Shown here: positions 1 through 64,000 of the stretch, one piece after another
Numbering within the stretch: position 1 is the stretch's first letter
Layout of the letters: each line of letters opens with the position of its first letter
Assembly: GCA_044226015.1 (NCBI GenBank)
Contig: JBGAHS010000012.1
Coordinates: forward strand, 41,009 to 105,008
Direction of reading: 5' to 3'
Source of the DNA: Candidatus Obscuribacteraceae bacterium
Lineage (GTDB): Bacteria > Cyanobacteriota > Vampirovibrionia > Obscuribacterales > Obscuribacteraceae
DNA: 64,000 bases
The notes under the pieces: model-generated
Database searches by the model: none
What the model was told of the DNA's origin: nothing
What the model saw: only the letters and a program-made list of their open reading frames with translations
Program-made: the position numbers and the translations under genes

Positions 1-227
1 ACTTTTGGAGGTTCTAGCTTTTGTGGTTCTACCTTAGGTGGGTCAATTCTGAGTTGGGGCAATCCCTCAACTTGTTTTGGTGGGTCTTTCTTCTCGAAAG
101 GTGAGTTGCGAAGATGTGGGTAGTCCTGCGGTGTTGCTACAGCGTTACAGACACTGTCGCCAATGCCCATTTGCTTTGCATAAGCGCAGAGCGCATCATC
201 TTTCTTTGACTCAAAATTCTCGCCCAT
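1..227 (-). CDS. Hypothetical protein, 5' part only (runs off the left edge)
   Basis: ATG at 227 opens a stop-free frame to the window edge (MGENFESKKDDALCAYAKQMG...DPPKVEPQKLEPPK). Not in the ORF track because its stop lies outside the window. Confidence 0.5.
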   Translation of the reverse strand, partial: MGENFESKKDDALCAYAKQMGIGDSVCNAVATPQDYPHLRNSPFEKKDPPKQVEGLPQLRIDPPKVEPQKLEPPK

Positions 228-381
228 GAAATTTTTCCAATAAACCCGATAAGCTAACAATAATAGGTATTGGCTTGAACGGAAATGCGGAAATCACCTT
301 AGAGAAATGCACAATTATGCAGCTGCATTTCCTGAAGAATAAAGGAATGGCGCCACTCCAATTTTCATTCGGTTTTCATGC

Positions 382-1647
382 TTGTTTCATATACTCAGAT
401 TCTCCTGCTGGCGGCAGATAGACGATAACGAGATAAATACAGTGATAAGTAATCCAAAAATATTTGAAAGCAACCCTCTGTGGGGAATAGACTGGCAAAA
501 TGTTCGTCAGCAATGGTCATTAGACTACTCGATTTTTCAATTCAGTCATGGGGCGTATGGAGCTTGCCCTGATCTGGTGTATCAAAAGCAAAAGCGTATG
601 CTTGATCACATACAGAAAAATCCGACTGGGTTCTTTCGCCGAGAGTTGCTACCACTACTAGAGTCAGCACGATTACAGGTTGCGGAGTATTGTGGCGCGA
701 ATCCGAACAATCTGGCTTGGGTGAGAAACGCGACTGATGGCATGACAGTTGCAATAAATGCACTTTCGGTCGACGCAAACGATGAGCTGCTCATCACAGA
801 TCACATCTACGAGTCTGTTCGCGTAGCAGTTCAGCGCTCTAGCAAACAAACAGGAGTTCGAATTGTAGAGGCAAAAGTTCCGCTTACTTCAAGTGATGAT
901 GAGCTAATTGCAGCTATTGAGTCAAAGCTAAGTTGCCGCACGAAGGCCGTCATCATCGATGAAATCGCTTCACCTACTGGGCGCATTTTTCCTGTATCTA
1001 GAATCGCTGAAATAACTAAATCTCGAAGAATTCCGCTCTTGGTGGATGCTGCCCATGCACCAGGTATGCTGCTGCTCGATGTGGAAAACTGTGGAGCCGA
1101 CATCTGGGTTGGAAACTTTCATAAATGGGTTTGTGCTCCTCACGTTGCAGGAGTTCTGTGGGCGAGCCCTGAATGGCACGATAGATTGCTTCCTCTGAGT
1201 GCCAGCTTTAGAGAGCCTTTGTCTTACCCACACAATTTTGGAAGACTGGGTACAGACGATTTAACTCCCGCTATTCATGTTCCAGATGCAATCGAATTCT
1301 TGAATAATCTCGGCGCTGAGAAGGTGCGAAATTACAGTTGTGAACTGGCTCTGTACGGTGCAAAAGTTATCGCTGAGGCTTTGAAGACAGAGCCTGTGCC
1401 AGGCAGGTTTGCTGCGCGAACCCCAATTGCATTGCCTGCAGGCGTTGCGAATACCGATGAAATCGCATACGCAATGCAAGCTGAAATAGCGACCGAACTT
1501 GCGGCAGAACTCTCGGTGGCGGGTCCACTAAATAACGGATCAGCAGGCTACATTCTCATCTCGGCTTTTGCCTATAATCATCCCGATGAATATCACTTAT
1601 TTGCCGAACGATTAGTGGCTTGGCTGAAGTCAAAATCACTAATCTAG
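382..1647 (+). CDS. PLP-dependent class V aminotransferase-fold enzyme (isopenicillin-N epimerase / C-S lyase-like)
   Basis: HGAYGACP, NATDG, VDAAHAPG and GNFHKW (PLP lysine) motifs. The true start may be the GTG near 442. Confidence 0.85.
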   Translation: MFHILRFSCWRQIDDNEINTVISNPKIFESNPLWGIDWQNVRQQWSLDYSIFQFSHGAYGACPDLVYQKQKRMLDHIQKNPTGFFRRELLPLLESARLQVAEYCGANPNNLAWVRNATDGMTVAINALSVDANDELLITDHIYESVRVAVQRSSKQTGVRIVEAKVPLTSSDDELIAAIESKLSCRTKAVIIDEIASPTGRIFPVSRIAEITKSRRIPLLVDAAHAPGMLLLDVENCGADIWVGNFHKWVCAPHVAGVLWASPEWHDRLLPLSASFREPLSYPHNFGRLGTDDLTPAIHVPDAIEFLNNLGAEKVRNYSCELALYGAKVIAEALKTEPVPGRFAARTPIALPAGVANTDEIAYAMQAEIATELAAELSVAGPLNNGSAGYILISAFAYNHPDEYHLFAERLVAWLKSKSLI

Positions 1648-1772
1648 CTGTGGAGAAATCGTGCGATGTGTTTTGATTGCTTGCTGAAGTTTGGGCTCTT
1701 TGGCTGTGCATAGACCAATCCATAATCAAAGAATCCTGTAGAAGGATCCCGCTGGCAATGCGTTGGGCGATA

Positions 1773-2957
1773 CTACTTGTTGAGAATGCTCTGAAATTTC
1801 TTTTCGGAGCTGAGTTTCTCTGCTATGACAGGGAAGAGTTTTACTCCGCCATAAGCGTTGAGGTGCACTGTGTCTAGATAATCTGTAGGCTGGAAAAGCC
1901 CACTATCGCTGAGGTCGAACCATTCAGCATTGTTTTGTTTGCATGTTTTGGAAACATCTGCGCGAAACTTCGTCCAGAATTTTTCAGGAAGCAATTTCCT
2001 GTTTTCTGGCGTGGTTGGCATAGCCACTACCATGACGGTGATGCCTTGTTTGTTGAGATTGCTCAACCATTGTTGAAAGAACTGCATTTCAGCTGCGTAG
2101 GAAGAGCTTGCAGGGTCTCTGAAGCGTTCTTTGTACTCGGCTGTATTATCTACGCGTGAGGGAACTGCTCTAGCTGGCACCATCGAAGTGCCTGGTTCTA
2201 CGCGCGAGATTGAGGTGCTTTCGTATTCAGCTTTGCTAGGCTCAGCATATTTGTTTAAGGACAGTTTGCTGGCTGTCTTAATAGGTAACTTTTCTATTTC
2301 AGCACCTAATCGTGAAAAGAAATCAGGGTAAGCTTTGGCATCATCTTTGGCCACATCAAGAAATCTGGAGAAGAACTTGTAGTGGTCTGTTGACGCTGGG
2401 CAAGGCAATGTGTTGTCGATAAAATCTCTCGGTGCGATAGTGGCAATAACTAGCTTTGGCTTTTTCGTGTTTGTGAAAAGAGCTTTGCTAATAACATAAG
2501 AGTCTGAAATCATTTGCCCGGGGCTTCCGAGGCTGAATATGGAAACATCATGCCCCAGCCGCTGTTTCAGCTGGCTTCCGAGGAAGGACATTTGTCTATG
2601 TGCCAGCACATCAAGCAACTTTGATTCGAAGTTAGCGTCAGCCGAGATATGTGCGGAACCCAAAAGCGAACTTCCGAATACCACCACATCTGGTGCTGCT
2701 GGAAGCTCCTGATAATATCTGGCGAGCCACCAGGCCCAACTGTGACTCTGCTTGATATTGTTGGCTTGCTCTTCAGCTGCTTGCTGCAAAACTTCGGGGA
2801 TTTGACGAGGCTCAGTTTTGGAGTTTGAAATCGCCCAATTTATGCCAGCAAAAAAAACTAGAGCTGCAAAAAATGCTGTGCTGAAAAAGGCTGCAGAGTA
2901 CTTTCTGCTGTTTACTGCAATCTTCTCATTTTCTGTTTGTGGCTTAAGAGTTTGCAT
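1773..2957 (-). CDS. Membrane-anchored SGNH-like protein (DUF1574/DltD-like), paralogue 3
   Basis: N-terminal TM helix, VFGSS nucleophile motif, PGQMISD, PRDF and the C-terminal YLDTVHLNAYG (DxxH). Confidence 0.75.
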   Translation of the reverse strand: MQTLKPQTENEKIAVNSRKYSAAFFSTAFFAALVFFAGINWAISNSKTEPRQIPEVLQQAAEEQANNIKQSHSWAWWLARYYQELPAAPDVVVFGSSLLGSAHISADANFESKLLDVLAHRQMSFLGSQLKQRLGHDVSIFSLGSPGQMISDSYVISKALFTNTKKPKLVIATIAPRDFIDNTLPCPASTDHYKFFSRFLDVAKDDAKAYPDFFSRLGAEIEKLPIKTASKLSLNKYAEPSKAEYESTSISRVEPGTSMVPARAVPSRVDNTAEYKERFRDPASSSYAAEMQFFQQWLSNLNKQGITVMVVAMPTTPENRKLLPEKFWTKFRADVSKTCKQNNAEWFDLSDSGLFQPTDYLDTVHLNAYGGVKLFPVIAEKLSSEKKFQSILNK

Positions 2958-2966
2958 TCCGCTTCC

Positions 2967-4274
2967 TTAGAAAGTTGGTACTACGGGGCGAGATGCAATG
3001 TCTTTCTGTTTGGCAAAATGCTGTCCAGACATCTCTACGATGGCGCTAACGCGCGGGTCTATCTTCATATAGTTAGTTAGACGGTCCAAGAATTTCTGTC
3101 CACCAAATGCGTTCAAATGAACGGTGTCATGGTATTCCTTGCGGGTGAATGCGCTGAAATCGTTTGTGTCATAAACGGCAATGCGATTTCGAATTCCGAA
3201 CTCTCTTAGCTGCTGCAGATAACCGATGTAACCGCCTGGTTTCAGCAAAGCGATGTTTTCCAGGCTGATAGGCATGTTTACGACTATGAATTCGATGCGT
3301 TCTTTACGGCAGAATTCGGCAATCTTACTCAGGAAGAACATCTGTGTGTTGAATGTATGTTTGTCTGGGTTTTTGTACCGTTGCTTGTATTCAACAGTAT
3401 TGTCTGTATACTTCGCTTCTGCAGTTGCGCGGTCTATCGGACCAGCCATCACAGCTTCTGGGTGAATTTCTGCCGGCAGATAATTTGGAAGCAGCTTCTG
3501 TCTGTCCCACCAGGTGAAGGGTGTCTTGCTCCACGGACGGGGGGCGAGCACAGCCAAAACATTTGACCAGGCACCGTCAAATGCTCCTCTAATGTCAACG
3601 CTGTGGTGATACAGATAAAGGTTACGCTGCATCAGCCAATCGACCTTGCTCCACGGAGAGCGAAATACTTTTGCTGCTACATCATCTATGTTGACTATGC
3701 GGGTGATGTACTTGAACGCATCGGTGTCACCAGGGGCGGTGAGTGTGCTGTCGATAAAGTCTCTTGGGGCCACACCATATATGACGATATCAGGACGGTT
3801 AGCGCTGGCTACCATGCCTTTCAGTGTGATGTAGGCATCAGATGGCATTTGTCCTGGTGCTGCCAGGCTGCAAGACTCAAATTCAGTGTTTGGGAAACTG
3901 CGTTTTAACGCGTCTTCCAGGTAAACAGAACGGTGATGATTTGTCAGGTCTAACCCTTTGTTCAAATAGTTGGCATCGCAGCCGGCCAGCGCACTTACCA
4001 TGGTTGAAGAGCCAAGTAAGGCGATATTACTTACGCGCGTTGTCTGACGCAATTCGTTGAATTGCCACCAGGCCCAGCCATGATAGTTGAAATGGTATGG
4101 GTCAAAGGGAAAAGGTGTGAAGAAGGTGCAGGCTGCATTCAAAACGGCAAAAATCGCTGCAGCAAGCAAAAATTTGCTGCGGAAACGATACTTCCTGGGT
4201 TCATGCTTCAGTTCAGGATGTTCGCTTTGATGAGCTGGCGTAGCGACAGCTTTATCTGGCGCCTGCACCGTCAT
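2967..4274 (-). CDS. Membrane-anchored SGNH-like protein (DUF1574/DltD-like), paralogue 2
   Basis: TM helix, LLGSS, PGQMPSDA, PRDF and YHDTVHLNAFG. Its start overlaps the upstream stop by 4 nt. Confidence 0.75.
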   Translation of the reverse strand: MTVQAPDKAVATPAHQSEHPELKHEPRKYRFRSKFLLAAAIFAVLNAACTFFTPFPFDPYHFNYHGWAWWQFNELRQTTRVSNIALLGSSTMVSALAGCDANYLNKGLDLTNHHRSVYLEDALKRSFPNTEFESCSLAAPGQMPSDAYITLKGMVASANRPDIVIYGVAPRDFIDSTLTAPGDTDAFKYITRIVNIDDVAAKVFRSPWSKVDWLMQRNLYLYHHSVDIRGAFDGAWSNVLAVLAPRPWSKTPFTWWDRQKLLPNYLPAEIHPEAVMAGPIDRATAEAKYTDNTVEYKQRYKNPDKHTFNTQMFFLSKIAEFCRKERIEFIVVNMPISLENIALLKPGGYIGYLQQLREFGIRNRIAVYDTNDFSAFTRKEYHDTVHLNAFGGQKFLDRLTNYMKIDPRVSAIVEMSGQHFAKQKDIASRPVVPTF

Positions 4275-5485
4275 AGGCGCTCTCCTCTTTCTGCTACCTG
4301 AGTATCAGCATGCTTGTTTTGCAGGGCTGAAAGAACTGATTGGTCGACGGCTAATTGATCCGTCAGCAAGTCAAACAATCTCTTGCCACCACCTGAATGC
4401 AGGTGTACTGTGTCACCAAAATCTTTCTGGCTGAATTCAGGACTCTTGGAAAAATCGACGAGACTGCATCCTTTCTCCTTGGCTAAGCTGATGACGCCAT
4501 TGCGATATGCGTTCCAGGCCTGGTCGCTGAGCAGGCTGCGATTGAGTTCGGTGATAGGCATAGTTACGACCACAACTTTGATGCCGCGCGCCTGTGCTGT
4601 CTCGATTGTCTCCTTGAAAAAACGCATCTGGGAATTGTATGTTTCCCATTTCATTTTCTTGTAGCGTTTCCTGTACTCATCTAAATTGTCCACGAAGTTG
4701 CCTTGCTGTTCGCCCGTCATCGGACGAAACCAGGCTTGTCCCTTCAAAATTTCAGTTGGATGGTAGTCGGGCATCAACGCTCTGCGCTCATCGAACGTTG
4801 CAGCTCTCTCTCCCAGGGGCACTGGCAGTGCTTCGTCGAGAACATTGCTAGCGAGTTTGTTAGCATTGTTTGCTATATCGACACGCTTGCCATAGAAGTA
4901 GCAAGCTTTGCCGAGAACAAAATCAAGCCGTTCTTGCCAGTCGGTCATTAACCTGGTGGCAAATGGCGTGACGTCACCAAATCGCGAAATGAAACGAAAA
5001 GGGTCAGTTGATGCTGGGCTAGGAAGCATGTTGTCGAGGAAGTCTCGAGGACCTACTCCGTAAACGATAACTTCTGGCTTTTTATCGCCTTTCAATAAAT
5101 TGTTGACGATCAAAAACGCATCGGATGGCATTTCGCCCGGCAGCGCAAATGTGAAGGTGCTGGTGTTTATACCAGCTTTCTTCTTCATTTCATTTTCGAA
5201 GTAGGCTGAATGATGGTGCTGGCTGCCATCAACCCGTTTGTTCAAGAAGTCGGCATCCACTCCATCCAGTGGTACAAGCATCAGAGAAGAACCGAGAAAT
5301 ACAAGTTCAGGGGCTTTCTTCTGTTCAAGAAAGTCCTTGATAGTCCATGCTGTCCAACTCAAAAACGGAAAGTCTTCCGGTTTTGCGCTGGCAAACTGCA
5401 GGTACCCTGCGCCTGCAGCCAGCATTGAGAATGCCAGCAATGCTGCGGCAAATCTCGTTTTAACTAGTCCCTGTAGAGCTCCCAT
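4271..5485 (-). CDS. Membrane-anchored SGNH-like protein (DUF1574/DltD-like), paralogue 1
   Basis: TM/signal segment, FLGSS, PGEMPSDA, PRDF and FGDTVHLHSGG. Confidence 0.75.
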   Translation of the reverse strand: MGALQGLVKTRFAAALLAFSMLAAGAGYLQFASAKPEDFPFLSWTAWTIKDFLEQKKAPELVFLGSSLMLVPLDGVDADFLNKRVDGSQHHHSAYFENEMKKKAGINTSTFTFALPGEMPSDAFLIVNNLLKGDKKPEVIVYGVGPRDFLDNMLPSPASTDPFRFISRFGDVTPFATRLMTDWQERLDFVLGKACYFYGKRVDIANNANKLASNVLDEALPVPLGERAATFDERRALMPDYHPTEILKGQAWFRPMTGEQQGNFVDNLDEYRKRYKKMKWETYNSQMRFFKETIETAQARGIKVVVVTMPITELNRSLLSDQAWNAYRNGVISLAKEKGCSLVDFSKSPEFSQKDFGDTVHLHSGGGKRLFDLLTDQLAVDQSVLSALQNKHADTQVAERGERL

Positions 5486-5548
5486 TTTTATGGTGCCTCG
5501 TTTCCTTGATTCCTGTATTTCTAGTTTTCGACTGTTGCCAGCCTCACT

Positions 5549-7006
5549 CTAGAACTGGAAGTAGATGAACTTCGGTGATGTATCAGGGCTGAAGATGGTC
5601 AAAATGCAAAGCATTGCAACCATTACGCCGACTTGCACCGGCCATGGTGGATTGAGGTAGAACTTCTTGTCATTGAGCCAATTCACAACAACGTGAGCAA
5701 TCATCAACAGTGGAATCAATACAAGAATTGAAGGGAAGATGATCGGGTCGCGAATCTGGAGAATGGTCAGTTGCGACATACTGAAGTTCATTAATGCCTG
5801 TGGTACTTCAGCGAGTTTGCTCAGAACCTGCATTGCATTTTGTTCTGTTTCAGCGCGGAACAGTACCCAGCCAACACACACAAAGTGGAATGTGACGATT
5901 ACGGAAAGCACATGATAGAGCTTCGATTTGACGAGCTTCTGGTGCACGCCGAGCTTTTCCATTGTCTCAACATACATTTTGTGAGCAATTAGAAGAAGTC
6001 CTTGATAGACGCCCCAGAGCAAGTAGTGGTTAGCAGCTCCGTGCCAGAGTCCGCCAAGTGCCATGGTTATGAAAAGGTTTCTGTAAACCATGGCTTTGCT
6101 GCAGCGAGATCCACCTAATGGAATAAAGAGGTAGTCGCGCAGCCATGTGGACAAGCTGATGTGCCAACGGTGCCAGAAATCAGCTGCATTTGCTGCAAGA
6201 TATGGCAGATTGAAGTTGATTGGAACTTTGTAGCCAAACAAAAGAGCAGAACCGCGAGCTATATCTGTATAGCCTGCGAAGTCGAAGAAGATCTGAAAAG
6301 CGAATGCATATGTGATGAGCCACATATCTACAGAGCCGAATTTCTCTGGGTGCGAGAACCCTGCTTGCACTACGAGTGCGAGGTTGTCTGCAAGCAAGAC
6401 TTTCTTGCAGAGTCCCATGAGAATTAATTGCATTCCCTGATCAACATATTCCCATTTGAATTTGGCGGGAATATCGAGCTGAGGAATAAAGTCCTGATAG
6501 CGTTTGATAGGACCGGCAATCTGCGTCGGGAAGAATGACGCGAAAAGCGCAAAGTCCATGAATTTCTTGACTGCTGGTTTGCCTCTGTACACTTCAACTG
6601 CATAGTGGATGAACTCGAACACGAAGAAGGAAATGCCGAGTGGAAGAATGATATGCAGATGTGGTTCGTGCCAGTTTACGTGGAACAGGTTTAGACCTGT
6701 TTTGACACAATCCATACCGAAGTAGGCATATTTGAAGATGCCGAGTGTGATGAGATTGAGAGCCACTACGAGCCCCAGCCACCATTTCTTTTTGGATACG
6801 TCCTCTGATTTTGCAATCAAAGGCACCAGCAAAAAGTTGCCGAGGGTAAGACCGAAAATCAGCAGCCCGTATATTGGGCGCCAGGTCATGTAGAATATGT
6901 AGCTTGCCACCAAAAGTAGTGGCACTCTTAATCTGTGTGGGCAAAGCCAGAACAGCAAAAACACTGTTGGCAAGAACACAAGATATTGAAGGCTATTGAA
7001 AAGCAA
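5549..7006 (-). CDS. MBOAT family O-acyltransferase (AlgI/DltB-like)
   Basis: MLFNS start, LPLGISFFVF, DFAGYTDIARG, FWHRWHISLSTWLRDYLFIPLGG, GLWHGA (catalytic His) and the C-terminal FIYFQF. Confidence 0.95.
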   Translation of the reverse strand: MLFNSLQYLVFLPTVFLLFWLCPHRLRVPLLLVASYIFYMTWRPIYGLLIFGLTLGNFLLVPLIAKSEDVSKKKWWLGLVVALNLITLGIFKYAYFGMDCVKTGLNLFHVNWHEPHLHIILPLGISFFVFEFIHYAVEVYRGKPAVKKFMDFALFASFFPTQIAGPIKRYQDFIPQLDIPAKFKWEYVDQGMQLILMGLCKKVLLADNLALVVQAGFSHPEKFGSVDMWLITYAFAFQIFFDFAGYTDIARGSALLFGYKVPINFNLPYLAANAADFWHRWHISLSTWLRDYLFIPLGGSRCSKAMVYRNLFITMALGGLWHGAANHYLLWGVYQGLLLIAHKMYVETMEKLGVHQKLVKSKLYHVLSVIVTFHFVCVGWVLFRAETEQNAMQVLSKLAEVPQALMNFSMSQLTILQIRDPIIFPSILVLIPLLMIAHVVVNWLNDKKFYLNPPWPVQVGVMVAMLCILTIFSPDTSPKFIYFQF

Positions 7007-7339
7007 ACCAAGCTCTCCTTCTTCTTAGGATCACGTTGACAGTAGTTTGGAGTAAAACCCCGAAAGTGTCATTAGACGCCGCAAACGAAGTTGCCATTTG
7101 GCGACTGGCAAATCATAGTCGGTGGATTTCAAGTATGTCCATATGCCCACACTTGTCTTAACTTAAGAATGTTCTTCGGTAGCTTGAATGCTCCTTATGA
7201 CAAGCTTTTGCAAGGATGTATATGCATCAGGCTTCGACATAAATCGCTGTTCAAAAATTAACTCAATTAAAGCTTGTTCCTTTCTTTTGACATCTTCTGT
7301 GTGACATTAATTCGAGACTGAATTCTTCTAAATGATTAT

Positions 7340-7465
7340 GTCTGTCCAATAAAACTCTTTGCTTGATTCGCGGAGGATATCTGACATATTTGTGCGAAAT
7401 ATCTGCAGAATTGGTGATATCTCAATTCTGCGTGCTGGGCAAGAACTCAAACTGCCAACCGCGGA
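7340..7465 (+). pseudogene. Possible degraded LysM-domain fragment in a ~1-kb gene-poor gap
   Basis: Translation RRISDIFVRN...IGDISILRAGQELKLPT resembles the C-terminal half of a LysM motif. No intact gene around it. Confidence 0.3.
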
Positions 7466-7881
7466 GATGATTGTCCTTCAGAGTCGGCAGTTTCGTCCAT
7501 TGCAGGTCAGTGGTCGGGCGATCGCATCCCTACAAGAAACACGAATGCGCATAAGCTTCTCGATGGATCTATCGCGCATATGAGTGAATTCTCGATACCA
7601 TATGCGATATCACAGTTTCCTGTGATAAATGAGCTGCGCTACGCTAGTGATTCGCATAAGCGAATTACTTTTGGACGGCTGCTCAAAAATGCCATCATTC
7701 TCCAAACGATGGGAGTCAAGCGCGGACGCTACAAAATTGATAACCCCGCTCCTGTTTTAGAACATGCTGAGGATAAGCTTGCCAGCAATTCAATCTAGTT
7801 GCTCAGTTAGTGGACTTTTTGCCATCCCATGTTTTATAAAGTCCATAATTGATACGTGCAGAAATATCAACACTAAATAGT

Positions 7882-7916
7882 GCATTGAGCTGAGGGCTAT
7901 GCACCACGCTCAATGC
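7882..7916. terminator. Inverted repeat downstream of rpaA, possible terminator
   Basis: GCATTGAGC...GCTCAATGC perfect 9-bp arms about 55 nt past the rpaA stop. No strong U-tract. Confidence 0.3.
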
Positions 7917-7969
7917 GGTCTGCTAACTGAAGACTTCACTCCAAATCGTAGGCTGCTTGCTGAAACGCG

Positions 7970-8692
7970 CTAATTCAAATCGCCGGGCTGCTTGCTGAAA
8001 CCTTCTGGAACAAGTTGGTAGCCGCCACCATATACGGTTCTGATGTATTTGCGATCACCAGATTCTAATCGGGTGCGCAAATGGCGAATATGTACGCGAA
8101 TTGTGTCTACATCATCATCCGGAGAATAGCCCCAGACTTCCTCGAGTAGTTTGCCAGTAGATACTGTTTGTCCATGGTGTTGCATCAAGCAATGCAGTAT
8201 TTCAAACTCAGTCGGAGTTAGTTTGACAACGCGCTCTTTCACCTTAGCCTGAAGATTCTCGGGCACCAGAGTGATTTCACCCGCGGTGAGTATTTCGGGT
8301 AGAGACGCCGACTGCGGAACAGAACCTGCTCTTCTAAGCAGTGCGCGCACTCTTACCTGCAGTTCTGGAATTTCGAACGGCTTTGGAAGATAGTCATCAG
8401 CACCAGAGTCAAAACCTTTGACTTTGTCTTTAATCATTGTAAGTGCAGTCAACATCAAAACAGGAATGCCGGCTGTGGCAGCATTCTGTCTCAGTCTCTG
8501 ACAAACAGTGAACCCGTCGAGGTCTGGCATCATTACGTCAAGCACGATGAGGTCTGGACGATTTTGCTGCGCAAGTGCCAGTCCTTTCATTCCATCATTA
8601 GCAGTAGTAACTTGGTGTCCGAGCAAGTCAAGATTTACCTTGATAAGCTCTGCGATGGCTATGTCATCGTCGATTACCAGAATTCTGGCCAA
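7970..8692 (-). CDS. rpaA: OmpR-family response regulator, RpaA orthologue
   Basis: [67 protein letters not shown] and [10 protein letters not shown] match the cyanobacterial RpaA signature as I recall it. Confidence 0.85.
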
Positions 8693-8728
8693 AGGTTGTC
8701 TCCTGTGTGTGTACTGAACCTGGAGGGG

Positions 8729-10798
8729 CTATTTCGCGTCTCCTAATTTTACTGGAAGTCGAGTTACTTGCCCCTGCCTTAAAACATTCAGTGTAACCAC
8801 TTGACCCGGTTTTTTGGTCTCTACATAGCTGAGCAAATCATCAACTGAGGCAACCCTCTGGCTATCAACCCCAATTATGGTGTCAGCGCTTGAATTGTCA
8901 ACCTGAACAAAATCGAAGCCATTAATTTTTCCGCGGCGAACGGTGGGTCCATGCAAGCCTGCCTCTGCTGCAGGTCCCTGTGGGTCAATTGCCGTAATCA
9001 TAAGTCCGACATCAGTTGGAGTCACTTTGAGGATTCCAAGGTTCGGACGCAGAACGACGCCATGAGCAATCAGTTGTGGAACGATTCTCTTGACTACGTT
9101 AATTGGAATCGCAAATCCTATTCCAGCACTTTGCTGAACCTTGCCAAGAATAGCTGTGGTAACTCCGATCATATTTCCCTGGGTGTCTAATAATGGACCG
9201 CCAGAGTTTCCTGGATTGATTGCTGCATCTGTTTGCAGTACACCTTTAATGACTCTGCCATTTTCTGTGCGCATTGTTCGTCCAACGCTGGATATGATGC
9301 CAGACGTCATTGTCAGGTCTAATCCAAATGGATTTCCAATTGCGTAAACACGTCTGCCAACCTCCAGTCGGCTGGAGTCGCCGAATTTTATAGTTGCAAG
9401 TTTTCTTGTTCCTGGTTCAATCTTCAAGACCGCCAGGTCATTGTCGGGGTCAGTACCAACCAGTTTTGCTTGGAAGGTGGTGCCATCGAACAGAGACACT
9501 CGCACCATGCTTGCACCATTCACCACGTGGTTGTTGGTGAGAATGTATCCGTCAGTAGAAATAATTGAACCAGAGCCAGTTTCGCTGGGTGAAGTCATGC
9601 CGAACATTACGGCTTCGGGGCTGGTGTTGATGGTTGTGACGTTGACAACAGCCTTGCTATCAGTTTTATAGACACGAATATTTGTTGCTTCTTCTGCTGT
9701 CACCGGCGCTGGTGGCGCTGAAGTGAAAACATCGGGCAAATTCTCATTGGATGAGTTGCTGTTTTTTGTATCTGCCTTATCCGCTTTTACTTTTTTCGTG
9801 CTTGAATTTGCCGCGATTTTTATAGAGGCTGATTTCGCTTGCCAGGAACTTTGTTTGCCCTCTTGAGCGAGCGCCGGTTTTTCAGCTGGCGTTGTATTGC
9901 TCGCACTTACGTTGCTCGCAATGCCCATCGACAGCGAAAGCAACAAAACTATTGCTCCGGCGGTATTCTTGAAATCACCTTTTTGTTTCTCGTCAGCTTT
10001 CATATTCTTTTCTTCGCCCGTTTTGTTGTCTTCACTACTTTTTTTTTCTTCGTTTGGATTGCTCTGATCTTCGCTGATGCTCTGACTCTCTTGTGTTTCA
10101 GCGTCTCTGGCTTTCTTCCCGATCTTCGGTTCAGTTCCGTTAAGTAATCGTTTGATGTTAGCCTGATGGCGCAAAATTACGTAACTGCTCCCAACTATAT
10201 TGAATATCACGAAACTCGGCCGCGTGCCGTGTGTGAAATAGTGCATAAGAAAGGGACCCGACACTGCGGCTGCGATTGACCCGAGTGATACGTACTTCTT
10301 TATGTAGATAGTTGAAACGAAAACGATGAACATGCACAATCCGGCCAGAGGGTTCATCGCTGCTAATGCTCCCAATCCTGTGGCAGCACTCTTGCCGCCA
10401 CCAAAATTCAGGAATATTGATTTGGCGTGAGCTAGCAGCGCAATGAATGCAACGATTGCTGGAAGAATGTAGTAGTGTGCAAAGGCTGTTTCGAAGGCTC
10501 CGCCTTTATCTTCGGGACCAAGCAAATACAACCAGGGCGGCAGGTCGACAAAACGTTCCGATATTGGGGCTGATGCCGCAATCGCTAAAACTACTGGGAA
10601 TGCGCCCTTGAACATATCGAAAATCAGAACGAAGACAGCCGGACCTTTTCCAACGCAGCGAAGCACATTCGTTGCGCCGGTTGAGCAGCTACCTTCTTTT
10701 CGGATATCGATGCCTTTTAGTACTTTCCCGATCCAATACCCAGTCGGTATTGCGCCCATGAAATAGGAAAAGATGCAAATTATGGTCGCAGCAAGCAT
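8729..10798 (-). CDS. plsY: In-frame fusion of glycerol-3-phosphate acyltransferase PlsY and an HtrA/DegP serine protease with a PDZ domain
   Basis: N-terminal half has GAIPTG, DIRKEGSCSTGATNVLR, FGGGKSAATG and RHQANIKRLLNGTE (PlsY). C-terminal half has ILTNNHVV, DLAVLKI, QTDAAINPGNSGGPL and a PDZ domain. Confidence 0.9.
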   Translation of the reverse strand: MLAATIICIFSYFMGAIPTGYWIGKVLKGIDIRKEGSCSTGATNVLRCVGKGPAVFVLIFDMFKGAFPVVLAIAASAPISERFVDLPPWLYLLGPEDKGGAFETAFAHYYILPAIVAFIALLAHAKSIFLNFGGGKSAATGLGALAAMNPLAGLCMFIVFVSTIYIKKYVSLGSIAAAVSGPFLMHYFTHGTRPSFVIFNIVGSSYVILRHQANIKRLLNGTEPKIGKKARDAETQESQSISEDQSNPNEEKKSSEDNKTGEEKNMKADEKQKGDFKNTAGAIVLLLSLSMGIASNVSASNTTPAEKPALAQEGKQSSWQAKSASIKIAANSSTKKVKADKADTKNSNSSNENLPDVFTSAPPAPVTAEEATNIRVYKTDSKAVVNVTTINTSPEAVMFGMTSPSETGSGSIISTDGYILTNNHVVNGASMVRVSLFDGTTFQAKLVGTDPDNDLAVLKIEPGTRKLATIKFGDSSRLEVGRRVYAIGNPFGLDLTMTSGIISSVGRTMRTENGRVIKGVLQTDAAINPGNSGGPLLDTQGNMIGVTTAILGKVQQSAGIGFAIPINVVKRIVPQLIAHGVVLRPNLGILKVTPTDVGLMITAIDPQGPAAEAGLHGPTVRRGKINGFDFVQVDNSSADTIIGVDSQRVASVDDLLSYVETKKPGQVVTLNVLRQGQVTRLPVKLGDAK

Positions 10799-10810
10799 CG
10801 TGAATGCCCT

Positions 10811-12208
10811 CTATTCGCGGTCTTTCGGACGAAGGAATAGTCTGATAGGAGCACCCTTGAATCCAAACGACTCTCTGATTTTTCTTTCAAGATAAGCCAT
10901 ATAGCCGCTTGGAGCTAGTTTGTCATCATTTACCTTTAGCACGAAAGATGGTGGGCAAACTGAGACCTGAGTTGCATAATAGATGCGCAGTCTGCGCCCG
11001 CGCTTACTTGATGGCGGTGGTGTGAGCATTTGTGCATCTTGTATAACTTGGTTGATTGCTGAAGTACCAACGCGTTTTTGTGCTTCGCCGAAACAGCGCA
11101 TTGCAGCTTCCAGAATTTTCTTCACACGCTGCCCGCTTTTCGCTGAGACGAACACCACTTCTGCATATTTCAGATGAGGCAATTCCATTTCGACTTTAGC
11201 TATGTACTCATTCATTAGTTTGCTCGATTTATTCGAGACAAGATCCCATTTGTTGAAGACAACTACGGCAGGCTTACCAGCATCGATGATTCGCTGAGCG
11301 ATTTTTTGATCTTGATCAGCGATTTCTTGAGTTGCGTCCAGCATCATTACTGTAACGTCAGATCTCTCAATTGACTGAAAGGCGCGCACAACCGAAAAGG
11401 CCTCGACCCCATACTCAACCTTTGAGCGTCTGCGAATTCCTGCCGTATCAATCAATGTGATTTTGCGCTCTTCAAATTCGAAAACGCTGTCGACAGAATC
11501 ACGGGTGGTGCCTGGAATGTCTGTGACGATTGATCTCTCTTTTCCTGTAATCGAATTTACGATTGACGATTTACCTACATTTGGACGTCCCACGATGGCG
11601 AGAGCGAAGTCTCTTCTTTCTTCTTCCTCTACATTTTGTTCTTCGGGGTAAAGGTGGGCGTATTCGCTTTTCGGTTTGCCGTTTTTCTTGCAGCCATCTC
11701 TCAGGTTAGCTGGCAGCGTTTCAAGAATTTTGTCTAACAAGTCACCGACGCCACCAGTTCCTCTCAGAGCCGAAAGTGAAAGTGGTTCACCTAAGCCCAG
11801 GCTGTAAAAGTCGAGGAGGTTCGATTGGTCTTTTTGATTATCCAACTTGTTGACAGCGAGCAAAACAGGTTTCTTTGAGCGTCTCAGCATGTTGGCGACA
11901 TCCTGATCTGCACCTGTGACGCCAGCCTTTCCATCGACCATGAAGACCACTACATCTGACTCTTCGACAGCTTTTTTGACTTGCTCTCGAACTTGCCGAG
12001 TGATTTCTTCATTGGAATCAGGTAATAATCCGCCCGTATCTACGAGCAAAAATTCGTGACCTGACCAATCACAATCTCGATAGATGCGGTCGCGCGTTAC
12101 TCCAGGGCTATCATAAACAATAGCCTCGCGTCCGCCGACGCAGCGATTGAAAAATGTCGATTTACCGACGTTTGGTCGTCCAACGATGACAATTATGGGC
12201 TTGATCAT
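10811..12208 (-). CDS. der: Ribosome biogenesis GTPase Der (EngA)
   Basis: Two GRPNVGKS P-loops, DTGG/DTAG, NKLD/NKWD and a C-terminal KH-like domain. Confidence 0.97.
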   Translation of the reverse strand: MIKPIIVIVGRPNVGKSTFFNRCVGGREAIVYDSPGVTRDRIYRDCDWSGHEFLLVDTGGLLPDSNEEITRQVREQVKKAVEESDVVVFMVDGKAGVTGADQDVANMLRRSKKPVLLAVNKLDNQKDQSNLLDFYSLGLGEPLSLSALRGTGGVGDLLDKILETLPANLRDGCKKNGKPKSEYAHLYPEEQNVEEEERRDFALAIVGRPNVGKSSIVNSITGKERSIVTDIPGTTRDSVDSVFEFEERKITLIDTAGIRRRSKVEYGVEAFSVVRAFQSIERSDVTVMMLDATQEIADQDQKIAQRIIDAGKPAVVVFNKWDLVSNKSSKLMNEYIAKVEMELPHLKYAEVVFVSAKSGQRVKKILEAAMRCFGEAQKRVGTSAINQVIQDAQMLTPPPSSKRGRRLRIYYATQVSVCPPSFVLKVNDDKLAPSGYMAYLERKIRESFGFKGAPIRLFLRPKDRE

Positions 12209-12296
12209 ACGGGTGTACCCCCGCAGAGAATGGTAGCACGCTATTCTTGCATTCGCCTTAGCCTGCTATCACTGTGTTTACGCCTATTTGAGGACT

Positions 12297-15200
12297 TTAC
12301 TTCTTGTCCTTGTTGTCTTTCCCACCATGATCGCCCTTGGAGCCGAAGACCTTGCCAAGCTTTGGAGCCTGTGCATCGAGGTATCGCACTAGCGTATCTT
12401 TAGCATTATTAAGATACATGGCCATTTCAGTGTCGCCACCCGTATCAGGATGGACACCCGGTTTTGCCATTTCACGCTTCCATGCCTCCAGAACCGCTGC
12501 CTTGCTGAGGTCTTCAGGTCTCAAGCCGAGTAGTTTGCAAGCTCTGCGAATGTCAGGAGCTACGACGCGAGGCATGTTTGCATGTTCATTGGTAGCCTGA
12601 TGTTTTCCACCAACAAATTTGCGATTTACTTTACCGTCATCGCTAGCTGCCGCTTCCTCATGTTTATGCAATCTGCCTTGAACCAGATTGCGCAATTCAT
12701 TGGGATCGAATTTTTGTGCCGGCGGTTTTTCCTCTTCGATTTCTTCGTCGTAATCTTCTTGAGCATTACCAGCGAATCCTGAGGAATCATCAAAATTCAC
12801 TGTTGACGGATCTCCGAATCCACCACTAGTGCCAGCATCCATTGATGATTGAAATGCAACTCCTGGGTCTTGTTCTTGTCCATGACTTTGCGATTCACTG
12901 CCATGTCCATAATCTGAACTCGCGTATCCTGACTCGTTGTTGTAGCCGTACTGACCTGCATTCGGCTCGGCACCCGTGCTGTAATCTGGAGCATATCCGC
13001 TTTGATCGCCATATGCGTTGGGATCCTGTGAGTACGCGTTGGGATCCTGCGAGTACGCGTTGGGATCCTGCGAGTACGCGTTGGGATCCTGCGAGTATGC
13101 ACTGGGATCCTGCGAGTATGCACTGGGATCCTGCGAGTACGCGTTGGGATCCTGCGAGTATGCGTTGGGATCTTGCGAGTATGCGTTGGGATCCTGCGAG
13201 TATGCATTGGGATCCTGCGAGTACGCGTTGGGATCCTGTGAGTACGCGTTGGGATCCTGCGAGTAAGCGTTGGGATCCTGCGAGTAAGCGTTGGGGTCCT
13301 GCGAGTAAGCGTTGGGATCTTGTGAGTACGTGTTGGGATCCTGCGAGTACGCGTTGGGATCCTGCGAGTATGCGTTGGGATCCTGCGAGTACGCGTTGGG
13401 ATCCTGCGAGTACGCGTTGGGATCCTGCGAGTACTCATTTTGTGCTGGAGCTTCATCAGCTCCAAAGAAACTTGAATCCATGTAGTTGGGAACTGCGAAT
13501 CCCTGTGTCTCTGCCTGGTTGTCCTCAGCTGTCCAAGTGCCACCAGCAGTCGATTCTTGTTGAGTTTCATCACTTAGCTGGGGCTCAAAAAGTCCTTCGC
13601 TGAGAGGTTCTTGAATCGAAGTGTCGTCAAACAATCTCTCATCTGTAGAGACCATATCTGGGTTGACGTCACTCTCGGAGTGTAACTTCGGTGGTGAAGA
13701 AGGGCTCACGAGGAAGTCTGCCATCTCGCTGACTGCTTGAGGGTCAACAGTGTGGGCTGCATGTTCAGCTGCCTGAGTGAGTTCTTCCGCGATGGGCTCG
13801 AAACTTACTTGCTCTTCGAATGTAACCTCTTCGGCTGGATGAGTTGAATCATCCATAATAGTGTCAATATCGGAGCCATCGATAGTGGCACCATCTACGG
13901 TGCCACCTTCCGCACTGATACCTTCAACTTCAGGTGAATGGTAAGCAGGTAATTCGTTGGAGAATTCTTCTTGGTGATGCTCCATCGAGGGTGAAGGCTC
14001 GTCGGCTTCAAACTCACCAATAAAATTGCTGGCTTCAGGCGTATGTGCTACAGGACCCAGCTCAGCTTTAGCTGCTTCATAGCCTTGTTGCCAGAAGTCT
14101 TGCTGCGATTCTGCAAGACTTTGTTCAAGTTCGGCACGAGCAGCATCAAAGCCTTTTCGCCATTCCTCTTGAAGTGTATCGGGTGCGACCTGATTTTGCT
14201 CAAGCTCAGCGCGGGCAGCGTCAAAACCTTTCTGCCACTCTTCTTTCATGAGTTCTTGCGAAGGAGCTGCATTCTTTTCGAACTCAGATTTTGCTGAGTC
14301 AAATCCTTTCTGCCACTCTAACTTCAGAAGCTCTTCAGACGGATTCGCTGCTGATTGCTTTTGTTCCTTTTGCAGTTCCTCTCTTGCTTCTTCGAACGCT
14401 TTCTTTTTGATTTCCTCGCGTTCTTTGGCAAAGGATTCTTCAAGTTCCATCTGAGCGAGTTGGTAGCCTTCTTCGAAGGCGTTGTCTCCCGAGGGGACTT
14501 CTTTGGCTTCTCTTTCCTTTTCTTTCTCTCTGTTCTTAAACTCCAGTGCCGCCGTGTCGTAACCTTCGTTCCACCACTCGTCGCGCACCTTCTTCATTTC
14601 TTCTTCAAATTCTGATTTGGCTGCGTTGTAGCCATCATCGTAGCTGCCTGAAACTGCAGCCTTCTCTTCAAGCTCGCGCTTGGCTGTTTCGTAGCCTTGT
14701 TGCCATGACGCTTTACCTGATTCCGCCAACTCTTCTTCGAGTTCATTTTTCGCAGCATCGTAGCCATCTTTCCATGATGCCTTGTTGGCGCTGGCTATTT
14801 CATCTTCGAGTTCTGCTCTTGCAAGGTCATAGCCTTCTTGTTTCGCTTTTTTAGCTGCTTCCTCTATGTCTCCAGCCAGATCTTTTTTCGCTGACTCAAA
14901 ACCTTGCTGCCAGGAAGCCTTACCTGAGTCGGCGAGTTCTTCCTCAAGTTCATTCTTTGCAGACTCATAACCTTCTTTCCAGGCTTGCTCTTTAACGCTG
15001 CCGTACTGCTCTTCTAACTCGAGCCTTGCAGATTCGTAGCCTTCTTTCCAGCTTTCAGCAGGCGTTCTAGTAAGTTCGGCAGTGTTCACATCTTCAGCAA
15101 ATGGCCATGGTCCTTGCTCAACGCTTGCTTTGCCAGCTTCTAAACCCTTCTGGTAGGAGTCTTCCAGAGCCTGTTTCATCTCTTCTTCGAGACCCTGCTC

Positions 15201-15764
15201 GAGGTCTAATTTTGCTGAACTAATACCTTTTTGGAACGCTTCAGTCGCTTTTTTCTCGCTTTCACTATTTGCAGCTTCGAAACCTTTTAAATAGGATTCT
15301 TCGGCTGCCTTGTAGACAGCAGATTCTAATTCTTGCTTACCAGCCTGATTGCCTTGTTCATAAGAGTCTTGAATGCTAAGTGCTAGCACCTGATTAGCGG
15401 CTTCGAGTTCTTTGATTTGTTTAGTAAGTGATTTGTTTCGTTCTTTAAATGCCGCTAGCTCTTCGGATATCTGGTCAATCAGGTCCGAATCTGATGACTC
15501 TTGTGCTTTAACAAGCTCCTCGCTTAGTTCATCGACTCTTCGCAAAAGTCGATCGTATTCTGCGGCAACTATGCCGTGAACGTCACCTCTTGCATACGAA
15601 AGCATCTGCATCGTTTCGGCATCGCCGATGATTTGCTTGTAATCGACGCCAAGCTCTACCGCAAGAGAATAAGGATTTAGGTCAGCCCCCCGTTTCTGAA
15701 GGGATTCCAGAGCGGCTACTGCCTTGTCTCTGTTTATTTCACCCATAACGACTCCATCAGCCAT
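12297..15764 (-). CDS. Large acidic repeat protein with a C-terminal J-domain
   Basis: 1155-aa ORF: coiled coil, about 17 [WYF]xxG[YF]xxA repeats, an acidic linker, 20 YSQDPNA-type heptads, then ACKLLGL...AWKREMAKPGVHPDTGG...LNNAKDTL (HPD motif). Confidence 0.8.
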   Translation of the reverse strand: MADGVVMGEINRDKAVAALESLQKRGADLNPYSLAVELGVDYKQIIGDAETMQMLSYARGDVHGIVAAEYDRLLRRVDELSEELVKAQESSDSDLIDQISEELAAFKERNKSLTKQIKELEAANQVLALSIQDSYEQGNQAGKQELESAVYKAAEESYLKGFEAANSESEKKATEAFQKGISSAKLDLEQGLEEEMKQALEDSYQKGLEAGKASVEQGPWPFAEDVNTAELTRTPAESWKEGYESARLELEEQYGSVKEQAWKEGYESAKNELEEELADSGKASWQQGFESAKKDLAGDIEEAAKKAKQEGYDLARAELEDEIASANKASWKDGYDAAKNELEEELAESGKASWQQGYETAKRELEEKAAVSGSYDDGYNAAKSEFEEEMKKVRDEWWNEGYDTAALEFKNREKEKEREAKEVPSGDNAFEEGYQLAQMELEESFAKEREEIKKKAFEEAREELQKEQKQSAANPSEELLKLEWQKGFDSAKSEFEKNAAPSQELMKEEWQKGFDAARAELEQNQVAPDTLQEEWRKGFDAARAELEQSLAESQQDFWQQGYEAAKAELGPVAHTPEASNFIGEFEADEPSPSMEHHQEEFSNELPAYHSPEVEGISAEGGTVDGATIDGSDIDTIMDDSTHPAEEVTFEEQVSFEPIAEELTQAAEHAAHTVDPQAVSEMADFLVSPSSPPKLHSESDVNPDMVSTDERLFDDTSIQEPLSEGLFEPQLSDETQQESTAGGTWTAEDNQAETQGFAVPNYMDSSFFGADEAPAQNEYSQDPNAYSQDPNAYSQDPNAYSQDPNAYSQDPNTYSQDPNAYSQDPNAYSQDPNAYSQDPNAYSQDPNAYSQDPNAYSQDPNAYSQDPNAYSQDPNAYSQDPSAYSQDPSAYSQDPNAYSQDPNAYSQDPNAYSQDPNAYGDQSGYAPDYSTGAEPNAGQYGYNNESGYASSDYGHGSESQSHGQEQDPGVAFQSSMDAGTSGGFGDPSTVNFDDSSGFAGNAQEDYDEEIEEEKPPAQKFDPNELRNLVQGRLHKHEEAAASDDGKVNRKFVGGKHQATNEHANMPRVVAPDIRRACKLLGLRPEDLSKAAVLEAWKREMAKPGVHPDTGGDTEMAMYLNNAKDTLVRYLDAQAPKLGKVFGSKGDHGGKDNKDKK
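13012..13434 (-). repeat. 21-bp coding tandem repeat, 20 copies (YSQDPNA heptad)
   Basis: The ggatcc-like core recurs from 13021 to 13420, a span of 399 bp = 19 x 21. Most variation is at third codon positions. Confidence 0.97.
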
Positions 15765-15955
15765 TTATGCTGTCAGTCTCCAAACCAGCCCATTTTCTGG
15801 ATATACCCGGCCTCTGAAGACGATTAAATCTCACAGCGAAAATTGCTGCGAAATTCACCTTAATTTATCTCATTTACTTGCGCTCGTCTCTCATGACAAT
15901 AAAATCTGCCATGCCTTCATTAATTGTCGAAACATCTGTCGAAACTCTTGCGTGG

Positions 15956-16234
15956 CTAATATCGCAAGATTTCGAAGCGGGAATATGAGGGGTCGATTTG
16001 CTCAATCCAGACCAGTTCGACATCGTCGACTCGCGCCGAGGGAGGACCCTTCTTGCACCATATAATGAGACTTTCAAGCTGCTCTTCTGGTCCTTGAGCT
16101 TCAACTTTAACAGAGCCATCGTCCTGATTTGCTACCCAACCAGTAAGTCCGAGCAAGCGAGCCTGGTCTGCGGTGCTCTGGCGGAAGAACACGCCCTGAA
16201 CGCGGCCCGTCACTCTCAAGCTGACTCTTTTCAT
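15956..16234 (-). CDS. acyP: Acylphosphatase
   Basis: VTGRVQGVFFR, GLTGWVANQDDGSV and GPPSARV motifs. Confidence 0.95.
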   Translation of the reverse strand: MKRVSLRVTGRVQGVFFRQSTADQARLLGLTGWVANQDDGSVKVEAQGPEEQLESLIIWCKKGPPSARVDDVELVWIEQIDPSYSRFEILRY

Positions 16235-16236
16235 TC

Positions 16237-18261
16237 TTAGGTCAATCGTCTGGAACCAGGTCCTTCAAAAAGCTTGTAAGCCTCTTTGACCATGGTTGAG
16301 TCGCCTACCTCATCTGGGTTAGCTCCAAGAGACGGGCGAGGCGGTTGTGAGGTCTGCTCCCCCGGAGAAGGAGCAGTCGCTGCAGCACTAGACTGCTGGA
16401 CCGGAGGCGCTTCACCTGAAGGTCTGGGCATCGGCGCTGACGTTCTGGCAGCCGCCGAACTAGACTTTTTTGCTGGGGCTGTTTGCTCCGCAACCTTTAT
16501 TTTGATCTGCATCTCAGTGCCCGTAACTGCTTTTGCGGCAGCCTTGATGTGATCCATCTTGCTCTCGAGCATCTTCTGCAAATTATCTTTGAGAACGCCC
16601 ACATTTAGCTCTTTTCCAGATGTGCTTAGTGGAAACGCGTGCGTTGAAGTCAGGCTGAAAGTTGGCAGATGCCTGCGCTGAAGTTCATCCAGAATTTGCT
16701 GCCAGAGATATTCGATGTCATTGCTGAAGTCACCGCCTTGCGGTGCGGCAGCGGACTCACCGGCTTCTGAATAATCATCCTGATAGGCTGCTTCATCGTT
16801 TGCCGTGCCTTGAGATTGAGCTGCAACAGCTGGCTCTGCCTGTGTTGGTTCGCTCGCCGTTGGTGCATGTGGCGCCTGCGCTGCTGCTTGATGAGCTTCT
16901 GGCGAAATGTGTTGTGCTGGTGGTGGAACCGCAGCCATAGGACGTTGCGGTGGTGCAGCCGGCTGGCTCGGAGCATGTGACTGAGCAGGCGCCGGTGCCG
17001 GAAGGACTCGCGCCTGCACGTGATGACTTGCACGAGCGGCGCCGCTGTCGAAGTTAGCACCCTGTGCAACCATTTCTTCCAGCTTAGAAACACGTTCAAC
17101 TAGATCTTTTACGAGGTGAATGTCGTGACGATGGCAAAGTCCGAGCAATCCTACTTCGAGGTGCATAGCTGGTTGACTGCTTCGTCTGCAGGTTTGCTCG
17201 AGTCTGTCGATTGACTCAACGATTTGACTGAGCTCTGCTCTTTCAAATTGACTCTGTTGATCGAGCAGTCCAGAGATATAATCTTTCGAACCCAGCACGA
17301 CTCCTGCTAGTGCAAGATCATCTTGTTTAGCGGCAGCCAGGTATGAGGCTTTCATCATGTTTAGGAAATGCTGTGAGAGTTCCTGAAGCACCACCTGTGG
17401 TTCGCGCCCCTCTCCCAGTAATTTGCTAACCGATTCAATGACCGAATTGCCTTCACGTTTTGCGATTTGTTCACTTATTCTGAGCAAGACGTCTTCATGC
17501 AGCGCACCGAGCAATCTCAGTAAATCGTTTACCGAAGCTGGTTTTCCCGTGCTTGATAGAAGGCTCGCCTGGTCAAGATTGCTTAAAGCATCACGCAGCC
17601 CGCCTCCCGACCTGCGAGCGATTAGCGAAATAGCATCATCTTCGATTTCGATGCTTTCTTTGTCTGCTACGCTGCGAAGGTGTTTCGTCAGAGCTTCCTG
17701 GTTTATTAGCTTGAACATCAGTCTCTGGCAACGACTTACGATTGTCGGCAAAACTTTATGTTCTTCCGTTGTTGCCAGAATAAACACCACCCCTGGTGGC
17801 GGTTGTTCGATTGTTTTTAGAAGCGCGTTGAACGCTTCCTTTGTGAGCATGTGGCACTCGTCTATAATGTAGACTTTGAATTCGCCGCCGACAGCTTTAA
17901 GCGGGGCTCGTTCAATCAGCATACGAGCATCATCAACGCTGTTGTTTGACGCAGCGTCGATCTCAAAAACAGCCGGAGAGTTGCCTGCTGTAATTTCAAG
18001 GCAACAGGTGCAGGTCTGGCAGGGTTTCACTACTGGTTTGCCTGTCGACTTACAGTTTAGTGACTTTGCCAATATTCTTGCGCTGGAGGTTTTTCCGGTT
18101 CCTCTAGGTCCCGTGAAAAGATAGGCATGAGTTAGACGATTGTTCTCGATTGCATTCACAAGAGTGCGATAAACGCCCTCCTGTCCGACCAACTCCTCAA
18201 GAGCTTGTGGTCGATATTTGAGATACAAGGGTTCGTGACGCTTGAACGGCGACTCTTGCAC
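16237..18261 (-). CDS. dnaX: DNA polymerase III subunit tau/gamma
   Basis: LYLKYRPQ, GPRGTGKT, a four-Cys zinc site, EIDAASN, IIDECHML, SRC and GGLRDA. Pro/Ala-rich linker, C-terminal domain and terminal VKEAYKLFEG helix. Confidence 0.97.
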   Translation of the reverse strand: MQESPFKRHEPLYLKYRPQALEELVGQEGVYRTLVNAIENNRLTHAYLFTGPRGTGKTSSARILAKSLNCKSTGKPVVKPCQTCTCCLEITAGNSPAVFEIDAASNNSVDDARMLIERAPLKAVGGEFKVYIIDECHMLTKEAFNALLKTIEQPPPGVVFILATTEEHKVLPTIVSRCQRLMFKLINQEALTKHLRSVADKESIEIEDDAISLIARRSGGGLRDALSNLDQASLLSSTGKPASVNDLLRLLGALHEDVLLRISEQIAKREGNSVIESVSKLLGEGREPQVVLQELSQHFLNMMKASYLAAAKQDDLALAGVVLGSKDYISGLLDQQSQFERAELSQIVESIDRLEQTCRRSSQPAMHLEVGLLGLCHRHDIHLVKDLVERVSKLEEMVAQGANFDSGAARASHHVQARVLPAPAPAQSHAPSQPAAPPQRPMAAVPPPAQHISPEAHQAAAQAPHAPTASEPTQAEPAVAAQSQGTANDEAAYQDDYSEAGESAAAPQGGDFSNDIEYLWQQILDELQRRHLPTFSLTSTHAFPLSTSGKELNVGVLKDNLQKMLESKMDHIKAAAKAVTGTEMQIKIKVAEQTAPAKKSSSAAARTSAPMPRPSGEAPPVQQSSAAATAPSPGEQTSQPPRPSLGANPDEVGDSTMVKEAYKLFEGPGSRRLT
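16431..16489 (-). promoter_or_regulatory. Candidate programmed -1 ribosomal frameshift signal in dnaX
   Basis: GGAG (16489-16486), 14 nt, in-frame A_AAA_AAG (16471-16465), 6 nt, then a GC-rich hairpin (16458-16431). The -1 frame reads GTC TAG. Confidence 0.6.
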
Positions 18262-18410
18262 GATTCCTCCAGCCTTCCCATTAAGGATGTATATGCAATG
18301 GCTATCTGTCGCATATAAATTGCGCCGGAAGCCAGATGCTACTCATGAAAATACTATCCTAATTTAGTGCTGCTGATTCTCATCAGAAGCGAATTTTTAT
18401 AGTATTCGGA

Positions 18411-20060
18411 TCACTTGACAGAAAAAATCAGAACACTAACAACTTGAGGAGAAGACTCCGCGGTTCGTGCCAGTTGAAATCCGACCTGGCTTATTGGATA
18501 GATATAGTTCTTGCTACTGCCCCCTGGTTCTGGCAAGAGGAAAGCGGGTTCACCGAAGCGCTCTTTGACATTTTCAAGCTTATCGCCAGGTGACACGCCA
18601 AAATCGGTGCCAATCAGGCTTGAGTCAAAAATACGAATAGCCTCGAGCGTTCCCTTCCGGAAGTAAAGTTGAAGAGCTTCTTTGCCATCGCTATGTTTTT
18701 TCGACCAGGAGTAGACTGTCCAGTTTTTTACTTTGTGCTGTCTCAGCTTCCCAATTTGCCCTATGCTCGAAACCACTTGAGGTTCAGATTTGCCGAGAGT
18801 GACGTTGCCCAGCGGTATGCCTGTCACCACATTCGGCGGCAACATTGCAACTTTGTCTTTTCCTGCCGAGAGGCTGTCGGAGTCCGAGTATTTTGCCCTA
18901 GCTCTGCTTGAGAGTGTGCCATTGACTGAGCTAAGCTCAGAATTTAGAGCGATTCTCTTCTTGCTGCTCTCTTTTTCTCCATAGGCTTGTTGTTCGGGAG
19001 CCTCTCGAAAGTCGCGGACAACAGGCTTCTCGTCGAGTATCGCGATTTCCCGTGAGTCCATCTTGTTCTTGGTGGTTTTCAATTCTGCGACTCTGTTTGC
19101 ATTTTGAGCCAAAGATTGAACTTCATCTAGTCGTTTGCCCAAGCCGTACAATTTGTTTACAGAGGTGGCAAGCGGTAAAACTCTTCTTTGGGTGGGTGCT
19201 CCTCCTGCGGCGTCACCTGCGTCACCTAGAAGACTGTCGGATAATGCACCGGCACCGCCTGGTGCAGTCCCGCCGTAAGCTGAAGTAGAGCTGCTGCTGC
19301 TGGCTTGTGACAACATCGCGCCACGTTGATAGCCCATCGAGTTCTTTCTGGGGCTGCTTACGCTTGCGGGGAAGTTTGTACTCTCCTCCCATACTCCCGG
19401 TTTTGCTGGTGCGTCTGCAAGTAGAAGATTTCCTGCATCTGGTTTGATTTTTGCGGAACCCCGCCATTGTTCTGTGGCTGCAAATCCTTCTGCCGCCATC
19501 TCGGATTTCGCAGATTGGCGCATGTTAAGGCTGGGCGCTGCCGAAGGTGCCTGGTTCATAAGTTTTGATTCGGGAAGGGCCTGGGCTATTTGCAAGGATG
19601 GCGGAGGAGCTGCGAAAACCTTTCCAGTCTCTTTTGGTCTGATTGCCAGCGAATAATTGGTTTTTTCGTTGAGGCTATTTTGTTGCTTCAAATTCTGAGC
19701 GATTATTTGCGAGTTCGTAGATTTGGTCAGAGCTACCTGCGGAATGTTCATTACTCGATTGAAAATTGTTTCCAGCAATTGCACACCGGCCTCAGGCGCT
19801 GGTAGATACCCATGCCCAGCGCGTACATATCCGAATGCCTGCATCGAGCGTGTTTCAGAAAGGTCTGCGGGCTGCTGCTGCATGTATGCATCTGTACTGC
19901 GAATACTTCTGTTTTTGGCAGTATTCAGATTTTGCGCATCTCCCGGTGAAAGCAGCACGAAAGGAAGCAATGAACAAGTAGTAAGTGCCACCGCAGATGG
20001 TAGCATCCAATTGCAGTTGCTTGATCTGTTTCGTTTCCCTTCGTGCTTCGAAAAAATCAT
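18411..20060 (-). CDS. Hypothetical exported protein with a low-complexity middle and a folded C-terminal domain
   Basis: Long ORF. The likely ATG at 20060 overlaps the upstream regulator stop (ATGA). Hydrophobic signal-like segment; C-terminal GVSPGDKLENVKERFGEP region. Confidence 0.6.
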   Translation of the reverse strand: MIFSKHEGKRNRSSNCNWMLPSAVALTTCSLLPFVLLSPGDAQNLNTAKNRSIRSTDAYMQQQPADLSETRSMQAFGYVRAGHGYLPAPEAGVQLLETIFNRVMNIPQVALTKSTNSQIIAQNLKQQNSLNEKTNYSLAIRPKETGKVFAAPPPSLQIAQALPESKLMNQAPSAAPSLNMRQSAKSEMAAEGFAATEQWRGSAKIKPDAGNLLLADAPAKPGVWEESTNFPASVSSPRKNSMGYQRGAMLSQASSSSSTSAYGGTAPGGAGALSDSLLGDAGDAAGGAPTQRRVLPLATSVNKLYGLGKRLDEVQSLAQNANRVAELKTTKNKMDSREIAILDEKPVVRDFREAPEQQAYGEKESSKKRIALNSELSSVNGTLSSRARAKYSDSDSLSAGKDKVAMLPPNVVTGIPLGNVTLGKSEPQVVSSIGQIGKLRQHKVKNWTVYSWSKKHSDGKEALQLYFRKGTLEAIRIFDSSLIGTDFGVSPGDKLENVKERFGEPAFLLPEPGGSSKNYIYPISQVGFQLARTAESSPQVVSVLIFSVK

Positions 20061-20782
20061 TGTGACTTTTCGCCTCCCACTTTTCCGTCGAATAACTTCT
20101 GTTCCCAATCATCAAGCTCTGACTGATTTATCAGCCCTCGCTTGTTTGCCAGATAGACTGCTCGGCAGCGCTGGTTGTATTCAGTGTCCTGTTGTTCGCC
20201 TCTTCCAGGAATTGCTAGTTTTGAATAAAGCGATTTCAGGCGAGACTGAACTGCCTTTTCTGTGAGGTAAAGGCGCCTTGCAATTGATGAATCTGTCAAA
20301 CCGAGTGCAATGCAGACCAGCGCCTCAAATTCTGCTGCCGTCAAGCTGGTCGCCCGGTTTTGTGTACGTTGAATTACTCGGGAAATACCAGGGTGAATCC
20401 AGCAATCGCCCGACAATATTGCGCGCACCGCCTCAACTACCTGATCATTAGATGCGCTCTTCAGTACATAACCGAATACGCTGTCTCCCGGAACTACCTT
20501 CCAGAGCTGTCTGACATAAACCTCGTCTGAGAAGTTCGACAGTATGATTACGCCAGTTTTGGGCAATTCTGCCAGAATTTGTTCCGCAGCCTTAATACCA
20601 GAAAGATGAGGCATTTTAATATCAAGGCAAACCAGCTTTGGACGCAGCTTTTGTGCCATATCTACTGCGGCTTGTCCGTCAGATGCTTCGTGTATTGGTC
20701 CCTCATCGGGAATGTACTTCACGAGCAAATCTTTCAGCCAGCTGCGGTCGCGCTCTTCATCATCAGCGATCAAAATGGTCAT
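20057..20782 (-). CDS. NarL/FixJ-family response regulator (REC + LuxR HTH)
   Basis: ILIADDE, CLDIKMP, GYVLKS and LTAAEFEAL...IARRLYLTEKAVQSRLKSLYSKL. Confidence 0.92.
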   Translation of the reverse strand: MTILIADDEERDRSWLKDLLVKYIPDEGPIHEASDGQAAVDMAQKLRPKLVCLDIKMPHLSGIKAAEQILAELPKTGVIILSNFSDEVYVRQLWKVVPGDSVFGYVLKSASNDQVVEAVRAILSGDCWIHPGISRVIQRTQNRATSLTAAEFEALVCIALGLTDSSIARRLYLTEKAVQSRLKSLYSKLAIPGRGEQQDTEYNQRCRAVYLANKRGLINQSELDDWEQKLFDGKVGGEKSQ

Positions 20783-22647
20783 ATCTTTCCTTCCATTCCT
20801 TTCAGTAGTTCACCGGCGCGGGCGCCGGTATGCATGATTAACACAAATTCGGTCCCTTTTCTATAATTTCTGGGTTTAATCCATTCTACTGAAGCGCCGA
20901 TTAGGGCGGCACGGTGCCTTATATTGAGCAAGCCGTGCGAGTCTGGCCGGATAGCCGCTGGGTCTATTCCCTTGCCATTGTCAACCACTATGATTTTGAG
21001 GAACTCGCCTTCCTTATTAACTGATACTTCAGTCGTGTCTGCTTCAGAGTGCTTTCGGATGTTGTTCAGGGCTTCCTGAACAATTCGATAGACCTGTAAT
21101 TTAGCAAAATCGGGCACGTCGTTCTCTTTTATAGAGGTATCTGAACTGAACTTACACGAAATTCTGAAGTCTCGCTCTAGGATATGCACTAGATTTTCCA
21201 ACGCTGGAACAAAACCCATGGTTTCCAAAACGGAGGGATGAAGATCATTAATGACGCGACGCATTTCCTGAATAGTGCTGTCCAGCCTGTCTCTCATCTT
21301 TCGGGGCGACTCGCTTGCACCGTATTCCGAGGTCATGTCATCGACCATTCGGGCAATTGAGGAAAGCGCCGGTAATGTTTCGTCATGAAGGTCTTCGGCG
21401 ATACGTTTGCGCTCTTCCTCTGCTCGAACTTGCATCATCTGGCGTGCGGCGGCTAGTTCTTTATTGCGTTGTCTCAGACCCGTATCAAGGAAAATTACTG
21501 TACCAAGCAGAAAGCCTGTAACGATGATAACCATAGGAGCCACCACGGGCAGTAGCACATGCCAGTATTGGAATGAAAACTGGGCCAAAAGCAAGAGTAC
21601 AACGCCCGATAGCAACGTCGCCGTTGCTCTTTTTCCCATAGGCAGAACTGAAGCTAAGCCACCAATGAGAGAACCAACGATTAGCAGAAATTGCTTTGCG
21701 TAGTTGTGGGGGAAACTCCAGATCACATCATTATTAATGACAGTCGCCAGGGCGTCTGCTTCAATTTGTATTTCGGAACTCTTTTCGCGGAACGGGGATT
21801 TGGCAGCCATTGGGTCCTTTGTCCGTGTGGTCAGCGTCGACCCCAGCAGAACAATTTTGTCTTTGAAGCTACTTGGGTCAAAGTCTGGCTCTAGAACTCG
21901 CCACATTGGGTAGGTCGTATATCTGGTGCGGTGGTAATTGATATAGCAATATTGGTCGGGATAGGATGGCTTGAGGCGGCTGTTGTAGTCCACGCCTGTG
22001 CTTCCCGAGAGTACTAGCAAAATAGCTTTTGTAAGTGACGGAACCTGTTCGGTGCTGCTCTCGCTGCTGTGTGAATCTACAAGGTCTGGCAATCTAACAA
22101 CCAGCCCGTTTGTCTCCTTAATAAGCTCTCTGTATCCGGTGGCAGCATGCTGAATGAACTCTGCCGAAGGAAGCTCAGTGCTGCCTTCCAGGCTACCAAA
22201 CAAGGACAAGACCACATTTCGATTGCGGCTCATCTCATCTGCCAGAGCGTGGTTTGCGGCTCCCCTTAAGTCAAGGTCTATTGTGACAATGCTCGGTTTA
22301 GATTCCTCAATTTTTGATATCACTTCGAAGAGACGGGCTTGCGCCAGTGTGTCATTGAATCGTGCACAACCCAATTCAAACTGAGAATCATTATCGAATG
22401 CCACAATCACGATTTTTGATGCAGCTTCATTGATTGACTTTGGCCACCAGAATTCCTGAGATAGCGCGTCGGCGATTTTATATCGCCAGTTCAGCATCTG
22501 CAATTCCATAGAATCCAAAATGGGCGAGTCGCTGAAAAGAGGTGCAAGAAAAGCTCCGACAAGTACGCCAAAAAACAGCCGTTGAAAGAGGACGTTATGC
22601 ACTCCCTCTGCCCAGGCTGCCTCGAAAATCTCATTCAGGCGCTTCAA
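20779..22647 (-). CDS. CHASE2-domain sensor histidine kinase (HisKA_3 type)
   Basis: IVIVAFD...FKDKIVLLG CHASE2 pattern, three TM helices, ERKRIAEDLHDE H-box, YRIVQEALNNIRKHS, DNGKG and GLLNIRHRA. Confidence 0.9.
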   Translation of the reverse strand: MKRLNEIFEAAWAEGVHNVLFQRLFFGVLVGAFLAPLFSDSPILDSMELQMLNWRYKIADALSQEFWWPKSINEAASKIVIVAFDNDSQFELGCARFNDTLAQARLFEVISKIEESKPSIVTIDLDLRGAANHALADEMSRNRNVVLSLFGSLEGSTELPSAEFIQHAATGYRELIKETNGLVVRLPDLVDSHSSESSTEQVPSLTKAILLVLSGSTGVDYNSRLKPSYPDQYCYINYHRTRYTTYPMWRVLEPDFDPSSFKDKIVLLGSTLTTRTKDPMAAKSPFREKSSEIQIEADALATVINNDVIWSFPHNYAKQFLLIVGSLIGGLASVLPMGKRATATLLSGVVLLLLAQFSFQYWHVLLPVVAPMVIIVTGFLLGTVIFLDTGLRQRNKELAAARQMMQVRAEEERKRIAEDLHDETLPALSSIARMVDDMTSEYGASESPRKMRDRLDSTIQEMRRVINDLHPSVLETMGFVPALENLVHILERDFRISCKFSSDTSIKENDVPDFAKLQVYRIVQEALNNIRKHSEADTTEVSVNKEGEFLKIIVVDNGKGIDPAAIRPDSHGLLNIRHRAALIGASVEWIKPRNYRKGTEFVLIMHTGARAGELLKGMEGKI

Positions 22648-22724
22648 GCTATCGAATCCGTTTACTAAGACGGTTTAAGTTTAACAGATTCGCGCCTTTC
22701 TATTGAGCTCCTGAAAAGTGCTGT

Positions 22725-23363
22725 TTAGCGTCCAATTTGTTCGAAGTCGTTTCTCTTCCAATCGAAACCGTCAGGCGCATATTCCTGGTCGGAGTGCGCG
22801 AAGGTTGCCGTTAGCACAACCTCATTGCGCTGCGAACCAGCCGGAAATCGAAGTAGCCTGCGATCAATTCTATCGACAGAGCGGTTTACCGCTTCCATGA
22901 AGGCTTGCCGATTCAATTCACCTTGCTGACCATAACCATTAACAAACAAATTCTGTACTGAAAAACTCACGTTTCCAAATCTGCTGACTTTGATGAGGAC
23001 TGCGGCTGAGCCCGGAACAGGGTTTTCGTTTTTCCATTGCTGATAAATATTTTGGCATATAGCTTTGTGCCATTGTTCCCAGGCTATGACCAGTCCTTTG
23101 TTTGCACCGTCTGTGGTGCCCTGAATTGCTCTGGTGAAGGCGCTGAAGTTTCTTGTGTCTAGAACATCTCCGACACTTGGTGCCTTCCGGGGTATTTCTT
23201 GTTTGAGGCTAAAGTCGTTAGTGATTTGTCTCACCGGATTTGGCCTGGCTAAGCGCACATTGGCGTTATTCTGTTGAATAGTGCCTTTCAAAACATCAGC
23301 CCGTACTTCAGCTTGGGTTGACGCAATAAATAGCAGAGCCAAAATGGCAAAGAAACGAATCAT
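22725..23363 (-). CDS. Hypothetical secreted protein
   Basis: GAGG RBS before ATG 23363 and a signal peptide MIRFFAILALLFIASTQAEVRA. The C-terminal WEQWHKAI...FPAGSQR region is loosely TonB-C-like. Confidence 0.6.
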   Translation of the reverse strand: MIRFFAILALLFIASTQAEVRADVLKGTIQQNNANVRLARPNPVRQITNDFSLKQEIPRKAPSVGDVLDTRNFSAFTRAIQGTTDGANKGLVIAWEQWHKAICQNIYQQWKNENPVPGSAAVLIKVSRFGNVSFSVQNLFVNGYGQQGELNRQAFMEAVNRSVDRIDRRLLRFPAGSQRNEVVLTATFAHSDQEYAPDGFDWKRNDFEQIGR

Positions 23364-23373
23364 GGTGATGACC

Positions 23374-24141
23374 TCATTCAATTTTCTGAACAATAGCTCG
23401 ATAGTTAAGCCTTTCTTTCTGATAGCTGGCTATCTCTGCCTGTCTCTTTAGTCGCTTAAACTGCTGATATGTTTCTGCAACCTTGTTGTCACCCTGGGAA
23501 AGAGCGTTGGCAGTTTTTAGATGCTGCTCAGCGCGCTTCAAGTCGCCTTGCCCTGTGTACGATTGTCCAAGGGCGAAGTGGATTCTTTCGTCCTGCGGAT
23601 ACATCTTCGACAATTTCTCCAGGCAGTTAATTGCCAGGGGAAAATTGCTTTTTGCAAATGCAGAACGCGCAGTTTGGCTTAAGCGTCGAACATAGGCTTC
23701 TTGGGTCGCAGCGTTGCTTCTCTCTACTTCCCTGGACAATTCAGCTACTGCTGCCTTCAGGCTGCTGTCGGGCTTTTGAGCAAGTGCCTTCTTATACCAA
23801 TTGAGTGCCTGAACTTTCTGTCCGCGCTTCTCTGCTAGTACGCCCAGGTTGTACATCGCTGATGACGAGGAAGGCTTTATATCCAACATCTTGTGGAATA
23901 AGCTCTCAGCGAGGTCTCTTTGACCTGCTGCAGAAGCATTGAGGGCATCAGTTGCCAGCTGCTCAAGTTTGTTTTCTGCGACAAATTCATCGCGCATCGG
24001 AACCAGGTGCTTGTATGCCACCGCTGCTGGTGCAGCGGCTTTTTTCGCAGAGACTGTGCCTTTTGCCAGGACAATCTTGGGCAAGAAAATGCTTCCCATT
24101 GTCAAAGCGATGCCTATGAAAACTGCCTTTCGTGACGACAT
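23374..24141 (-). CDS. Secreted tetratricopeptide-repeat protein
   Basis: Signal peptide; TPR-like helices AMYNLGVLAEKRG, ALNWYKKAL and HFALGQSYTGQGDLKRAEQHL. Confidence 0.8.
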   Translation of the reverse strand: MSSRKAVFIGIALTMGSIFLPKIVLAKGTVSAKKAAAPAAVAYKHLVPMRDEFVAENKLEQLATDALNASAAGQRDLAESLFHKMLDIKPSSSSAMYNLGVLAEKRGQKVQALNWYKKALAQKPDSSLKAAVAELSREVERSNAATQEAYVRRLSQTARSAFAKSNFPLAINCLEKLSKMYPQDERIHFALGQSYTGQGDLKRAEQHLKTANALSQGDNKVAETYQQFKRLKRQAEIASYQKERLNYRAIVQKIE

Positions 24142-24171
24142 GGTTTATGCTCCTTTTCAGGATTTAGCGCG

Positions 24172-24552
24172 CTAGAACTGTTCCAAAACTAGCGAATTGT
24201 TCGTTCTGACTGGAGTGTTGTAAGTTCCACCAGAATTGGAAGCATGAATTTCACTGTTCATGAAAGACCTCTGAACTTGTTCAGCTGTATCCACGCGATT
24301 TGTCATTGCGTGAGTGAAAAACCGATTGGCAGCGCTGTTTTCTGAAAGCGTCCTTAACAGATTCATTCTGTCCGATGTTTCGGACAGGTCCTGGTAGAAC
24401 ATCTGGAAGTTCTGATCGAAAGCTGTTTTGCCTCTGGTCACTTCAGTTGTAGTAGTCCTTCCGTTGGTTACAAAAGTTTGTGCCTCGGCAGACTGCGTAT
24501 TCGACAAGACGCACCCCAGTACGAAAACAAACGTAGCAAGCAATCTATACAT
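24172..24552 (-). CDS. Small hypothetical secreted protein
   Basis: Likely start at ATG 24552 with signal peptide MYRLLATFVFVLGCVLSNTQSAEA. Confidence 0.6.
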   Translation of the reverse strand: MYRLLATFVFVLGCVLSNTQSAEAQTFVTNGRTTTTEVTRGKTAFDQNFQMFYQDLSETSDRMNLLRTLSENSAANRFFTHAMTNRVDTAEQVQRSFMNSEIHASNSGGTYNTPVRTNNSLVLEQF

Positions 24553-24623
24553 GATAAACCTCAAAGATTTTGTTGCATGTTTTGCTCCAGACCAACGTCG
24601 CTTGGTCTGGAGCAAAAGGCGCA

Positions 24624-25241
24624 TTAATAGTAGTTCTGCGTACCGGTAGACAGAGCGGACGATTGAAATGACCCTTGTGCGGCGCCAGATGATGCCTGGT
24701 TGTTATATCGGTTTGTGAAAGCTCTTGAAGTCAAACGACCCGCTGAGTTTCTGGCGGCATAGGCATTGGTATAGCCGTTGTTAAATCTGCCGCCGAAATT
24801 TGGGTTGTTGAAAAGGCTCGATGCGGTGAAGCCGTCTCCAAATCCATTACCAAAACCATATAGAGGCAAGCCTACGCCACCTGGGAAACCGCCACCGTAG
24901 AAGCCGTTATTACCCTGGTTGTTGCCCTGGTTGATTGAACCCTGATTGTTTGGGTTTTGCGAGAGCAATTGTTGGCTTGCAGCTGAGTTCATTTGTTGAT
25001 CGAGTGGTGCCAGATTATTGAGGTTGTTTGAAATTGCATCCATGTAGTTATTTCTGGAATGTGTTGCAGTACGTTCATCATATAGGCGGGACAAAACAGG
25101 ACCGACATTATCCAGTGATTGTGAGAAATTATCGAATGATGGATTGCGTGAGCTGCTTACAAACTCTTGTGCGCCTGCTGTTGGCTGGAAAATTACCAGT
25201 GACAAAAGTGCAAGGGAAATATTCTTGATAGCGGTGTTCAT
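24624..25241 (-). CDS. Secreted Asn/Gly/Gln-rich low-complexity protein
   Basis: GAGG RBS, signal peptide ending in AGA, and an NNQG/FGNG-rich C-terminal half. Confidence 0.65.
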   Translation of the reverse strand: MNTAIKNISLALLSLVIFQPTAGAQEFVSSSRNPSFDNFSQSLDNVGPVLSRLYDERTATHSRNNYMDAISNNLNNLAPLDQQMNSAASQQLLSQNPNNQGSINQGNNQGNNGFYGGGFPGGVGLPLYGFGNGFGDGFTASSLFNNPNFGGRFNNGYTNAYAARNSAGRLTSRAFTNRYNNQASSGAAQGSFQSSALSTGTQNYY

Positions 25242-25651
25242 GATGGTTCCTCTAAATTACAAAGTGGGGATGCCGCAGACAGCGCGCAGAGACGCAAGGC
25301 TGCAAGTGCTGTTCCCGAAAATCTGCAGATGATGATTTGCAAAAAATGTGCAAAGATGCTTGAGACAAGCTTTTGCGATTTTGTGCCTTATGCAAAAGTT
25401 ATTTTGAATTGCTGGAAATCGTCTGTAGATGCCGTGTGCGGCGCTTTCTATGAACTGCAACTTGCATAATTAACTCTGCTAGCAATTTGAGTCTGATTTG
25501 CAAGATTTGGTAGTACAGGGGGAACTACTTTAGTATGGGCAAATCAACTGGGAAAAACCCCAGATAAATGAAATCGCTTTTCCGGGCGATCAGACGAGGA
25601 ATTCTTAGTAATCTGACAGTATCAATTGTTTCGCCGAGAACGAGGTCTAGT

Positions 25652-28093
25652 ATGAAAAGCAAAGCGCTTCCCGTTTTAATGAGCCTTGCAGCAAGTATTT
25701 TTCTCACACCTGTCTGCGATGCAGCCGGCATGATTGTGATTGACCCCATCCAGGGCGGAGCTGCAGCTATTCGCCTTCCTGTCGTGCGTCCTGGGACACG
25801 ACCTGGACATGTCACCACCGCTCCGTTACTTAAGGGACAGGTAAGTTTTGGACTTCGCCTTGAAGCCGCTGATGTCCGGGTGGAAATTAACGATCAGGTT
25901 GCTAAAACATATATCACGCAGACTTTCGCTAACGATACCGATCGCAATCTCGCCGGTACTTATCTGTTTCCATTGCCAGAGGATTGCACATTTAGTTCAT
26001 TCTCATTGCACATAGATGGAAAACCAGTCGAAGGAAAAATTCTCGAAGCAAACGAAGCTCGGCAGACATACGAGACCATTGTGCGTCAAATGATTGACCC
26101 TGGCTTGCTTGAGTACGCTGATTACAAGACTGTTCGGGCAAGAATATTTCCAATTCCTGCTCACGGTACCAAGAAGGTTGAGCTTGAGTATACACAGGTT
26201 TTGAAAGCCGAAAACGGCATGATCAAATACTCTTTTCCGCTAAAAACAGAGCAAGAAACAGCTGCGGCGGAAGAAGTAAAAATCAACGTCAAGCTTGGCA
26301 GTAAGCAGGGGTTGCGCACAATATGGTCGCCCAGTCACGTTATAAGTTCCACAAGGGATGGTGACCACAAAGCACTCGCGAGCTTCCATGGCAAAGAGGT
26401 GGTACCTGATAAAGACTTCTTGCTCTATTACAGCGTTTCAGATAAAGACATGAGTGCCAATTTGCTCACCAACAAAAGTAGTGGCGAAGATGGGTATTTC
26501 ATGTTCACTTTGACGCCTCCAGTGCAAGCCAAGGAAGTTATTAGCAAAGACATTGTCTTTGTCGCAGACATTTCTGGCTCGATGAAAGGTCAACGCATGG
26601 AAGAAAACAAGCGTGCCTTGAAATATCTGGTCAATGCCCTCGGAGCCAGTGACCGTTTTTCCATCGTACAGTTCAACACCGATGTTGATGTATTCAAGCC
26701 TCGCTTGGTACAGGCCACGCCCGAGAACAAGAAGGCTGCTTTAGCTTTTGTAGAAGATATGGAAGCTGCCGGCGGCACCAATATCGGTGACGCACTGAAG
26801 AATGCCGGCAACATGCTTGGCGCTGACAAAGCCAGACCATCCTACCTTGTGCTGATGACAGATGGTGAGCCCACTGTCGGTGAGACATCGGTGGCAGGTC
26901 TGCTAAAAACAGTTGACCCGAAGAAGGACATTCGCGTATTTGACTTCGGCGTTGGTTACGATGTGAACACTAAGTTATTGAACAAACTTGCTGACGATAA
27001 TCACGGAACCTCACAATACGTCGAACCTGACGAAAGTCTCGAAGTGGCACTCTCTAGTTTCTACGACAAGATTAAGAGTCCAGTTCTCTCGAACGTCAAA
27101 ATTACCTTTGATGGCGTTCAAGTGAAAGACATGTATCCCCGCAATGTGAAGGACATTTTTGCTGGCTGCCAGGTATTGCTTTTGGGTAAATATAAGGGAT
27201 CTGGTGCTGGTACCTGCCACATGACTGGTACTGTAAATGGTGTCGCAAAACAATACAATTTTCCGGTTAAGTTCGAAGAGCAGTCCCTTGGTCATGGCTA
27301 TTTGCCACGGCTCTGGGCCATGCGCCGCATAGCTCATTTGACAGAGGTGGCTCAGTCGAACAACGAAAATCGTGAAGTCATAGATGAGATTGTCGCTCTA
27401 TCGAAGAAATACGGCATCATTTCTAATTACACATCATATCTGGTTACAGATCCAAGCGAAGGGCGCCCCATGCCTATGAGCAGAGCCATGCCACTGCCAA
27501 TGCAATCGTTCAATGGTCCCGTTCCGCCATCTGGAGTCCGCCGAAGAGTTCCGATGAATCTATTAGGAAGTACGAATGGTGCTGCTGGTGCTGGCACATT
27601 CCATAGTAGTGGAAGCAACCATCTGGTCGCTGGTCGCATGAAAGCCCACTCTACGGATGCTTACATGGGCGACGGTGGCTCAAGCAGAAGTTTTGCTGCT
27701 GAAGGAATTGCAGATTCAGCACCTGTGGTCACTGACTATCGTGCCCTTGCACCTAGCCCCGCACCGCATCCGGTGTCTGGCAAGGAAGCAGTTCGTTCAT
27801 CTAAAAAACTTGAAGCCATGAAAGATGCTGTATCTTACGGTGCTGCAAATGAATCTTCTGCAAGTATCAAAACTGCTGGAGACAAGACTTTCTATCTTCA
27901 AAATGGTTTCTGGACCGACTCCACTTATGAAAGCGGAAAATCTCCAAAAATCGAAGAAATCACTTTTGGCAGCAAAGAATATTTTGAACTCACTAAGGTT
28001 CCGGGCATCAGCAAATACCTTGCTGTGGGCAAGCAATTGATTCTGACCTATCGTGGGCATTCTTACAAGATTAGCTTCAGTCAGAACTCCTGA
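25652..28093 (+). CDS. Secreted VIT + von Willebrand factor A domain protein
   Basis: Likely start at ATG 25652 after GAGG. VIT motifs (YLFPLPE, EARQTYE...DPGLLEY), MIDAS motif DISGSM, GGTNI and MTDGEPT, plus RLWAMRRI. Confidence 0.92.
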   Translation: MKSKALPVLMSLAASIFLTPVCDAAGMIVIDPIQGGAAAIRLPVVRPGTRPGHVTTAPLLKGQVSFGLRLEAADVRVEINDQVAKTYITQTFANDTDRNLAGTYLFPLPEDCTFSSFSLHIDGKPVEGKILEANEARQTYETIVRQMIDPGLLEYADYKTVRARIFPIPAHGTKKVELEYTQVLKAENGMIKYSFPLKTEQETAAAEEVKINVKLGSKQGLRTIWSPSHVISSTRDGDHKALASFHGKEVVPDKDFLLYYSVSDKDMSANLLTNKSSGEDGYFMFTLTPPVQAKEVISKDIVFVADISGSMKGQRMEENKRALKYLVNALGASDRFSIVQFNTDVDVFKPRLVQATPENKKAALAFVEDMEAAGGTNIGDALKNAGNMLGADKARPSYLVLMTDGEPTVGETSVAGLLKTVDPKKDIRVFDFGVGYDVNTKLLNKLADDNHGTSQYVEPDESLEVALSSFYDKIKSPVLSNVKITFDGVQVKDMYPRNVKDIFAGCQVLLLGKYKGSGAGTCHMTGTVNGVAKQYNFPVKFEEQSLGHGYLPRLWAMRRIAHLTEVAQSNNENREVIDEIVALSKKYGIISNYTSYLVTDPSEGRPMPMSRAMPLPMQSFNGPVPPSGVRRRVPMNLLGSTNGAAGAGTFHSSGSNHLVAGRMKAHSTDAYMGDGGSSRSFAAEGIADSAPVVTDYRALAPSPAPHPVSGKEAVRSSKKLEAMKDAVSYGAANESSASIKTAGDKTFYLQNGFWTDSTYESGKSPKIEEITFGSKEYFELTKVPGISKYLAVGKQLILTYRGHSYKISFSQNS

Positions 28094-28118
28094 TCAGGTT
28101 TTGTTCGAGTGGTAAGTG

Positions 28119-28153
28119 AAAGCCAGGAAGGAAACTTCCTGGCTTTTTATTTT
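28119..28153 (+). terminator. Rho-independent terminator
   Basis: AAAGCCAGGAAG-GAAA-CTTCCTGGCTTT perfect stem with a GNRA loop, followed by TTATTTT, 25 nt after the vWA gene stop. Confidence 0.9.
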
Positions 28154-28249
28154 CAGAAAACTTTCAAACAATGTAGATATATTTGATTGGGCATGAGATG
28201 AGGGAGGTCTAGCGATGTCGAACAACGAGCAGTCAAAGCCAAAACGCGC

Positions 28250-29512
28250 TTAGATTTTTTTCTGACCTGCTGCCGGAAGTGCGTCCATTGTTTTATCGAC
28301 GACCCGGTAAGAGTGATATCCGAGAACCCTCATGTATGCACGAAGGTCTATGAGATCCACGCGTGACGCGTCGATATAGACAATTCCATCTGCGTAGCTG
28401 CTGCCGTCTGGAGAATAAATTTGTAGAGAGGGAGTCTCCGACTTTTCGACCTTGGCACGCTCTACACCGAAGACTTGCAGTATTCTCTCTTGAAACTCGT
28501 GCAAGCAAGCAATACACATTGAACCAGTTAAACGCATTTGAACTCTGTGATATTGAGGCGCACTGGATGTTGTGGTTTCATCGACCACCTGTGCCGGTTT
28601 TCGCTCGGAAAATCCAGAAATGTTGAGGCGTTGTCCTGGTTTTAATATGACAGAGCCACTGTCTCGCGCACTTTCACGATGCTGCACCGTAGTTTCAGTA
28701 GTTTCATGTGAATCGGTTTTTGCGCTTGTAGCAGTCTCAGATGCCGAATCCGAACCTTTCTGAGGGGCTTCTTTCACGGGGGGCTCTTCAGTTTTCGTGG
28801 TAGCCTGCACTGTTGAATCTGCTTGCACTGTTGAATCTGCTTTCACCTTCGAATCTGCTTGCACCCTCGAATCTGCCGGCAGTTCCTTATTTTTCTCGTT
28901 GGAAGCACTGGGCTTGTTCAAGACCTCTTCAGACGAGCCAGCCTGGCTCTGAACTTCTGCTTTAGTCTTCTCTTCAGTATTCTTCGGTTCGCTAGACTTC
29001 GCCGCGTCCGCTTTTCCTGAACTGTCAGGAGTCTTCGTGACTTTGTCTGTCACTGAGTCGGCGGCTATTGTTGTTGCTGATTTCTCTGACCCAGCTCCCA
29101 GCTTTCCAGCTTCAGCTAGGGGGCGGGATGACGGCGATTTTGCTTTATCGGGAGCAGCAGATGCCTTCCCCTGAGCTGTTGCCTTTGCTATGTTCAGGGA
29201 TGTTTTGCCCTTAGCTATTTTTGATGGAGCCGCAGCAATCTTCAATTGAGAGGTACTGATGGAGCTGGAACTGGTTTTAGGGAAACTCTGAGCTGCCTCG
29301 ATTGCGTTGCGAGACATTACATTTATGCGTTTATTAGATGAAATTGAACTGAGCTCATTTACGGGCTGTGTGTAGTCGCTTGCTGGCGTTTTGGCGTGAA
29401 CGGATGTCCATGCTGACGCGCTAAAACATAGTGTTGACGTTATTCCTACTGTTAATAGTAAGTAAGATATTTGACAAGACCCGGTTATTTTCATAATCCC
29501 CAAAACTGGCAA
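28250..29512 (-). CDS. Exported Ser/Ala/Lys-rich protein with a C-terminal HMA-like (CxxC) domain
   Basis: N-terminal hydrophobic segment, long low-complexity linker, and RLTGSMCIACLHEFQERILQVFGVERAKV...LGY (HMA pattern). Confidence 0.65.
   Translation of the reverse strand: MPVLGIMKITGSCQISYLLLTVGITSTLCFSASAWTSVHAKTPASDYTQPVNELSSISSNKRINVMSRNAIEAAQSFPKTSSSSISTSQLKIAAAPSKIAKGKTSLNIAKATAQGKASAAPDKAKSPSSRPLAEAGKLGAGSEKSATTIAADSVTDKVTKTPDSSGKADAAKSSEPKNTEEKTKAEVQSQAGSSEEVLNKPSASNEKNKELPADSRVQADSKVKADSTVQADSTVQATTKTEEPPVKEAPQKGSDSASETATSAKTDSHETTETTVQHRESARDSGSVILKPGQRLNISGFSERKPAQVVDETTTSSAPQYHRVQMRLTGSMCIACLHEFQERILQVFGVERAKVEKSETPSLQIYSPDGSSYADGIVYIDASRVDLIDLRAYMRVLGYHSYRVVDKTMDALPAAGQKKI
28804..28876 (-). 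repeat. 18-bp coding tandem repeat x4 (ADSxVQ/K)
   Basis: ADSRVQ ADSKVK ADSTVQ ADSTVQ; gaatctgc recurs every 18 nt. Confidence 0.85.
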
Positions 29513-29743
29513 TGACGCACTCTGATAACAGTTTAGCGAATCTTACAGACTTCTAAGTAGTCAGAAGTAAAAATTGGGCATGTCCATAGTTTTTCACGAT
29601 CTGCTACAACTGCAGTTAAGTTGTAATAAGTGCGCCACTTAAGAGCCACGGCTGTATTCGGAGAGGCCAATTTCTTATAAGGAAATACACCCTGAATACC
29701 TTGCTAAGATCGGGGCTCGAGGATTCTGGAAAGCGAAGCCAAA

Positions 29744-31672
29744 ATGTCTACACTGCTTAACGTGCCGAAATACATAGAGTCTGTTGTCAGTCCTGCTGAA
29801 CTGAAGCGGATGACTGTCGAAGAGCTGACTGCAGTTTCAGTCAAGCTTCGAAATGACCTGGTTGACGCGGTGTCCAAAACGGGTGGTCATCTAGCCTCGA
29901 ATTTGGGGATAGTTGAAATCACGGTAGCGTTGCATCGTGTGTTCGAGAGCCCCAAAGACAAGCTCATTTGGGATGTTGGGCATCAGTCATACATTCACAA
30001 GATGCTGACAGGCAGAAAAGAACGATTCAACACTCTGCGTCAGTACAAAGGTCTGGCTGGTTTCGTTACCCCGGTCGAAAGTGAACACGATTCTTTCGTA
30101 GCTGGTCATAGTTCGACTTCGATTTCGCTTGCTGTAGGCATGGCGATATCACGTGACCAAAAAAACGAAGACAACAAAGTTGTTGCCATCATAGGTGATG
30201 GCGGTCTGACTGGTGGCATGGCGCTGGAAGCGCTAAACCACTTGGGTCACATCCAGAAAAACGTGATCATTATTCTGAATGATAATGAGATGTCCATTAG
30301 TGAAAACCTTGGTGGATTCTCTCAATATATGAAGCGAATCAAAGAGACGTTTTTCTATAAGGAAATAAAAGAAAAACTCGATTTGATTGAGGGTGGACTT
30401 GACGATGTGAAACTCGAACCGAAGGTTTGGGAACTTATATCGAGCGTCAAGAAAGAAGCAAAGGCTAGAATTGAGACTCCGGGAATCGTTTTTGAGAAGT
30501 TGGGAATCAACTACAGTGGTCCAGTTGATGGTCACGATGTCGGCGCAGTAATCGAGTCACTCGAGCGCGTCAAAAATTTGAATGGACCCCAGCTGGTTCA
30601 TGTGATTACGCAGAAAGGAAAAGGCTACGCTCCTGCAGAAGCCGACTCGATCAAATATCATGGTGTGGGTGCCTTTAGTCCTGAGAAGGTAGAACCGGCT
30701 CAAACTGCGGTGACAGCTAGCAAGCCAAAGGCTAAAACATATTCTCAAGTTTTTACTGAAGCTCTCATCGAAATCGCTTCCAAGCTTGAAGAAGTTATAG
30801 CAATTACTCCTGCAACTGCTGAGGGCAGCGGACTTGTTGAGTTTGGCAAGACTTACCCTGAGCGCTTTTTCGACGTCGCAATTTGTGAGCAGCACGCGAC
30901 GACTATGGCTGCGGGCATGGCGAAGACTGGCTTGAAACCAGTTGTCTCCATCTATTCAACTTTCTTGCAGCGTGCGATGGATCAAGTCATTCACGATGTC
31001 GGCATACTAAAGTTGCCGGTAGTTTTTGGTATAGATCGAGGCGGTCTCGTTGAAGACGGTGAAACTCATCAGGGTGTTTTCGATATCGCCTACATGCGTG
31101 CGATTCCAAACATGTCCGTCTATGCACCTAAAGATGCTCGTGAACTTCGCAATATGCTGTACACAGCATTGACGAAAAAGAATTGTCCTGTGGCTATCAG
31201 ATTCCCAAGAGACAAAGCCATAAATGCTGAAGGCGAAATGCCGATGGAACACATCGAGATGGACAAGTGGGAAACGCTTGTTGATGGTGATGGTCCTGTG
31301 TTACTGGCTTATGGTGCAATGGTAGATGTTGCGCACACCTGCGTAAAATCCTTGAAAGAGAAAGGCGTCAATGCAAAGCTAGTCAACGCCAGAAGCTGCA
31401 AGCCCCTCGATACGGAATTCCTCAACGAAGTCCTGATGAGTGACAAAAAGGTTGTCACTCTTGAAGAAGGCACCATTGCTGGTGGCTTTGGCTCAGCCGT
31501 TCTTGAACATGCTGCGGCTTTGAAGATGGAATGTCCTAAAGTCAAACAGGCTGATGTGTTTTGCATCGGCATAGCTGATCATTTCGTTGAGCATGGTGCT
31601 CGAAGTGTTCTTTTGGATTTGAATGGCTTAAGCGCAAGCAAAATTACGAATCGCTTACTCTCACTTCTATAA
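29744..31672 (+). CDS. dxs: 1-deoxy-D-xylulose-5-phosphate synthase
   Basis: GGHLASNLG, WDVGHQSY, GHSSTSIS, GDGGLTGGMALEALN, LNDNEMSI, DVAICEQH, YSTFLQRA and DGETHQG. Confidence 0.97.
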   Translation: MSTLLNVPKYIESVVSPAELKRMTVEELTAVSVKLRNDLVDAVSKTGGHLASNLGIVEITVALHRVFESPKDKLIWDVGHQSYIHKMLTGRKERFNTLRQYKGLAGFVTPVESEHDSFVAGHSSTSISLAVGMAISRDQKNEDNKVVAIIGDGGLTGGMALEALNHLGHIQKNVIIILNDNEMSISENLGGFSQYMKRIKETFFYKEIKEKLDLIEGGLDDVKLEPKVWELISSVKKEAKARIETPGIVFEKLGINYSGPVDGHDVGAVIESLERVKNLNGPQLVHVITQKGKGYAPAEADSIKYHGVGAFSPEKVEPAQTAVTASKPKAKTYSQVFTEALIEIASKLEEVIAITPATAEGSGLVEFGKTYPERFFDVAICEQHATTMAAGMAKTGLKPVVSIYSTFLQRAMDQVIHDVGILKLPVVFGIDRGGLVEDGETHQGVFDIAYMRAIPNMSVYAPKDARELRNMLYTALTKKNCPVAIRFPRDKAINAEGEMPMEHIEMDKWETLVDGDGPVLLAYGAMVDVAHTCVKSLKEKGVNAKLVNARSCKPLDTEFLNEVLMSDKKVVTLEEGTIAGGFGSAVLEHAAALKMECPKVKQADVFCIGIADHFVEHGARSVLLDLNGLSASKITNRLLSLL

Positions 31673-34130
31673 TTGAACGGGGCGTTTGTTCGTATTTCTC
31701 CAGATTGATTTTGAACCTCTTCGTGATGGGTTCAGGAATAATTCGTTCATACTCTTTCAGTGCTTCAAATAGTAATTTTCTACTTTTCGCTCTGTCTATG
31801 TCATTCGCGTCCACTAGTGCTTTTTCAAAGTGTGATTCTGCGCTTTCCTTATCGCTCAATTTTGAGCAGCAATAGCCCATCATGAGTTCAGCACGCATCT
31901 CGCAGTCTCTTCCGGTGTCTGCAAGCATTGAAGCTGCTTCGAATTCTTCAAGAGCAATTTTATATTCACCTTTCAGGAACTTGAAAGATGCTCTGGCAAA
32001 TGACTCTTCGAACTTCATGGGAGCCCCATCATTCAATGCGGCTTTGCCTGTGCCCGGTGCGTTGTAATTTATACCAACTTGCGTAAGTGCCTTATTTAAC
32101 CACTGTTCAAATAATTGTTCGTCATTCCGTTCAATTGTCAGAGCAAATGCTTGTTCCGCTACATCAGCCAGTGTGGCTGCCTGATTTCCCTTTTTTGCTA
32201 AACTGATTGCCTGGACGTAAGTGTTTTCTGCCGCACTGAGGTCGAAGCTTTCAAGGCAATGAGCCAGTTGAGCTAAACTTCGAGAGCACTGGTCGGACCG
32301 CATTTCAAGTTGTTCGCTTGTAGAGAGTGCTTTCGAGTTTTCCAGGTGAGAAAGTACTGTGTCCTTCTCGTTGCTTGTTGCGGAGAGCGCTAACTCGGCT
32401 TCAAAAGTGCGGTCGCTGTGCTCTAATTGAAAGTTTTTGCTTAACATTGATTGCTTGATGTAACTTGCAGCCTCTGCTTGTTTTCCAATTTTGAGCAAAA
32501 TTGTTCCCATGTCCATACAAACATTTGAGTGTTCCCACAAAACGTCGTTTCCGATTTTTGTTTCATCATTTGAGGGAACTCTGGGTAGTGTCTCTTTCAG
32601 TTTTGTAAGGGCAGCTTCTGCTTTTCCTTCAAGATAATCGCAATGTGCGGAGTAGCGTTTAGCGATAGAAAAAAGCACTACATTGTTGTATTGATATTTT
32701 GCTGCCCGCTCAAAGCATGCTCTAGCCTCTGCGGGGTTACGTTCTGCCAAATGAATTTTTCCCATGATCTTGGCTGCATTGTAGGCAGTGTTTCCCGCAT
32801 CAACAGAAGCCCTCAGGTGGTTTGATTCTGAAATGATTTTATCGGGCATTCTTTTTGCCCATATGTCTTCCTGCGTTTTGATGCTAACACTTTCTGCTTT
32901 TGCCAAACACTGCAAAGTCTGCTTCATTGATGCGATAGATTGTAAATAACGGCCCTTTCTGCGCTCTTGCTGGTAGCGCAGATGAATCTTTTTGGCAAGC
33001 TCGAATAGCCTATCGTATGGAAGCTTGTCCGGAACTGTGAATTCCGCTTGCTTCCTTATTTCCGCTTCTTTATTTCTTGCTTGTTCTTGCCATTGAAACA
33101 GTGTAAATGAGAGTAAGCACAGAGCTAAAATACTGCCCACTACAAGTTTGGCATTTCCTCTTTTGGGAGCTTTTGTCAATGGCGTATCTTGAGCTACGTC
33201 CAGATGATTGCAGCTTGTTTCAAAGGCTTTAAGGAGCTCACTTACTGTTTGAAATCTGTTCTCTGGATTTTTTTCCAGGCATTTAAGGATGCACTGATTT
33301 AGCTCAACGAACTCGCTTGATTCGGGTAGTTTAGATTGGTCAACTTTAGCAGTGCTTTGCTTGTACATGATATCGAGGGCGGTGTCACCAGTGAACGCGG
33401 GAGAGCCGGTCAGAGCCTCATACATCACCAGTCCTATCGAGTAAATGTCAGTCCTGCGGTCAAGCTTTTCATTGCGTGTTTGCTCTGGGCTCATGAAGGC
33501 TGGTGTTCCTAAGAGCACTCCCGTTCTAGTCAGCTTCATGCCTTCGGCGTTTTCGCCATCGACGTGAGCAATTCCGAAATCGAGTAGTTTGCAATTTTCT
33601 ATTTCAGCATTCGCGTCATATTTCCCCTGGGTGTCAGATTCCGCTTGCAGAATGAAAATATTTGAGGGCTTCAGGTCTCTGTGTATTATTCCTTTATTGT
33701 GCGCATGTTCTAATGCATCGAGAATTTGCAGAAAGATGCATTTGAATTCGGAAATTTTTAAGCGCCTTGAAGCAAGTATTTTATCGAGCGACTTTCCTTC
33801 GAGCCATTCCATCGAGATGAATGGTGACTGCTCATCCTTGAATCCAAAAGAAAAAACTTTGACAATGTGCGGATGGTCGAGTAAGCAAATCACTTTTGCT
33901 TCGTTGATGAATCGTTTTATTGAAATCGCATCAAATTCTTTCTGTGGCGTCAGAACTTTAAGGGCACAGTCTCTTTGTAATTGCTTCTGATTCGCTTTAT
34001 AGACGATGCCCATTCCCGTTTGAGCAACCTGCTCTAAAATTTCAAAGTCTGAAAAGGCGCCGGACTGAGTTATAGCCGCTTCATCCTTCAACTGCTCGCT
34101 AATTTCGGCTGGGGAAGGTTTGAAGTCCAT
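31644..34130 (-). CDS. Hanks-type Ser/Thr protein kinase with a TM helix and TPR-like C-terminal region
   Basis: GMGIVYKA, ALKVL, HRDLKPSN, DFGIA, GTPAFMSPEQ and DIYSIG; TM LVVGSILALCLLSFTLF; helical repeats follow. Confidence 0.93.
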   Translation of the reverse strand: MDFKPSPAEISEQLKDEAAITQSGAFSDFEILEQVAQTGMGIVYKANQKQLQRDCALKVLTPQKEFDAISIKRFINEAKVICLLDHPHIVKVFSFGFKDEQSPFISMEWLEGKSLDKILASRRLKISEFKCIFLQILDALEHAHNKGIIHRDLKPSNIFILQAESDTQGKYDANAEIENCKLLDFGIAHVDGENAEGMKLTRTGVLLGTPAFMSPEQTRNEKLDRRTDIYSIGLVMYEALTGSPAFTGDTALDIMYKQSTAKVDQSKLPESSEFVELNQCILKCLEKNPENRFQTVSELLKAFETSCNHLDVAQDTPLTKAPKRGNAKLVVGSILALCLLSFTLFQWQEQARNKEAEIRKQAEFTVPDKLPYDRLFELAKKIHLRYQQERRKGRYLQSIASMKQTLQCLAKAESVSIKTQEDIWAKRMPDKIISESNHLRASVDAGNTAYNAAKIMGKIHLAERNPAEARACFERAAKYQYNNVVLFSIAKRYSAHCDYLEGKAEAALTKLKETLPRVPSNDETKIGNDVLWEHSNVCMDMGTILLKIGKQAEAASYIKQSMLSKNFQLEHSDRTFEAELALSATSNEKDTVLSHLENSKALSTSEQLEMRSDQCSRSLAQLAHCLESFDLSAAENTYVQAISLAKKGNQAATLADVAEQAFALTIERNDEQLFEQWLNKALTQVGINYNAPGTGKAALNDGAPMKFEESFARASFKFLKGEYKIALEEFEAASMLADTGRDCEMRAELMMGYCCSKLSDKESAESHFEKALVDANDIDRAKSRKLLFEALKEYERIIPEPITKRFKINLEKYEQTPRSIIEVRVSDS

Positions 34131-34233
34131 CGCGCTTTCTCAGTTACGGCGTGCCAAGCTTTATGAGATCTTGCATACCCGTTTTACGGGAAATCTTGGC
34201 GGGTATGTTTCCTTTGAAGAATGAGGAGTTTTT

Positions 34234-34584
34234 ATGAGCTGGGTTCAGGCAATCGCAATAACCGTCGGGCTGATAGTTCTAAATGACGTAATTTTGTACG
34301 TGTTTGAACTTTTCGGACTAAAAGATCCGAGCAAGATTCTACAAATGATTCTCGGCGCAATAACTATCTTGGGCAGCGCTTACTGGGTGCGTCTTGACTC
34401 TCAAAAGATTGAAGTCAACAAGTATGATGGCATGGTTCAGGGCACCCCAGAAGGGCTGGCAATTGTAACTGTATTGCTATGGCCGCTGGTCTTTCCAGCA
34501 TATCTCCAGAAGCGATACATGATCAAAAATCGCCTCATTTCCATAAAACCAGAGTTTCATCCGAATTACAAAAAGCCTAGCTGA
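34234..34584 (+). CDS. Small membrane protein
   Basis: GAGGAG RBS, three hydrophobic helices, and WVRLDS / LWPLVFPAYLQKR. Confidence 0.7.
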   Translation: MSWVQAIAITVGLIVLNDVILYVFELFGLKDPSKILQMILGAITILGSAYWVRLDSQKIEVNKYDGMVQGTPEGLAIVTVLLWPLVFPAYLQKRYMIKNRLISIKPEFHPNYKKPS

Positions 34585-34585
34585 G

Positions 34586-35194
34586 CTATTTCTGAGCAAA
34601 CAGAAACTTGCTCTCGGCGATGACTGGCAAACCTCTTACTACGCAAAAAGCAGCACTAATGTATACAAGGACCAGCGCTATGCTTGGTATTTGTGTCGTG
34701 CTCAATGTAGACACTTGTCCGAGTATTATCAGGCAGAATGATGCTGCTTTGCAGACTGCATAGGTAAAGCGGCTAAAGTTAGAAGCTACTAGAAATTTTC
34801 CCAGACCTGATTGCATCATGGTCTTATCACCAAATGCGGTGAATCCTTGTTCGCTGGCTTGGGCTCTTATTGCGTCTACGAATGTTCCTCTTATTAGAAA
34901 GAGAAGCGGAACCCAAACCGGAATCCAATGTAGTACAGCAAAAGCTATCCAGTACATCATTTCTACGACTCTATCGCTTGCTATATCCAATACTGCACCA
35001 AGTTTGGTGCACTGATTTAGTTTTCTGGCGAAATATCCGTCGAGGCCATCGCCCCATATGACGATGGCGCTTAGCACCGTTTCAGTTATGAATATTGTGT
35101 CCTGCTGCTCTTTTGCAAAAGGAACGAATAGAAGAGCTATTGTTATGATCGCAAGTACGATGCGGCTGAGTGTAATGGTATTTGGAACATTCAT
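34586..35194 (-). CDS. pgsA: CDP-alcohol phosphatidyltransferase (PgsA-like)
   Basis: NVPNTITLSR and the DGLDGYFARKLNQCTKLGAVLDIASD family signature. Confidence 0.85.
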   Translation of the reverse strand: MNVPNTITLSRIVLAIITIALLFVPFAKEQQDTIFITETVLSAIVIWGDGLDGYFARKLNQCTKLGAVLDIASDRVVEMMYWIAFAVLHWIPVWVPLLFLIRGTFVDAIRAQASEQGFTAFGDKTMMQSGLGKFLVASNFSRFTYAVCKAASFCLIILGQVSTLSTTQIPSIALVLVYISAAFCVVRGLPVIAESKFLFAQK

Positions 35195-35793
35195 TGTGCA
35201 CCAGCCCTGGAGTCAGAATCACCTTCTTCTGCAGCTTTGATCTGTTCGCCGACTTCTGATGCAAGTTGTTCTTCCGAAATGTTTTCAACACGCTTGTTAA
35301 GTTCAAGCAGAAGTTGATCTATCTCACTAATCGCGGCAGAAACCTTCGCCTCTTCTTCTAAATCGACATCGCGAATTCGGCTCAGAAGATTCGTGTTTTG
35401 TTCATCAAGAATTGGCGCGTATTCATCTGCTTCTTCCTTCAAACAAAGCTGTTTGGCAAGCGCATCAAAGCAATCTTGAGACAACGTCATTCCACCTGTT
35501 TCAAGCCGGTAGCGAATTGCCTTTACGCCACCATTTCGCACGTAAATAGACAGCTCCATCACTTTTGCAACATCGGCCAGGGCTCTGTTTTTGTCGTGAC
35601 CGAAATCGTCTAAATACTTTGCGAAACCCAGCAAGAAAAGCCTGCCGTCAAAGCTAATAATGTTGCCTGAAACATCCGGAGCTGTTTTAACGGGCACGAT
35701 TGCTGCGTGTGCGCTGCCCATGTAAACGTGCAGTTGATCTAGCAAGCGGTAGATGTCTGCCGCTTTAAGCTTATCTTCTTCCCGCCCGTTCAT
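35191..35793 (-). CDS. Hypothetical protein (acidic C-terminal coiled coil)
   Basis: 200-aa ORF tightly packed between gyrB and pgsA, with a 4-nt overlap onto pgsA. Confidence 0.7.
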   Translation of the reverse strand: MNGREEDKLKAADIYRLLDQLHVYMGSAHAAIVPVKTAPDVSGNIISFDGRLFLLGFAKYLDDFGHDKNRALADVAKVMELSIYVRNGGVKAIRYRLETGGMTLSQDCFDALAKQLCLKEEADEYAPILDEQNTNLLSRIRDVDLEEEAKVSAAISEIDQLLLELNKRVENISEEQLASEVGEQIKAAEEGDSDSRAGAQ

Positions 35794-35805
35794 ATGCGGC
35801 TACCT

Positions 35806-37866
35806 TTAGATGTCTAGCGTGCCCTTGTCGGCGTTCTTAACAATGAAGTCGCGTCTTGGCCCAACAGATTCACCCATGAGCAAATCAAAGATGTGTTCTG
35901 CTTCAGCGGCATCGTCAACCTGAACTTGCTTCAGTGTGCGTGTGTCTGGGTTCATTGTGGTGTCCCACAATTGCTCAGGCATCATTTCTCCGAGACCTTT
36001 GAATCGCTGAATCGTGGCGTTATCCATTTCTGCAAGAGCTATTTGCAAGGCACTTTCATTGAAGCAGTATTTTTCTTTCTTGCCTTTTGAGACTTTGTAC
36101 AGTGGTGGCTGTGCGATGTACACATAACCATGTTCCACTAACGGTCTGGCGTAGCGGAAGAAGAAAGTCAGAAGCAATGTTCTGATGTGGCTACCATCAA
36201 CGTCAGCGTCAGTCATGATGATGACTTTGTGATAGCGCAATTTGTCGAGGTCGAGATTAGTGGCGTTTGGTCGCAACAAACCTGATTTCTTAGACACTGG
36301 AGTGTCGTCATCTTCGGTCTTTTCTTGAACAGCAAGACCCAGCGCTTGAATCATTGCCTGAACTTCAGCATTCTCGTAGATGCGTCCTGGTTGAACTCTT
36401 TCAACGTTGAGAATTTTTCCTCTCAGCGGCAAAATCGCCTGGAATGTTCTGTCTCGACCTTGCTTTGCGCTACCACCTGCGGAGTCACCTTCTACCAGAT
36501 AGATTTCTGTCTTGGTTGCGTCTTTTTCCGAACAGTCAGCAAGCTTTGCTGGCAAGCTCGAGGTCAGAGACGATTGCTTTCTTACGAGCATTCTTGCTTT
36601 CTGAGCCTGTTCGCGCGCGGTCTTGGCGAGCTGAATCTTCTGGATAATGGACTTAGCAACTGACTCTTGATTGAGGTCATATAAGTAGTTGTCCATAGCT
36701 TCTCTGACAACACTGCTTACACAACCTTGAATTTCTCTGTTACCAAGTTTTCCTTTAGTCTGTCCTTCGAATTGTGGCTCTGAAACCTTTATAGAAATGA
36801 TTGCTGTCAAGCCTTCCATCACATCTTCTCTGACGAAGTTGCTGTCAGAGTCTTTGAGGAAGTTCTTTGCTTTAGCGTAGGCGTTAATTGCACCTGTCAA
36901 TGCCATTCTGAAACCAGTCAAGTGGGTTCCACCGTCTGGTGTGGTGATGTTATTGACGAAACTGAAACTGGCTTCAGCGTAACTGTCTGCCCATTGCAAA
37001 GCGCACTCTACGACTACTTTCTCGCGATCTTCCGGATTTTTGTCTTTATCTTGATCGGCATATCTATCTACTGTTTTTTCGAAATAGATAGGTACTTTGT
37101 TGATTGCTGTCTTTGTTTCGTTCAAATATCGAACGTAGCCGGCGATGCCATCTTCATAGTGATATGTCTCACTTTCTGGTTCTTCGCCACGCAGGTCTGA
37201 GAAGACTATTTTGAGACCCTTATTCAAGAACGCCATTTCTCTCAAACGGCTAGAAAGCGTGTCCCAGTCTAGATGTATTGCAAGTCGGTGACCTTCATCA
37301 TTCGTGTCATGGAAGATTTTGTCATCTGGCCAGAACTGAACTCTTGTTCCTCTTTTTTCTGTATCTTCGCCAACCTTCAGATCTGTGTCCGGAACGCCTC
37401 TGGTGTAAGTCTGGCTGTGGGTCTTACCGTTTCTCCAGACTTCTACTGCCATCTTTGTAGACAGCGCATTCACTACCGACGCGCCTACTCCATGCAGGCC
37501 GCCTGATACTTTGTATCCGCTGCCGCCGAATTTTCCGCCCGCGTGAAGTACTGTCAATACCGTTTCAACAGCACTCTTGCCTGTTTTTTCTACGATATCA
37601 GTTGGAATTCCTCTTCCATTATCTTCAACCGATACTGATTCATCTTTGTGAATCGTGACCAAAACCTGGTTGCAATGTCCTGCCAGGGCTTCGTCTACTG
37701 CATTGTCCACAATCTCATATACAAGGTGGTGCAGTCCCTTTGGACCAGTGCTTCCGATGTACATGCCGGGTCTGACACGCACAGCTTCTAGACCCTCAAG
37801 AACTTCAATATCCTTACCAGAATACTCAGCGCCTTCTTCAGGATTTTGATTGGTTGAATCTGACAT
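35806..37866 (-). CDS. gyrB: DNA gyrase subunit B
   Basis: VRVRPGMYIG, EIVDNAVDE, LHAGGKF, SGGLHGVGASVVNALS, VEGDSAGG, PLRGKILN, MTDADVDG and RFKGLGEM. Confidence 0.95.
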   Translation of the reverse strand: MSDSTNQNPEEGAEYSGKDIEVLEGLEAVRVRPGMYIGSTGPKGLHHLVYEIVDNAVDEALAGHCNQVLVTIHKDESVSVEDNGRGIPTDIVEKTGKSAVETVLTVLHAGGKFGGSGYKVSGGLHGVGASVVNALSTKMAVEVWRNGKTHSQTYTRGVPDTDLKVGEDTEKRGTRVQFWPDDKIFHDTNDEGHRLAIHLDWDTLSSRLREMAFLNKGLKIVFSDLRGEEPESETYHYEDGIAGYVRYLNETKTAINKVPIYFEKTVDRYADQDKDKNPEDREKVVVECALQWADSYAEASFSFVNNITTPDGGTHLTGFRMALTGAINAYAKAKNFLKDSDSNFVREDVMEGLTAIISIKVSEPQFEGQTKGKLGNREIQGCVSSVVREAMDNYLYDLNQESVAKSIIQKIQLAKTAREQAQKARMLVRKQSSLTSSLPAKLADCSEKDATKTEIYLVEGDSAGGSAKQGRDRTFQAILPLRGKILNVERVQPGRIYENAEVQAMIQALGLAVQEKTEDDDTPVSKKSGLLRPNATNLDLDKLRYHKVIIMTDADVDGSHIRTLLLTFFFRYARPLVEHGYVYIAQPPLYKVSKGKKEKYCFNESALQIALAEMDNATIQRFKGLGEMMPEQLWDTTMNPDTRTLKQVQVDDAAEAEHIFDLLMGESVGPRRDFIVKNADKGTLDI

Positions 37867-38282
37867 ATTTTCAAGTCACCATGGGTGTTGTCTCATCAAA
37901 CTGCTGTCTAAAAGTCTAGTTTGACGAGGAGGTGGAAATCTCTCTCGAGCAAGCTTTATTTTAACACGTTTGATTGATGATAAGCCTTTCAGGATGCGGA
38001 TTTTGCTCATTTATTTAGAAGCGTATCCATGAGTTCTTCAAAGCCGAAAAGCGAGTACCTAGCAGCATGAAACGGGGGACTGAAGCCAAAAAGATAATTG
38101 GGCGCCTGGAAATGTGAGTTAGATTTTTGCTGTTCAGATTTTTGCAGGCATGTCTGGAATATAGGCATGGTAAAGCTTTTGGATAGATTGCAGAACTCAG
38201 CACTCAAGGTATATATACTTGCTTCCAATTGGGGTAATATTATTCCTTAGCTGTCAACAGAAGGCACGGAAAGGCATCTCAC

Positions 38283-39233
38283 TTGAAAACATTCAAAGAA
38301 ATCAAACCTGGATTATTGACGCGCTCATCTCTGGCGCTGGGATTTTTCGATGGAGTGCATCCAGGACATCAGGCAGTGATCAAGAAAGCTGTTGATGAAG
38401 CTCGTATTCATGATGCGGTGCCGGCAGTTATCACTTTCAAGGAACACCCGCGTGCGTTGACTCTGGGTAAGTCTCCGCCCTTGCTGACTATGCCAGAGCA
38501 GCGACTTGAAATTTGCGAGTCGCTAGGAATCGAGGCAGCACTTCTACTTTCGTTCACAGAAGAGCTCTGTCGCCTCTCACCGCAAGATTATGTGCATCAG
38601 GTACTTCTTGAAGCCATGGGGGCTGTTTCGCTCTCAGTGGGCTATAACCATCGTTTTGGTAAAAACAGAATTGGCACACCTGATCTGCTAAGAGAAATTG
38701 GCGACAAACACGGGTATGTCGTACACGTTGCGCCGGAAGTATTGATTGATGATGAACCGGTTTCCAGTTCGCGCATTCGCGATTCGCTTGCAAAAGGTGA
38801 AGTGGAATTGACGCGACGCTTGCTGGGGCGCGCCTACACTGTGAAAGGTCCTGTGGAAAAAGGCGATGGTCGTGGGCGAACAATAGGTTTTCCGACTGCA
38901 AATGTTGCTACTCCGCCTGAGCTTATTCTTCCGGCAAATGGAGTTTATTGTGGATTTTGCAATTTGACTGGTGGCAAGACCCACCCGTGCGTAATGAATG
39001 TTGGCTTGAGACCCACTTTTGGAGACAACTTGCAAGTGCGAACTGAAGTGCATATCTTCGATTTTCACGATGACATATATGATCAAGAGCTCAACGTTCG
39101 ATTCACAAATTTCATACGGAAAGAACAGAAGTTCTCAGGCATCGAAGAATTGAAAACGCAAATTCTCAAAGACTGCGAAATGGCTCGTGCACATCTTGCT
39201 TTAGATGGACATGCTACCGCACAATTTCCATAA
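38283..39233 (+). CDS. ribF: Bifunctional riboflavin kinase / FAD synthetase
   Basis: GFFDGVHPGH, VSSSRIR, GRTIGFPTAN, NVGLRPTF and EVHIFDF. Confidence 0.96.
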   Translation: MKTFKEIKPGLLTRSSLALGFFDGVHPGHQAVIKKAVDEARIHDAVPAVITFKEHPRALTLGKSPPLLTMPEQRLEICESLGIEAALLLSFTEELCRLSPQDYVHQVLLEAMGAVSLSVGYNHRFGKNRIGTPDLLREIGDKHGYVVHVAPEVLIDDEPVSSSRIRDSLAKGEVELTRRLLGRAYTVKGPVEKGDGRGRTIGFPTANVATPPELILPANGVYCGFCNLTGGKTHPCVMNVGLRPTFGDNLQVRTEVHIFDFHDDIYDQELNVRFTNFIRKEQKFSGIEELKTQILKDCEMARAHLALDGHATAQFP

Positions 39234-39275
39234 TGTGTGAGACTTCGCGAGTCAGTTTCGGAGCCTGTTAGTGCA

Positions 39276-40502
39276 ATGAAGGCAAAATCTCTCAAGCTGA
39301 AAAACTTTCGCAATTATGTTGCCACCACTCTCGCCCTCGAGCCGGGAAAAAACATCATAATTGGCGAGAATGCTCAGGGAAAAACCAATCTATTAGAAGC
39401 TGTAGATATATTCAGTACAGGCAAATCTAGTCGCGCCTCGGAAGATCGCGAACTGGTTTTGTGGGGAACAAACCAGGCTCGCTCAGAGCTTATTTACGAA
39501 ACCAGTTCATTCGATGGTACGCTTTCCATTGATTGGACTTTGAAGGAACTTTCGGCTCCGGGAGCGGGTGGCCGTTGCCAGAAAACAATAAAAGTGAATG
39601 GCGTGACGCAAAGTTCAGTCAAGGGCTTGCTCGGACGTCTGGTTACTGTAAGTTTCTCCAGCGAAGATTTGAAGATTCTGCGTGGTGGTCCAAAATATCG
39701 CCGTGATTGGCTTGACGACATGTCTGTTCGCTTGAAGCCTAGCTTTCATGATTCCATTTCTGGTTATGCAAAATCTGTAATGCAGCGCAACAAGCTGCTC
39801 AAAACTCTGGCAGAGCGGGGGCGCTTAAACGTAAGCGATCAGGACGAACTCTTAGTTTGGGACAAGCAGATTGCTAAATACGGCACTTACGTAATCAAAA
39901 TGCGCTTGAAACTTCTGTCTGAATTATTGCCGATTGCAGAAACCCATCAATCAAAGCTCTCAAACAGCAGCGAAAAACTGACTATCGATTATGCGTTTCG
40001 CTCACAAGAAGAATCTTCAGACTTCGCTGCCGATGAGGAATCATCTGCGGAAGGCGAGCTTACCGTGAAGTCTATGGAAGAGTTGCAATCCATGGAAAAT
40101 ATAGAGCTTGCGCAGCTACTCATGCGCCTCATGAAAGATCGCCGCTGGCTCGAGTTGCGAAGAAAGCAAAGTCTGGTCGGACCACATCGCGATAATCTAA
40201 TTTTCAAACTGAACGGAGCCAACGCCGCCGCATTTGCCAGTCAGGGTCAGCAGCGCAGCATTGTGCTTTCGCTGAAAATGGCAGAGCTTATGAAGGTCTC
40301 TGACTATATTGGCGAGCCACCAATTCTTTTACTGGATGATGTACTTGCAGAACTTGATGAAAAGCGTGCCGCCATGTTGCTTTCTGCAGTGACAGGAGAG
40401 ATGCAAACAATAATGAGCACCACTCATTTGAGTGCAATTAATCAATCGTGGCTTGAAGGCGCAAACATTGTTTCTGTGCATGCAGGAGCGCTACAGGTCT
40501 AG
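39276..40502 (+). CDS. recF: DNA replication and repair protein RecF
   Basis: NFRNY, GENAQGKTN, GPHRD, SQGQQRS and LLLDDVLAELD. Likely start at ATG 39276. Confidence 0.96.
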   Translation: MKAKSLKLKNFRNYVATTLALEPGKNIIIGENAQGKTNLLEAVDIFSTGKSSRASEDRELVLWGTNQARSELIYETSSFDGTLSIDWTLKELSAPGAGGRCQKTIKVNGVTQSSVKGLLGRLVTVSFSSEDLKILRGGPKYRRDWLDDMSVRLKPSFHDSISGYAKSVMQRNKLLKTLAERGRLNVSDQDELLVWDKQIAKYGTYVIKMRLKLLSELLPIAETHQSKLSNSSEKLTIDYAFRSQEESSDFAADEESSAEGELTVKSMEELQSMENIELAQLLMRLMKDRRWLELRRKQSLVGPHRDNLIFKLNGANAAAFASQGQQRSIVLSLKMAELMKVSDYIGEPPILLLDDVLAELDEKRAAMLLSAVTGEMQTIMSTTHLSAINQSWLEGANIVSVHAGALQV

Positions 40503-40515
40503 CATCTCTTCGTGC

Positions 40516-40974
40516 CTAGGCGGATTTCACTAATGTAATGACTTGCTTCAGCTCTTGCATTCGCGCTGGTTTATCAAGTACCAACTGTATGCCAGCCTGT
40601 TTGCAACGCTCTCTGTCTTCTCGTTCCAAGCCACCAGTTAAAATGACGATTCTGCTGCTGGCTTTCATGTTTGGCAAATTCTTGATTTCAATTGCAGCTG
40701 GCACACCATCGAGTACTGGCATTTTATTGTCCAGTAGCAGTAAATCGTAGTCGCGTTCTGAAGCTTTTGTTACCGCTTCTGCTCCGTTAGGTACCCAATC
40801 AACTTCACAGCCTAGCTTCTGAAGTTGCAATGTTAAAGCTCTGGCAAGGATGTTGTTATCTTCCGCGAGCAAAACAAGAAGAGTTTGAACTGGCAGCGCT
40901 TCGCAATTCTCACTTGTGCAAGGTTGCGATATATCCGTGCTCACTAGGTACCCCCTGTAGTTTTGGCTAGCCAA
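40516..40974 (-). CDS. Stand-alone receiver-domain response regulator
   Basis: LLAEDN, LLDNKMPVLDG, ILTG and DKP. Start uncertain. Confidence 0.8.
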   Translation of the reverse strand: MASQNYRGYLVSTDISQPCTSENCEALPVQTLLVLLAEDNNILARALTLQLQKLGCEVDWVPNGAEAVTKASERDYDLLLLDNKMPVLDGVPAAIEIKNLPNMKASSRIVILTGGLEREDRERCKQAGIQLVLDKPARMQELKQVITLVKSA

Positions 40975-41128
40975 TACGTTTCGGCTTGTATGCTAATCCC
41001 CTCAATCTAATCTAAACAGAAGACAGCGCAAAAGACAGGGTTTTTGACGCACATTCATAGGCATCCCTATCATTTCTCGGGGAAACCACAGATGCTATCG
41101 TTACAATTTAGCCTGCAATCATGTCTGG

Positions 41129-41599
41129 CTAAGCGTCTTCAAGTTCATGTATATTCAACTTGACCATTTTGAATAGCGCTTGATTGACTCGCTCTCTTTG
41201 CTGCATCGCCCTCACTCATCAGCTTTTTCAGTTGCTTCGGAATGATTTGCCAGGAGACAGCAAACTTACCTGTAAGCCAACCACATCTTGACTCTGCTCC
41301 GCCCGCTGAAAGTTTAGTCCAGTAAGAATCAATCTCGTCCTGCGTTTCGCAGAACACCATGAAGCTGATAGCAGGAGATAGCTGAAAAATCGGACCCCAT
41401 TTAGAAGAACAAATTTATCGCCATTAAGCGACACTTCCACTGTCATGACAGAACCTGCCGCCCGACCAGACACTTTAGACCCCGATTCTGAGTATCTGGC
41501 GGTGTCAATTATTTTAGAGTTCGGAAAAATCGATGTATAAAAGTTGGCGGCTTCCTCCGCCTTATCGCTAAGCCATATACAGGATGCGATTGCTTGCAT
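41129..41599 (-). pseudogene. VOC/PhnB-family (3-demethylubiquinone methyltransferase-like) gene with two frameshifts
   Basis: AEEAANFYTSIF...LNG, shift at the G4 run 41395-41398, then GPIFQLSPAISF...CGWL..KF.VSWQI, second shift at the AG repeat near 41195, then RVNQALFKMVKLNIHELEDA-stop. Confidence 0.8.
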
Positions 41600-41722
41600 T
41601 TCCTAATCCTTTTTTGCGGAAGGAAAGGATAGCAAATTTAGTGTTCTGCCCTGTAGTCGAATTCTGACTAAGTTCAGCGTGACATGATAATATCTGTTCT
41701 CTTATAGGTTGGAGAGAGCCGC

Positions 41723-42526
41723 ATGATAGACAGTTACGGGAGCGGAGTAGTCCTTGTTATTGGCAGCACAATAGCGTCAATTGTCGGGTTATTGCTGGCA
41801 CGCAAGTTTGTACATCTTGACCAATTGAAAGCTACACACGAAGTTGGCGGCTATTTGTTATCAGTTGTTGGAACAATGTATGCGGTCCTTCTTGGTCTAG
41901 TGGTAGTTGATGCAATGGGCAAGTTTCAGCAAGGAATTGCTATAGCTGAAACTGAAGCAAATTCTGTTGCAGACATATTTTTGCTTGCCGAGCGAATGCC
42001 TAAAGATCGTGCTGAGAAGGTACAGCGAATCTGTTACGACTATGTTGATCGAGTCATTAGCGAGGAATGGAAGCTGATGGACAAAGGGTGCATATGTCCA
42101 AGAGCTCGAAAACTTGCAATATCCATGGTGCGTGCAGTACGCGATTGGGAGCCCGTTTCGGAAAGTGAAAAAGCTATTTATGCTCAGGCTCTCTCGGAGT
42201 CCTGCCAGGTCTGGGACAGCCGACGTGCTAGAACAAATATGTCTCAGCACACAATTCCAACTTTGGAATGGGTAGTCCTGGTTATTGGTGGTGTCATCAC
42301 TGTTGTATTTACCTTTTTCTTTGGACTGGAAAATTTGCGTGCTCAAGTCTTGATGACTTCGCTAGTAAGTCTCATTATTTCGCTCAATATGTTTCTTGTG
42401 TTGATGTTTGGCTATCCATTTTCAGGCGAACTGAAAGTTTCATCAGATGCATTCGAGCTGGACAAAAAGATCTTTGACAATCAGCTTGGCTTTCATCGCA
42501 GCGGAGAGCCGGCTGACGCGAGCTGA
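41723..42526 (+). CDS. DUF4239 / bestrophin-like membrane protein
   Basis: VVGTMYAVLLGLVVV, EANSVADI, YVDRVISEEW, RRAR, W.VL and YPFSG pattern with four TM helices. Confidence 0.8.
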   Translation: MIDSYGSGVVLVIGSTIASIVGLLLARKFVHLDQLKATHEVGGYLLSVVGTMYAVLLGLVVVDAMGKFQQGIAIAETEANSVADIFLLAERMPKDRAEKVQRICYDYVDRVISEEWKLMDKGCICPRARKLAISMVRAVRDWEPVSESEKAIYAQALSESCQVWDSRRARTNMSQHTIPTLEWVVLVIGGVITVVFTFFFGLENLRAQVLMTSLVSLIISLNMFLVLMFGYPFSGELKVSSDAFELDKKIFDNQLGFHRSGEPADAS

Positions 42527-42715
42527 GACCTTCATTTGCACTTCAACTCTTTTCTTTAAATTGACCCAAAAATTTATCCCGAATTGCGCGGGTGACTTCG
42601 TTTAATGTGGTACATTAACAATAGTTAAAGTTGTTTTGGTGGAATCGGAGGCTGCTTAGCACATATTGGGTTTGTAGGGTGGGGACCCTACAGGTGAAGC
42701 GTTTTCGGACGCATC

Positions 42716-44281
42716 TTGGGTTGTTTGAGAGCAAAACTGGTGTCAATTGAAGATTTAACTGGAACGATCGTGCGGAAAATCTGCATGGCCTGTAGCCGCG
42801 AATTCGCAGGCTCATCAGGTACGTGTCCGCACGATGGGAATTTACTCGTACCTCTACCTCAAGATCCATATGTCGGTCGCCGAATTTCTGAGAAGTACCA
42901 GGTGCTATCTGTGCTCGGAACCGGTGGCATGGGGGTCGTGTATCTGGCTCGCCACGAAACAATGCAATGCAATGTCGCGATAAAGATGCTTCGTGCGCAG
43001 TTTGCTGGTGACCAAATAAGTGTCAAGCGGTTTACGCAAGAAGCTATCGCTGCACGTCGTCTCACTCACCCTAATGTGATTACAACTTACGACCATGGGT
43101 TTACTCCGCAGGGACAGCCCTACATTGTGATGGATTGTTTACAGGGTGCTAGCCTTGCAGAAGAAATCAAAAAGCACAAACAAATTAGTGTTGAACGAGT
43201 CTTGCATATCTTTGATCAGGCTTGTGACGCGCTTGATCACGCCCACAAGCAGGGGGTTATTCACCGCGACTTGAAGCCGGGCAACCTGATGTTGATAAAT
43301 TACAATGGTGACCCCGACTTTGTAAAAGTCGTAGATTTTGGTGTGGCAAAAGTTTTGCCCATTAATGACGAGAACGCACAGACGCTTACCCAGACTGGTG
43401 AAGTTTGCGGAAGTCCAGTGTACATGAGTCCTGAGCAGTGCCTCGGGCAGGGGCTCGATCGTCGAGCAGACATCTATTCAATGGGAATTGTCATCTATGA
43501 AGCTTTGATTGGAAAGGTTCCTCTGATGGGTAAGAGCATGGTCGAGACCATGTCGAAGCACATCAACGAATCGCCTCCACCGTTCAAAACTGTGCGTCCT
43601 GATCTTTATATTCCTGAGCGACTTGAACAAGTCGTAATGCGAGCACTCGCTAAGAAACCAGAGAATCGCCAACAGAGCATGGCAATGTTGCGTCAGGAAC
43701 TAATGATGGCGCTTCCGAAGCCGGGTCAGAATCAGAACCTGAGAAGTGTAGCAACCAATGTAGGTCTGCCACCCGAAGTAGAAGAAAAGCCGATGCCACC
43801 TTGGGTGGTGCCTGCTGTTTCTGCTGCAGTTGCATCTATTACATTTACTGCGGGCGTGTTGTTCTTCATGCACCCCCAGGCACCTCAAGCGCCCCATGCG
43901 CCTAACGCCGCAGTGGCACCTGCGGGCACGCAGCCTGCGCAGACCACTTCGAGTGCTTTGCCACCTGTTAGCGTTTCGCCAAATGCGGCGATACAGAGAA
44001 TGCAGCAAGCCAATGTAACACCAGTGACACCTGTTAAACCTGTGACTACTGCTAAACCTGCTCCAGTGAAAACCGTTCAGGTTGAGCCGTCGATAGTAAA
44101 ACCAGTTCGTACTCCGGTGCTGGCATCAGTGAAGCCAAAGCCTACGCGAACGGCTAAAGCGGCGCGTCCGCCAGCGGCAAAAATCGCAGACTCATCATTT
44201 AAGAAGCCAGTAAAGCGTGAAGATCCATTTGCTACGCTTTTGAAATCTAGAACGTATCCGACAGCCAATTCAAACCCGTAA
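42716..44281 (+). CDS. Hanks-type Ser/Thr kinase with an N-terminal Cys/His zinc-ribbon, a TM helix and a Pro-rich tail
   Basis: CMAC...CPHDG, GTGGMGVVY, HRDLKPGN, DFGVAK and GSPVYMSPEQ. The start may be GTG 42770. Confidence 0.93.
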   Translation: MGCLRAKLVSIEDLTGTIVRKICMACSREFAGSSGTCPHDGNLLVPLPQDPYVGRRISEKYQVLSVLGTGGMGVVYLARHETMQCNVAIKMLRAQFAGDQISVKRFTQEAIAARRLTHPNVITTYDHGFTPQGQPYIVMDCLQGASLAEEIKKHKQISVERVLHIFDQACDALDHAHKQGVIHRDLKPGNLMLINYNGDPDFVKVVDFGVAKVLPINDENAQTLTQTGEVCGSPVYMSPEQCLGQGLDRRADIYSMGIVIYEALIGKVPLMGKSMVETMSKHINESPPPFKTVRPDLYIPERLEQVVMRALAKKPENRQQSMAMLRQELMMALPKPGQNQNLRSVATNVGLPPEVEEKPMPPWVVPAVSAAVASITFTAGVLFFMHPQAPQAPHAPNAAVAPAGTQPAQTTSSALPPVSVSPNAAIQRMQQANVTPVTPVKPVTTAKPAPVKTVQVEPSIVKPVRTPVLASVKPKPTRTAKAARPPAAKIADSSFKKPVKREDPFATLLKSRTYPTANSNP

Positions 44282-44358
44282 TTCGGATTATTCTGAGCAC
44301 TGGGAATCATATCTCGAGCTTGACGGATTTCGGGGGAATCTCGCAGGCTTCTTACACT

Positions 44359-45162
44359 TTATCTGGACATACTCGCTTCGATTTGTCTTGAGCGTTCGAC
44401 AAATCGCTTAACCTTCTCTGTTTCCAGACCATTTTGCCAATTGCCGCCTTCTTTTAGAGATGAGCCGATTATGATGGCATCAGACCAGGGCTGAAACTTC
44501 TGTACATTCTGTTCGCTCACGCCAGAGCCTACGATCACGTGGCAATTTACTGCTCTGCGAACTGATTCTACTTCGGCGGGCTCTGGTGCATGGCCTGTGT
44601 GTGCACCTGTCACCACCACGCCGTCTGCTTTGAAAAATTCAGCTGCGACCGCTGTTTCAGTCAAGCTGACATCGCTAGTTATTGCATGTGCGGAATGTTT
44701 TTTCTTTATGTCTGCAAATATTTTTACACGCTCAGCTTTTAGCGACCAGCGTCTGCGTATGAGTTCTGCCGCGCACGATTCCTGATAGCCCTCGTCACCA
44801 ACGTGGGCAAACACAAAGCCTTCAACGCGAATGAAGTCTAGCCCTGCTGCGACGGCTGCTGCGAGTGCCTCTACATTGGCTCCGGCCAGCAATTGGATAC
44901 CCAAAGGCATCTGTGTCTCATACTTAATTGCAGAGGCAATTACTGCCATAGCTGCGCTTGTCTCCGGGTCGACATAGCCCTTTCTAAATGGAACGTCGTG
45001 CATATTCTCGAGAAGGATGGCATCAAATCCGTTCTCTTTGTATGTCATCGCTTCGTCCAATCCTGATGCCATGATTCTGTCAATCGAGCCGTCAAAGCCT
45101 GCTGCTCCTGGAAGTGGTTTCAGATGAACCATACCTATCATTGAACATTTGCGATTGAACAT
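44359..45162 (-). CDS. btpA: BtpA/SgcQ family TIM-barrel protein
   Basis: IGMVHLKPLPG, ENMHDVPF, FIRVEGF, ADIKKKHS and VTGAHTG. ATG 45162 follows an AGGA RBS. Confidence 0.9.
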   Translation of the reverse strand: MFNRKCSMIGMVHLKPLPGAAGFDGSIDRIMASGLDEAMTYKENGFDAILLENMHDVPFRKGYVDPETSAAMAVIASAIKYETQMPLGIQLLAGANVEALAAAVAAGLDFIRVEGFVFAHVGDEGYQESCAAELIRRRWSLKAERVKIFADIKKKHSAHAITSDVSLTETAVAAEFFKADGVVVTGAHTGHAPEPAEVESVRRAVNCHVIVGSGVSEQNVQKFQPWSDAIIIGSSLKEGGNWQNGLETEKVKRFVERSRQIEASMSR

Positions 45163-45201
45163 TTTCTGAGTTCCTTTCCTGTGGTATCGAATGTGGTTTC
45201 G

Positions 45202-45262
45202 AAACGTGCTGCCAGATTCAAAGCGTGCTGCCAGATTCAAAACGTGTTGCCAGATTCAAAAC
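45202..45262. repeat. 19-bp tandem repeat x3 at the kynB stop
   Basis: aaacgtgctgccagattca / aagcgtgctgccagattca / aaacgtgttgccagattca. Confidence 0.9.
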
Positions 45263-45924
45263 TTGAGCAGAACTGCTCTAACCGGAGATGCTTCCAGTTC
45301 CATAAATTTTATTGGGAATGCTATGAGTAGATATTCGCCTTCTTCTGCGTTTGTCAGGTCGAGATTTTCTAGCCATGTCATTTTCGCCTTGTCTAGCTCG
45401 TGATGAGCCTCAAGTGTTTTCGAATTGATGTGGTCGGCAGACGGAGTATCTATGCCGATTAACTTGACTCCGCGTTTTGACAATTCTTGCACAAGTTCTG
45501 GAGTAAAGAATGAATAATCATCCTCGAAAACTTCGTAGCGAATTTTCTCTTTGGTTTTGAAAAGCATTCGCTCGGGCAGCCTGTCTGTGTTCATGTTTAG
45601 TGCCTCAAGTCTGGACTTCACCATTGCCCAGCTGATGCCATCGTTCGTCGGTGCAAGATTTAGCACTAACACTGGTCCAATGAAGGGCTCTAGCGGCAGG
45701 GCACCAACCATGTCTTGCCCGCTGGTGAGGTCACCTTTTATGTGCGATGGCGCATCGACATGAGTGCCAACGTGAGGGCTCATAGTCAACGCCGTGAGGT
45801 TAACCACTTGCGATTTTTCGTAAGTCAAAACGATTTCACGTGTGAAATGGGTGTCTCCAGGAAACACTGCACTGTCAGCTTTGACAGGTTGTGATATGTC
45901 GATTAGTTTCTTGTATTGCAACAT
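45256..45924 (-). CDS. kynB: Kynurenine formamidase (metal-dependent cyclase family)
   Basis: VFPGD, PHVGTHVDAPSH (HxGTHxDxPxH), GIDTPS, LENLDL and ASPVRAVL. Lies in the kynurenine operon. Confidence 0.88.
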   Translation of the reverse strand: MLQYKKLIDISQPVKADSAVFPGDTHFTREIVLTYEKSQVVNLTALTMSPHVGTHVDAPSHIKGDLTSGQDMVGALPLEPFIGPVLVLNLAPTNDGISWAMVKSRLEALNMNTDRLPERMLFKTKEKIRYEVFEDDYSFFTPELVQELSKRGVKLIGIDTPSADHINSKTLEAHHELDKAKMTWLENLDLTNAEEGEYLLIAFPIKFMELEASPVRAVLLKF

Positions 45925-45928
45925 ATGT

Positions 45929-46981
45929 CTAGAGGCTTGCGAGTTCTGGAACTTCGAAGTGATATACAAAATTGAGATGCTTCAATCTGTTCTCGCGGCG
46001 TTTGCCAGGCTGCAAGAGTTTCAATTTGTCCAATAGTTCAAGCGCAATAAGACTGAAATAGCGTGGGTCATCTCCTGAAGATGACTTGATGAAAATTCCT
46101 AGCCCGGTGGGGTAGCGTTTGCAGGGCGAGACTCCGATGGTGATGATGCCGTCTGCGCCTTCTTTTGCAAGCAGCACAGCTTCGTTTATATCAGTGTATT
46201 TGCCCTGCATCAATTCGGTGTCGAAGCGCTCGTCGCCGCCCACATATTGTGGGTATTTGCTCATATAGCGTTTGAGATGATCGAACTCTGCAACCTGCGC
46301 TTTCACATCGTCATCTGTTGGAGCGGGAAGTCCCAGCGTGTCGTATGGGCTAGCGAGTTGATGGTAGAGTCTGGCTATTTCAAAGGCTTTGAATGCATAG
46401 TTTGGCAGTCGGCATCCATCTGTTGTTTGCGGAATTTCCTTCCAATTTAGTTGAAGGAAATGAGCCATCATCTTTTTCATTCTGTCGAAATGAGCTTGGT
46501 CTGGCTCAAGATAGTGCGAATAATCTTTGCCGTCAGCTTTCAAAGCCATAACGAAGCCGAGGTGTTTGCCACTACAGCATCCCCAACGCGCTGTAGGCGC
46601 TTTCTTAGCGGCGCGGCACGCCAGCCGAATGTCAGGGTTCACCGGATAGAGGGGAGTGTTTTGCAATACGCTGTCATCGAGATGCGATATCGCCTCCATT
46701 TCATCCAGTGCTTTGAGATGAAAATCCTGAGCACTATGTGAAGAGAGCATGAGTGCATAGTGGCGATCTTCGAGCGCTGGATAATGTTCTCTCAAAATAT
46801 GAAGATGGTCGAGTAGCTGGAATGGCTTCAAGCAAGATCTGCTCCAGTATTTTGCATTTTGGTCGCCGACACTGACGAGTGTTCGACCAGCCCCGTCAAC
46901 CACCGACATGGTGCCATATATCACCACTTCTGGTATCGAGCTTCTTTCTATTGTCAAAAGTGGTTCGTAGGGTAAGGACAT
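45929..46981 (-). CDS. L-asparaginase II (Rhizobium AnsA-type) family protein
   Basis: RSCLKPFQ (RSxxKP), SSHSA, CSGKH, DGC and AKEGADG motifs. Confidence 0.8.
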   Translation of the reverse strand: MSLPYEPLLTIERSSIPEVVIYGTMSVVDGAGRTLVSVGDQNAKYWSRSCLKPFQLLDHLHILREHYPALEDRHYALMLSSHSAQDFHLKALDEMEAISHLDDSVLQNTPLYPVNPDIRLACRAAKKAPTARWGCCSGKHLGFVMALKADGKDYSHYLEPDQAHFDRMKKMMAHFLQLNWKEIPQTTDGCRLPNYAFKAFEIARLYHQLASPYDTLGLPAPTDDDVKAQVAEFDHLKRYMSKYPQYVGGDERFDTELMQGKYTDINEAVLLAKEGADGIITIGVSPCKRYPTGLGIFIKSSSGDDPRYFSLIALELLDKLKLLQPGKRRENRLKHLNFVYHFEVPELASL

Positions 46982-46999
46982 GGTTACTCCGTTTGAGTG

Positions 47000-48433
47000 T
47001 TAATGGCTGCCAACTGTTTGCAATTGAGAAACGTATGGTGCAAGAAGTGGTTTGAGCTTCTCGTCTATCAGTTTCTCTGCTTTTTTCAAATCAACTTGTT
47101 CTGGGTCATGGAGGTCGTCACAAAGTTCGGAGAGAATCTCATCGTCTTTGCTGCCAACATCCATAGCCACTTTATATGGAATGTTGCTGAAGGTCACCAG
47201 CGAATATCGAGAAACATAGCGACCTGGGAATTCGCGCTGAAGAACTTTTTCCACAGCCTTCTGCATCAGGAAATTCTTATCGCTTACCTTGTCTCTCATT
47301 TCGACAAAGTTTTCGACAGCCATATCGGCAATAGCATCTGTGTTTTGCTTACGGGAAAGGAAGAAAGATTCAAATAGATTCTCCCAATCCATCTTGTCGC
47401 CATTTTTCTTTTGCTGCTCTTCCAGCATTTGATCGAACACTGTGCAATCTTCAAAACCGCAATTCATGCCCTGTCCGAAGAAGGGGACGATACCATGGGC
47501 GGCATCACCGACCAAGAGTGCTTTGCCGGTCGAGTTCCAGGGGTGAGCTTTTACTGTGACCATATGTCCGGTGGGGTTGCTCTTGAATGTTTCAACGAGA
47601 TTGTCTAAAAGCGGCACGGCATCTGGGAAAAACTTATTGAAGAAGTTTTCGATGCTCTTATCGTCATTCAAGTGCTCAAAGCTAATCAACCCCTGGAATG
47701 GCAAAAACAGCGTGACTGTATAACTTCCTTCGAAATTTGGCAAAGCGATCAGCATGAAGTTGCCGCGGGGCCAAATGTGGAGAGCATGCTTTTCCAATTT
47801 GAACGAGCCATCGGCGTTCGGTGTAATCAGAAGTTCCTTATATCCATATTCAAGCGCTTTCTCTTCACAGGCATATCCATTTCCCTGAAGCATCTCGTGC
47901 CTAATTGCTGAAGCAGAGCCGTCGGTTCCGATGACCCGGCTGTAAGTGTGAGTCTCTACGTCTCTACTCTGTTCATCGAGAATGCTTAGCTCTCCAGTTT
48001 TCAGGTTTAGTCCACATGCTTTCTTGTTGAAATAGATTTTTACGTCACCGGACTTCTCTGCGTGTGTCATCAGAGCTTTGTTAAGTGTTGCTCTCGAAAT
48101 ACTATTGATGCACTCCTGGTCGTTCATGCCGTAAGGCTGATATGTAAGCTCGCCATCCACTGCATGCATCATTCTTCCGCGCATCGGAACAGCCTGCGAG
48201 AGAATTTCGTCGGCCAGTCCCAGTCGGCGCAGCGCATTTATACCGCGTGTCGAAATCGCCAGGTTAATCGAACGCCCTGCGCTAATTTCCGCTACTCTCA
48301 TGTCTGGTCGACGCTCAAAAATATCAACTTTGAAATCGCGACGCGCCAGGTAAATTCCCAGGAGAGACCCTACCAGTCCTGCTCCAACCAGGGCGATTCT
48401 GTCCTTCGTATTTTCGGAAACGGTTTCGGTCAT
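47000..48433 (-). CDS. kmo: Kynurenine 3-monooxygenase
   Basis: GAGLVG, GRSINLAISTRG, GYKEL, LHIWPRG, MLIALPN and GDAAHGIVPFFGQGMNCGFED. Confidence 0.96.
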   Translation of the reverse strand: MTETVSENTKDRIALVGAGLVGSLLGIYLARRDFKVDIFERRPDMRVAEISAGRSINLAISTRGINALRRLGLADEILSQAVPMRGRMMHAVDGELTYQPYGMNDQECINSISRATLNKALMTHAEKSGDVKIYFNKKACGLNLKTGELSILDEQSRDVETHTYSRVIGTDGSASAIRHEMLQGNGYACEEKALEYGYKELLITPNADGSFKLEKHALHIWPRGNFMLIALPNFEGSYTVTLFLPFQGLISFEHLNDDKSIENFFNKFFPDAVPLLDNLVETFKSNPTGHMVTVKAHPWNSTGKALLVGDAAHGIVPFFGQGMNCGFEDCTVFDQMLEEQQKKNGDKMDWENLFESFFLSRKQNTDAIADMAVENFVEMRDKVSDKNFLMQKAVEKVLQREFPGRYVSRYSLVTFSNIPYKVAMDVGSKDDEILSELCDDLHDPEQVDLKKAEKLIDEKLKPLLAPYVSQLQTVGSH

Positions 48434-48448
48434 GGCTGCAACCTCTGT

Positions 48449-49750
48449 TTATTTGCAATTGTCGATAATTAAGTGAGCGAATTTATAGACATCCAGAAAG
48501 CTGTTGTACAGTGGTGCGGGGGCTGCCCTCACAATATCTGGTTCGCGGAAGTCGCAGATTGCTCCTGCTGTTTTGAGTTTCTTCAGCAGTTCTTTGGCTC
48601 TGCTGCCCAGCTTCAATGAAAGCTGGCTGCCGCGCTGTCTAATATCTTTCGGTGTGATGAGTTGGCACTCCTCTTCGCTGAGAGAAGTGGTCAAAAGAAA
48701 CTCGAGATAGCCTGTGAGCAAATCACCTTTTTTTCTTATGGCGGCCATGCCAGCTTTGTCAAATAGCTCCATCGATGCGCGCAGAGCTGCCAGTTGGAAA
48801 ATTGGAGGGTTGCTTAGTTGCCACCCTTCAGCACCTGTGATTGGTTGAAAGTGCGGACCCATCTTGAAGCGGGTTTCTTTGTCGTGCCCCCACCAACCGG
48901 CAAAGCGCGGCAGGTCAAATTCGGTGGCGTATCTTTCATGTACGAAACAACCAGCAATTCCGCCTGGTCCTGCGTTCAAATATTTGTAGCTGCACCAGAC
49001 GGCAAAGTCGACATCCCAATCATGCAGATGCAACTCAAGGTTGCCTGCACCGTGTGCGAGATTGAAACCAACCTTGCATCCTTTTGCCTGTGCTGCTTTA
49101 GTAATTTCTGGAATTTGGAAGGCTTGCCCAGTCAGATAATTGCATGTACCTAACATTACGAGGGCGATGCTATCACCTTCCTTCTCAATTAGGGAGAGAA
49201 TGTCTTCCGTGCGAATGGTGTATTCGCCTTTCCTTGGGAAGAGCTCAATTATGGCGTCTTCAGCCTTATATCCATGGAACTCAGCCTGCGATGCGACTGC
49301 GTACTGGTCAGATGGAAACGCTGAGCCTTCGACTAGAATTTTGAATCGTTTTTTCTCAGGACGGTAAAAGGTCACCATCATCAGATGCAGATTCACTGTC
49401 AGAGAGTTCATCACCACGACTTCGTGCGGTCTGGCACCAACAAGCCTGGCAGTACTTGCTGTCAAATTCTCATGATATGGCAACCAGGGATATTTCGCTT
49501 CGAAGTGTCCTTCGACACCAAGCTGCGACCAGTCAGTAAGTTCCTGCCCAATGAACTCACGCGTTTTAGCTGGCTGCAAGCCCAGAGAGTTGCCCGCCAT
49601 GTACAAAATCTTTTCGCCATTCTTATGATAAGGAAAATGGAATTGTTCTCGGAATGATGCCAGCGGGTCTCGTTTGTCCATCAACGATGCAAAACGTTCG
49701 CTGTTGTCGAAGCTAGCTAATGACTCATAACCGACAATCGTGCCCGGCAT
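48449..49750 (-). CDS. kynU: Kynureninase
   Basis: GNSLGLQP, MNSLTVNLHL, AFPSDQY, WCSYKYLNAGPG, GWWGH and RGSQLS. Start at ATG 49750 or 49780. Confidence 0.96.
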   Translation of the reverse strand: MPGTIVGYESLASFDNSERFASLMDKRDPLASFREQFHFPYHKNGEKILYMAGNSLGLQPAKTREFIGQELTDWSQLGVEGHFEAKYPWLPYHENLTASTARLVGARPHEVVVMNSLTVNLHLMMVTFYRPEKKRFKILVEGSAFPSDQYAVASQAEFHGYKAEDAIIELFPRKGEYTIRTEDILSLIEKEGDSIALVMLGTCNYLTGQAFQIPEITKAAQAKGCKVGFNLAHGAGNLELHLHDWDVDFAVWCSYKYLNAGPGGIAGCFVHERYATEFDLPRFAGWWGHDKETRFKMGPHFQPITGAEGWQLSNPPIFQLAALRASMELFDKAGMAAIRKKGDLLTGYLEFLLTTSLSEEECQLITPKDIRQRGSQLSLKLGSRAKELLKKLKTAGAICDFREPDIVRAAPAPLYNSFLDVYKFAHLIIDNCK

Positions 49751-49757
49751 TCTTTCC

Positions 49758-50807
49758 TCACCTTCCTGTTTCCACTTCACACAAAGAACAATGCGCAGTA
49801 GCCTGCGAACCTAGCCAACTAAGGGCATTTTTGTACAATAGCTTTTCTTTGCAGGCAGTGCTGATAATATCGCTGCTTTCAATTAGTTCGCCAGGTTGAT
49901 CTTCTCCAAGCGGAAACGGAAAGTCAGTGCCAAGTGCGATTTTGTCTTCACCGAAAAGTTTGATGATAAGCGAAAGCATATCGTGGTCATGCACCAGCGA
50001 ATCAACCCAGAATTTGCCCAAATATTCTCTTGGACTTTTCTTGTTGTCGACTGCTACCAGGTCTGGTCTAACGTTGTAACCGTGCTCGATGCGTGAAAAT
50101 GTGCCGGGGAAAGAACCGCCACCATGGGCGAAGGCAACGCGCAGTTTTGGAAGGCGTTCAAGTACGCCACCGAAAATCATGCTGCATATTGCTAGAGTTG
50201 TTTCAGCAGGCATGCCAACCAGCCAGGGCATCCAGTATTTTTCCATTCGTTCTTGTGCCATCATGTCCCACGGGTGCACAAACACGCATGCATCCAGTGC
50301 CTCTGCGGCCTCAAAAATAGGAAAGAGTTCTGCTTCGTTCAAGTTCTTCTGGTTCACATGAGTGCCTATTTGCACCCCTGCTAACCCGAGTTGCTTGACA
50401 CAGCGCTCAAGCTCTTTTACTGCCAGCTCTGTGTTCTGCATTGGTATGGTGCCTAGCCCGATCAATCGTTTCTCTTGAGAGCGCACCACTTCTGCAATGT
50501 GATCATTGAGAAACTGTGATATCTGAAGACCGTCTTCTGCTTTAGTCCAGTAGTTGAACATCACAGGCACAGTTGAAATTACCTGGACATCTACACCTTT
50601 TCTATCGAGGTCTGCGATGCGAGCGTCGGTGTCAAAACAATTAGGCTCAACTTCTCGAAAAAACTTTCCGTCATCGCGAAACATTTTGGCGTTGCCGCCG
50701 GGCTGATGTTCGAGTGTTATGAACCCGCCGTAGCCGAATTTTTCTTTGAAATTAGGAATCTGGCTCGGCAATATGTGGGCGTGAATATCAGCTTTTTTCA
50801 TCGTCAT
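49758..50807 (-). CDS. nbaD: 2-amino-3-carboxymuconate-6-semialdehyde decarboxylase (ACMSD, amidohydrolase family)
   Basis: DIHAH, STVPVMF, FVHPWDM, WLVGMPAET, FAHGGGSFP, DSLVHD and GTDFPFPLG. Confidence 0.93.
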   Translation of the reverse strand: MTMKKADIHAHILPSQIPNFKEKFGYGGFITLEHQPGGNAKMFRDDGKFFREVEPNCFDTDARIADLDRKGVDVQVISTVPVMFNYWTKAEDGLQISQFLNDHIAEVVRSQEKRLIGLGTIPMQNTELAVKELERCVKQLGLAGVQIGTHVNQKNLNEAELFPIFEAAEALDACVFVHPWDMMAQERMEKYWMPWLVGMPAETTLAICSMIFGGVLERLPKLRVAFAHGGGSFPGTFSRIEHGYNVRPDLVAVDNKKSPREYLGKFWVDSLVHDHDMLSLIIKLFGEDKIALGTDFPFPLGEDQPGELIESSDIISTACKEKLLYKNALSWLGSQATAHCSLCEVETGR

Positions 50808-51337
50808 TATTTTGCTGCTTCCAGTACAACTCTGCGTGCGCGTTCACCGCATGCCTTGCATGTACTCAGTTCGGCTGAGTCGTAAAACTTGTCGAAAATT
50901 GCATTGAACTGCGTCTCAATATTCGTCAACTTAAAGCGTTCTTCATAGAGCTTTGTGTCGCAACTTTCGCAGTACCAGCTGAGACCGTCGTTTTCATTCT
51001 CGCGGCGTTGACGCTCAACCACCAAGCCTATAGTGTTTGCGGGGCGGCGCGGTGAATGCGGCACTCCGCCCGGCAGCAAGAATATTTCGCCCTCTTTGAT
51101 TTGCATCGCAACTGGCTTGCCATCTTCGATTAGCTTCAGGGTCATATCGCCTTCCAGCTGATAGAAGAATTCTTCACCATCATTTATGTGGTAATCGGTG
51201 CGCGTATTTGGGCCGCCAATGATCATAATAATGAAGTCAGTGTCTTTGTAGACCAGCTTGTTGCCAACGGGCGGTTTTAAGAGATGGCGGTTTTCTTCAA
51301 TCCATTTCTTGAGGTTGATAGTGGCAAATTTACTCAT
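50807..51337 (-). CDS. nbaC: 3-hydroxyanthranilate 3,4-dioxygenase
   Basis: LLKPPVGNK, GGPNTRTDYH, EEFFYQ, VPHSPRR and two CxxC pairs. Confidence 0.96.
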   Translation of the reverse strand: MSKFATINLKKWIEENRHLLKPPVGNKLVYKDTDFIIMIIGGPNTRTDYHINDGEEFFYQLEGDMTLKLIEDGKPVAMQIKEGEIFLLPGGVPHSPRRPANTIGLVVERQRRENENDGLSWYCESCDTKLYEERFKLTNIETQFNAIFDKFYDSAELSTCKACGERARRVVLEAAK

Positions 51338-51500
51338 GGCAATGCCTCTGTGTCCTGAGCGACCTTTGATATGGGCATCAATTATCTCAGTTAGCCTTCA
51401 ATATTGTTTGAGTCTTTTTATAGTATTCATTTCTTTGAAGAAGCATTCTCTTGCGGGCTAGTCAAGTGCGTGCTTGCGCTAGGTTTCGCGCTATGTCCAG

Positions 51501-52733
51501 CTAGTTCTCAGGGCGCGGCAAATAATTGCATAGCTGTTGAAATGTTAAAGCCCGATCACCAACGAAGTCATCGTCGTCATACCAGGTGTTATTCAGTTCC
51601 ACCTTTGTGGTTTTGGGGTCATAACTCATGATTGTGACTAAGTGATTGCCTTCTTTGTTGTGAAGAACTGGCTTGCCTTGCGCCTGCAGCCGGTCTCCGT
51701 CAATTGAAATGAGCAGCGGAAAGTGTACATTTGGTAAGCGCCCATCTGCAACGAACTGCAGGAATTTTTGCAGCTGAGCATAATCGCTGTAGTTGAAGGT
51801 TCCGGGCTCTGGATGCCCAGCCCATTCTTCGTTGATTACTGTGATTGTCTCTTGCCCAGTGATAAGAGTGTTGATCAACTTCTCCTGCTTGCGATTTGTG
51901 TAGGGGCTGCGGACTTTTGCGCCATCGCGACTGAAAACTGCCAGTCCTTTGGTCTTGTCGAGCGAATAGTCTCTGAGTGATTCACTCTTGCCTACAAGCT
52001 CGAAGTGCAAGGTTCCCTTCTCTGCTGCCAGTTTGTCAGGGCGTTCGGTGCTTGATTGCCAGCCGATGTTCGCAGCTGTGACCTGGAAAATTCGACTTGC
52101 CCAATTAGCGTATTTTGCGGTTTCGGTGTTTGAGAGCGAATTCCGCGGATAAACAATTTCGCTGCCATCAGAGCATTTGTATTTGCCCAGAAGGACGATT
52201 TGCATAATCAGGCTTGCATAGAGTTCTGGTGTCAGGGTCGCTATTCTGACTTCGTAAGAAGCGAATTTGCATGTGTTGCCAACTTGTCCAATGTTTTGAA
52301 CTGGTGAAGCCAGATTGGCTAAAGTATCGATTGCAATGCTGGCTCTCTGAACTGAGCTCAGTCCAGTCTGAGCCTGTTCAGCGGCAACCATTTGCTGAAT
52401 GATTTGAAATGTCAACATTTTGTTCGGCTCTGGCGCTTGAGACTTTGTGCTGAATGCGTCTTCATAACTGTTGAGCTTCTTGAGTAGCGCAGAGTCCGCT
52501 GTGCCGATTGCTTTGAGAATCGCTGAATTTAGATTGTTCGCGGCTTTTCTGAGCTCATCAGGCATGGGGCTTGTTTGATTTTGCGTTGCTGTGGCAGCAG
52601 TTTTTCCTGGTGTTTGGCAACTTGCAATGTTCACTGTTGCCGACCATGTCAACGTTAGACTTAAAGGTATTGCAGCTGCGATCCTTTTGGTAATCGATAA
52701 TTTCAAGATCTGGGCTAGCTGAATTTTCGTCAT
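51501..52733 (-). CDS. Secreted hypothetical protein with a papain-like Cys-His-Asn arrangement
   Basis: Signal-like N-terminus; QVGNTCKFA, NHLVTIMSYD and VELNNTW occur in papain order. Confidence 0.55.
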   Translation of the reverse strand: MTKIQLAQILKLSITKRIAAAIPLSLTLTWSATVNIASCQTPGKTAATATQNQTSPMPDELRKAANNLNSAILKAIGTADSALLKKLNSYEDAFSTKSQAPEPNKMLTFQIIQQMVAAEQAQTGLSSVQRASIAIDTLANLASPVQNIGQVGNTCKFASYEVRIATLTPELYASLIMQIVLLGKYKCSDGSEIVYPRNSLSNTETAKYANWASRIFQVTAANIGWQSSTERPDKLAAEKGTLHFELVGKSESLRDYSLDKTKGLAVFSRDGAKVRSPYTNRKQEKLINTLITGQETITVINEEWAGHPEPGTFNYSDYAQLQKFLQFVADGRLPNVHFPLLISIDGDRLQAQGKPVLHNKEGNHLVTIMSYDPKTTKVELNNTWYDDDDFVGDRALTFQQLCNYLPRPEN

Positions 52734-52870
52734 TTGAACCAGGCTGATGCTTATGGTGAATTCTTGACCTCATCCATCTTCTACCCGCATTTGCGAAAAA
52801 TCATCAAAACGAAGAGCCGTCCAAACTGCTGCGGTGCTAGAATGGCGCGGGTTCAGCCAGGAGCGATATC

Positions 52871-53320
52871 GTGTCAAGCAATTCAAAATCTTCGTGCATT
52901 AGACAGGCTATTCATGTTGAGGAGCCGGCTCCAGCGCCTCTCGGTTCTTACTCGCATGCCATGCGCTCAGGTCATCTCTTGTTTGTTTCCGGGCAGGGCT
53001 GCCGTGATCCGCTGAGTGGTATTGAAGCTGGTATCACGATGGACGCTGAGGGAAAGGTGCTCAGCTATGATATTCAGGTTCAAACCAGGGGATGTATTGC
53101 TAATCTTGAGCGGGTGCTGAAAGCTGCGGGGCTGACTTTGCATGATGTGGTAGATGTCACGGTGTTCCTGGCTGATATGAAGGATTTCGCAGCATACAAC
53201 AAGGTTTACGCCGAGTATTTCACTTTCGAACAGCCGCCTGCGCGAACTACAATACAGGCCGCAGCGCTTCCAGGGCGCAATTTTATTGAAATTAAGGCGA
53301 TTGCGGCTTTTCGCGATTAG
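52871..53320 (+). CDS. RidA/YjgF family protein, probably 2-aminomuconate deaminase
   Basis: LGSYSHA, LFVSGQG, FLADMKDFAAYNKVY, PARTT and IEIKAIA. Context is the 3-hydroxyanthranilate pathway. Confidence 0.88.
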   Translation: MSSNSKSSCIRQAIHVEEPAPAPLGSYSHAMRSGHLLFVSGQGCRDPLSGIEAGITMDAEGKVLSYDIQVQTRGCIANLERVLKAAGLTLHDVVDVTVFLADMKDFAAYNKVYAEYFTFEQPPARTTIQAAALPGRNFIEIKAIAAFRD

Positions 53321-53335
53321 GCAATTGGTCTTGTT

Positions 53336-53556
53336 GGGAGCGCCGGACTCCTGCCTACTTCTGTGTTTGGGAGCGTAGGCATCCTGCCTGCTTCTGTGCC
53401 TGGGAGCTCCGGCATCCTGCCTACTTCTGTGTTTGGAAGCGTAGGCATCCTGCCTGCTTCTGTGCTTGGGAGTTTCGTCATCCTGTCTGCTTCTGTGCCT
53501 GGGAGCGTAGGCATCCTGCCTGCTTCTGTGTCTAGAAGCGCCGGCATCCTGCCAGC
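53336..53556. repeat. 33-bp tandem array (7 copies) of a REP-like short palindrome
   Basis: Units start at 53336, 53369, 53402, 53435, 53468, 53501 and 53534. Consensus GGGAGCGTAGGCATCCTGCCTGCTTCTGTGYYT with an AGGCA-TCC-TGCCT hairpin. Confidence 0.92.
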
Positions 53557-53693
53557 TTAGGCGTAACATGCGAACTTCTAAAAAAGAACTCATATAGTCA
53601 ATCGGCTTAAAGCACAATTACGGTTCTGCTGATCAGTCTCTAGAGCTGCTACAATCCGCGAGCAGGAAGGTTCGAAGCCAAAGAGGACGTCAA

Positions 53694-55163
53694 ATGAGCC
53701 CGGCTATTGCAGTAGACAAAAAGACGATCGACAACTTTATCAATGGAGAATTTGTTGCACCATCAAAAGGTGATTATTTTGAGGACATAAATCCTGCCAC
53801 TGCAGAGCCATTTGCAAAAGTTGCCAGCGGTGGAAAAGAAGATGTCGATGCCGCTGTAGCAGCCGCGAAGAATGCTTACTTGAATGGACCCTGGGCGCAC
53901 ATGTCACTGACCGAGCGCTGCCAGATTTTGCGTCGCATTGGTGATTTGATTCTAGAAAATAGAGATGCTCTTGCACTGGCAGAAACCACCGACACAGGCA
54001 AGCCCATAAGTGAAAGCCGTGAGGGCGACATTCCGCGTGCCGCGCAGAACTTTCATTTCTTCGCAGATTATGCTCAATCATTGAGTGAAGACTCATTCAA
54101 CGTCAATGAAAATGAACGCCACTTTGTTGTGCGTGAGCCACTCGGTGTGGCTGGCTTGATTACTCCGTGGAACCTTCCACTTTATTTGGCGACATGGAAA
54201 ATTGCACCATGTCTTGCAATGGGCAATAGTTGTGTATTGAAGCCAGCTGAGTGGACTCCTTACACTGCAAATTTGTTTGGACAAATTGTGCAGCAAGCGG
54301 GACTGCCAGCAGGTGTGTTCAATGTAGTAAACGGGTTTGGTGCTGGCTCTGCAGGTGAAGCACTTACCAGGCACCCGGACGTGCGCTGCATTTCATTCAC
54401 CGGCGAAACCGGCACAGGACGCGCAATTATGGCTGCGGCTTCTGAGTCGCTTAAGAAGCTCAGTTTTGAACTTGGTGGCAAAGGCGCAAACATTATTTTC
54501 GAAGATGCTGATCTTGATGAAGCTATTCCGACGGCGCTGCGTGCGGCTTATCGCAATCAAGGGCAGATTTGTTTGGCTGGTTCGCGTCTTTTTGTTCAAG
54601 AGTCTATCTACAAGAAAGTATGCGAAGAAGTCTTGAACAGAGTCAAAGAAATCAAAGTGGGCAACCCGCTTGATGCAAGTACGCAAATGGGCGCATTAAT
54701 CAGCCATGAACACCTCAGCAAGGTTCAATCTTATATAGAGATTGCCAGGAAAGATGGAAAGGTTGTCTATGGCGGTGAGCGCATCAAGGAATTGGGCGAT
54801 GGGAATTTCTTGCGTCCAACTCTTGTCACCGACATTGATAATTCGTCGAAAGTCTGCCAGGAAGAGATTTTTGGACCGGTACTACCTTTGATACCATTCA
54901 AAGACGAGGCTCATATTCTCGAAATGGTAAATTCGACTCCGTATGGACTCTCTTGCAGCGTCTGGAGCCAGAATGTTAACAGGCTGCACCGTATGTCTCG
55001 CGGCATTAAAACTGGCATAGTCTGGATTAACTGCTGGTTCGCTCGTGACCTCCGAACACCGTTTGGTGGTCAAAAAGCGAGCGGCATCGGACGAGAAGGT
55101 GGGCGTTATGCGCTTGAATTTTTCTCTGAACTCAAGACTGTTTGTTATAAGTACAAACCATAA
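53694..55163 (+). CDS. 2-aminomuconate / 2-hydroxymuconate semialdehyde dehydrogenase (ALDH8-like)
   Basis: DIPRAAQNF, ITPWNLPLYLATWKIAP, FTGETGTG, ELGGK, NQGQICLAGSR, EEIFGPV and RDLRTPFGG. Confidence 0.92.
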   Translation: MSPAIAVDKKTIDNFINGEFVAPSKGDYFEDINPATAEPFAKVASGGKEDVDAAVAAAKNAYLNGPWAHMSLTERCQILRRIGDLILENRDALALAETTDTGKPISESREGDIPRAAQNFHFFADYAQSLSEDSFNVNENERHFVVREPLGVAGLITPWNLPLYLATWKIAPCLAMGNSCVLKPAEWTPYTANLFGQIVQQAGLPAGVFNVVNGFGAGSAGEALTRHPDVRCISFTGETGTGRAIMAAASESLKKLSFELGGKGANIIFEDADLDEAIPTALRAAYRNQGQICLAGSRLFVQESIYKKVCEEVLNRVKEIKVGNPLDASTQMGALISHEHLSKVQSYIEIARKDGKVVYGGERIKELGDGNFLRPTLVTDIDNSSKVCQEEIFGPVLPLIPFKDEAHILEMVNSTPYGLSCSVWSQNVNRLHRMSRGIKTGIVWINCWFARDLRTPFGGQKASGIGREGGRYALEFFSELKTVCYKYKP

Positions 55164-55203
55164 AGTTTGGCATTAGAAATTGAATCCAAAGTAAGGAGAA
55201 ACC

Positions 55204-55995
55204 ATGGATTTAGGTATCAAAGGTAAACGCGCGCTTGTATGCGGTGCCTCTAAGGGGCTTGGTTATGCTTGTGCTGAGGCTTTGGCAGCTGAGGGAGCCG
55301 ATGTAATTCTTGTCGGGCGTGAAGAGAACACACTTAAAGACGCTGCCGAGAGAATCAAGAATCTTACCGGCACGCTGCCGAAATGGCAGGTTTGTGATCT
55401 TCTTTCGGCCGACTCACGAAAAACAATGATAGAGAAAGTTGGCACCGAATCAGGTGGCGTCGATATTATCGTTCATAATGTTGGCGGACCCAAAGCTAGT
55501 ACAGTGGAAGATACTTCAATCGACTCGTGGCAAGAAGGGTTTGACCGATTGTTCAAGCCTGTGGTCGAACTAAATCAGGCTTTTATTCCTGGAATGAAAG
55601 AGCGTAAATGGGGACGCATCGTAACCATAACATCTTTGAGTGTGATGGAGCCTATCGCGATGTTGTCTATTTCCAATGCGATGAGATCAGCATCAACTGC
55701 TTTAAGTAAAACTCTTTCAGATGAAGTCGCGAAACATGGCATTACAGTAAATTGCGTAGCACCGGGTTTGGTGCAAACCGATAGAACTGAAGAACTTATT
55801 AAAGCTCGCATCGAGAAGTCTGGTCAAACACGCGAACAGCATGAGGCAGAAATGCACAAGAACATTCCAGCTGCGCGCTTGGGTCAGCCAGCGGAGTTCG
55901 GCGCTGTTGTGTGTTTTCTCTGTTCGGAAAAGGCATCTTACGTTACAGGTTCTACCATCTGTGTAGATGGTGGCAAACGACGCTCTACCTACTAA
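55204..55995 (+). CDS. Short-chain dehydrogenase/reductase (atypical: SxxxR in place of YxxxK)
   Basis: GASKGLG, NVGGP, WGRIV, SISNAMRSA, VNCVAPG and VDGG. Confidence 0.92.
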   Translation: MDLGIKGKRALVCGASKGLGYACAEALAAEGADVILVGREENTLKDAAERIKNLTGTLPKWQVCDLLSADSRKTMIEKVGTESGGVDIIVHNVGGPKASTVEDTSIDSWQEGFDRLFKPVVELNQAFIPGMKERKWGRIVTITSLSVMEPIAMLSISNAMRSASTALSKTLSDEVAKHGITVNCVAPGLVQTDRTEELIKARIEKSGQTREQHEAEMHKNIPAARLGQPAEFGAVVCFLCSEKASYVTGSTICVDGGKRRSTY

Positions 55996-56010
55996 GATTG
56001 AGGGGTTGAA

Positions 56011-57171
56011 ATGCGATTTCTGGTTTTGGGTGCTGGGAAAATTGGAAGAGCAGTGGTTTACGACCTCTGCAAATATAGCCCTGAAGCTCAGCTTATCGTT
56101 GTAGACGCTAGTGAAGAGAAACTTGAGAAAATAACCAAGTCTTTTCAAAGTGAACGCATTTCAGTGATAAAGGCAAATGTCGGCGACATGATAGAGATGA
56201 ATTACATTCTCTCAAGCGCCGACATCGTAATAAGCTGTGTCAGTCATGCTCTAAACTACAATCTGGCTAAAGCCGCCATCGAAGCAGGTGCAAGCTTTTG
56301 TGACCTTGGTGGCAATGAAGATGTCGTTCGCAAGCAATTTTTGTTGCATGACATGGCTGTGGACAGCAATGTTTCAATAATTCCTGATTGCGGTCTAGCG
56401 CCGGGAATGGTGTCAATTCTGGTCGCGTCTGCTTGTGCAGATCTCGATCTTGTGCACGATATCACCTTGCGAGTGGGTGGCTTACCGGTCGAGCCAACGC
56501 CCCCTTTAAACTACGCGAATCTTTTCCCTGTGGAAGGGTTGATTGACGAGTACTACGAAGATTGCACCGTAATTCGTGGCGGTAAATTATTGCGGGTACC
56601 TTCTCTGACAGATCTTGAGGAAATAGAGTTCCCTGCTCCGTTTGGAAAGATGGAAGCTTTTTTGACTTCGGGTGCGATTTCGACTTTGCCAACGACCTTC
56701 AGTGGACAGGTTAAAAACCTTGATTTCAAAACGATTCGCTACCCTGGTCATTGTGAGAAGGTGCGAGTTTTGAAAGAGCTTGGATTTATGGATTCTACGC
56801 CACTTTCTATTTCAAACCCGGCGGTGTCAGCCAGAACGGTTTTGGCGCATGTGCTGGAGCAGAAACTTCCAAATGATGAACCAGATGTGGTGCTTCTCCG
56901 TGTGGAGGCTGCGGGCGAAAAAGATGGACTCGCTAAGATATCGAAATGGGAATGTATCGATTACATGGATGACGACGGTCTTTCAGCTGTGGTGCGATGT
57001 TCAGCATTCCCAATCGCCATCATCGCTCAGATGCTTGGCTCTGGCGTCATCAAAGATAAAGGCACTCTGCGACAGGAAAAGCAAATTCCGATTGATGCCT
57101 TCCTTGCCGAAATGAACAAACGAGGCATTCAACTGAAGCGTTCCGAGCGCTCGGTTCAGCCAGCTTCCTAG
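56011..57171 (+). CDS. Saccharopine dehydrogenase / lysine 6-dehydrogenase family oxidoreductase
   Basis: GAGKIG, DLGGN, DCGLAPG, VGGLP, EGLIDEY and KTIRYPGH. Confidence 0.9.
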   Translation: MRFLVLGAGKIGRAVVYDLCKYSPEAQLIVVDASEEKLEKITKSFQSERISVIKANVGDMIEMNYILSSADIVISCVSHALNYNLAKAAIEAGASFCDLGGNEDVVRKQFLLHDMAVDSNVSIIPDCGLAPGMVSILVASACADLDLVHDITLRVGGLPVEPTPPLNYANLFPVEGLIDEYYEDCTVIRGGKLLRVPSLTDLEEIEFPAPFGKMEAFLTSGAISTLPTTFSGQVKNLDFKTIRYPGHCEKVRVLKELGFMDSTPLSISNPAVSARTVLAHVLEQKLPNDEPDVVLLRVEAAGEKDGLAKISKWECIDYMDDDGLSAVVRCSAFPIAIIAQMLGSGVIKDKGTLRQEKQIPIDAFLAEMNKRGIQLKRSERSVQPAS

Positions 57172-57387
57172 AGATTTGCTGCTCCTTAAAGCTATTCGTC
57201 ATGAGTTAATTATTTCTGTAAGCTCAACATGTTGTTGACTGCCGAGCAAATCGTTGGTTCATGTTTTCGTCTGTCCACTGGAATGCGATGTTTGCTATGG
57301 ATGCATGTACTAAGCTCCTATTTTTCCTTCATCAGTAAGCACCAGCGACCCTTCAGAGTATTCATCGATCATAAGACTTGCTTGTCC

Positions 57388-58239
57388 TCATTTTACTGGC
57401 TGCTGAGCTAGTAAGTTTAGTAACCAGTTGAAATCACTGGAATCTTCCACCGTCGTCCATCCCCTCTTTTTTCTAACTAAACCGACAATATGGAAGCTGC
57501 CATCACAGTAGTGTTGAGATTTGCACGAGAACTGAAGGTCCGTCAAATCTTTAGAAATCGTTTTTGCAATCCCACAAGTTACCGGTGTGCAATTCCCCTT
57601 TGAATTCATTTTGAATTTTCCAAAAATTATTATTTCGGACTTTGCCCAAAAAGGTGTGTCGCTTTTCGCAATCAGTTCTCCAGTTTCGACATTAAAACTA
57701 TACTGGCGAAAGCTGGTAGTAGTTAGAGTTAAGCGGTTTCCGGATAGAACTGGGTTCTTAATTCGCCTCTTGTTTTTCCAAATGTCAGCAATCCATGTTG
57801 TGTGAGACGTAGATTGTTGAACCAAGGACTCTCTGACGAGCAGTTCTTGCAGAGAGTATGATTTCGAAAGTCTTCCCTTTCTAAAAAATGCCAACGCTGG
57901 AGTCGACAAACTAGCGACATCGTTTGACGATAGCGTGCCATAGAAGTTGTTAGCGAGTAGCCAGATTATGCTTTGACCTGAATCATACTGAAACAAGTCT
58001 CCACGATTCAACTGAAAATTCACAGGTTGAGTGGTGTAAGATTCTTTGCCCTCTAAGTTTACAGAAAGAGTGTTGTTGGAGTTAAGCATCACACTCACTT
58101 CATCACCAAGATTGAATCTATGTCCGACCGGCTTCAGATTTGGTACCGAATCTCCGAAACAAGGTGCACACGAATGGATCATCAGCAGATTGGCGAGCAC
58201 CATTATTATTTGGGAGGGGAAAATCTGCTTAATAATCAT
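57388..58239 (-). CDS. Hypothetical exported protein, putative immunity partner of Rhs cassette 1
   Basis: Start overlaps the end of the Rhs-CT ORF by 11 nt; signal-like N-terminus; AT-rich. Immunity role inferred from position only. Confidence 0.55.
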   Translation of the reverse strand: MIIKQIFPSQIIMVLANLLMIHSCAPCFGDSVPNLKPVGHRFNLGDEVSVMLNSNNTLSVNLEGKESYTTQPVNFQLNRGDLFQYDSGQSIIWLLANNFYGTLSSNDVASLSTPALAFFRKGRLSKSYSLQELLVRESLVQQSTSHTTWIADIWKNKRRIKNPVLSGNRLTLTTTSFRQYSFNVETGELIAKSDTPFWAKSEIIIFGKFKMNSKGNCTPVTCGIAKTISKDLTDLQFSCKSQHYCDGSFHIVGLVRKKRGWTTVEDSSDFNWLLNLLAQQPVK

Positions 58240-59266
58240 GGGTGCTTAGCGAAAATGAATTAGCCGAAAACGGCGATGAGAGGTTTAGTCTTGGTATCGG
58301 CTGCATTTGTGCGTATCCATAATCTACGCGTGGTTGTAACCCCATTATGCCACGAACTTCGTTTCCGGCTCGCATTGCCGGAGAAGATAAATCATGGCTG
58401 TGAGCAACCGCTTGCTTTCGTTCTAACGAATGACCCAGTTCATGCGCCAGTAAGTCCGAAGGGGACAGGGGCTCCTTCCCGTAGTCGGGAGAATCGCAGC
58501 TGAAGTGCCCTTCGAGATTTGGATTGAAATCTATGACAGAATTTTTTGTTCCCTTAATTCCATACATCTGAGCTGCTCCGTTTCCATTATTAACCCGAAT
58601 TTCGACATCAACATCAGGAGCATCCAGCTCACGAAGAATTGTATTTAGTGTTGAAGTGCTTTTGGGATCAAGTGATGCCATTGTTCGTAGGTTCACGAGT
58701 CGCTGTTGTGCTAACTGAATGGAGCCGGCATCTGCGCCCGGTCCACCTGTAACTCGTATGATGAGTCCTAAAGGATCAGTATTCGAAATAGGACTATTCC
58801 CGGTGTAGCCATACAAGTTCAGACCTGCATTCTCGCCCAGTGGATCTCGGCTCAGCCAACTGCCTAGCGCTGGGTTGTATTGGCGGAACCAGGTCAGAGC
58901 GAGGTTCGTACGTGAGTGTTGATAGATGCCGGTGAAGCCGAAGTCAGGCTTGAAGCTGCCGGACAAAACCGTCATGTTGCCGTAGGGATCAAATCCGAAC
59001 GCGCCTTGAACTGTGCCACCGTCATTGGTGACTTCGCGCACTGAACCGAGATGATCGAATGCATAGAAGTAATTCGTCGTCGAGTTCCGCTGACCAAGTC
59101 CGCTGTACTGACTGACTACTGCATTGCTGTTGTCGCGTTGTTCGCAGCGCTCTGCACCGCACCAGATAAAGTTCTTTATTGCGTTGCCGCTATAGCCTGG
59201 CGTGCTGCCGTTTTCTGCAATCTGAACGCAGCGCCCCGCAGCATCATGCACAAATTGGGTGTTATT
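58229..59266 (-). CDS. Orphan Rhs C-terminal cassette 1 (core fragment + HExxH metallopeptidase-like tip)
   Basis: DHLGSVR, FGFTG, RQYNPALGSWLSRDPLG and PISNTDPLG; the tip contains LLAHELGHSLE. The 5' end is truncated at NNTQFVHD. Confidence 0.88.
   Translation of the reverse strand, partial: NNTQFVHDAAGRCVQIAENGSTPGYSGNAIKNFIWCGAERCEQRDNSNAVVSQYSGLGQRNSTTNYFYAFDHLGSVREVTNDGGTVQGAFGFDPYGNMTVLSGSFKPDFGFTGIYQHSRTNLALTWFRQYNPALGSWLSRDPLGENAGLNLYGYTGNSPISNTDPLGLIIRVTGGPGADAGSIQLAQQRLVNLRTMASLDPKSTSTLNTILRELDAPDVDVEIRVNNGNGAAQMYGIKGTKNSVIDFNPNLEGHFSCDSPDYGKEPLSPSDLLAHELGHSLERKQAVAHSHDLSSPAMRAGNEVRGIMGLQPRVDYGYAQMQPIPRLNLSSPFSANSFSLSTHDY
58805..59266 (-). repeat. ~460-bp conserved Rhs core repeat, copy 1 (others at ~60457-60919, ~62097-62558 and ~63695 to the window end)
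   Basis: Near-identical DNA in four direct copies. In the three complete copies identity stops at ...cacaaattgggtgttatt. Confidence 0.95.
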
Positions 59267-59409
59267 GCGCTAATTACCTTAAAGGGAGTTCGAGTCTAAG
59301 CCTTTTCCACATCAAAGTTATCGCAGAATTTCATCGCTTAATAATGAAGGTATTCCACTCGCATACAACAGATCTGTTGCTGCTCCGTTTCGACACTTCT
59401 ACATGGTGG

Positions 59410-59799
59410 CTACGGGCTGCATCGATTATTCAAGATATTGAAGAATACAAATAAACAAAGCCAGTGACCAATTAGCGGTGCTGCCAATATTAATGGCTCT
59501 TTTCTGCCCCTCATAAAATACAGAAGGATGGAAGCCGCCAGCGCAACGAGAGTAACAATACTCGTCCAGCCGATAGCAGAGTCTGCCCCATAATCCCCAT
59601 TCACCATTGTCCCCAATCTCGTCACCGAAGTCGATGGAAAAAGTTCCCTGTGAAGAAGAAAATTGATAGCCCCAAAGCAAAGAACTGGATGCCTTGAATC
59701 TGCGGTGTGTCTAAGCGAACACCAACTAGCATCTAGTGGACAGAGAAACAGATAGCCTGCACACAACAATATTAGCGTAAGAAGTGCTGATGGCTTCAT
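59410..59799 (-). CDS. Small membrane protein, putative partner/immunity of Rhs cassette 2
   Basis: AGGAG RBS, three hydrophobic segments, directly downstream of the cassette 2 tip. Confidence 0.55.
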   Translation of the reverse strand: MKPSALLTLILLCAGYLFLCPLDASWCSLRHTADSRHPVLCFGAINFLLHRELFPSTSVTRLGTMVNGDYGADSAIGWTSIVTLVALAASILLYFMRGRKEPLILAAPLIGHWLCLFVFFNILNNRCSP

Positions 59800-59872
59800 G
59801 GATATTAGATCTCCTAATCACAATCTTTGCATAATAGTCCAAATGCGAACAGAGTCTGAACAAAATGCAGTG

Positions 59873-60919
59873 TCAGTGCTTGTACTTGTCTGGAAGACTC
59901 TGAATGAGTGCATTAGCATCAGGACTGGCCGTACCGATTTCATTTCCCTGATTATCAAAAGCTCTCCAAACACCACCTGGACCCAACCCGACATCTGGAC
60001 TGTAGGCGCCGTCCGGAGCCATGAAAAAGCGATTGTCGTTTAAGCCAAGCAGAGGAGCAATATATTGAGCCATTGATTTGCCTCCCAACGATGAGCGGGG
60101 TGTCGCCAAATAGCAAGCTTCTCCTGAGACAGACTTATCTGGACTGAAATGCGAAGATGACTTGATTCCTTCTGCCCATTGCTTAAAGCCATAGCCGCGG
60201 AATGAAAAGCTGGTAAAAGCCGCCCAAGGTTGTACGCCGGAAGTTAGCACTCCGCGTACTGTATGGCCACGTGCAACAAAGATGTCTGTACTAAATCTAG
60301 TCTGTCCGTACCTTATGGCATCAAGTCCTTGCAATGAATTGAAATCGACATCTCTAGAAGATGGTCTCGGATTGCCGAGGGTTTTATACAGTTGGTATCC
60401 AGCTTCACCTCCTACCAAACCAAACGGATCGACATTGCTAATCGGATTATTACTGGTGTAGCCATACAAGTTCAAGCCTGCATCTTCCCCCAACGGATCT
60501 CTGCTCAGCCACTTGCCTAACGCGGGGTTGTATTGGCGGAACCAGGTCAGAGCGAGGTTCGTACGTGAGTGTTGATAGATGCCGGTGAAGCCGAAGTCAG
60601 GTTTGAAGCTTCCGGACAAAACCGTCATGTTGCCGTAGGGATCAAATCCAAACGCGCTCTCAACTGTGCCACCGTCATTGGTGACTTCGCGGACAGAGCC
60701 TAGATGATCGAATGCATAGAAGTAATTCGTCGACGAGTTGCGCTGACCTAGTCCGCTGTACTGACTGACCAGAGCATTGCTGTTGTCGCGTTGTTCGCAG
60801 CGCTCTGAACCGCACCAGATAAAATTCTTTATCGCGCTCCCGCTATAGCTTGGTGTGCTGCCGTTTTCAGCAATCTGGACGCAGCGCCCAGCAGCATCAT
60901 GCACAAATTGGGTGTTATT
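59873..60919 (-). CDS. Orphan Rhs C-terminal cassette 2 (core fragment + possible caspase-like His/Cys tip)
   Basis: Same core fragment, PISNVDPFG; tip contains VARGHT...GEACYLA...SMAQYIAPLLG. Confidence 0.85.
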   Translation of the reverse strand, partial: NNTQFVHDAAGRCVQIAENGSTPSYSGSAIKNFIWCGSERCEQRDNSNALVSQYSGLGQRNSSTNYFYAFDHLGSVREVTNDGGTVESAFGFDPYGNMTVLSGSFKPDFGFTGIYQHSRTNLALTWFRQYNPALGKWLSRDPLGEDAGLNLYGYTSNNPISNVDPFGLVGGEAGYQLYKTLGNPRPSSRDVDFNSLQGLDAIRYGQTRFSTDIFVARGHTVRGVLTSGVQPWAAFTSFSFRGYGFKQWAEGIKSSSHFSPDKSVSGEACYLATPRSSLGGKSMAQYIAPLLGLNDNRFFMAPDGAYSPDVGLGPGGVWRAFDNQGNEIGTASPDANALIQSLPDKYKH

Positions 60920-61217
60920 TCCCAGAACAAATTAGGCTAAGTTCTTTTGCAAAAGCGAAGAGTCAAAATACCTGAACAGCCATTTGAATTCATAGTCGAC
61001 ATACTGGTCAGCTCTGCGAATATTCAAAAGCTACAATCAAGCTTCCGTTCTAAATCTCTTTCACTTCTTTGACAGTTTCCGAAGTGTGGCAGCCGGAAAA
61101 GTGATGTCTTAGTTGTGTAGGAGCGACTGCCGTAACTCGAGAATGACTAATTCAAATGTAGAATCACTCCTCCGCAAGATTCCACTACCTGCTAGAATGC
61201 GAATAGGCATGTGGTAA

Positions 61218-61547
61218 GTGACAATGATTCCTACAGCACAACCCCCATTGGATGGCATAGTTGGACTTGCGATCTTAGCATTGATTTTCGTAGCATGTTG
61301 GTGCGTGAAGCGTTCTCTCCAAAAGAACAATCCCGCCAGTGGAAGATTCTACTGGTGGGGCAATTTCATAGGTGCTGGTGCAGGAGTGATGTTCTTGATT
61401 GGTTGGGCTATTCTAAGCCATTCGCTGACATCATGGAGCTATTTGCCTCTCTTGTTTGTCCCGGGGGTGATTCTCGGCGCGGTTCCCGGCGGAGTTATTG
61501 GGCTCATAGTCGGGTGGATCTTGATAAAAACAACTCAAAAAGCATAA
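61218..61547 (+). CDS. Small Gly-rich membrane protein, convergent with Rhs cassette 3
   Basis: 109-aa ORF with three or four hydrophobic GxxxG-rich helices, ending 6 nt from the cassette 3 stop. Confidence 0.5.
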   Translation: MTMIPTAQPPLDGIVGLAILALIFVACWCVKRSLQKNNPASGRFYWWGNFIGAGAGVMFLIGWAILSHSLTSWSYLPLLFVPGVILGAVPGGVIGLIVGWILIKTTQKA

Positions 61548-61553
61548 GCAGAA

Positions 61554-62558
61554 TCATTTCCATGGTGGGGTGAAACCAAACACGCCTCTTTGGTTATTGA
61601 TGAAGTATCCGTAATTTAGGAAGCCATTTGGCCGTTGCCACTGAAATGTATCGTTAGGAGTGAGCATTGTTTTAGCGTATATCCCACCAGCTCTCATAAC
61701 ACTAGCTGCAAAATCATCAGAGTTGTGCCATGGGGTTATGTAAGTTGGAAACCCATTGAACCAGTTGTCTGCTTCATTCAGGGCCCTTTGGTCATCGGCA
61801 TCGCAGGTTTCGTATTTTATGTATCGGTAATACTTGGCGTGGTTAGCTGCTTTTAAGGCCTCGTCAAGTGTGTTGAAATGAACTTTATCGACGGACCCTT
61901 TGCCCACAAGTCCATACTCTGGGATATACACACCAAAGGCTTCATTCTCCGGACGAAAAGAGCGAAACTCGTAACCGGCACGGTCATTGCCGACTAACAC
62001 TGCATTGTGACCAGCTCCGAGCACATCGGATTTACGGTTTAGGAAGTAGATGTCCAAGCCCAAGGGATCAACGAGTGAGATCGGATTGTTCCCTGCGTAG
62101 CCGTACATGTTCAAGCCTGCATCTTCCCCCAACGGATCGCGGCTCAGCCACCTACCTAGAGATGGGTTGTATTGGCGGAACCAGGTCAATGCTAGGTTCG
62201 TGCGAGAGTGTTGATAGATGCCAGTGAAGCCGAAGTCTGGCTTGAAGCTGCCGGACAAAACCGTCATGTTTCCGTAGGGGGCGAATCCAAAGGCGCCTTG
62301 AACTGTGCCACCATTATTGGTGACTTCGCGCACAGAACCGAGATGGTCGAATACATAGAAATAATTCGTCGACGAATTCCGTTGACCAAGCCCGCTGTAC
62401 TGACTGACTACTGCATTGCTGTTGTCGCGTTGTTCGCAGCGCTCTGCACCGCACCAGATAAAGTTCTTTATTGGGTTCCCGCTATAGCTTGGTGTGCTGC
62501 CGTTTTCAGCAATCTGGACGCAGCGCCCAGCAGCATCATGCACAAATTGGGTGTTATT
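61554..62558 (-). CDS. Orphan Rhs C-terminal cassette 3
   Basis: Same core fragment, PISLVDPLG; tip GAGHNAVLVG...YEFRSFRP...HNSDDFAASVMRAGG. Confidence 0.85.
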   Translation of the reverse strand, partial: NNTQFVHDAAGRCVQIAENGSTPSYSGNPIKNFIWCGAERCEQRDNSNAVVSQYSGLGQRNSSTNYFYVFDHLGSVREVTNNGGTVQGAFGFAPYGNMTVLSGSFKPDFGFTGIYQHSRTNLALTWFRQYNPSLGRWLSRDPLGEDAGLNMYGYAGNNPISLVDPLGLDIYFLNRKSDVLGAGHNAVLVGNDRAGYEFRSFRPENEAFGVYIPEYGLVGKGSVDKVHFNTLDEALKAANHAKYYRYIKYETCDADDQRALNEADNWFNGFPTYITPWHNSDDFAASVMRAGGIYAKTMLTPNDTFQWQRPNGFLNYGYFINNQRGVFGFTPPWK

Positions 62559-62636
62559 TCATTCTTCCAAGCAAACAAACTTAGAATAACTCTATCGATG
62601 CTTGCGGCGTGTCTGTTGGCTGAGCACACTGAATTA

Positions 62637-63095
62637 CTATTCTTGTTTGTTCCGCTCGTTAAGTGGGTCCACTTCTACTGCGTGTACAGAACTGATGTCC
62701 AAGTTTTCGACACTATCTTCGTTTAACAGATGAGGGGGTGACTTCTGGTCATGCTGCTCATTCGTAGGCGGCAATGATGCTCGGAATTCATTTCTCCCTC
62801 TGCGAAAAAATAGCACAACTGGTCCAAGACAGCTACATACAAGAAGAATTGGCCAGCAGTCAATTTCCTGTTGAGCAACAGCAAGCCAAAACATTTGACT
62901 TCGAAGCTTAATCGTGTTGTCCCAAGTCAGCCCATTTCGGCACTCCATTAGATCGGCTTCAAGTTGGGCGGATAGCTTTATTTTATGTCGGGGGTTTATA
63001 TACCAATAACCAGGAAACATTACAATCCAAGCAGAAATTAACAATCCGCAGAATGCAGAGAGAATCAACTTCAAAATAAAGGATTTGTTTTGCAT
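62637..63095 (-). CDS. Two-TM membrane protein downstream of Rhs cassette 4
   Basis: 152-aa ORF with two hydrophobic helices flanking a short loop. Confidence 0.55.
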   Translation of the reverse strand: MQNKSFILKLILSAFCGLLISAWIVMFPGYWYINPRHKIKLSAQLEADLMECRNGLTWDNTIKLRSQMFWLAVAQQEIDCWPILLVCSCLGPVVLFFRRGRNEFRASLPPTNEQHDQKSPPHLLNEDSVENLDISSVHAVEVDPLNERNKQE

Positions 63096-63171
63096 ATTTC
63101 TATTGTCTTACAAGAACCTGTCAATTCATTTAACCTAGCTTTGATCGCAAATTAACTTTTCTACGATTCAA

Positions 63172-64000
63172 TTACTTTGGCGATTGTGTGAAGCCAAATT
63201 GTCCACCGTAACCAAAATTCAGCCATCCGCCATTCGTGCGCAGAAATTGAAAAGTAAAATTAGGCGTGTTTAGAGGAACCATGTTTATACCTCCAGCATT
63301 CAAGACAGTGGTCGCGAAATTATCGGATTGATGACCAAACAGGTAATAGTATTGTTGCCAGTTATCAGCGGCAGCTAGTGCCTTCTTGTCACTTCCTTCG
63401 CAGGTTGTATATCTAATGTAACGTTTATATCCTTGGCTGTTTGCGTAGGTCAGAGCTTCTTGAAGCGTATCGAAGCGACGATTATCTGTAGCTGAAGACC
63501 CTATTACCCCATATTCTGGTACATAGTAACCGCCAACAACATTGCTAGGTCGGAAGGAACGAAACTCGTAACCCGTTGAGTCATTGCCTATCAAGACTCC
63601 ATTATGACCAGCACCCAGCACATCCGATTTTTTTGTTCAGAAAATATATGTCCAATCCCAAGGGATCAATAAAACTAATCGGATCTCCCACAGTGTAGCC
63701 ATACAAGTTCAAGCCTGCATCTTCCCCCAACGGATCGCGGCTCAGCCACCTCCCTAGCGCTGGGTTGTATTGGCGGAACCAGGTCAAAGCAAGGTTCGTG
63801 CGTGAGTGTTGGTAGATGCCGGTAAAGCCGAAGTCAGGCTTGAAGCTGCCGGACAAAACGGTCATGTTGCCGTAGGGATCAAATCCAAACGCGCTCTCAA
63901 CTGTGCCACCGTCATTGGTGACTTCGCGGACAGAGCCTAGATGATCGAATGCATAGAAGTAATTCGTCGACGAGTTGCGCTGACCTAGTCCGCTGTACTG
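63172..64000 (-). pseudogene. Rhs cassette 4 (or 3' end of a full-length rhs gene), frameshifted in an A7 run; 5' end is outside the window
   Basis: Core to PISFIDPLGLDIYFLNKK, one extra A at 63628-63634, then SDVLGAGHNGVLIG... continues in ORF 63172-63621, homologous to the cassette 3 tip. Confidence 0.85.

Follow-up and report, generated by a model that had tools for sequence, protein, structure and literature searches.

In the dnaX gene of the window (the whole stretch of 64,000 nucleotides that was analysed), a site was found that is probably a programmed -1 ribosomal frameshift site, with a probability of roughly 0.78 by our estimate. A sequence-only reading had described an in-frame A_AAA_AAG heptamer at Lys598-Lys599, a GGAG 14 nt before it, a Val codon followed by TAG after a -1 slip, and a 6-nt spacer leading to a 9-bp hairpin with one bulge. 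All of these were seen on the minus strand where they had been placed, and the minimum-free-energy (MFE) fold added a tenth pair to the hairpin (Table 1). Slipping at this site would yield a product of 600 aa (65.2 kDa, ending ...APAKKV) beside the full-length form of 72.6 kDa, just as the earlier reading had it, with a gamma-like form of ~600 aa that keeps the C-terminal folded domain and loses the last ~75 aa. Only the last 75 aa (linker and tail) were missing from the predicted short product.

Table 1 Features of dnaX and of its candidate frameshift cassette in the window
Feature	Position	Strand	Basis
dnaX, 674 aa (tau form, 72.6 kDa)	16237..18261	-	Pfam and TIGRFAM matches
KH-like (DnaA-N/DciA-like) domain, ~residues 513-590	16492..16725	-	AlphaFold model, structural matches
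Residues 591-610, SD to hairpin end	16432..16491	-	Comparison with P0004 and P0006 (proteins only)
Internal SD-like GGAG, 14 nt ahead of heptamer (15 nt ahead of its second base)	16486..16489	-	Sequence and 16S tail
Slippery heptamer A_AAA_AAG (Ala597 third base, Lys598, Lys599; GCA AAA AAG)	16465..16471	-	Sequence, in frame
-1 frame Val codon (GTC) and TAG stop (TAG 16462-16460)	16460..16465	-	Sequence
Predicted 3′ hairpin, -13.3 kcal/mol, 6 nt past heptamer	16431..16458	-	MFE fold
Conserved terminal motif (VKEAYKLFEGPGSRRLT), absent from short product, predicted polymerase-alpha contact	16240..16290	-	Motif kept order-wide

The ORF was assigned to dnaX by matches to PF13177, PF22608 and PF12169, and it was the sole gene in the genome above the cut-off of TIGR02397. 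Its product had the layout of DnaX: an AAA+ core and domain III, a disordered linker, a KH-like domain, a second linker and a conserved tail. In an AlphaFold model of residues 509-674, pLDDT was >90 over the KH-like domain, and the residues after ~590 had no confident structure. The best structural match of this domain was DnaA domain I (Z 13.4, rmsd 1.5, 81 aligned residues); DciA was also matched (Z 8.6), and the match to E. coli tau domain V (5fku_E) was weaker (Z 6.1, rmsd 3.3, 76 aligned). Pfam gave weak hits to DnaA_N-like_STI (35 of 65 members) and to DnaX_C (10 of 65). Judging from its DnaA-N/DciA fold, the domain may contact the helicase. The heptamer lay eight codons past the domain, which is retained in the short product predicted from the sequence. 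The motif Y..F[ED]G.GS was found at the end of 98 of the 99 complete dnaX genes of the order. The unstructured last residues of E. coli tau are described as its alpha-binding site in the available parts of PMC1888804 and PMC4703070, and by analogy the tail of the window DnaX would bind polymerase alpha.

At the heptamer the -1 frame alone closed at once and the +1 frame was open to 16305, which is what a ribosomal -1 site should show. Transcriptional slippage was ruled out for the window by the run of six A and this open +1 frame. An assembly error was also ruled out: the frame ran on to the conserved tail and a short-read contig agreed, having identical letters over 16200-16900 and the A6 run without an indel (the sequencing run may be the source of the assembly itself, so the contig is not an independent witness). 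No relative spanning the cassette was found in the eight sequencing runs searched. Genome-wide, 305 in-frame A_AAA_AAG sites were counted, spread over 289 of the 4347 long ORFs. Of these sites, 19 were followed by a -1 stop within one codon, 23 were preceded by an SD-like word and 7 had a hairpin this strong; the dnaX site was the only one with stop, SD and hairpin together, a count that is descriptive, with cut-offs taken from the dnaX site itself.

The 16S tail of this genome contains CCUCCU. The GGAG matched this anti-SD and, at 15 nt ahead of the heptamer's second base, fell inside the stimulatory range of 6-17 nt given in the available text of PMC4066793. Its duplex with the genome's own 16S tail was -5.8 kcal/mol; the E. 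coli cassette scored -6.9 and the start of dnaX -9.3. Ranked among 795 linker windows, its strength fell between the 10th and the 25th percentile. The SD of the window is modest. Folding of the 3′ region, proposed earlier as a check, did predict the hairpin, but it did not stand out from dinucleotide shuffles: for a 37-nt piece z was -1.14, with 29 of the 200 shuffled sequences folding as well, and in five other cuts of the region z ranged from -1.5 to +0.5. It stood at the 14.5th percentile of 76 windows from the gene's own linkers, and its -13.3 kcal/mol compared with -19.1 for the E. coli dnaX hairpin. SD and hairpin of the window are weak, and neither is significant alone. Besides E. coli, eight of nine scored cassettes of A_AAA_AAG type or with C_CCA_AAG had SD strengths of -4.3 to -16.2 kcal/mol. 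In the genus g48 the two scored cassettes had weak SDs (-3.1 and -4.2 kcal/mol), and the hairpin was 97% paired across 11 genes with covariation not above shuffles (39 of 500). In g48 and g37 the best hairpin began ~20 nt past the heptamer.

A canonical tRNA-Lys(CUU) was present in this genome, and it was detected by pattern in 92 of the 107 genomes of the order. The pattern missed three of three g3 genomes and five of six g18 genomes, perhaps through divergence or absence of the tRNA. According to the text available of PMC5009743, tRNA-Lys(CUU) is expected to damp slipping on AAG. Because it is present here, the efficiency of the site is probably below the 50% of E. coli. IS elements with such motifs are counted in 46 of 83 species having both lysine tRNAs in the part of PMC4066793 consulted.

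The dnaX genes of the order Obscuribacterales were compared. A domain match was obtained in 99 of 107 genomes, and one metagenome locus brought the sample to 100 genes; a domain copy in G002 that is not dnaX, a locus from the metagenomes that was identical to G078, and six rows belonging to other families were left out. Two metagenome and ten genome loci came from single-protein scans. The 26 codons after the KH-like domain, a width picked after seeing the data, were taken as the zone. Of the 100 genes, 29 had a slip signal in the zone, and these came from 8 of the 34 genera; among the control windows, 4 of 2019 had one (first linker 0/422, core 1/1302, distal linker 3/295). The binomial value of 8e-10 for this enrichment is overstated, because the zone width was chosen post hoc and kin are not independent. 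A_AAA_AAG was found in nine genes (the window gene, L135, three of g3, one of g6 and three of g37), G_GGA_AAG in 11 of 11 g48 genes, C_CCA_AAG in two of two g11 genes and a run of A9-10 in eight genes (G002, G006, G011, G012, G025, G027, G066 and G067), one of which is also counted under A_AAA_AAG. PMC5009743 (partial text) names these three heptamers as highly prone to shifting in E. coli.

The enrichment was seen at the level of codons. The zone held 27 Lys-Lys pairs, 18 of them written as A_AAA_AAG or A_AAA_AAA; the rest of these 100 genes held 61, of which 3 were so written, and A_AAA_AAG did not occur there in 67,936 codons (4.4 expected). Gly-Lys pairs were G_GGA_AAG in 11 of 19 cases in the zone, against 1 of 253 elsewhere. 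A -1 stop stood one codon on in 8 of 9 A_AAA_AAG and 10 of 11 G_GGA_AAG genes (18 of 20 together), compared with a background of 40 of 1222 (3%) after other AAG codons. All eight A9-10 genes had stops within four codons in the -1 frame and within six in the +1 frame (null medians 16 and 32), and A9+ runs numbered only 15 in the 6.6 Mb of ORFs of the window's genome. The 14 letters running from Ala to the end of the stop recurred unchanged in three genomes of a different genus, with GGAG or GGAGG upstream of them.

On a FastTree tree of 95 rows (five short ones omitted), the signals fell in seven separate clades, requiring at least seven changes. The window gene belonged to a four-member clade with two A_AAA_AAG and two A9 genes (support 90), and its three closest relatives all carried some signal. 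Conservation of the heptamer in relatives had been proposed as a check, with a divided outcome: the exact heptamer was in none of the seven genomes of the same genus (where SD and hairpin could not be aligned) and 71 of the 100 genes of the order were without a recognised zone signal, including whole genera (g35, 14 genes; g18, g46 and g15, 6 each), but the same 26 codons were enriched in slip signals. Two of the seven congeners had A9 at the same place and five had no signal. Two of these five (G003 and G004) kept Lys-Lys as AAG-AAA or AAG-AAG; since Lys-Lys is kept there without slippery codons, its presence owes something to the protein level or to history. In the signal-free genera, scanning the codon pairs of the zone gave nothing clear, and CCC_AGG and UCC_AGG were not enriched. 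In P0004 and P0006, proteins of two close relatives from public assemblies, residues 591-610 were identical at 20 of 20 positions, with linkers only 38-47% identical and no other identical run longer than 6; these two are 96% identical in the core and mutually alike, and count once. For residues adjoining a domain, such conservation may have other causes.

The other families of Vampirovibrionia supplied 101 genes, 100 of them with the domain. In their zones (2800 codons) C_CCA_AAG, A_AAA_AAG and A9+ runs were found five times each, against 0, 10 and 4 times, respectively, in the 61,221 codons elsewhere. These genomes were more AT-rich, and most had no zone signal. In four genes of f6, C_CCA_AAG came with a hairpin of -15 to -18 kcal/mol and with a stop one codon later; in three of them the stem began 6 nt on and AGGGA or AGGA stood upstream. 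One f9 gene (G175) was reversed, that is, its zero frame stopped one codon after C_CCA_AAG, with GGAGG upstream, and the tail was encoded in the -1 frame only; no second reversed gene was found among the f9 genes examined. In f4, 7 of 27 genes were reversed, with a stop 10-17 codons past the domain and the tail in the +1 frame. The junctions were AAT CCC TAG in three of three g27 genes, AGT CCC AGG in three of three g73 genes and TCC AGG in g79. Assembly error was ruled out by the same junction in three and three genomes with divergent flanks, and AGG as an orphan codon in g73 was ruled out by finding tRNA-Arg(CCU) by pattern in three of three genomes. CCC_UGA and CUU_AGG are described as +1 sites in other genes (PMC5009743, available text). 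Among 40 genes of the other classes of the phylum, two had A9 in the zone, and none had a heptamer followed by a stop one codon later. With the signal so sparse there, a hotspot is not claimed phylum-wide.

Within Vampirovibrionia the zone after the KH-like domain appears to be a recoding hotspot of dnaX. Heptamers with -1 stops, A9-10 runs and reversed genes share the same 26 codons and the cassette peptide is kept, which argues that the position is under selection for recoding. From these sequences, a tail-on/tail-off switch appears to be reached through -1 heptamers, through A9-10 runs or through split genes, in which a -1 or +1 shift would be required to attach the tail.

Three other explanations of the window site were weighed. 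It is quite unlikely that a Lys-Lys at the start of the Pro/Ala/Ser-rich linker is A_AAA_AAG by chance, in a GC-rich linker that folds anyway, and that no useful short product is made. The commonness of the in-frame heptamer in long ORFs, the hairpin at z -1.1, the lack of the exact heptamer in all seven congeners and the Lys-Lys of G003 and G004 without slippery codons would agree with chance, but lysine usage does not explain the codon-level enrichment, the immediate -1 stops far exceed the 3% background, different heptamers sit at one position in different clades, and split genes hold the conserved tail in a shifted frame. That the cassette is a decaying relic, once functional and now weak, damped by tRNA-Lys(CUU) and giving a trace of short product, is unlikely too, if slightly less so. 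The patchy distribution with many signal-free neighbours, the weak SD and hairpin and the presence of that tRNA fit a relic; nevertheless, none of the four elements is broken and their spacing is workable, the peptide they encode is unchanged in relatives with such divergent linkers, and each of the three nearest relatives on the tree has some signal.

A real slip might instead serve to limit tau, or to make the ribosome pause once the KH-like domain has been translated; the short chain would then be degraded and provide no clamp-loader subunit. The site does coincide with a domain boundary, but we regard this as very improbable, the least probable of the three: the tail-less chain is the default product of the reversed genes, the short chain keeps domains I-III needed for assembly, and E. 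coli gamma is a true holoenzyme subunit in the text available of PMC4756838.

If the site is a programmed frameshift that makes a functional short form, the ribosome would probably be slowed at Lys598-Lys599 by pairing between its 16S tail and GGAG and by the hairpin at its entry channel. Both lysine tRNAs would then re-pair one base back, Val would be added and TAG would end the chain, giving a 600-aa gamma-like DnaX. In E. coli these slippage steps are established. The short form, if stable, would retain domains I-III and enter the clamp loader without recruiting polymerase; such a role is proposed for E. coli gamma in the same partial source (PMC4756838). In the A9-10 relatives a route of the transcriptional-slippage type would lead to the same loss of the tail. 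By analogy with Thermus, where the available part of PMC5009743 links two lysine tRNAs to polymerase slippage, the two lysine tRNAs may be the reason why sister species use A9.

Production of tau and gamma by frameshifting, by slippage, from reversed -1 genes and by proteolysis is known in each case (PMC5009743, PMC3711429 and bioRxiv 10.1101/2022.11.10.516041, all in part). In the literature searched, with few subscription papers within reach, no report of the window site or of a +1 dnaX was found. The weight of the finding is in the tail-only cut, the swapping of mechanisms at one position and the +1 split genes. A tentative proposal, which we hold to be possible but somewhat doubtful as a whole, is that one dnaX switch was repeatedly reinvented in Vampirovibrionia at one spot by at least five routes (-1 at A_AAA_AAG, G_GGA_AAG or C_CCA_AAG; A9-10 slippage; reversed -1; reversed +1 at CCC_UAG, CCC_AGG or UCC_AGG), with swaps between ribosomal and transcriptional routes even among sister species, the new gamma keeping the DnaA-N/DciA-like domain and dropping the polymerase-binding tail. 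If so, helicase binding would be uncoupled from polymerase number in the replisome, and the +1 genes would be the first dnaX genes whose tau depends on a shift sensitive to a stop or Arg codon and hence regulatable.

According to the available part of bioRxiv 10.1101/2022.11.10.516041, the reason why bacteria make gamma is still unclear. E. coli gamma is without both the helicase- and the polymerase-binding domain, so the two losses are inseparable there. Loss of the tail alone, reached repeatedly by unrelated mechanisms, would point to lost polymerase binding as the selected feature, and this is directly testable. The clade offers matched natural pairs (A_AAA_AAG with stimulators and A9; forward and reversed genes; -1 and +1; signal and none) suited to the study of how recoding mechanisms replace one another, and it keeps V_VVA_AAG sites in genomes having tRNA-Lys(CUU). 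The split genes of f4 and f9 will be annotated as truncated dnaX.

The window site resembled that of E. coli in being in the same gene, with A_AAA_AAG, an upstream GGAG, one codon before the -1 stop and, by prediction for the window, a hairpin 6 nt on (PMC5009743, in part). The SD spacing was 14 nt, against 10 nt in E. coli, and the hairpin was weaker. Unlike E. coli-type systems, in which a sole tRNA-Lys(UUU) reads AAG, this genome had tRNA-Lys(CUU), and the cassette was not uniformly kept in relatives. The E. coli shift occurs at K429 of 643 (67%), at the two-thirds position before domains IV-V, and both are lost, whereas the window site is at K598 of 674 (89%), past the KH-like domain, and only linker and tail would be lost. 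The earlier description of an independently positioned switch thus holds against E. coli. It may fail against Thermus thermophilus: there slippage takes place at ~residue 454 of 529 (~85% of the gene), directly behind a KH-like domain, so the lateness of the window site may not be novel.

Dependence on transcriptional slippage over nine A in a single ORF, with near stops in both frames and two lysine tRNAs, is described for Thermus thermophilus dnaX in the text available of PMC5009743 and PMC4320859. This pattern (A9+ run, near stops in both frames) was matched by the eight A9-10 relatives. The window departed from it, and since its A6G falls below a run of nine, its +1 frame is open and SD and hairpin are present, it reads as ribosomal. 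In Caulobacter, partial proteolysis by ClpXP gives a C-terminally shortened DnaX (bioRxiv 10.1101/2022.11.10.516041, in part); this route involves no recoding and could serve the signal-free genera. The reversed two-ORF type, with a zero-frame stop and the tail in another frame, was found in G175 and seven f4 genomes and differs from the window gene, whose ORF is continuous to the tail. The accessible portion of Antonov et al. 2013 (PMC3711429) describes 17 reversed dnaX genes, all -1 and mostly with poly-A, in which the tail-bearing tau needs the shift. In contrast, the reversed genes of f4 would need a +1 shift, at CCC_UAG, CCC_AGG or UCC_AGG.

In family f4 of the class Vampirovibrionia, 7 of 27 dnaX genes were split, with the conserved C-terminal tail of tau (full-length DnaX) present in the +1 frame only. 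As shown in the table, the splits were located shortly after the KH-like domain, the last folded domain before the site, and the junction sequences were CCC_TAG, CCC_AGG or TCC_AGG. Production of tau from the split genes would require a +1 shift. No split dnaX of this +1 type was reported in the literature searched. A reversed arrangement was detected in one genome (G175), where a zero-frame TAG lay one codon past C_CCA_AAG and the tail was encoded in the −1 frame only.

The in-frame tail motif was missing from one of the 99 complete genes (L014, genome G012), in which a second frame break in the distal linker placed the motif out of frame; this break was possibly a long-read error and possibly real. 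Short stand-alone matches to the KH-like domain were also found in some genomes of other classes.

Acylphosphatase and GTPase Der are ordinary dnaX neighbours. The 1155-aa protein gave no match in a Pfam search, and we take the HPD motif at its C-terminus to resemble a J-domain. The divergent tRNA gene cluster of the source genome (G000) was probably a tRNA array.

Features of the window and of other genomes
Feature	Location	Strand	Description
1155-aa acidic protein	window 12297-15764	−	7-residue tandem repeat YSQDPNA; C-terminal HPD motif
Acylphosphatase	window 15956-16234	−	start 2 nt past dnaX stop
GTPase Der	window 10811-12208	−	farther downstream of dnaX
Divergent tRNA gene cluster	G000:C10:356333-357100		includes second tRNA-Lys(UUU)
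Reversed dnaX	L212:1790-2300 (G175)		GGAGG, C_CCA_AAG, then zero-frame TAG
+1 split f4 dnaX	L279, L281, L294 (genus g27); L267-L269 (g73); L274 (g79)		10-17 codons past KH-like domain
Genus g3 cassette	G009, G115, G116		GAGGAG, A_AAA_AAG, TGA, 6-bp stem at 6 nt
Extra DnaX KH-like domain copy	L126 (G002:C33:14293-14496)		inside 379-codon non-dnaX frame

By sequence pattern, tRNA-Lys(CUU), the expected damper of slipping on AAG, was matched in none of the three g3 genomes, a miss that may reflect divergence or absence; this coincided with the most E. coli-like cassette. Genera g48 (e.g. L117 and L113) and g37 (L080, L094 and L096) carried a conserved hairpin; the g37 stems varied by one A-U to G-C swap, and two g37 hairpins had GNRA loops. 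These g48 and g37 hairpins lay ~20 nt 3′ of the heptamer, a longer spacing than the usual 5-9 nt. The g3 cassette resembled that of E. coli more closely than any other genus did.

Follow-up and report, generated by a model that had tools for sequence, protein, structure and literature searches.

The Rhs array in the window

The window, that is, the whole stretch of 64,000 nucleotides analysed here (Candidatus Obscuribacteraceae bacterium, contig JBGAHS010000012.1, positions 41,009 to 105,008), ends in an array of four Rhs core-plus-tip fragments in direct repeat, spaced 1653, 1639 and 1598 bp apart. Its features, in window coordinates, are the following.

56011..57171, plus strand: host flanking gene, presumably dehydrogenase-like; left edge of the insertion, judged from its position relative to the C3 flanking gene in relatives
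57388..58239, minus strand: unit 1 partner gene, 283 aa, putative immunity protein by position; ORF overlapping the stop of the tip, no family above cut-off
58229..59266, minus strand: unit 1 silent Rhs fragment with core, DPLG and HExxH-bearing tip; TIGR03696 69 bits, weak Peptidase_M91 match of 19.5 bits, under the cut-off of 25
59252..59266, minus strand: site 1, 15-nt common core; proposed 7-bp overlap 59255-59261
59410..59799, minus strand: unit 2 partner gene, 129 aa, hydrophobic; ORF, no family matched
59873..60919, minus strand: unit 2 silent Rhs fragment with core, DPFG and a tip without family match; TIGR03696 72 bits
60905..60919, minus strand: site 2; proposed overlap 60908-60914; upstream of the reference point, agreement with the C11 parent over 19 nt
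61218..61547, plus strand: unit 3 candidate partner, 109-aa hydrophobic ORF, convergent with the tip
61554..62558, minus strand: unit 3 silent Rhs fragment with core, DPLG and tip; TIGR03696 75 bits
62544..62558, minus strand: site 3; proposed overlap 62547-62553
62637..63095, minus strand: unit 4 partner gene, 152 aa; ORF, no family matched
63172..64000, minus strand: unit 4 Rhs fragment, truncated at the contig end, with a frameshifted tip; same letters in the X1 and X2 contigs

The three complete unit frames match Rhs_assc_core (TIGR03696) well above its cut-off of 32.5 bits and a DPxG motif is present in all four units, as an earlier, sequence-only reading of this DNA had described for at least four direct-repeat units. 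The boundary that it placed at the same base in the three complete units is equally firm: the common sequence stops at 59266, 60919 and 62558, giving an identical 5' boundary in three of the four fragments, and a 24-nt boundary motif occurs three times in the window versus none in 100 shuffles. The contig itself stops at 64000, the right end of the window, cutting unit 4 before any fourth boundary. A Shine-Dalgarno-like motif was not found at a usable distance before the GTG of the window fragments, and their frame runs on upstream in full-length rhs genes as RLIQITYPGxGNNTQF, in agreement with the view that these are silent pieces; core fragment, DPxG, variable tip and missing translation start are all found here, as in Rhs orphan modules. 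Two of the original statements held in part only. The left flanks of the three complete units are unrelated to each other (pairwise p 0.07-0.59), but that of unit 2 shares 74 bp at 82% with a unit on contig C3. The small partner gene is not uniform, since unit 1 has one of 283 aa and no same-strand partner of at least 70 aa was found for unit 3, where the one ORF detected lies on the opposite strand.

Family and atlas searches returned weak leads only for the window tips, among them a TseH-like/IcsB-like feature match for unit 3 (atlas score 0.94-0.95), which is a lead only, and just one of 25 other tips passed a Pfam cut-off (Ntox37). The unit 4 tip is 53% identical to that of unit 3 and is frameshifted near a T run at 63628-63634.

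Context of the locus

The bank in the window is opposed by another on contig C3, with an unassembled gap in between; the window flanking gene adjoins the C3 flanking gene in G006 and lies 13.7 kb from it in G005, and this synteny suggests that the banks are arranged head to head. Neither a full-length rhs gene nor a recombinase was found in the assembled contigs at this locus; the further units that the sequence-only reading hoped to find were located on C3. Full-length rhs genes and a recombinase occur at other loci, on contig C11. The X1 and X2 contigs (either of which may itself be the source sample) match the unique stretches of the window with 0-1 differences, the unit 4 frameshift included, which rules out an assembly artefact for those stretches, while the order of cassettes across the cores is not bridged. 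The rearranged cassettes envisaged earlier were not seen: in the contigs of four runs, which break in the cores, no joint at the window requires a rearrangement and no parent junction is present, and the five joints recorded either fit other same-family units on C3 or are unassignable. Near site 3, X3 has a loose end that is absent from the assembly and not parent-like; it comes from a single low-depth contig and may be the flank of a missing unit.

The boundary across the genome

The site core, CACCCAATTT, occurs 30 times in the genome (six at this locus and 24 on C11), always at the same position of a YD repeat, and two of the C11 sites lie in frame within full-length rhs genes. The exact pattern gave these 30 matches here, none in 103 relatives and, as a reversed control, none in this genome, counts to be read knowing that the pattern selected its own matches; a metagenome scan returned a single match, which lies in an unrelated gene and is attributable to chance. 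Measured upstream from a reference point, agreement with the parent extends exactly 10 nt in 19 of 21 C11 cassettes, 12 nt in the other two, and 12-19 nt in the six window-family sites. The expectation that every unit would start at the site was thus largely borne out, with 27 of the 28 non-parent sites beginning within 10-19 nt of one point and the remaining one carrying 173 bp extra, and the variable length of core fragment expected from the Jackson model was not observed in this genome.

Five site codons are invariant in 22 C11 copies, and conserved residues past column 30 keep their codon in 57%. The window family is about 77% identical to family B in DNA and only about 40% identical to the C11 cores in protein; its site letters are those of C11, not those of family B. 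Significant left-flank pairs number one of 15 in the window family versus 68 of 210 at C11, no common motif was found in the window-family left flanks, and the six sites of this family carry five unrelated left flanks joined at the same place. Unit size at C11 ranges from 1527 to 2632 bp, being larger where mobile elements sit, so that the near-uniform size cited by the sequence-only reading had to be abandoned as evidence.

The recombinase on C11

At both C11 loci the silent tips form head-to-head banks around a full rhs gene, most of them upstream of it and inverted, and one tip is present on both sides of a C11 parent (92-96% identity). A tyrosine recombinase of 373 aa (C11:89522-90643) ends 46 bp before one site; it matches PF00589 with 76 bits and lacks the arm-binding domain, and the site proposed for it is shifted by 28 nt. 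It is found at locus 1 only, with none of its family at locus 2, and at locus 1 a second copy of the target-gene core sequence stands at the far end, directly behind the integrase. A similarity search with this enzyme at 58 loci gave only matches of 21-36% or very short ones and was uninformative. The likeness to an integron proposed at the outset finds no counterpart here, as the enzyme scores 20.5 bits against an IntI-type cut-off of 265 and the site regions lack an attC-like hairpin (z-scores -0.58 to 0.80, n=5, one strand folded). The suggested CRISPR-style archive was also rejected; nothing in the data gathered here points to polarised acquisition or an RNA stage.

Homologues in relatives

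Among the best 30 recombinase homologues from other genomes, 24 have an Rhs core at less than 6 kb, two do not and four lie on short contigs, whereas for a lower-ranked set of 20 the figures are three (within 6 kb), 13 and four; the Rhs-linked homologues span 14 genomes and eight genera. The integrase family was not detected at E 1e-40 in 400 other genomes of the phylum, nor at 1e-15 in three sister-family genomes or in G022 and G030, both with Rhs cores. In a quick tree, where the C11 recombinase sits on a long branch, the rhs-linked rows do not form one clade (seven changes).

The typical gene order in relatives is full rhs, tip, integrase, site and displaced tip, with the core of the target gene recurring at the far end, immediately beyond the integrase. 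The breakpoint is fixed across genera: in 28 truncated copies from 14 genomes, compared with 37 full copies, likeness starts 8 nt before the YPG codon, the match rising from 0.21-0.25 at -10/-9 to 0.89-1.0 at -8 to -5, although longer-core orphans exist in some relatives (G013). An arm-binding domain was found in both G097 integrase copies scanned. Arm-like TACA-N7-TACA doublets, a motif picked by eye, occur in 16 of 29 truncated versus two of 37 full copies (shuffle mean 2.4), with four scattered matches among the 30 G000 sites; repeat searches on the elements of three relatives gave no clear arm repeats by themselves. An excisionase-like HTH_17 is present in the G097 elements, and near Rhs in G097 and G105 only.

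Taken as comparative evidence, these data strongly support a dedicated site-specific recombinase, because the site is in frame in full rhs genes, a recombinase abuts one site and its homologues track Rhs tips across eight genera; this part of the original proposal is strengthened, with the qualification that no such enzyme is assembled at the window locus.

Proposed mechanism

The boundary is likely to be the point at which a tyrosine recombinase of phage type, recognising a short stretch within the last YD repeats of rhs, makes its crossover, and this site would be used by integrative elements that replace the toxin end; in this genome the system would probably consist of integrase-free cassettes and an arm-less recombinase, possibly working as an inversion switch. 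In the relatives, an element with site, tip, partner and integrase would circularise and then integrate at the site in rhs, which would gain the new tip while the old one would be shoved downstream, behind the integrase, so that each displaced tip would start at the same base. In this genome, the one arm-less recombinase on C11 may act in trans on all CACCCAA sites, those of the window included. Opposed sites flank the constant N-terminal part at both C11 loci, and recombination between them would flip the stretch in between and join the N-terminal part to a different tip, an outcome expected because on either side of the full gene the silent tips face outwards; no toxin or immunity gene would be lost, and the window would be the left bank of such an inverting locus. 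Several observations weigh against this mechanism: no parent gene or recombinase is assembled at the window locus, the window-family left flanks have no motif in common, the cores are similar enough for homologous recombination, the X1 and X2 contigs contain no joint that requires a rearrangement, family B has a fixed start although no integrase was found on its contigs, and some relatives have orphans with longer cores.

Alternative explanations

A second reading, to be taken seriously even if it seems the less probable, regards the sites as fossils of integration by a site-specific integrase, with no inversion switching now and with the opposed banks as rare accidents. The tip arrays in relatives are mostly same-direction, the C11 loci come out as contiguous assemblies, decay is evident in several units (window unit 4; C11 1266366 and 1270138) and the local recombinase has no arm domain, all in its favour; however, banks in opposition are present at both C11 loci and, by synteny, at the window, the four contig ends of families A and B all lie tip-ward, and the recombinase retains every catalytic residue (R/K/H/R/H/Y). 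The integration step is common to this reading and to the crossover-site explanation.

An ordinary orphan array, as in the published model for rhs (PMC2935791, PMC3967940, in the portions of those papers available), appears improbable. One truncated ancestor would have set the boundary, RecA-type recombination via circles or duplications would have copied it and swapped the tips, and the integrase would be a hitch-hiker. The window-family cores (86-95% identical over 460 bp) offer ample substrate for homologous recombination, no rearrangement is seen in the run contigs, and family B has a fixed start in six of eight aligned copies with only two flank types and no integrase found on its contigs. 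Nevertheless, descent from one founder should have left the same left flank throughout the family, where five are observed. Nor does this model predict that conservation peaks at the boundary, that two distantly related core families have identical site letters, that the breakpoint stays constant in 14 genomes, or that intact integrases lie immediately upstream of tips.

The dif site has an 11-6-11 layout with inner symmetry ATAA-N6-TTAT. Movement of the cassettes by host XerC/XerD at dif-like sites, a likeness raised by the sequence-only reading, is very unlikely: the 6-bp spacer that it drew does begin exactly at the C11 identity boundary, TTATT stands beside it in four of six window-family sites and about 8.5 kb separate an Xer-like gene from one C11 array, but 19 of 21 C11 cassettes have ATGTT there and hence no TTAT, the inner symmetry is missing (judged by the dif consensus; the host's own dif was not located), the site-tracking enzyme scores 31.6 bits against an XerC cut-off of 335, and sites in relatives fit a 7-bp spacer.

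Relation to known systems

P4-like integrative elements restore the 3' end of their target gene and have an Arm-DNA-bind_3 plus Phage_integrase architecture. The relatives' elements share the core at both ends and tandem accretion and, in the two G097 copies scanned, the integrase architecture; candidate arm-like repeats and, in some relatives, an excisionase-like HTH are further possible likenesses. They differ in that the target is part of a toxin gene and the 3' end brought in encodes another toxin domain, so that integration would alter the host protein. The window cassettes differ further in having no integrase, and the target-core repeat past the integrase is not found at the window itself.

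R64 Rci/pilV is a shufflon, and rAID clusters are recombinase-linked polyimmunity loci. Inversion switches have been described for Mycoplasma agalactiae vpma (PMC2268961) and pneumococcal hsdS/PsrA (PMC7096588, PMC4948785), where, as far as the available text describes them, a tyrosine recombinase and short opposed sites link an invariant N-terminal part with one or another of several silent C-terminal parts, as proposed here; the cargo here consists of pairs of toxin and partner (about 1.6-2.6 kb), the enzyme comes from an arm-type integrase family and inversion is a proposal. In polyimmunity loci, immunity genes are collected beside XerC/D-like enzymes (Zhang 2012, PMC3482391, in excerpt), so that a tyrosine recombinase likewise adjoins arrays of competition genes, but here the site is inside the toxin reading frame and each unit has a toxin tip. 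Rhs C-terminal displacement, in which old tips are displaced by incoming ones via a proposed circle (Jackson 2009, PMC2935791; Poole 2011, PMC3150448; Koskiniemi 2014, PMC3967940), likewise leaves silent pieces of core and tip, accompanied by partner genes, in the neighbourhood of a full rhs gene; compared with those accounts in their available portions, the breakpoint here is fixed, an integrase abuts it, and banks are also upstream and inverted. In Snodgrassella and Gilliamella, rhs arrays are repeatedly accompanied by integrase-like genes, for which a part in toxin capture was suggested (Steele 2017, PMC5727410); the excerpts of that report define no att site, fixed breakpoint or element.

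Significance

There is no settled account of how polymorphic toxins come by their C-terminal domains and swap them; the standard answer is homologous recombination, deleting the old immunity gene or requiring prior duplication (PMC3150448, PMC3967940). A site-specific route would account for the circular intermediates proposed in 2009 and for loss-free switching, and could be tested directly using a single enzyme of 373 aa together with a site of about 30 bp. More tentatively, and at somewhat less than even confidence, the family may be an integrase lineage specialised on an att site inside rhs that spreads toxin-immunity pairs as small re-arming elements, one copy of which lost its arm domain here and became a resident switch, with about 30 sites at three loci, flipping the full gene between two tip banks as an Rhs shufflon. 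A site-specific route as such would also bring in an integrase family whose target shifts naturally, with two sites separated by 28 nt within the same gene, and a large reservoir of toxin domains, as yet uncharacterised, from bacteria that have been little studied.

The window array

The assembly comprises 8.19 Mb in 13 contigs, and the window is the terminal stretch of contig C13. The observation made in the sequence-only reading is confirmed: four minus-strand Rhs fragments are present at spacings of 1653, 1639 and 1598 bp, the common boundary motif occurs three times in the window and in none of 100 shuffles, and each complete frame combines an Rhs-associated core with DPxG and a tip of its own. 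Unit 4 is interrupted by the contig end, and its tip is frameshifted. Unique stretches of the window have near letter-for-letter matches in the contigs of two runs, each from a separate study, one run being possibly the source. Further features of the window include:

45256-57171: presumably a kynurenine-pathway-like gene cluster (labels by recognition of translations)
53301-53564: six to eight 33-bp tandem repeats between two genes
62637-63095: unit 4 partner, by eye like partners at C3:409367-409843 and C3:416866-417498 behind unrelated tips of family B (the second Rhs core family besides the window's, A); partners may thus not always be tip-specific

The site across the genome

The pattern on core CACCCAATTT is found at 30 places in the source genome (G000), every one at the same YD position; six sites belong to the window family (three in the window, three at the start of C3), and 24 are spread over two loci of C11, where two lie in frame within full-length rhs genes that are open over 2322 and 2069 codons. 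A protein-level search had earlier listed the pattern-matched copies plus one degenerate copy, so staggered C11 copies were not hidden by the pattern. The other C11 copies are 21 cassettes, in which identity to the parent (the full-length rhs) breaks off after precisely 10 nt (in 19) or 12 nt (in 2), and one copy that retains 173 bp of extra parent sequence. The five site codons do not vary in 22 C11 copies, while a single codon is kept in 57% of cases for conserved residues beyond them; downstream of the site, median DNA identity falls from 81% in the first 100 nt to 53–60%. A non-coding left flank is common to the C11 cassettes (68 of 210 pairs significant; 1 of 15 in the window family). Window cores are ~77% identical to those of family B at the ends of C3 and C5, yet their letters at the site are those of C11.

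Other Rhs loci of the genome were also observed:

C3:409000-421271 and C5:263000-274600 (L008, L009): family B; at least 10 tips, core ~150 bp longer, one start point (TCGACAA) in 6 of 8 aligned copies, two flank types, mixed orientations; parent unassembled, no integrase on either contig
L007:3074-3645 (C3): chimera: a window-type site with 58 bp of core, followed by an upstream stretch of the family B kind and another core start
C2:19672-30149 (L010): 2886-codon rhs with differing sequence at the site position, then a 200-aa tyrosine recombinase catalytic domain
L137:6934-16070 (C11): full rhs with an N-terminal Peptidase_C39-like domain, preceded by a Laminin_G/Fn3 protein gene

The recombinase and its relatives

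The genome gives 19 matches to tyrosine recombinases. One of them (C11:89522-90643) stops 46 bp short of the first inverted site's core in C11 locus 1 and is oriented divergently to the rhs operon; its catalytic set is intact, and it is without the arm-binding domain of its relatives. The proposed integron or dif/Xer likeness fails, this enzyme lying far under the XerC, XerD and IntI cut-offs. The idea of a dedicated recombinase is strongly supported by comparison, through the enzyme's proximity to a site and the rhs linkage of its homologues, but neither a recombinase nor a parent is assembled at the window locus. No member of its family was found at C11 locus 2, so its 17 sites would depend on an enzyme acting in trans or on a copy since lost.

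Close homologues bear the source names Candidatus Obscuribacterales or Melainabacteria, and homologues occur in 73 of 104 family genomes. An Rhs core lies within 6 kb in 24 of the best 30 non-own matches (14 genomes, 8 genera), is absent in 2, and the contig is too short in 4; among 20 lower-ranked matches, 3 are linked, 13 unlinked and 4 on short contigs. A quick tree was built from 74 copies (39 linked, 25 unlinked, 10 short; 10 rows from loci picked for Rhs). In it, four well-supported clades are jointly linked in 31 of 32 members and one 23-member clade has no linked row; the linkage label changes 7 times vs 24.8 in shuffles, kin not being independent. Sister-clade integrases with arms (C4:25020-28094, L138; L127 and L128 on G101:C1), which often face Rhs genes from a different family in head-to-head orientation, possibly form a second rhs-linked system.

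The usual order in relatives (G019, G097, G104, G110, G114) is full rhs, tip, partner, integrase, short spacer and truncated tip, which is the product expected of a circle integrating into a site within rhs. When 28 truncated copies (14 genomes) are aligned with 37 full copies, likeness begins 8 nt before the YPG codon, 28 nt upstream of the G000 site position; four copies without YPG were excluded, two of which start nearer that site. An exact run to the same-genome full copy exists in 14 truncated copies (8–10 nt in 13) and in none of the remaining 14. In 16 of 29 truncated copies, against 2 of 37 full ones, a TACA-N7-TACA doublet picked by eye stands ~100, 120 or 142 nt upstream; shuffles gave a mean of 2.4 and at most 8. 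The G097 elements also carry a gene for an HTH_17 protein, whose fold is typical of excisionases.

Bank layout

In each of the two C11 loci the majority of cassettes sit upstream of the full gene and are directed away from it; between one and three are placed downstream, in the same direction as the gene. In G006 the host genes bordering the window and C3 banks lie side by side and converge, and in G005 a distance of 13.7 kb separates them, so that the C13 end most likely joins the C3 start, with the banks head to head and the middle piece, expected to hold the parent, unassembled; the same genes are on separate contigs in G003, and one or both are absent in the other seven genomes searched. 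No N-terminal part for family A or B was found at any contig end. C11 and C3 also hold:

C11:1271665-1272098 and 1279446-1279879 (L004, L005): 433-bp perfect inverted repeat around full rhs and partner, with a site at the end of each copy
C11:1255222-1257643 (L003, L004): three tandem tyrosine recombinases, which we take to be RIT-like, inserted in a cassette bank
C11:1281788 and C3:412843: identical 3-kb IS66-like copies

Probable exchange at the site

Earlier work describes homologous exchange of rhs with cores of variable length (PMC2935791, PMC3150448, PMC3967940), integrase-like genes close to rhs without a defined site (PMC5727410) and Xer-like genes close to polyimmunity loci (PMC3482391), themes shared by bioRxiv 10.1101/2025.05.08.652813 and 10.64898/2026.07.13.738213; the main texts of the mostly open-access literature searched yielded no description of an attachment site inside rhs. 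Several points count against site-specific exchange. The window locus has neither parent nor recombinase in the assembly, the left flanks of the window family have no common motif, and the window cores are similar enough to recombine homologously. Family B starts at a fixed point with no integrase close by, and the run contigs across the window showed no rearrangement. One tip is present on both sides of one parent (92–96% across 715 nt), and both C11 loci have a 926-bp tail that stops at the site (97%); units have thus moved or been copied, which does not indicate the enzyme responsible. Site-specific exchange is nevertheless probably the best explanation. A circle carrying site, tip, partner and integrase would integrate at the site within rhs, presumably through catalysis by the integrase; the gene would then bear the new tip, the old one would lie behind the integrase, and displaced tips would all start at one base. 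With its arm-less enzyme, integrase-free cassettes and opposed banks, and without arm doublets, G000 seems to represent a derived condition. Inversion of the middle segment, with a change of tip and no deletion, would be the predicted outcome of recombination between opposed sites, and an active inversion switch is tentatively put forward as plausible.
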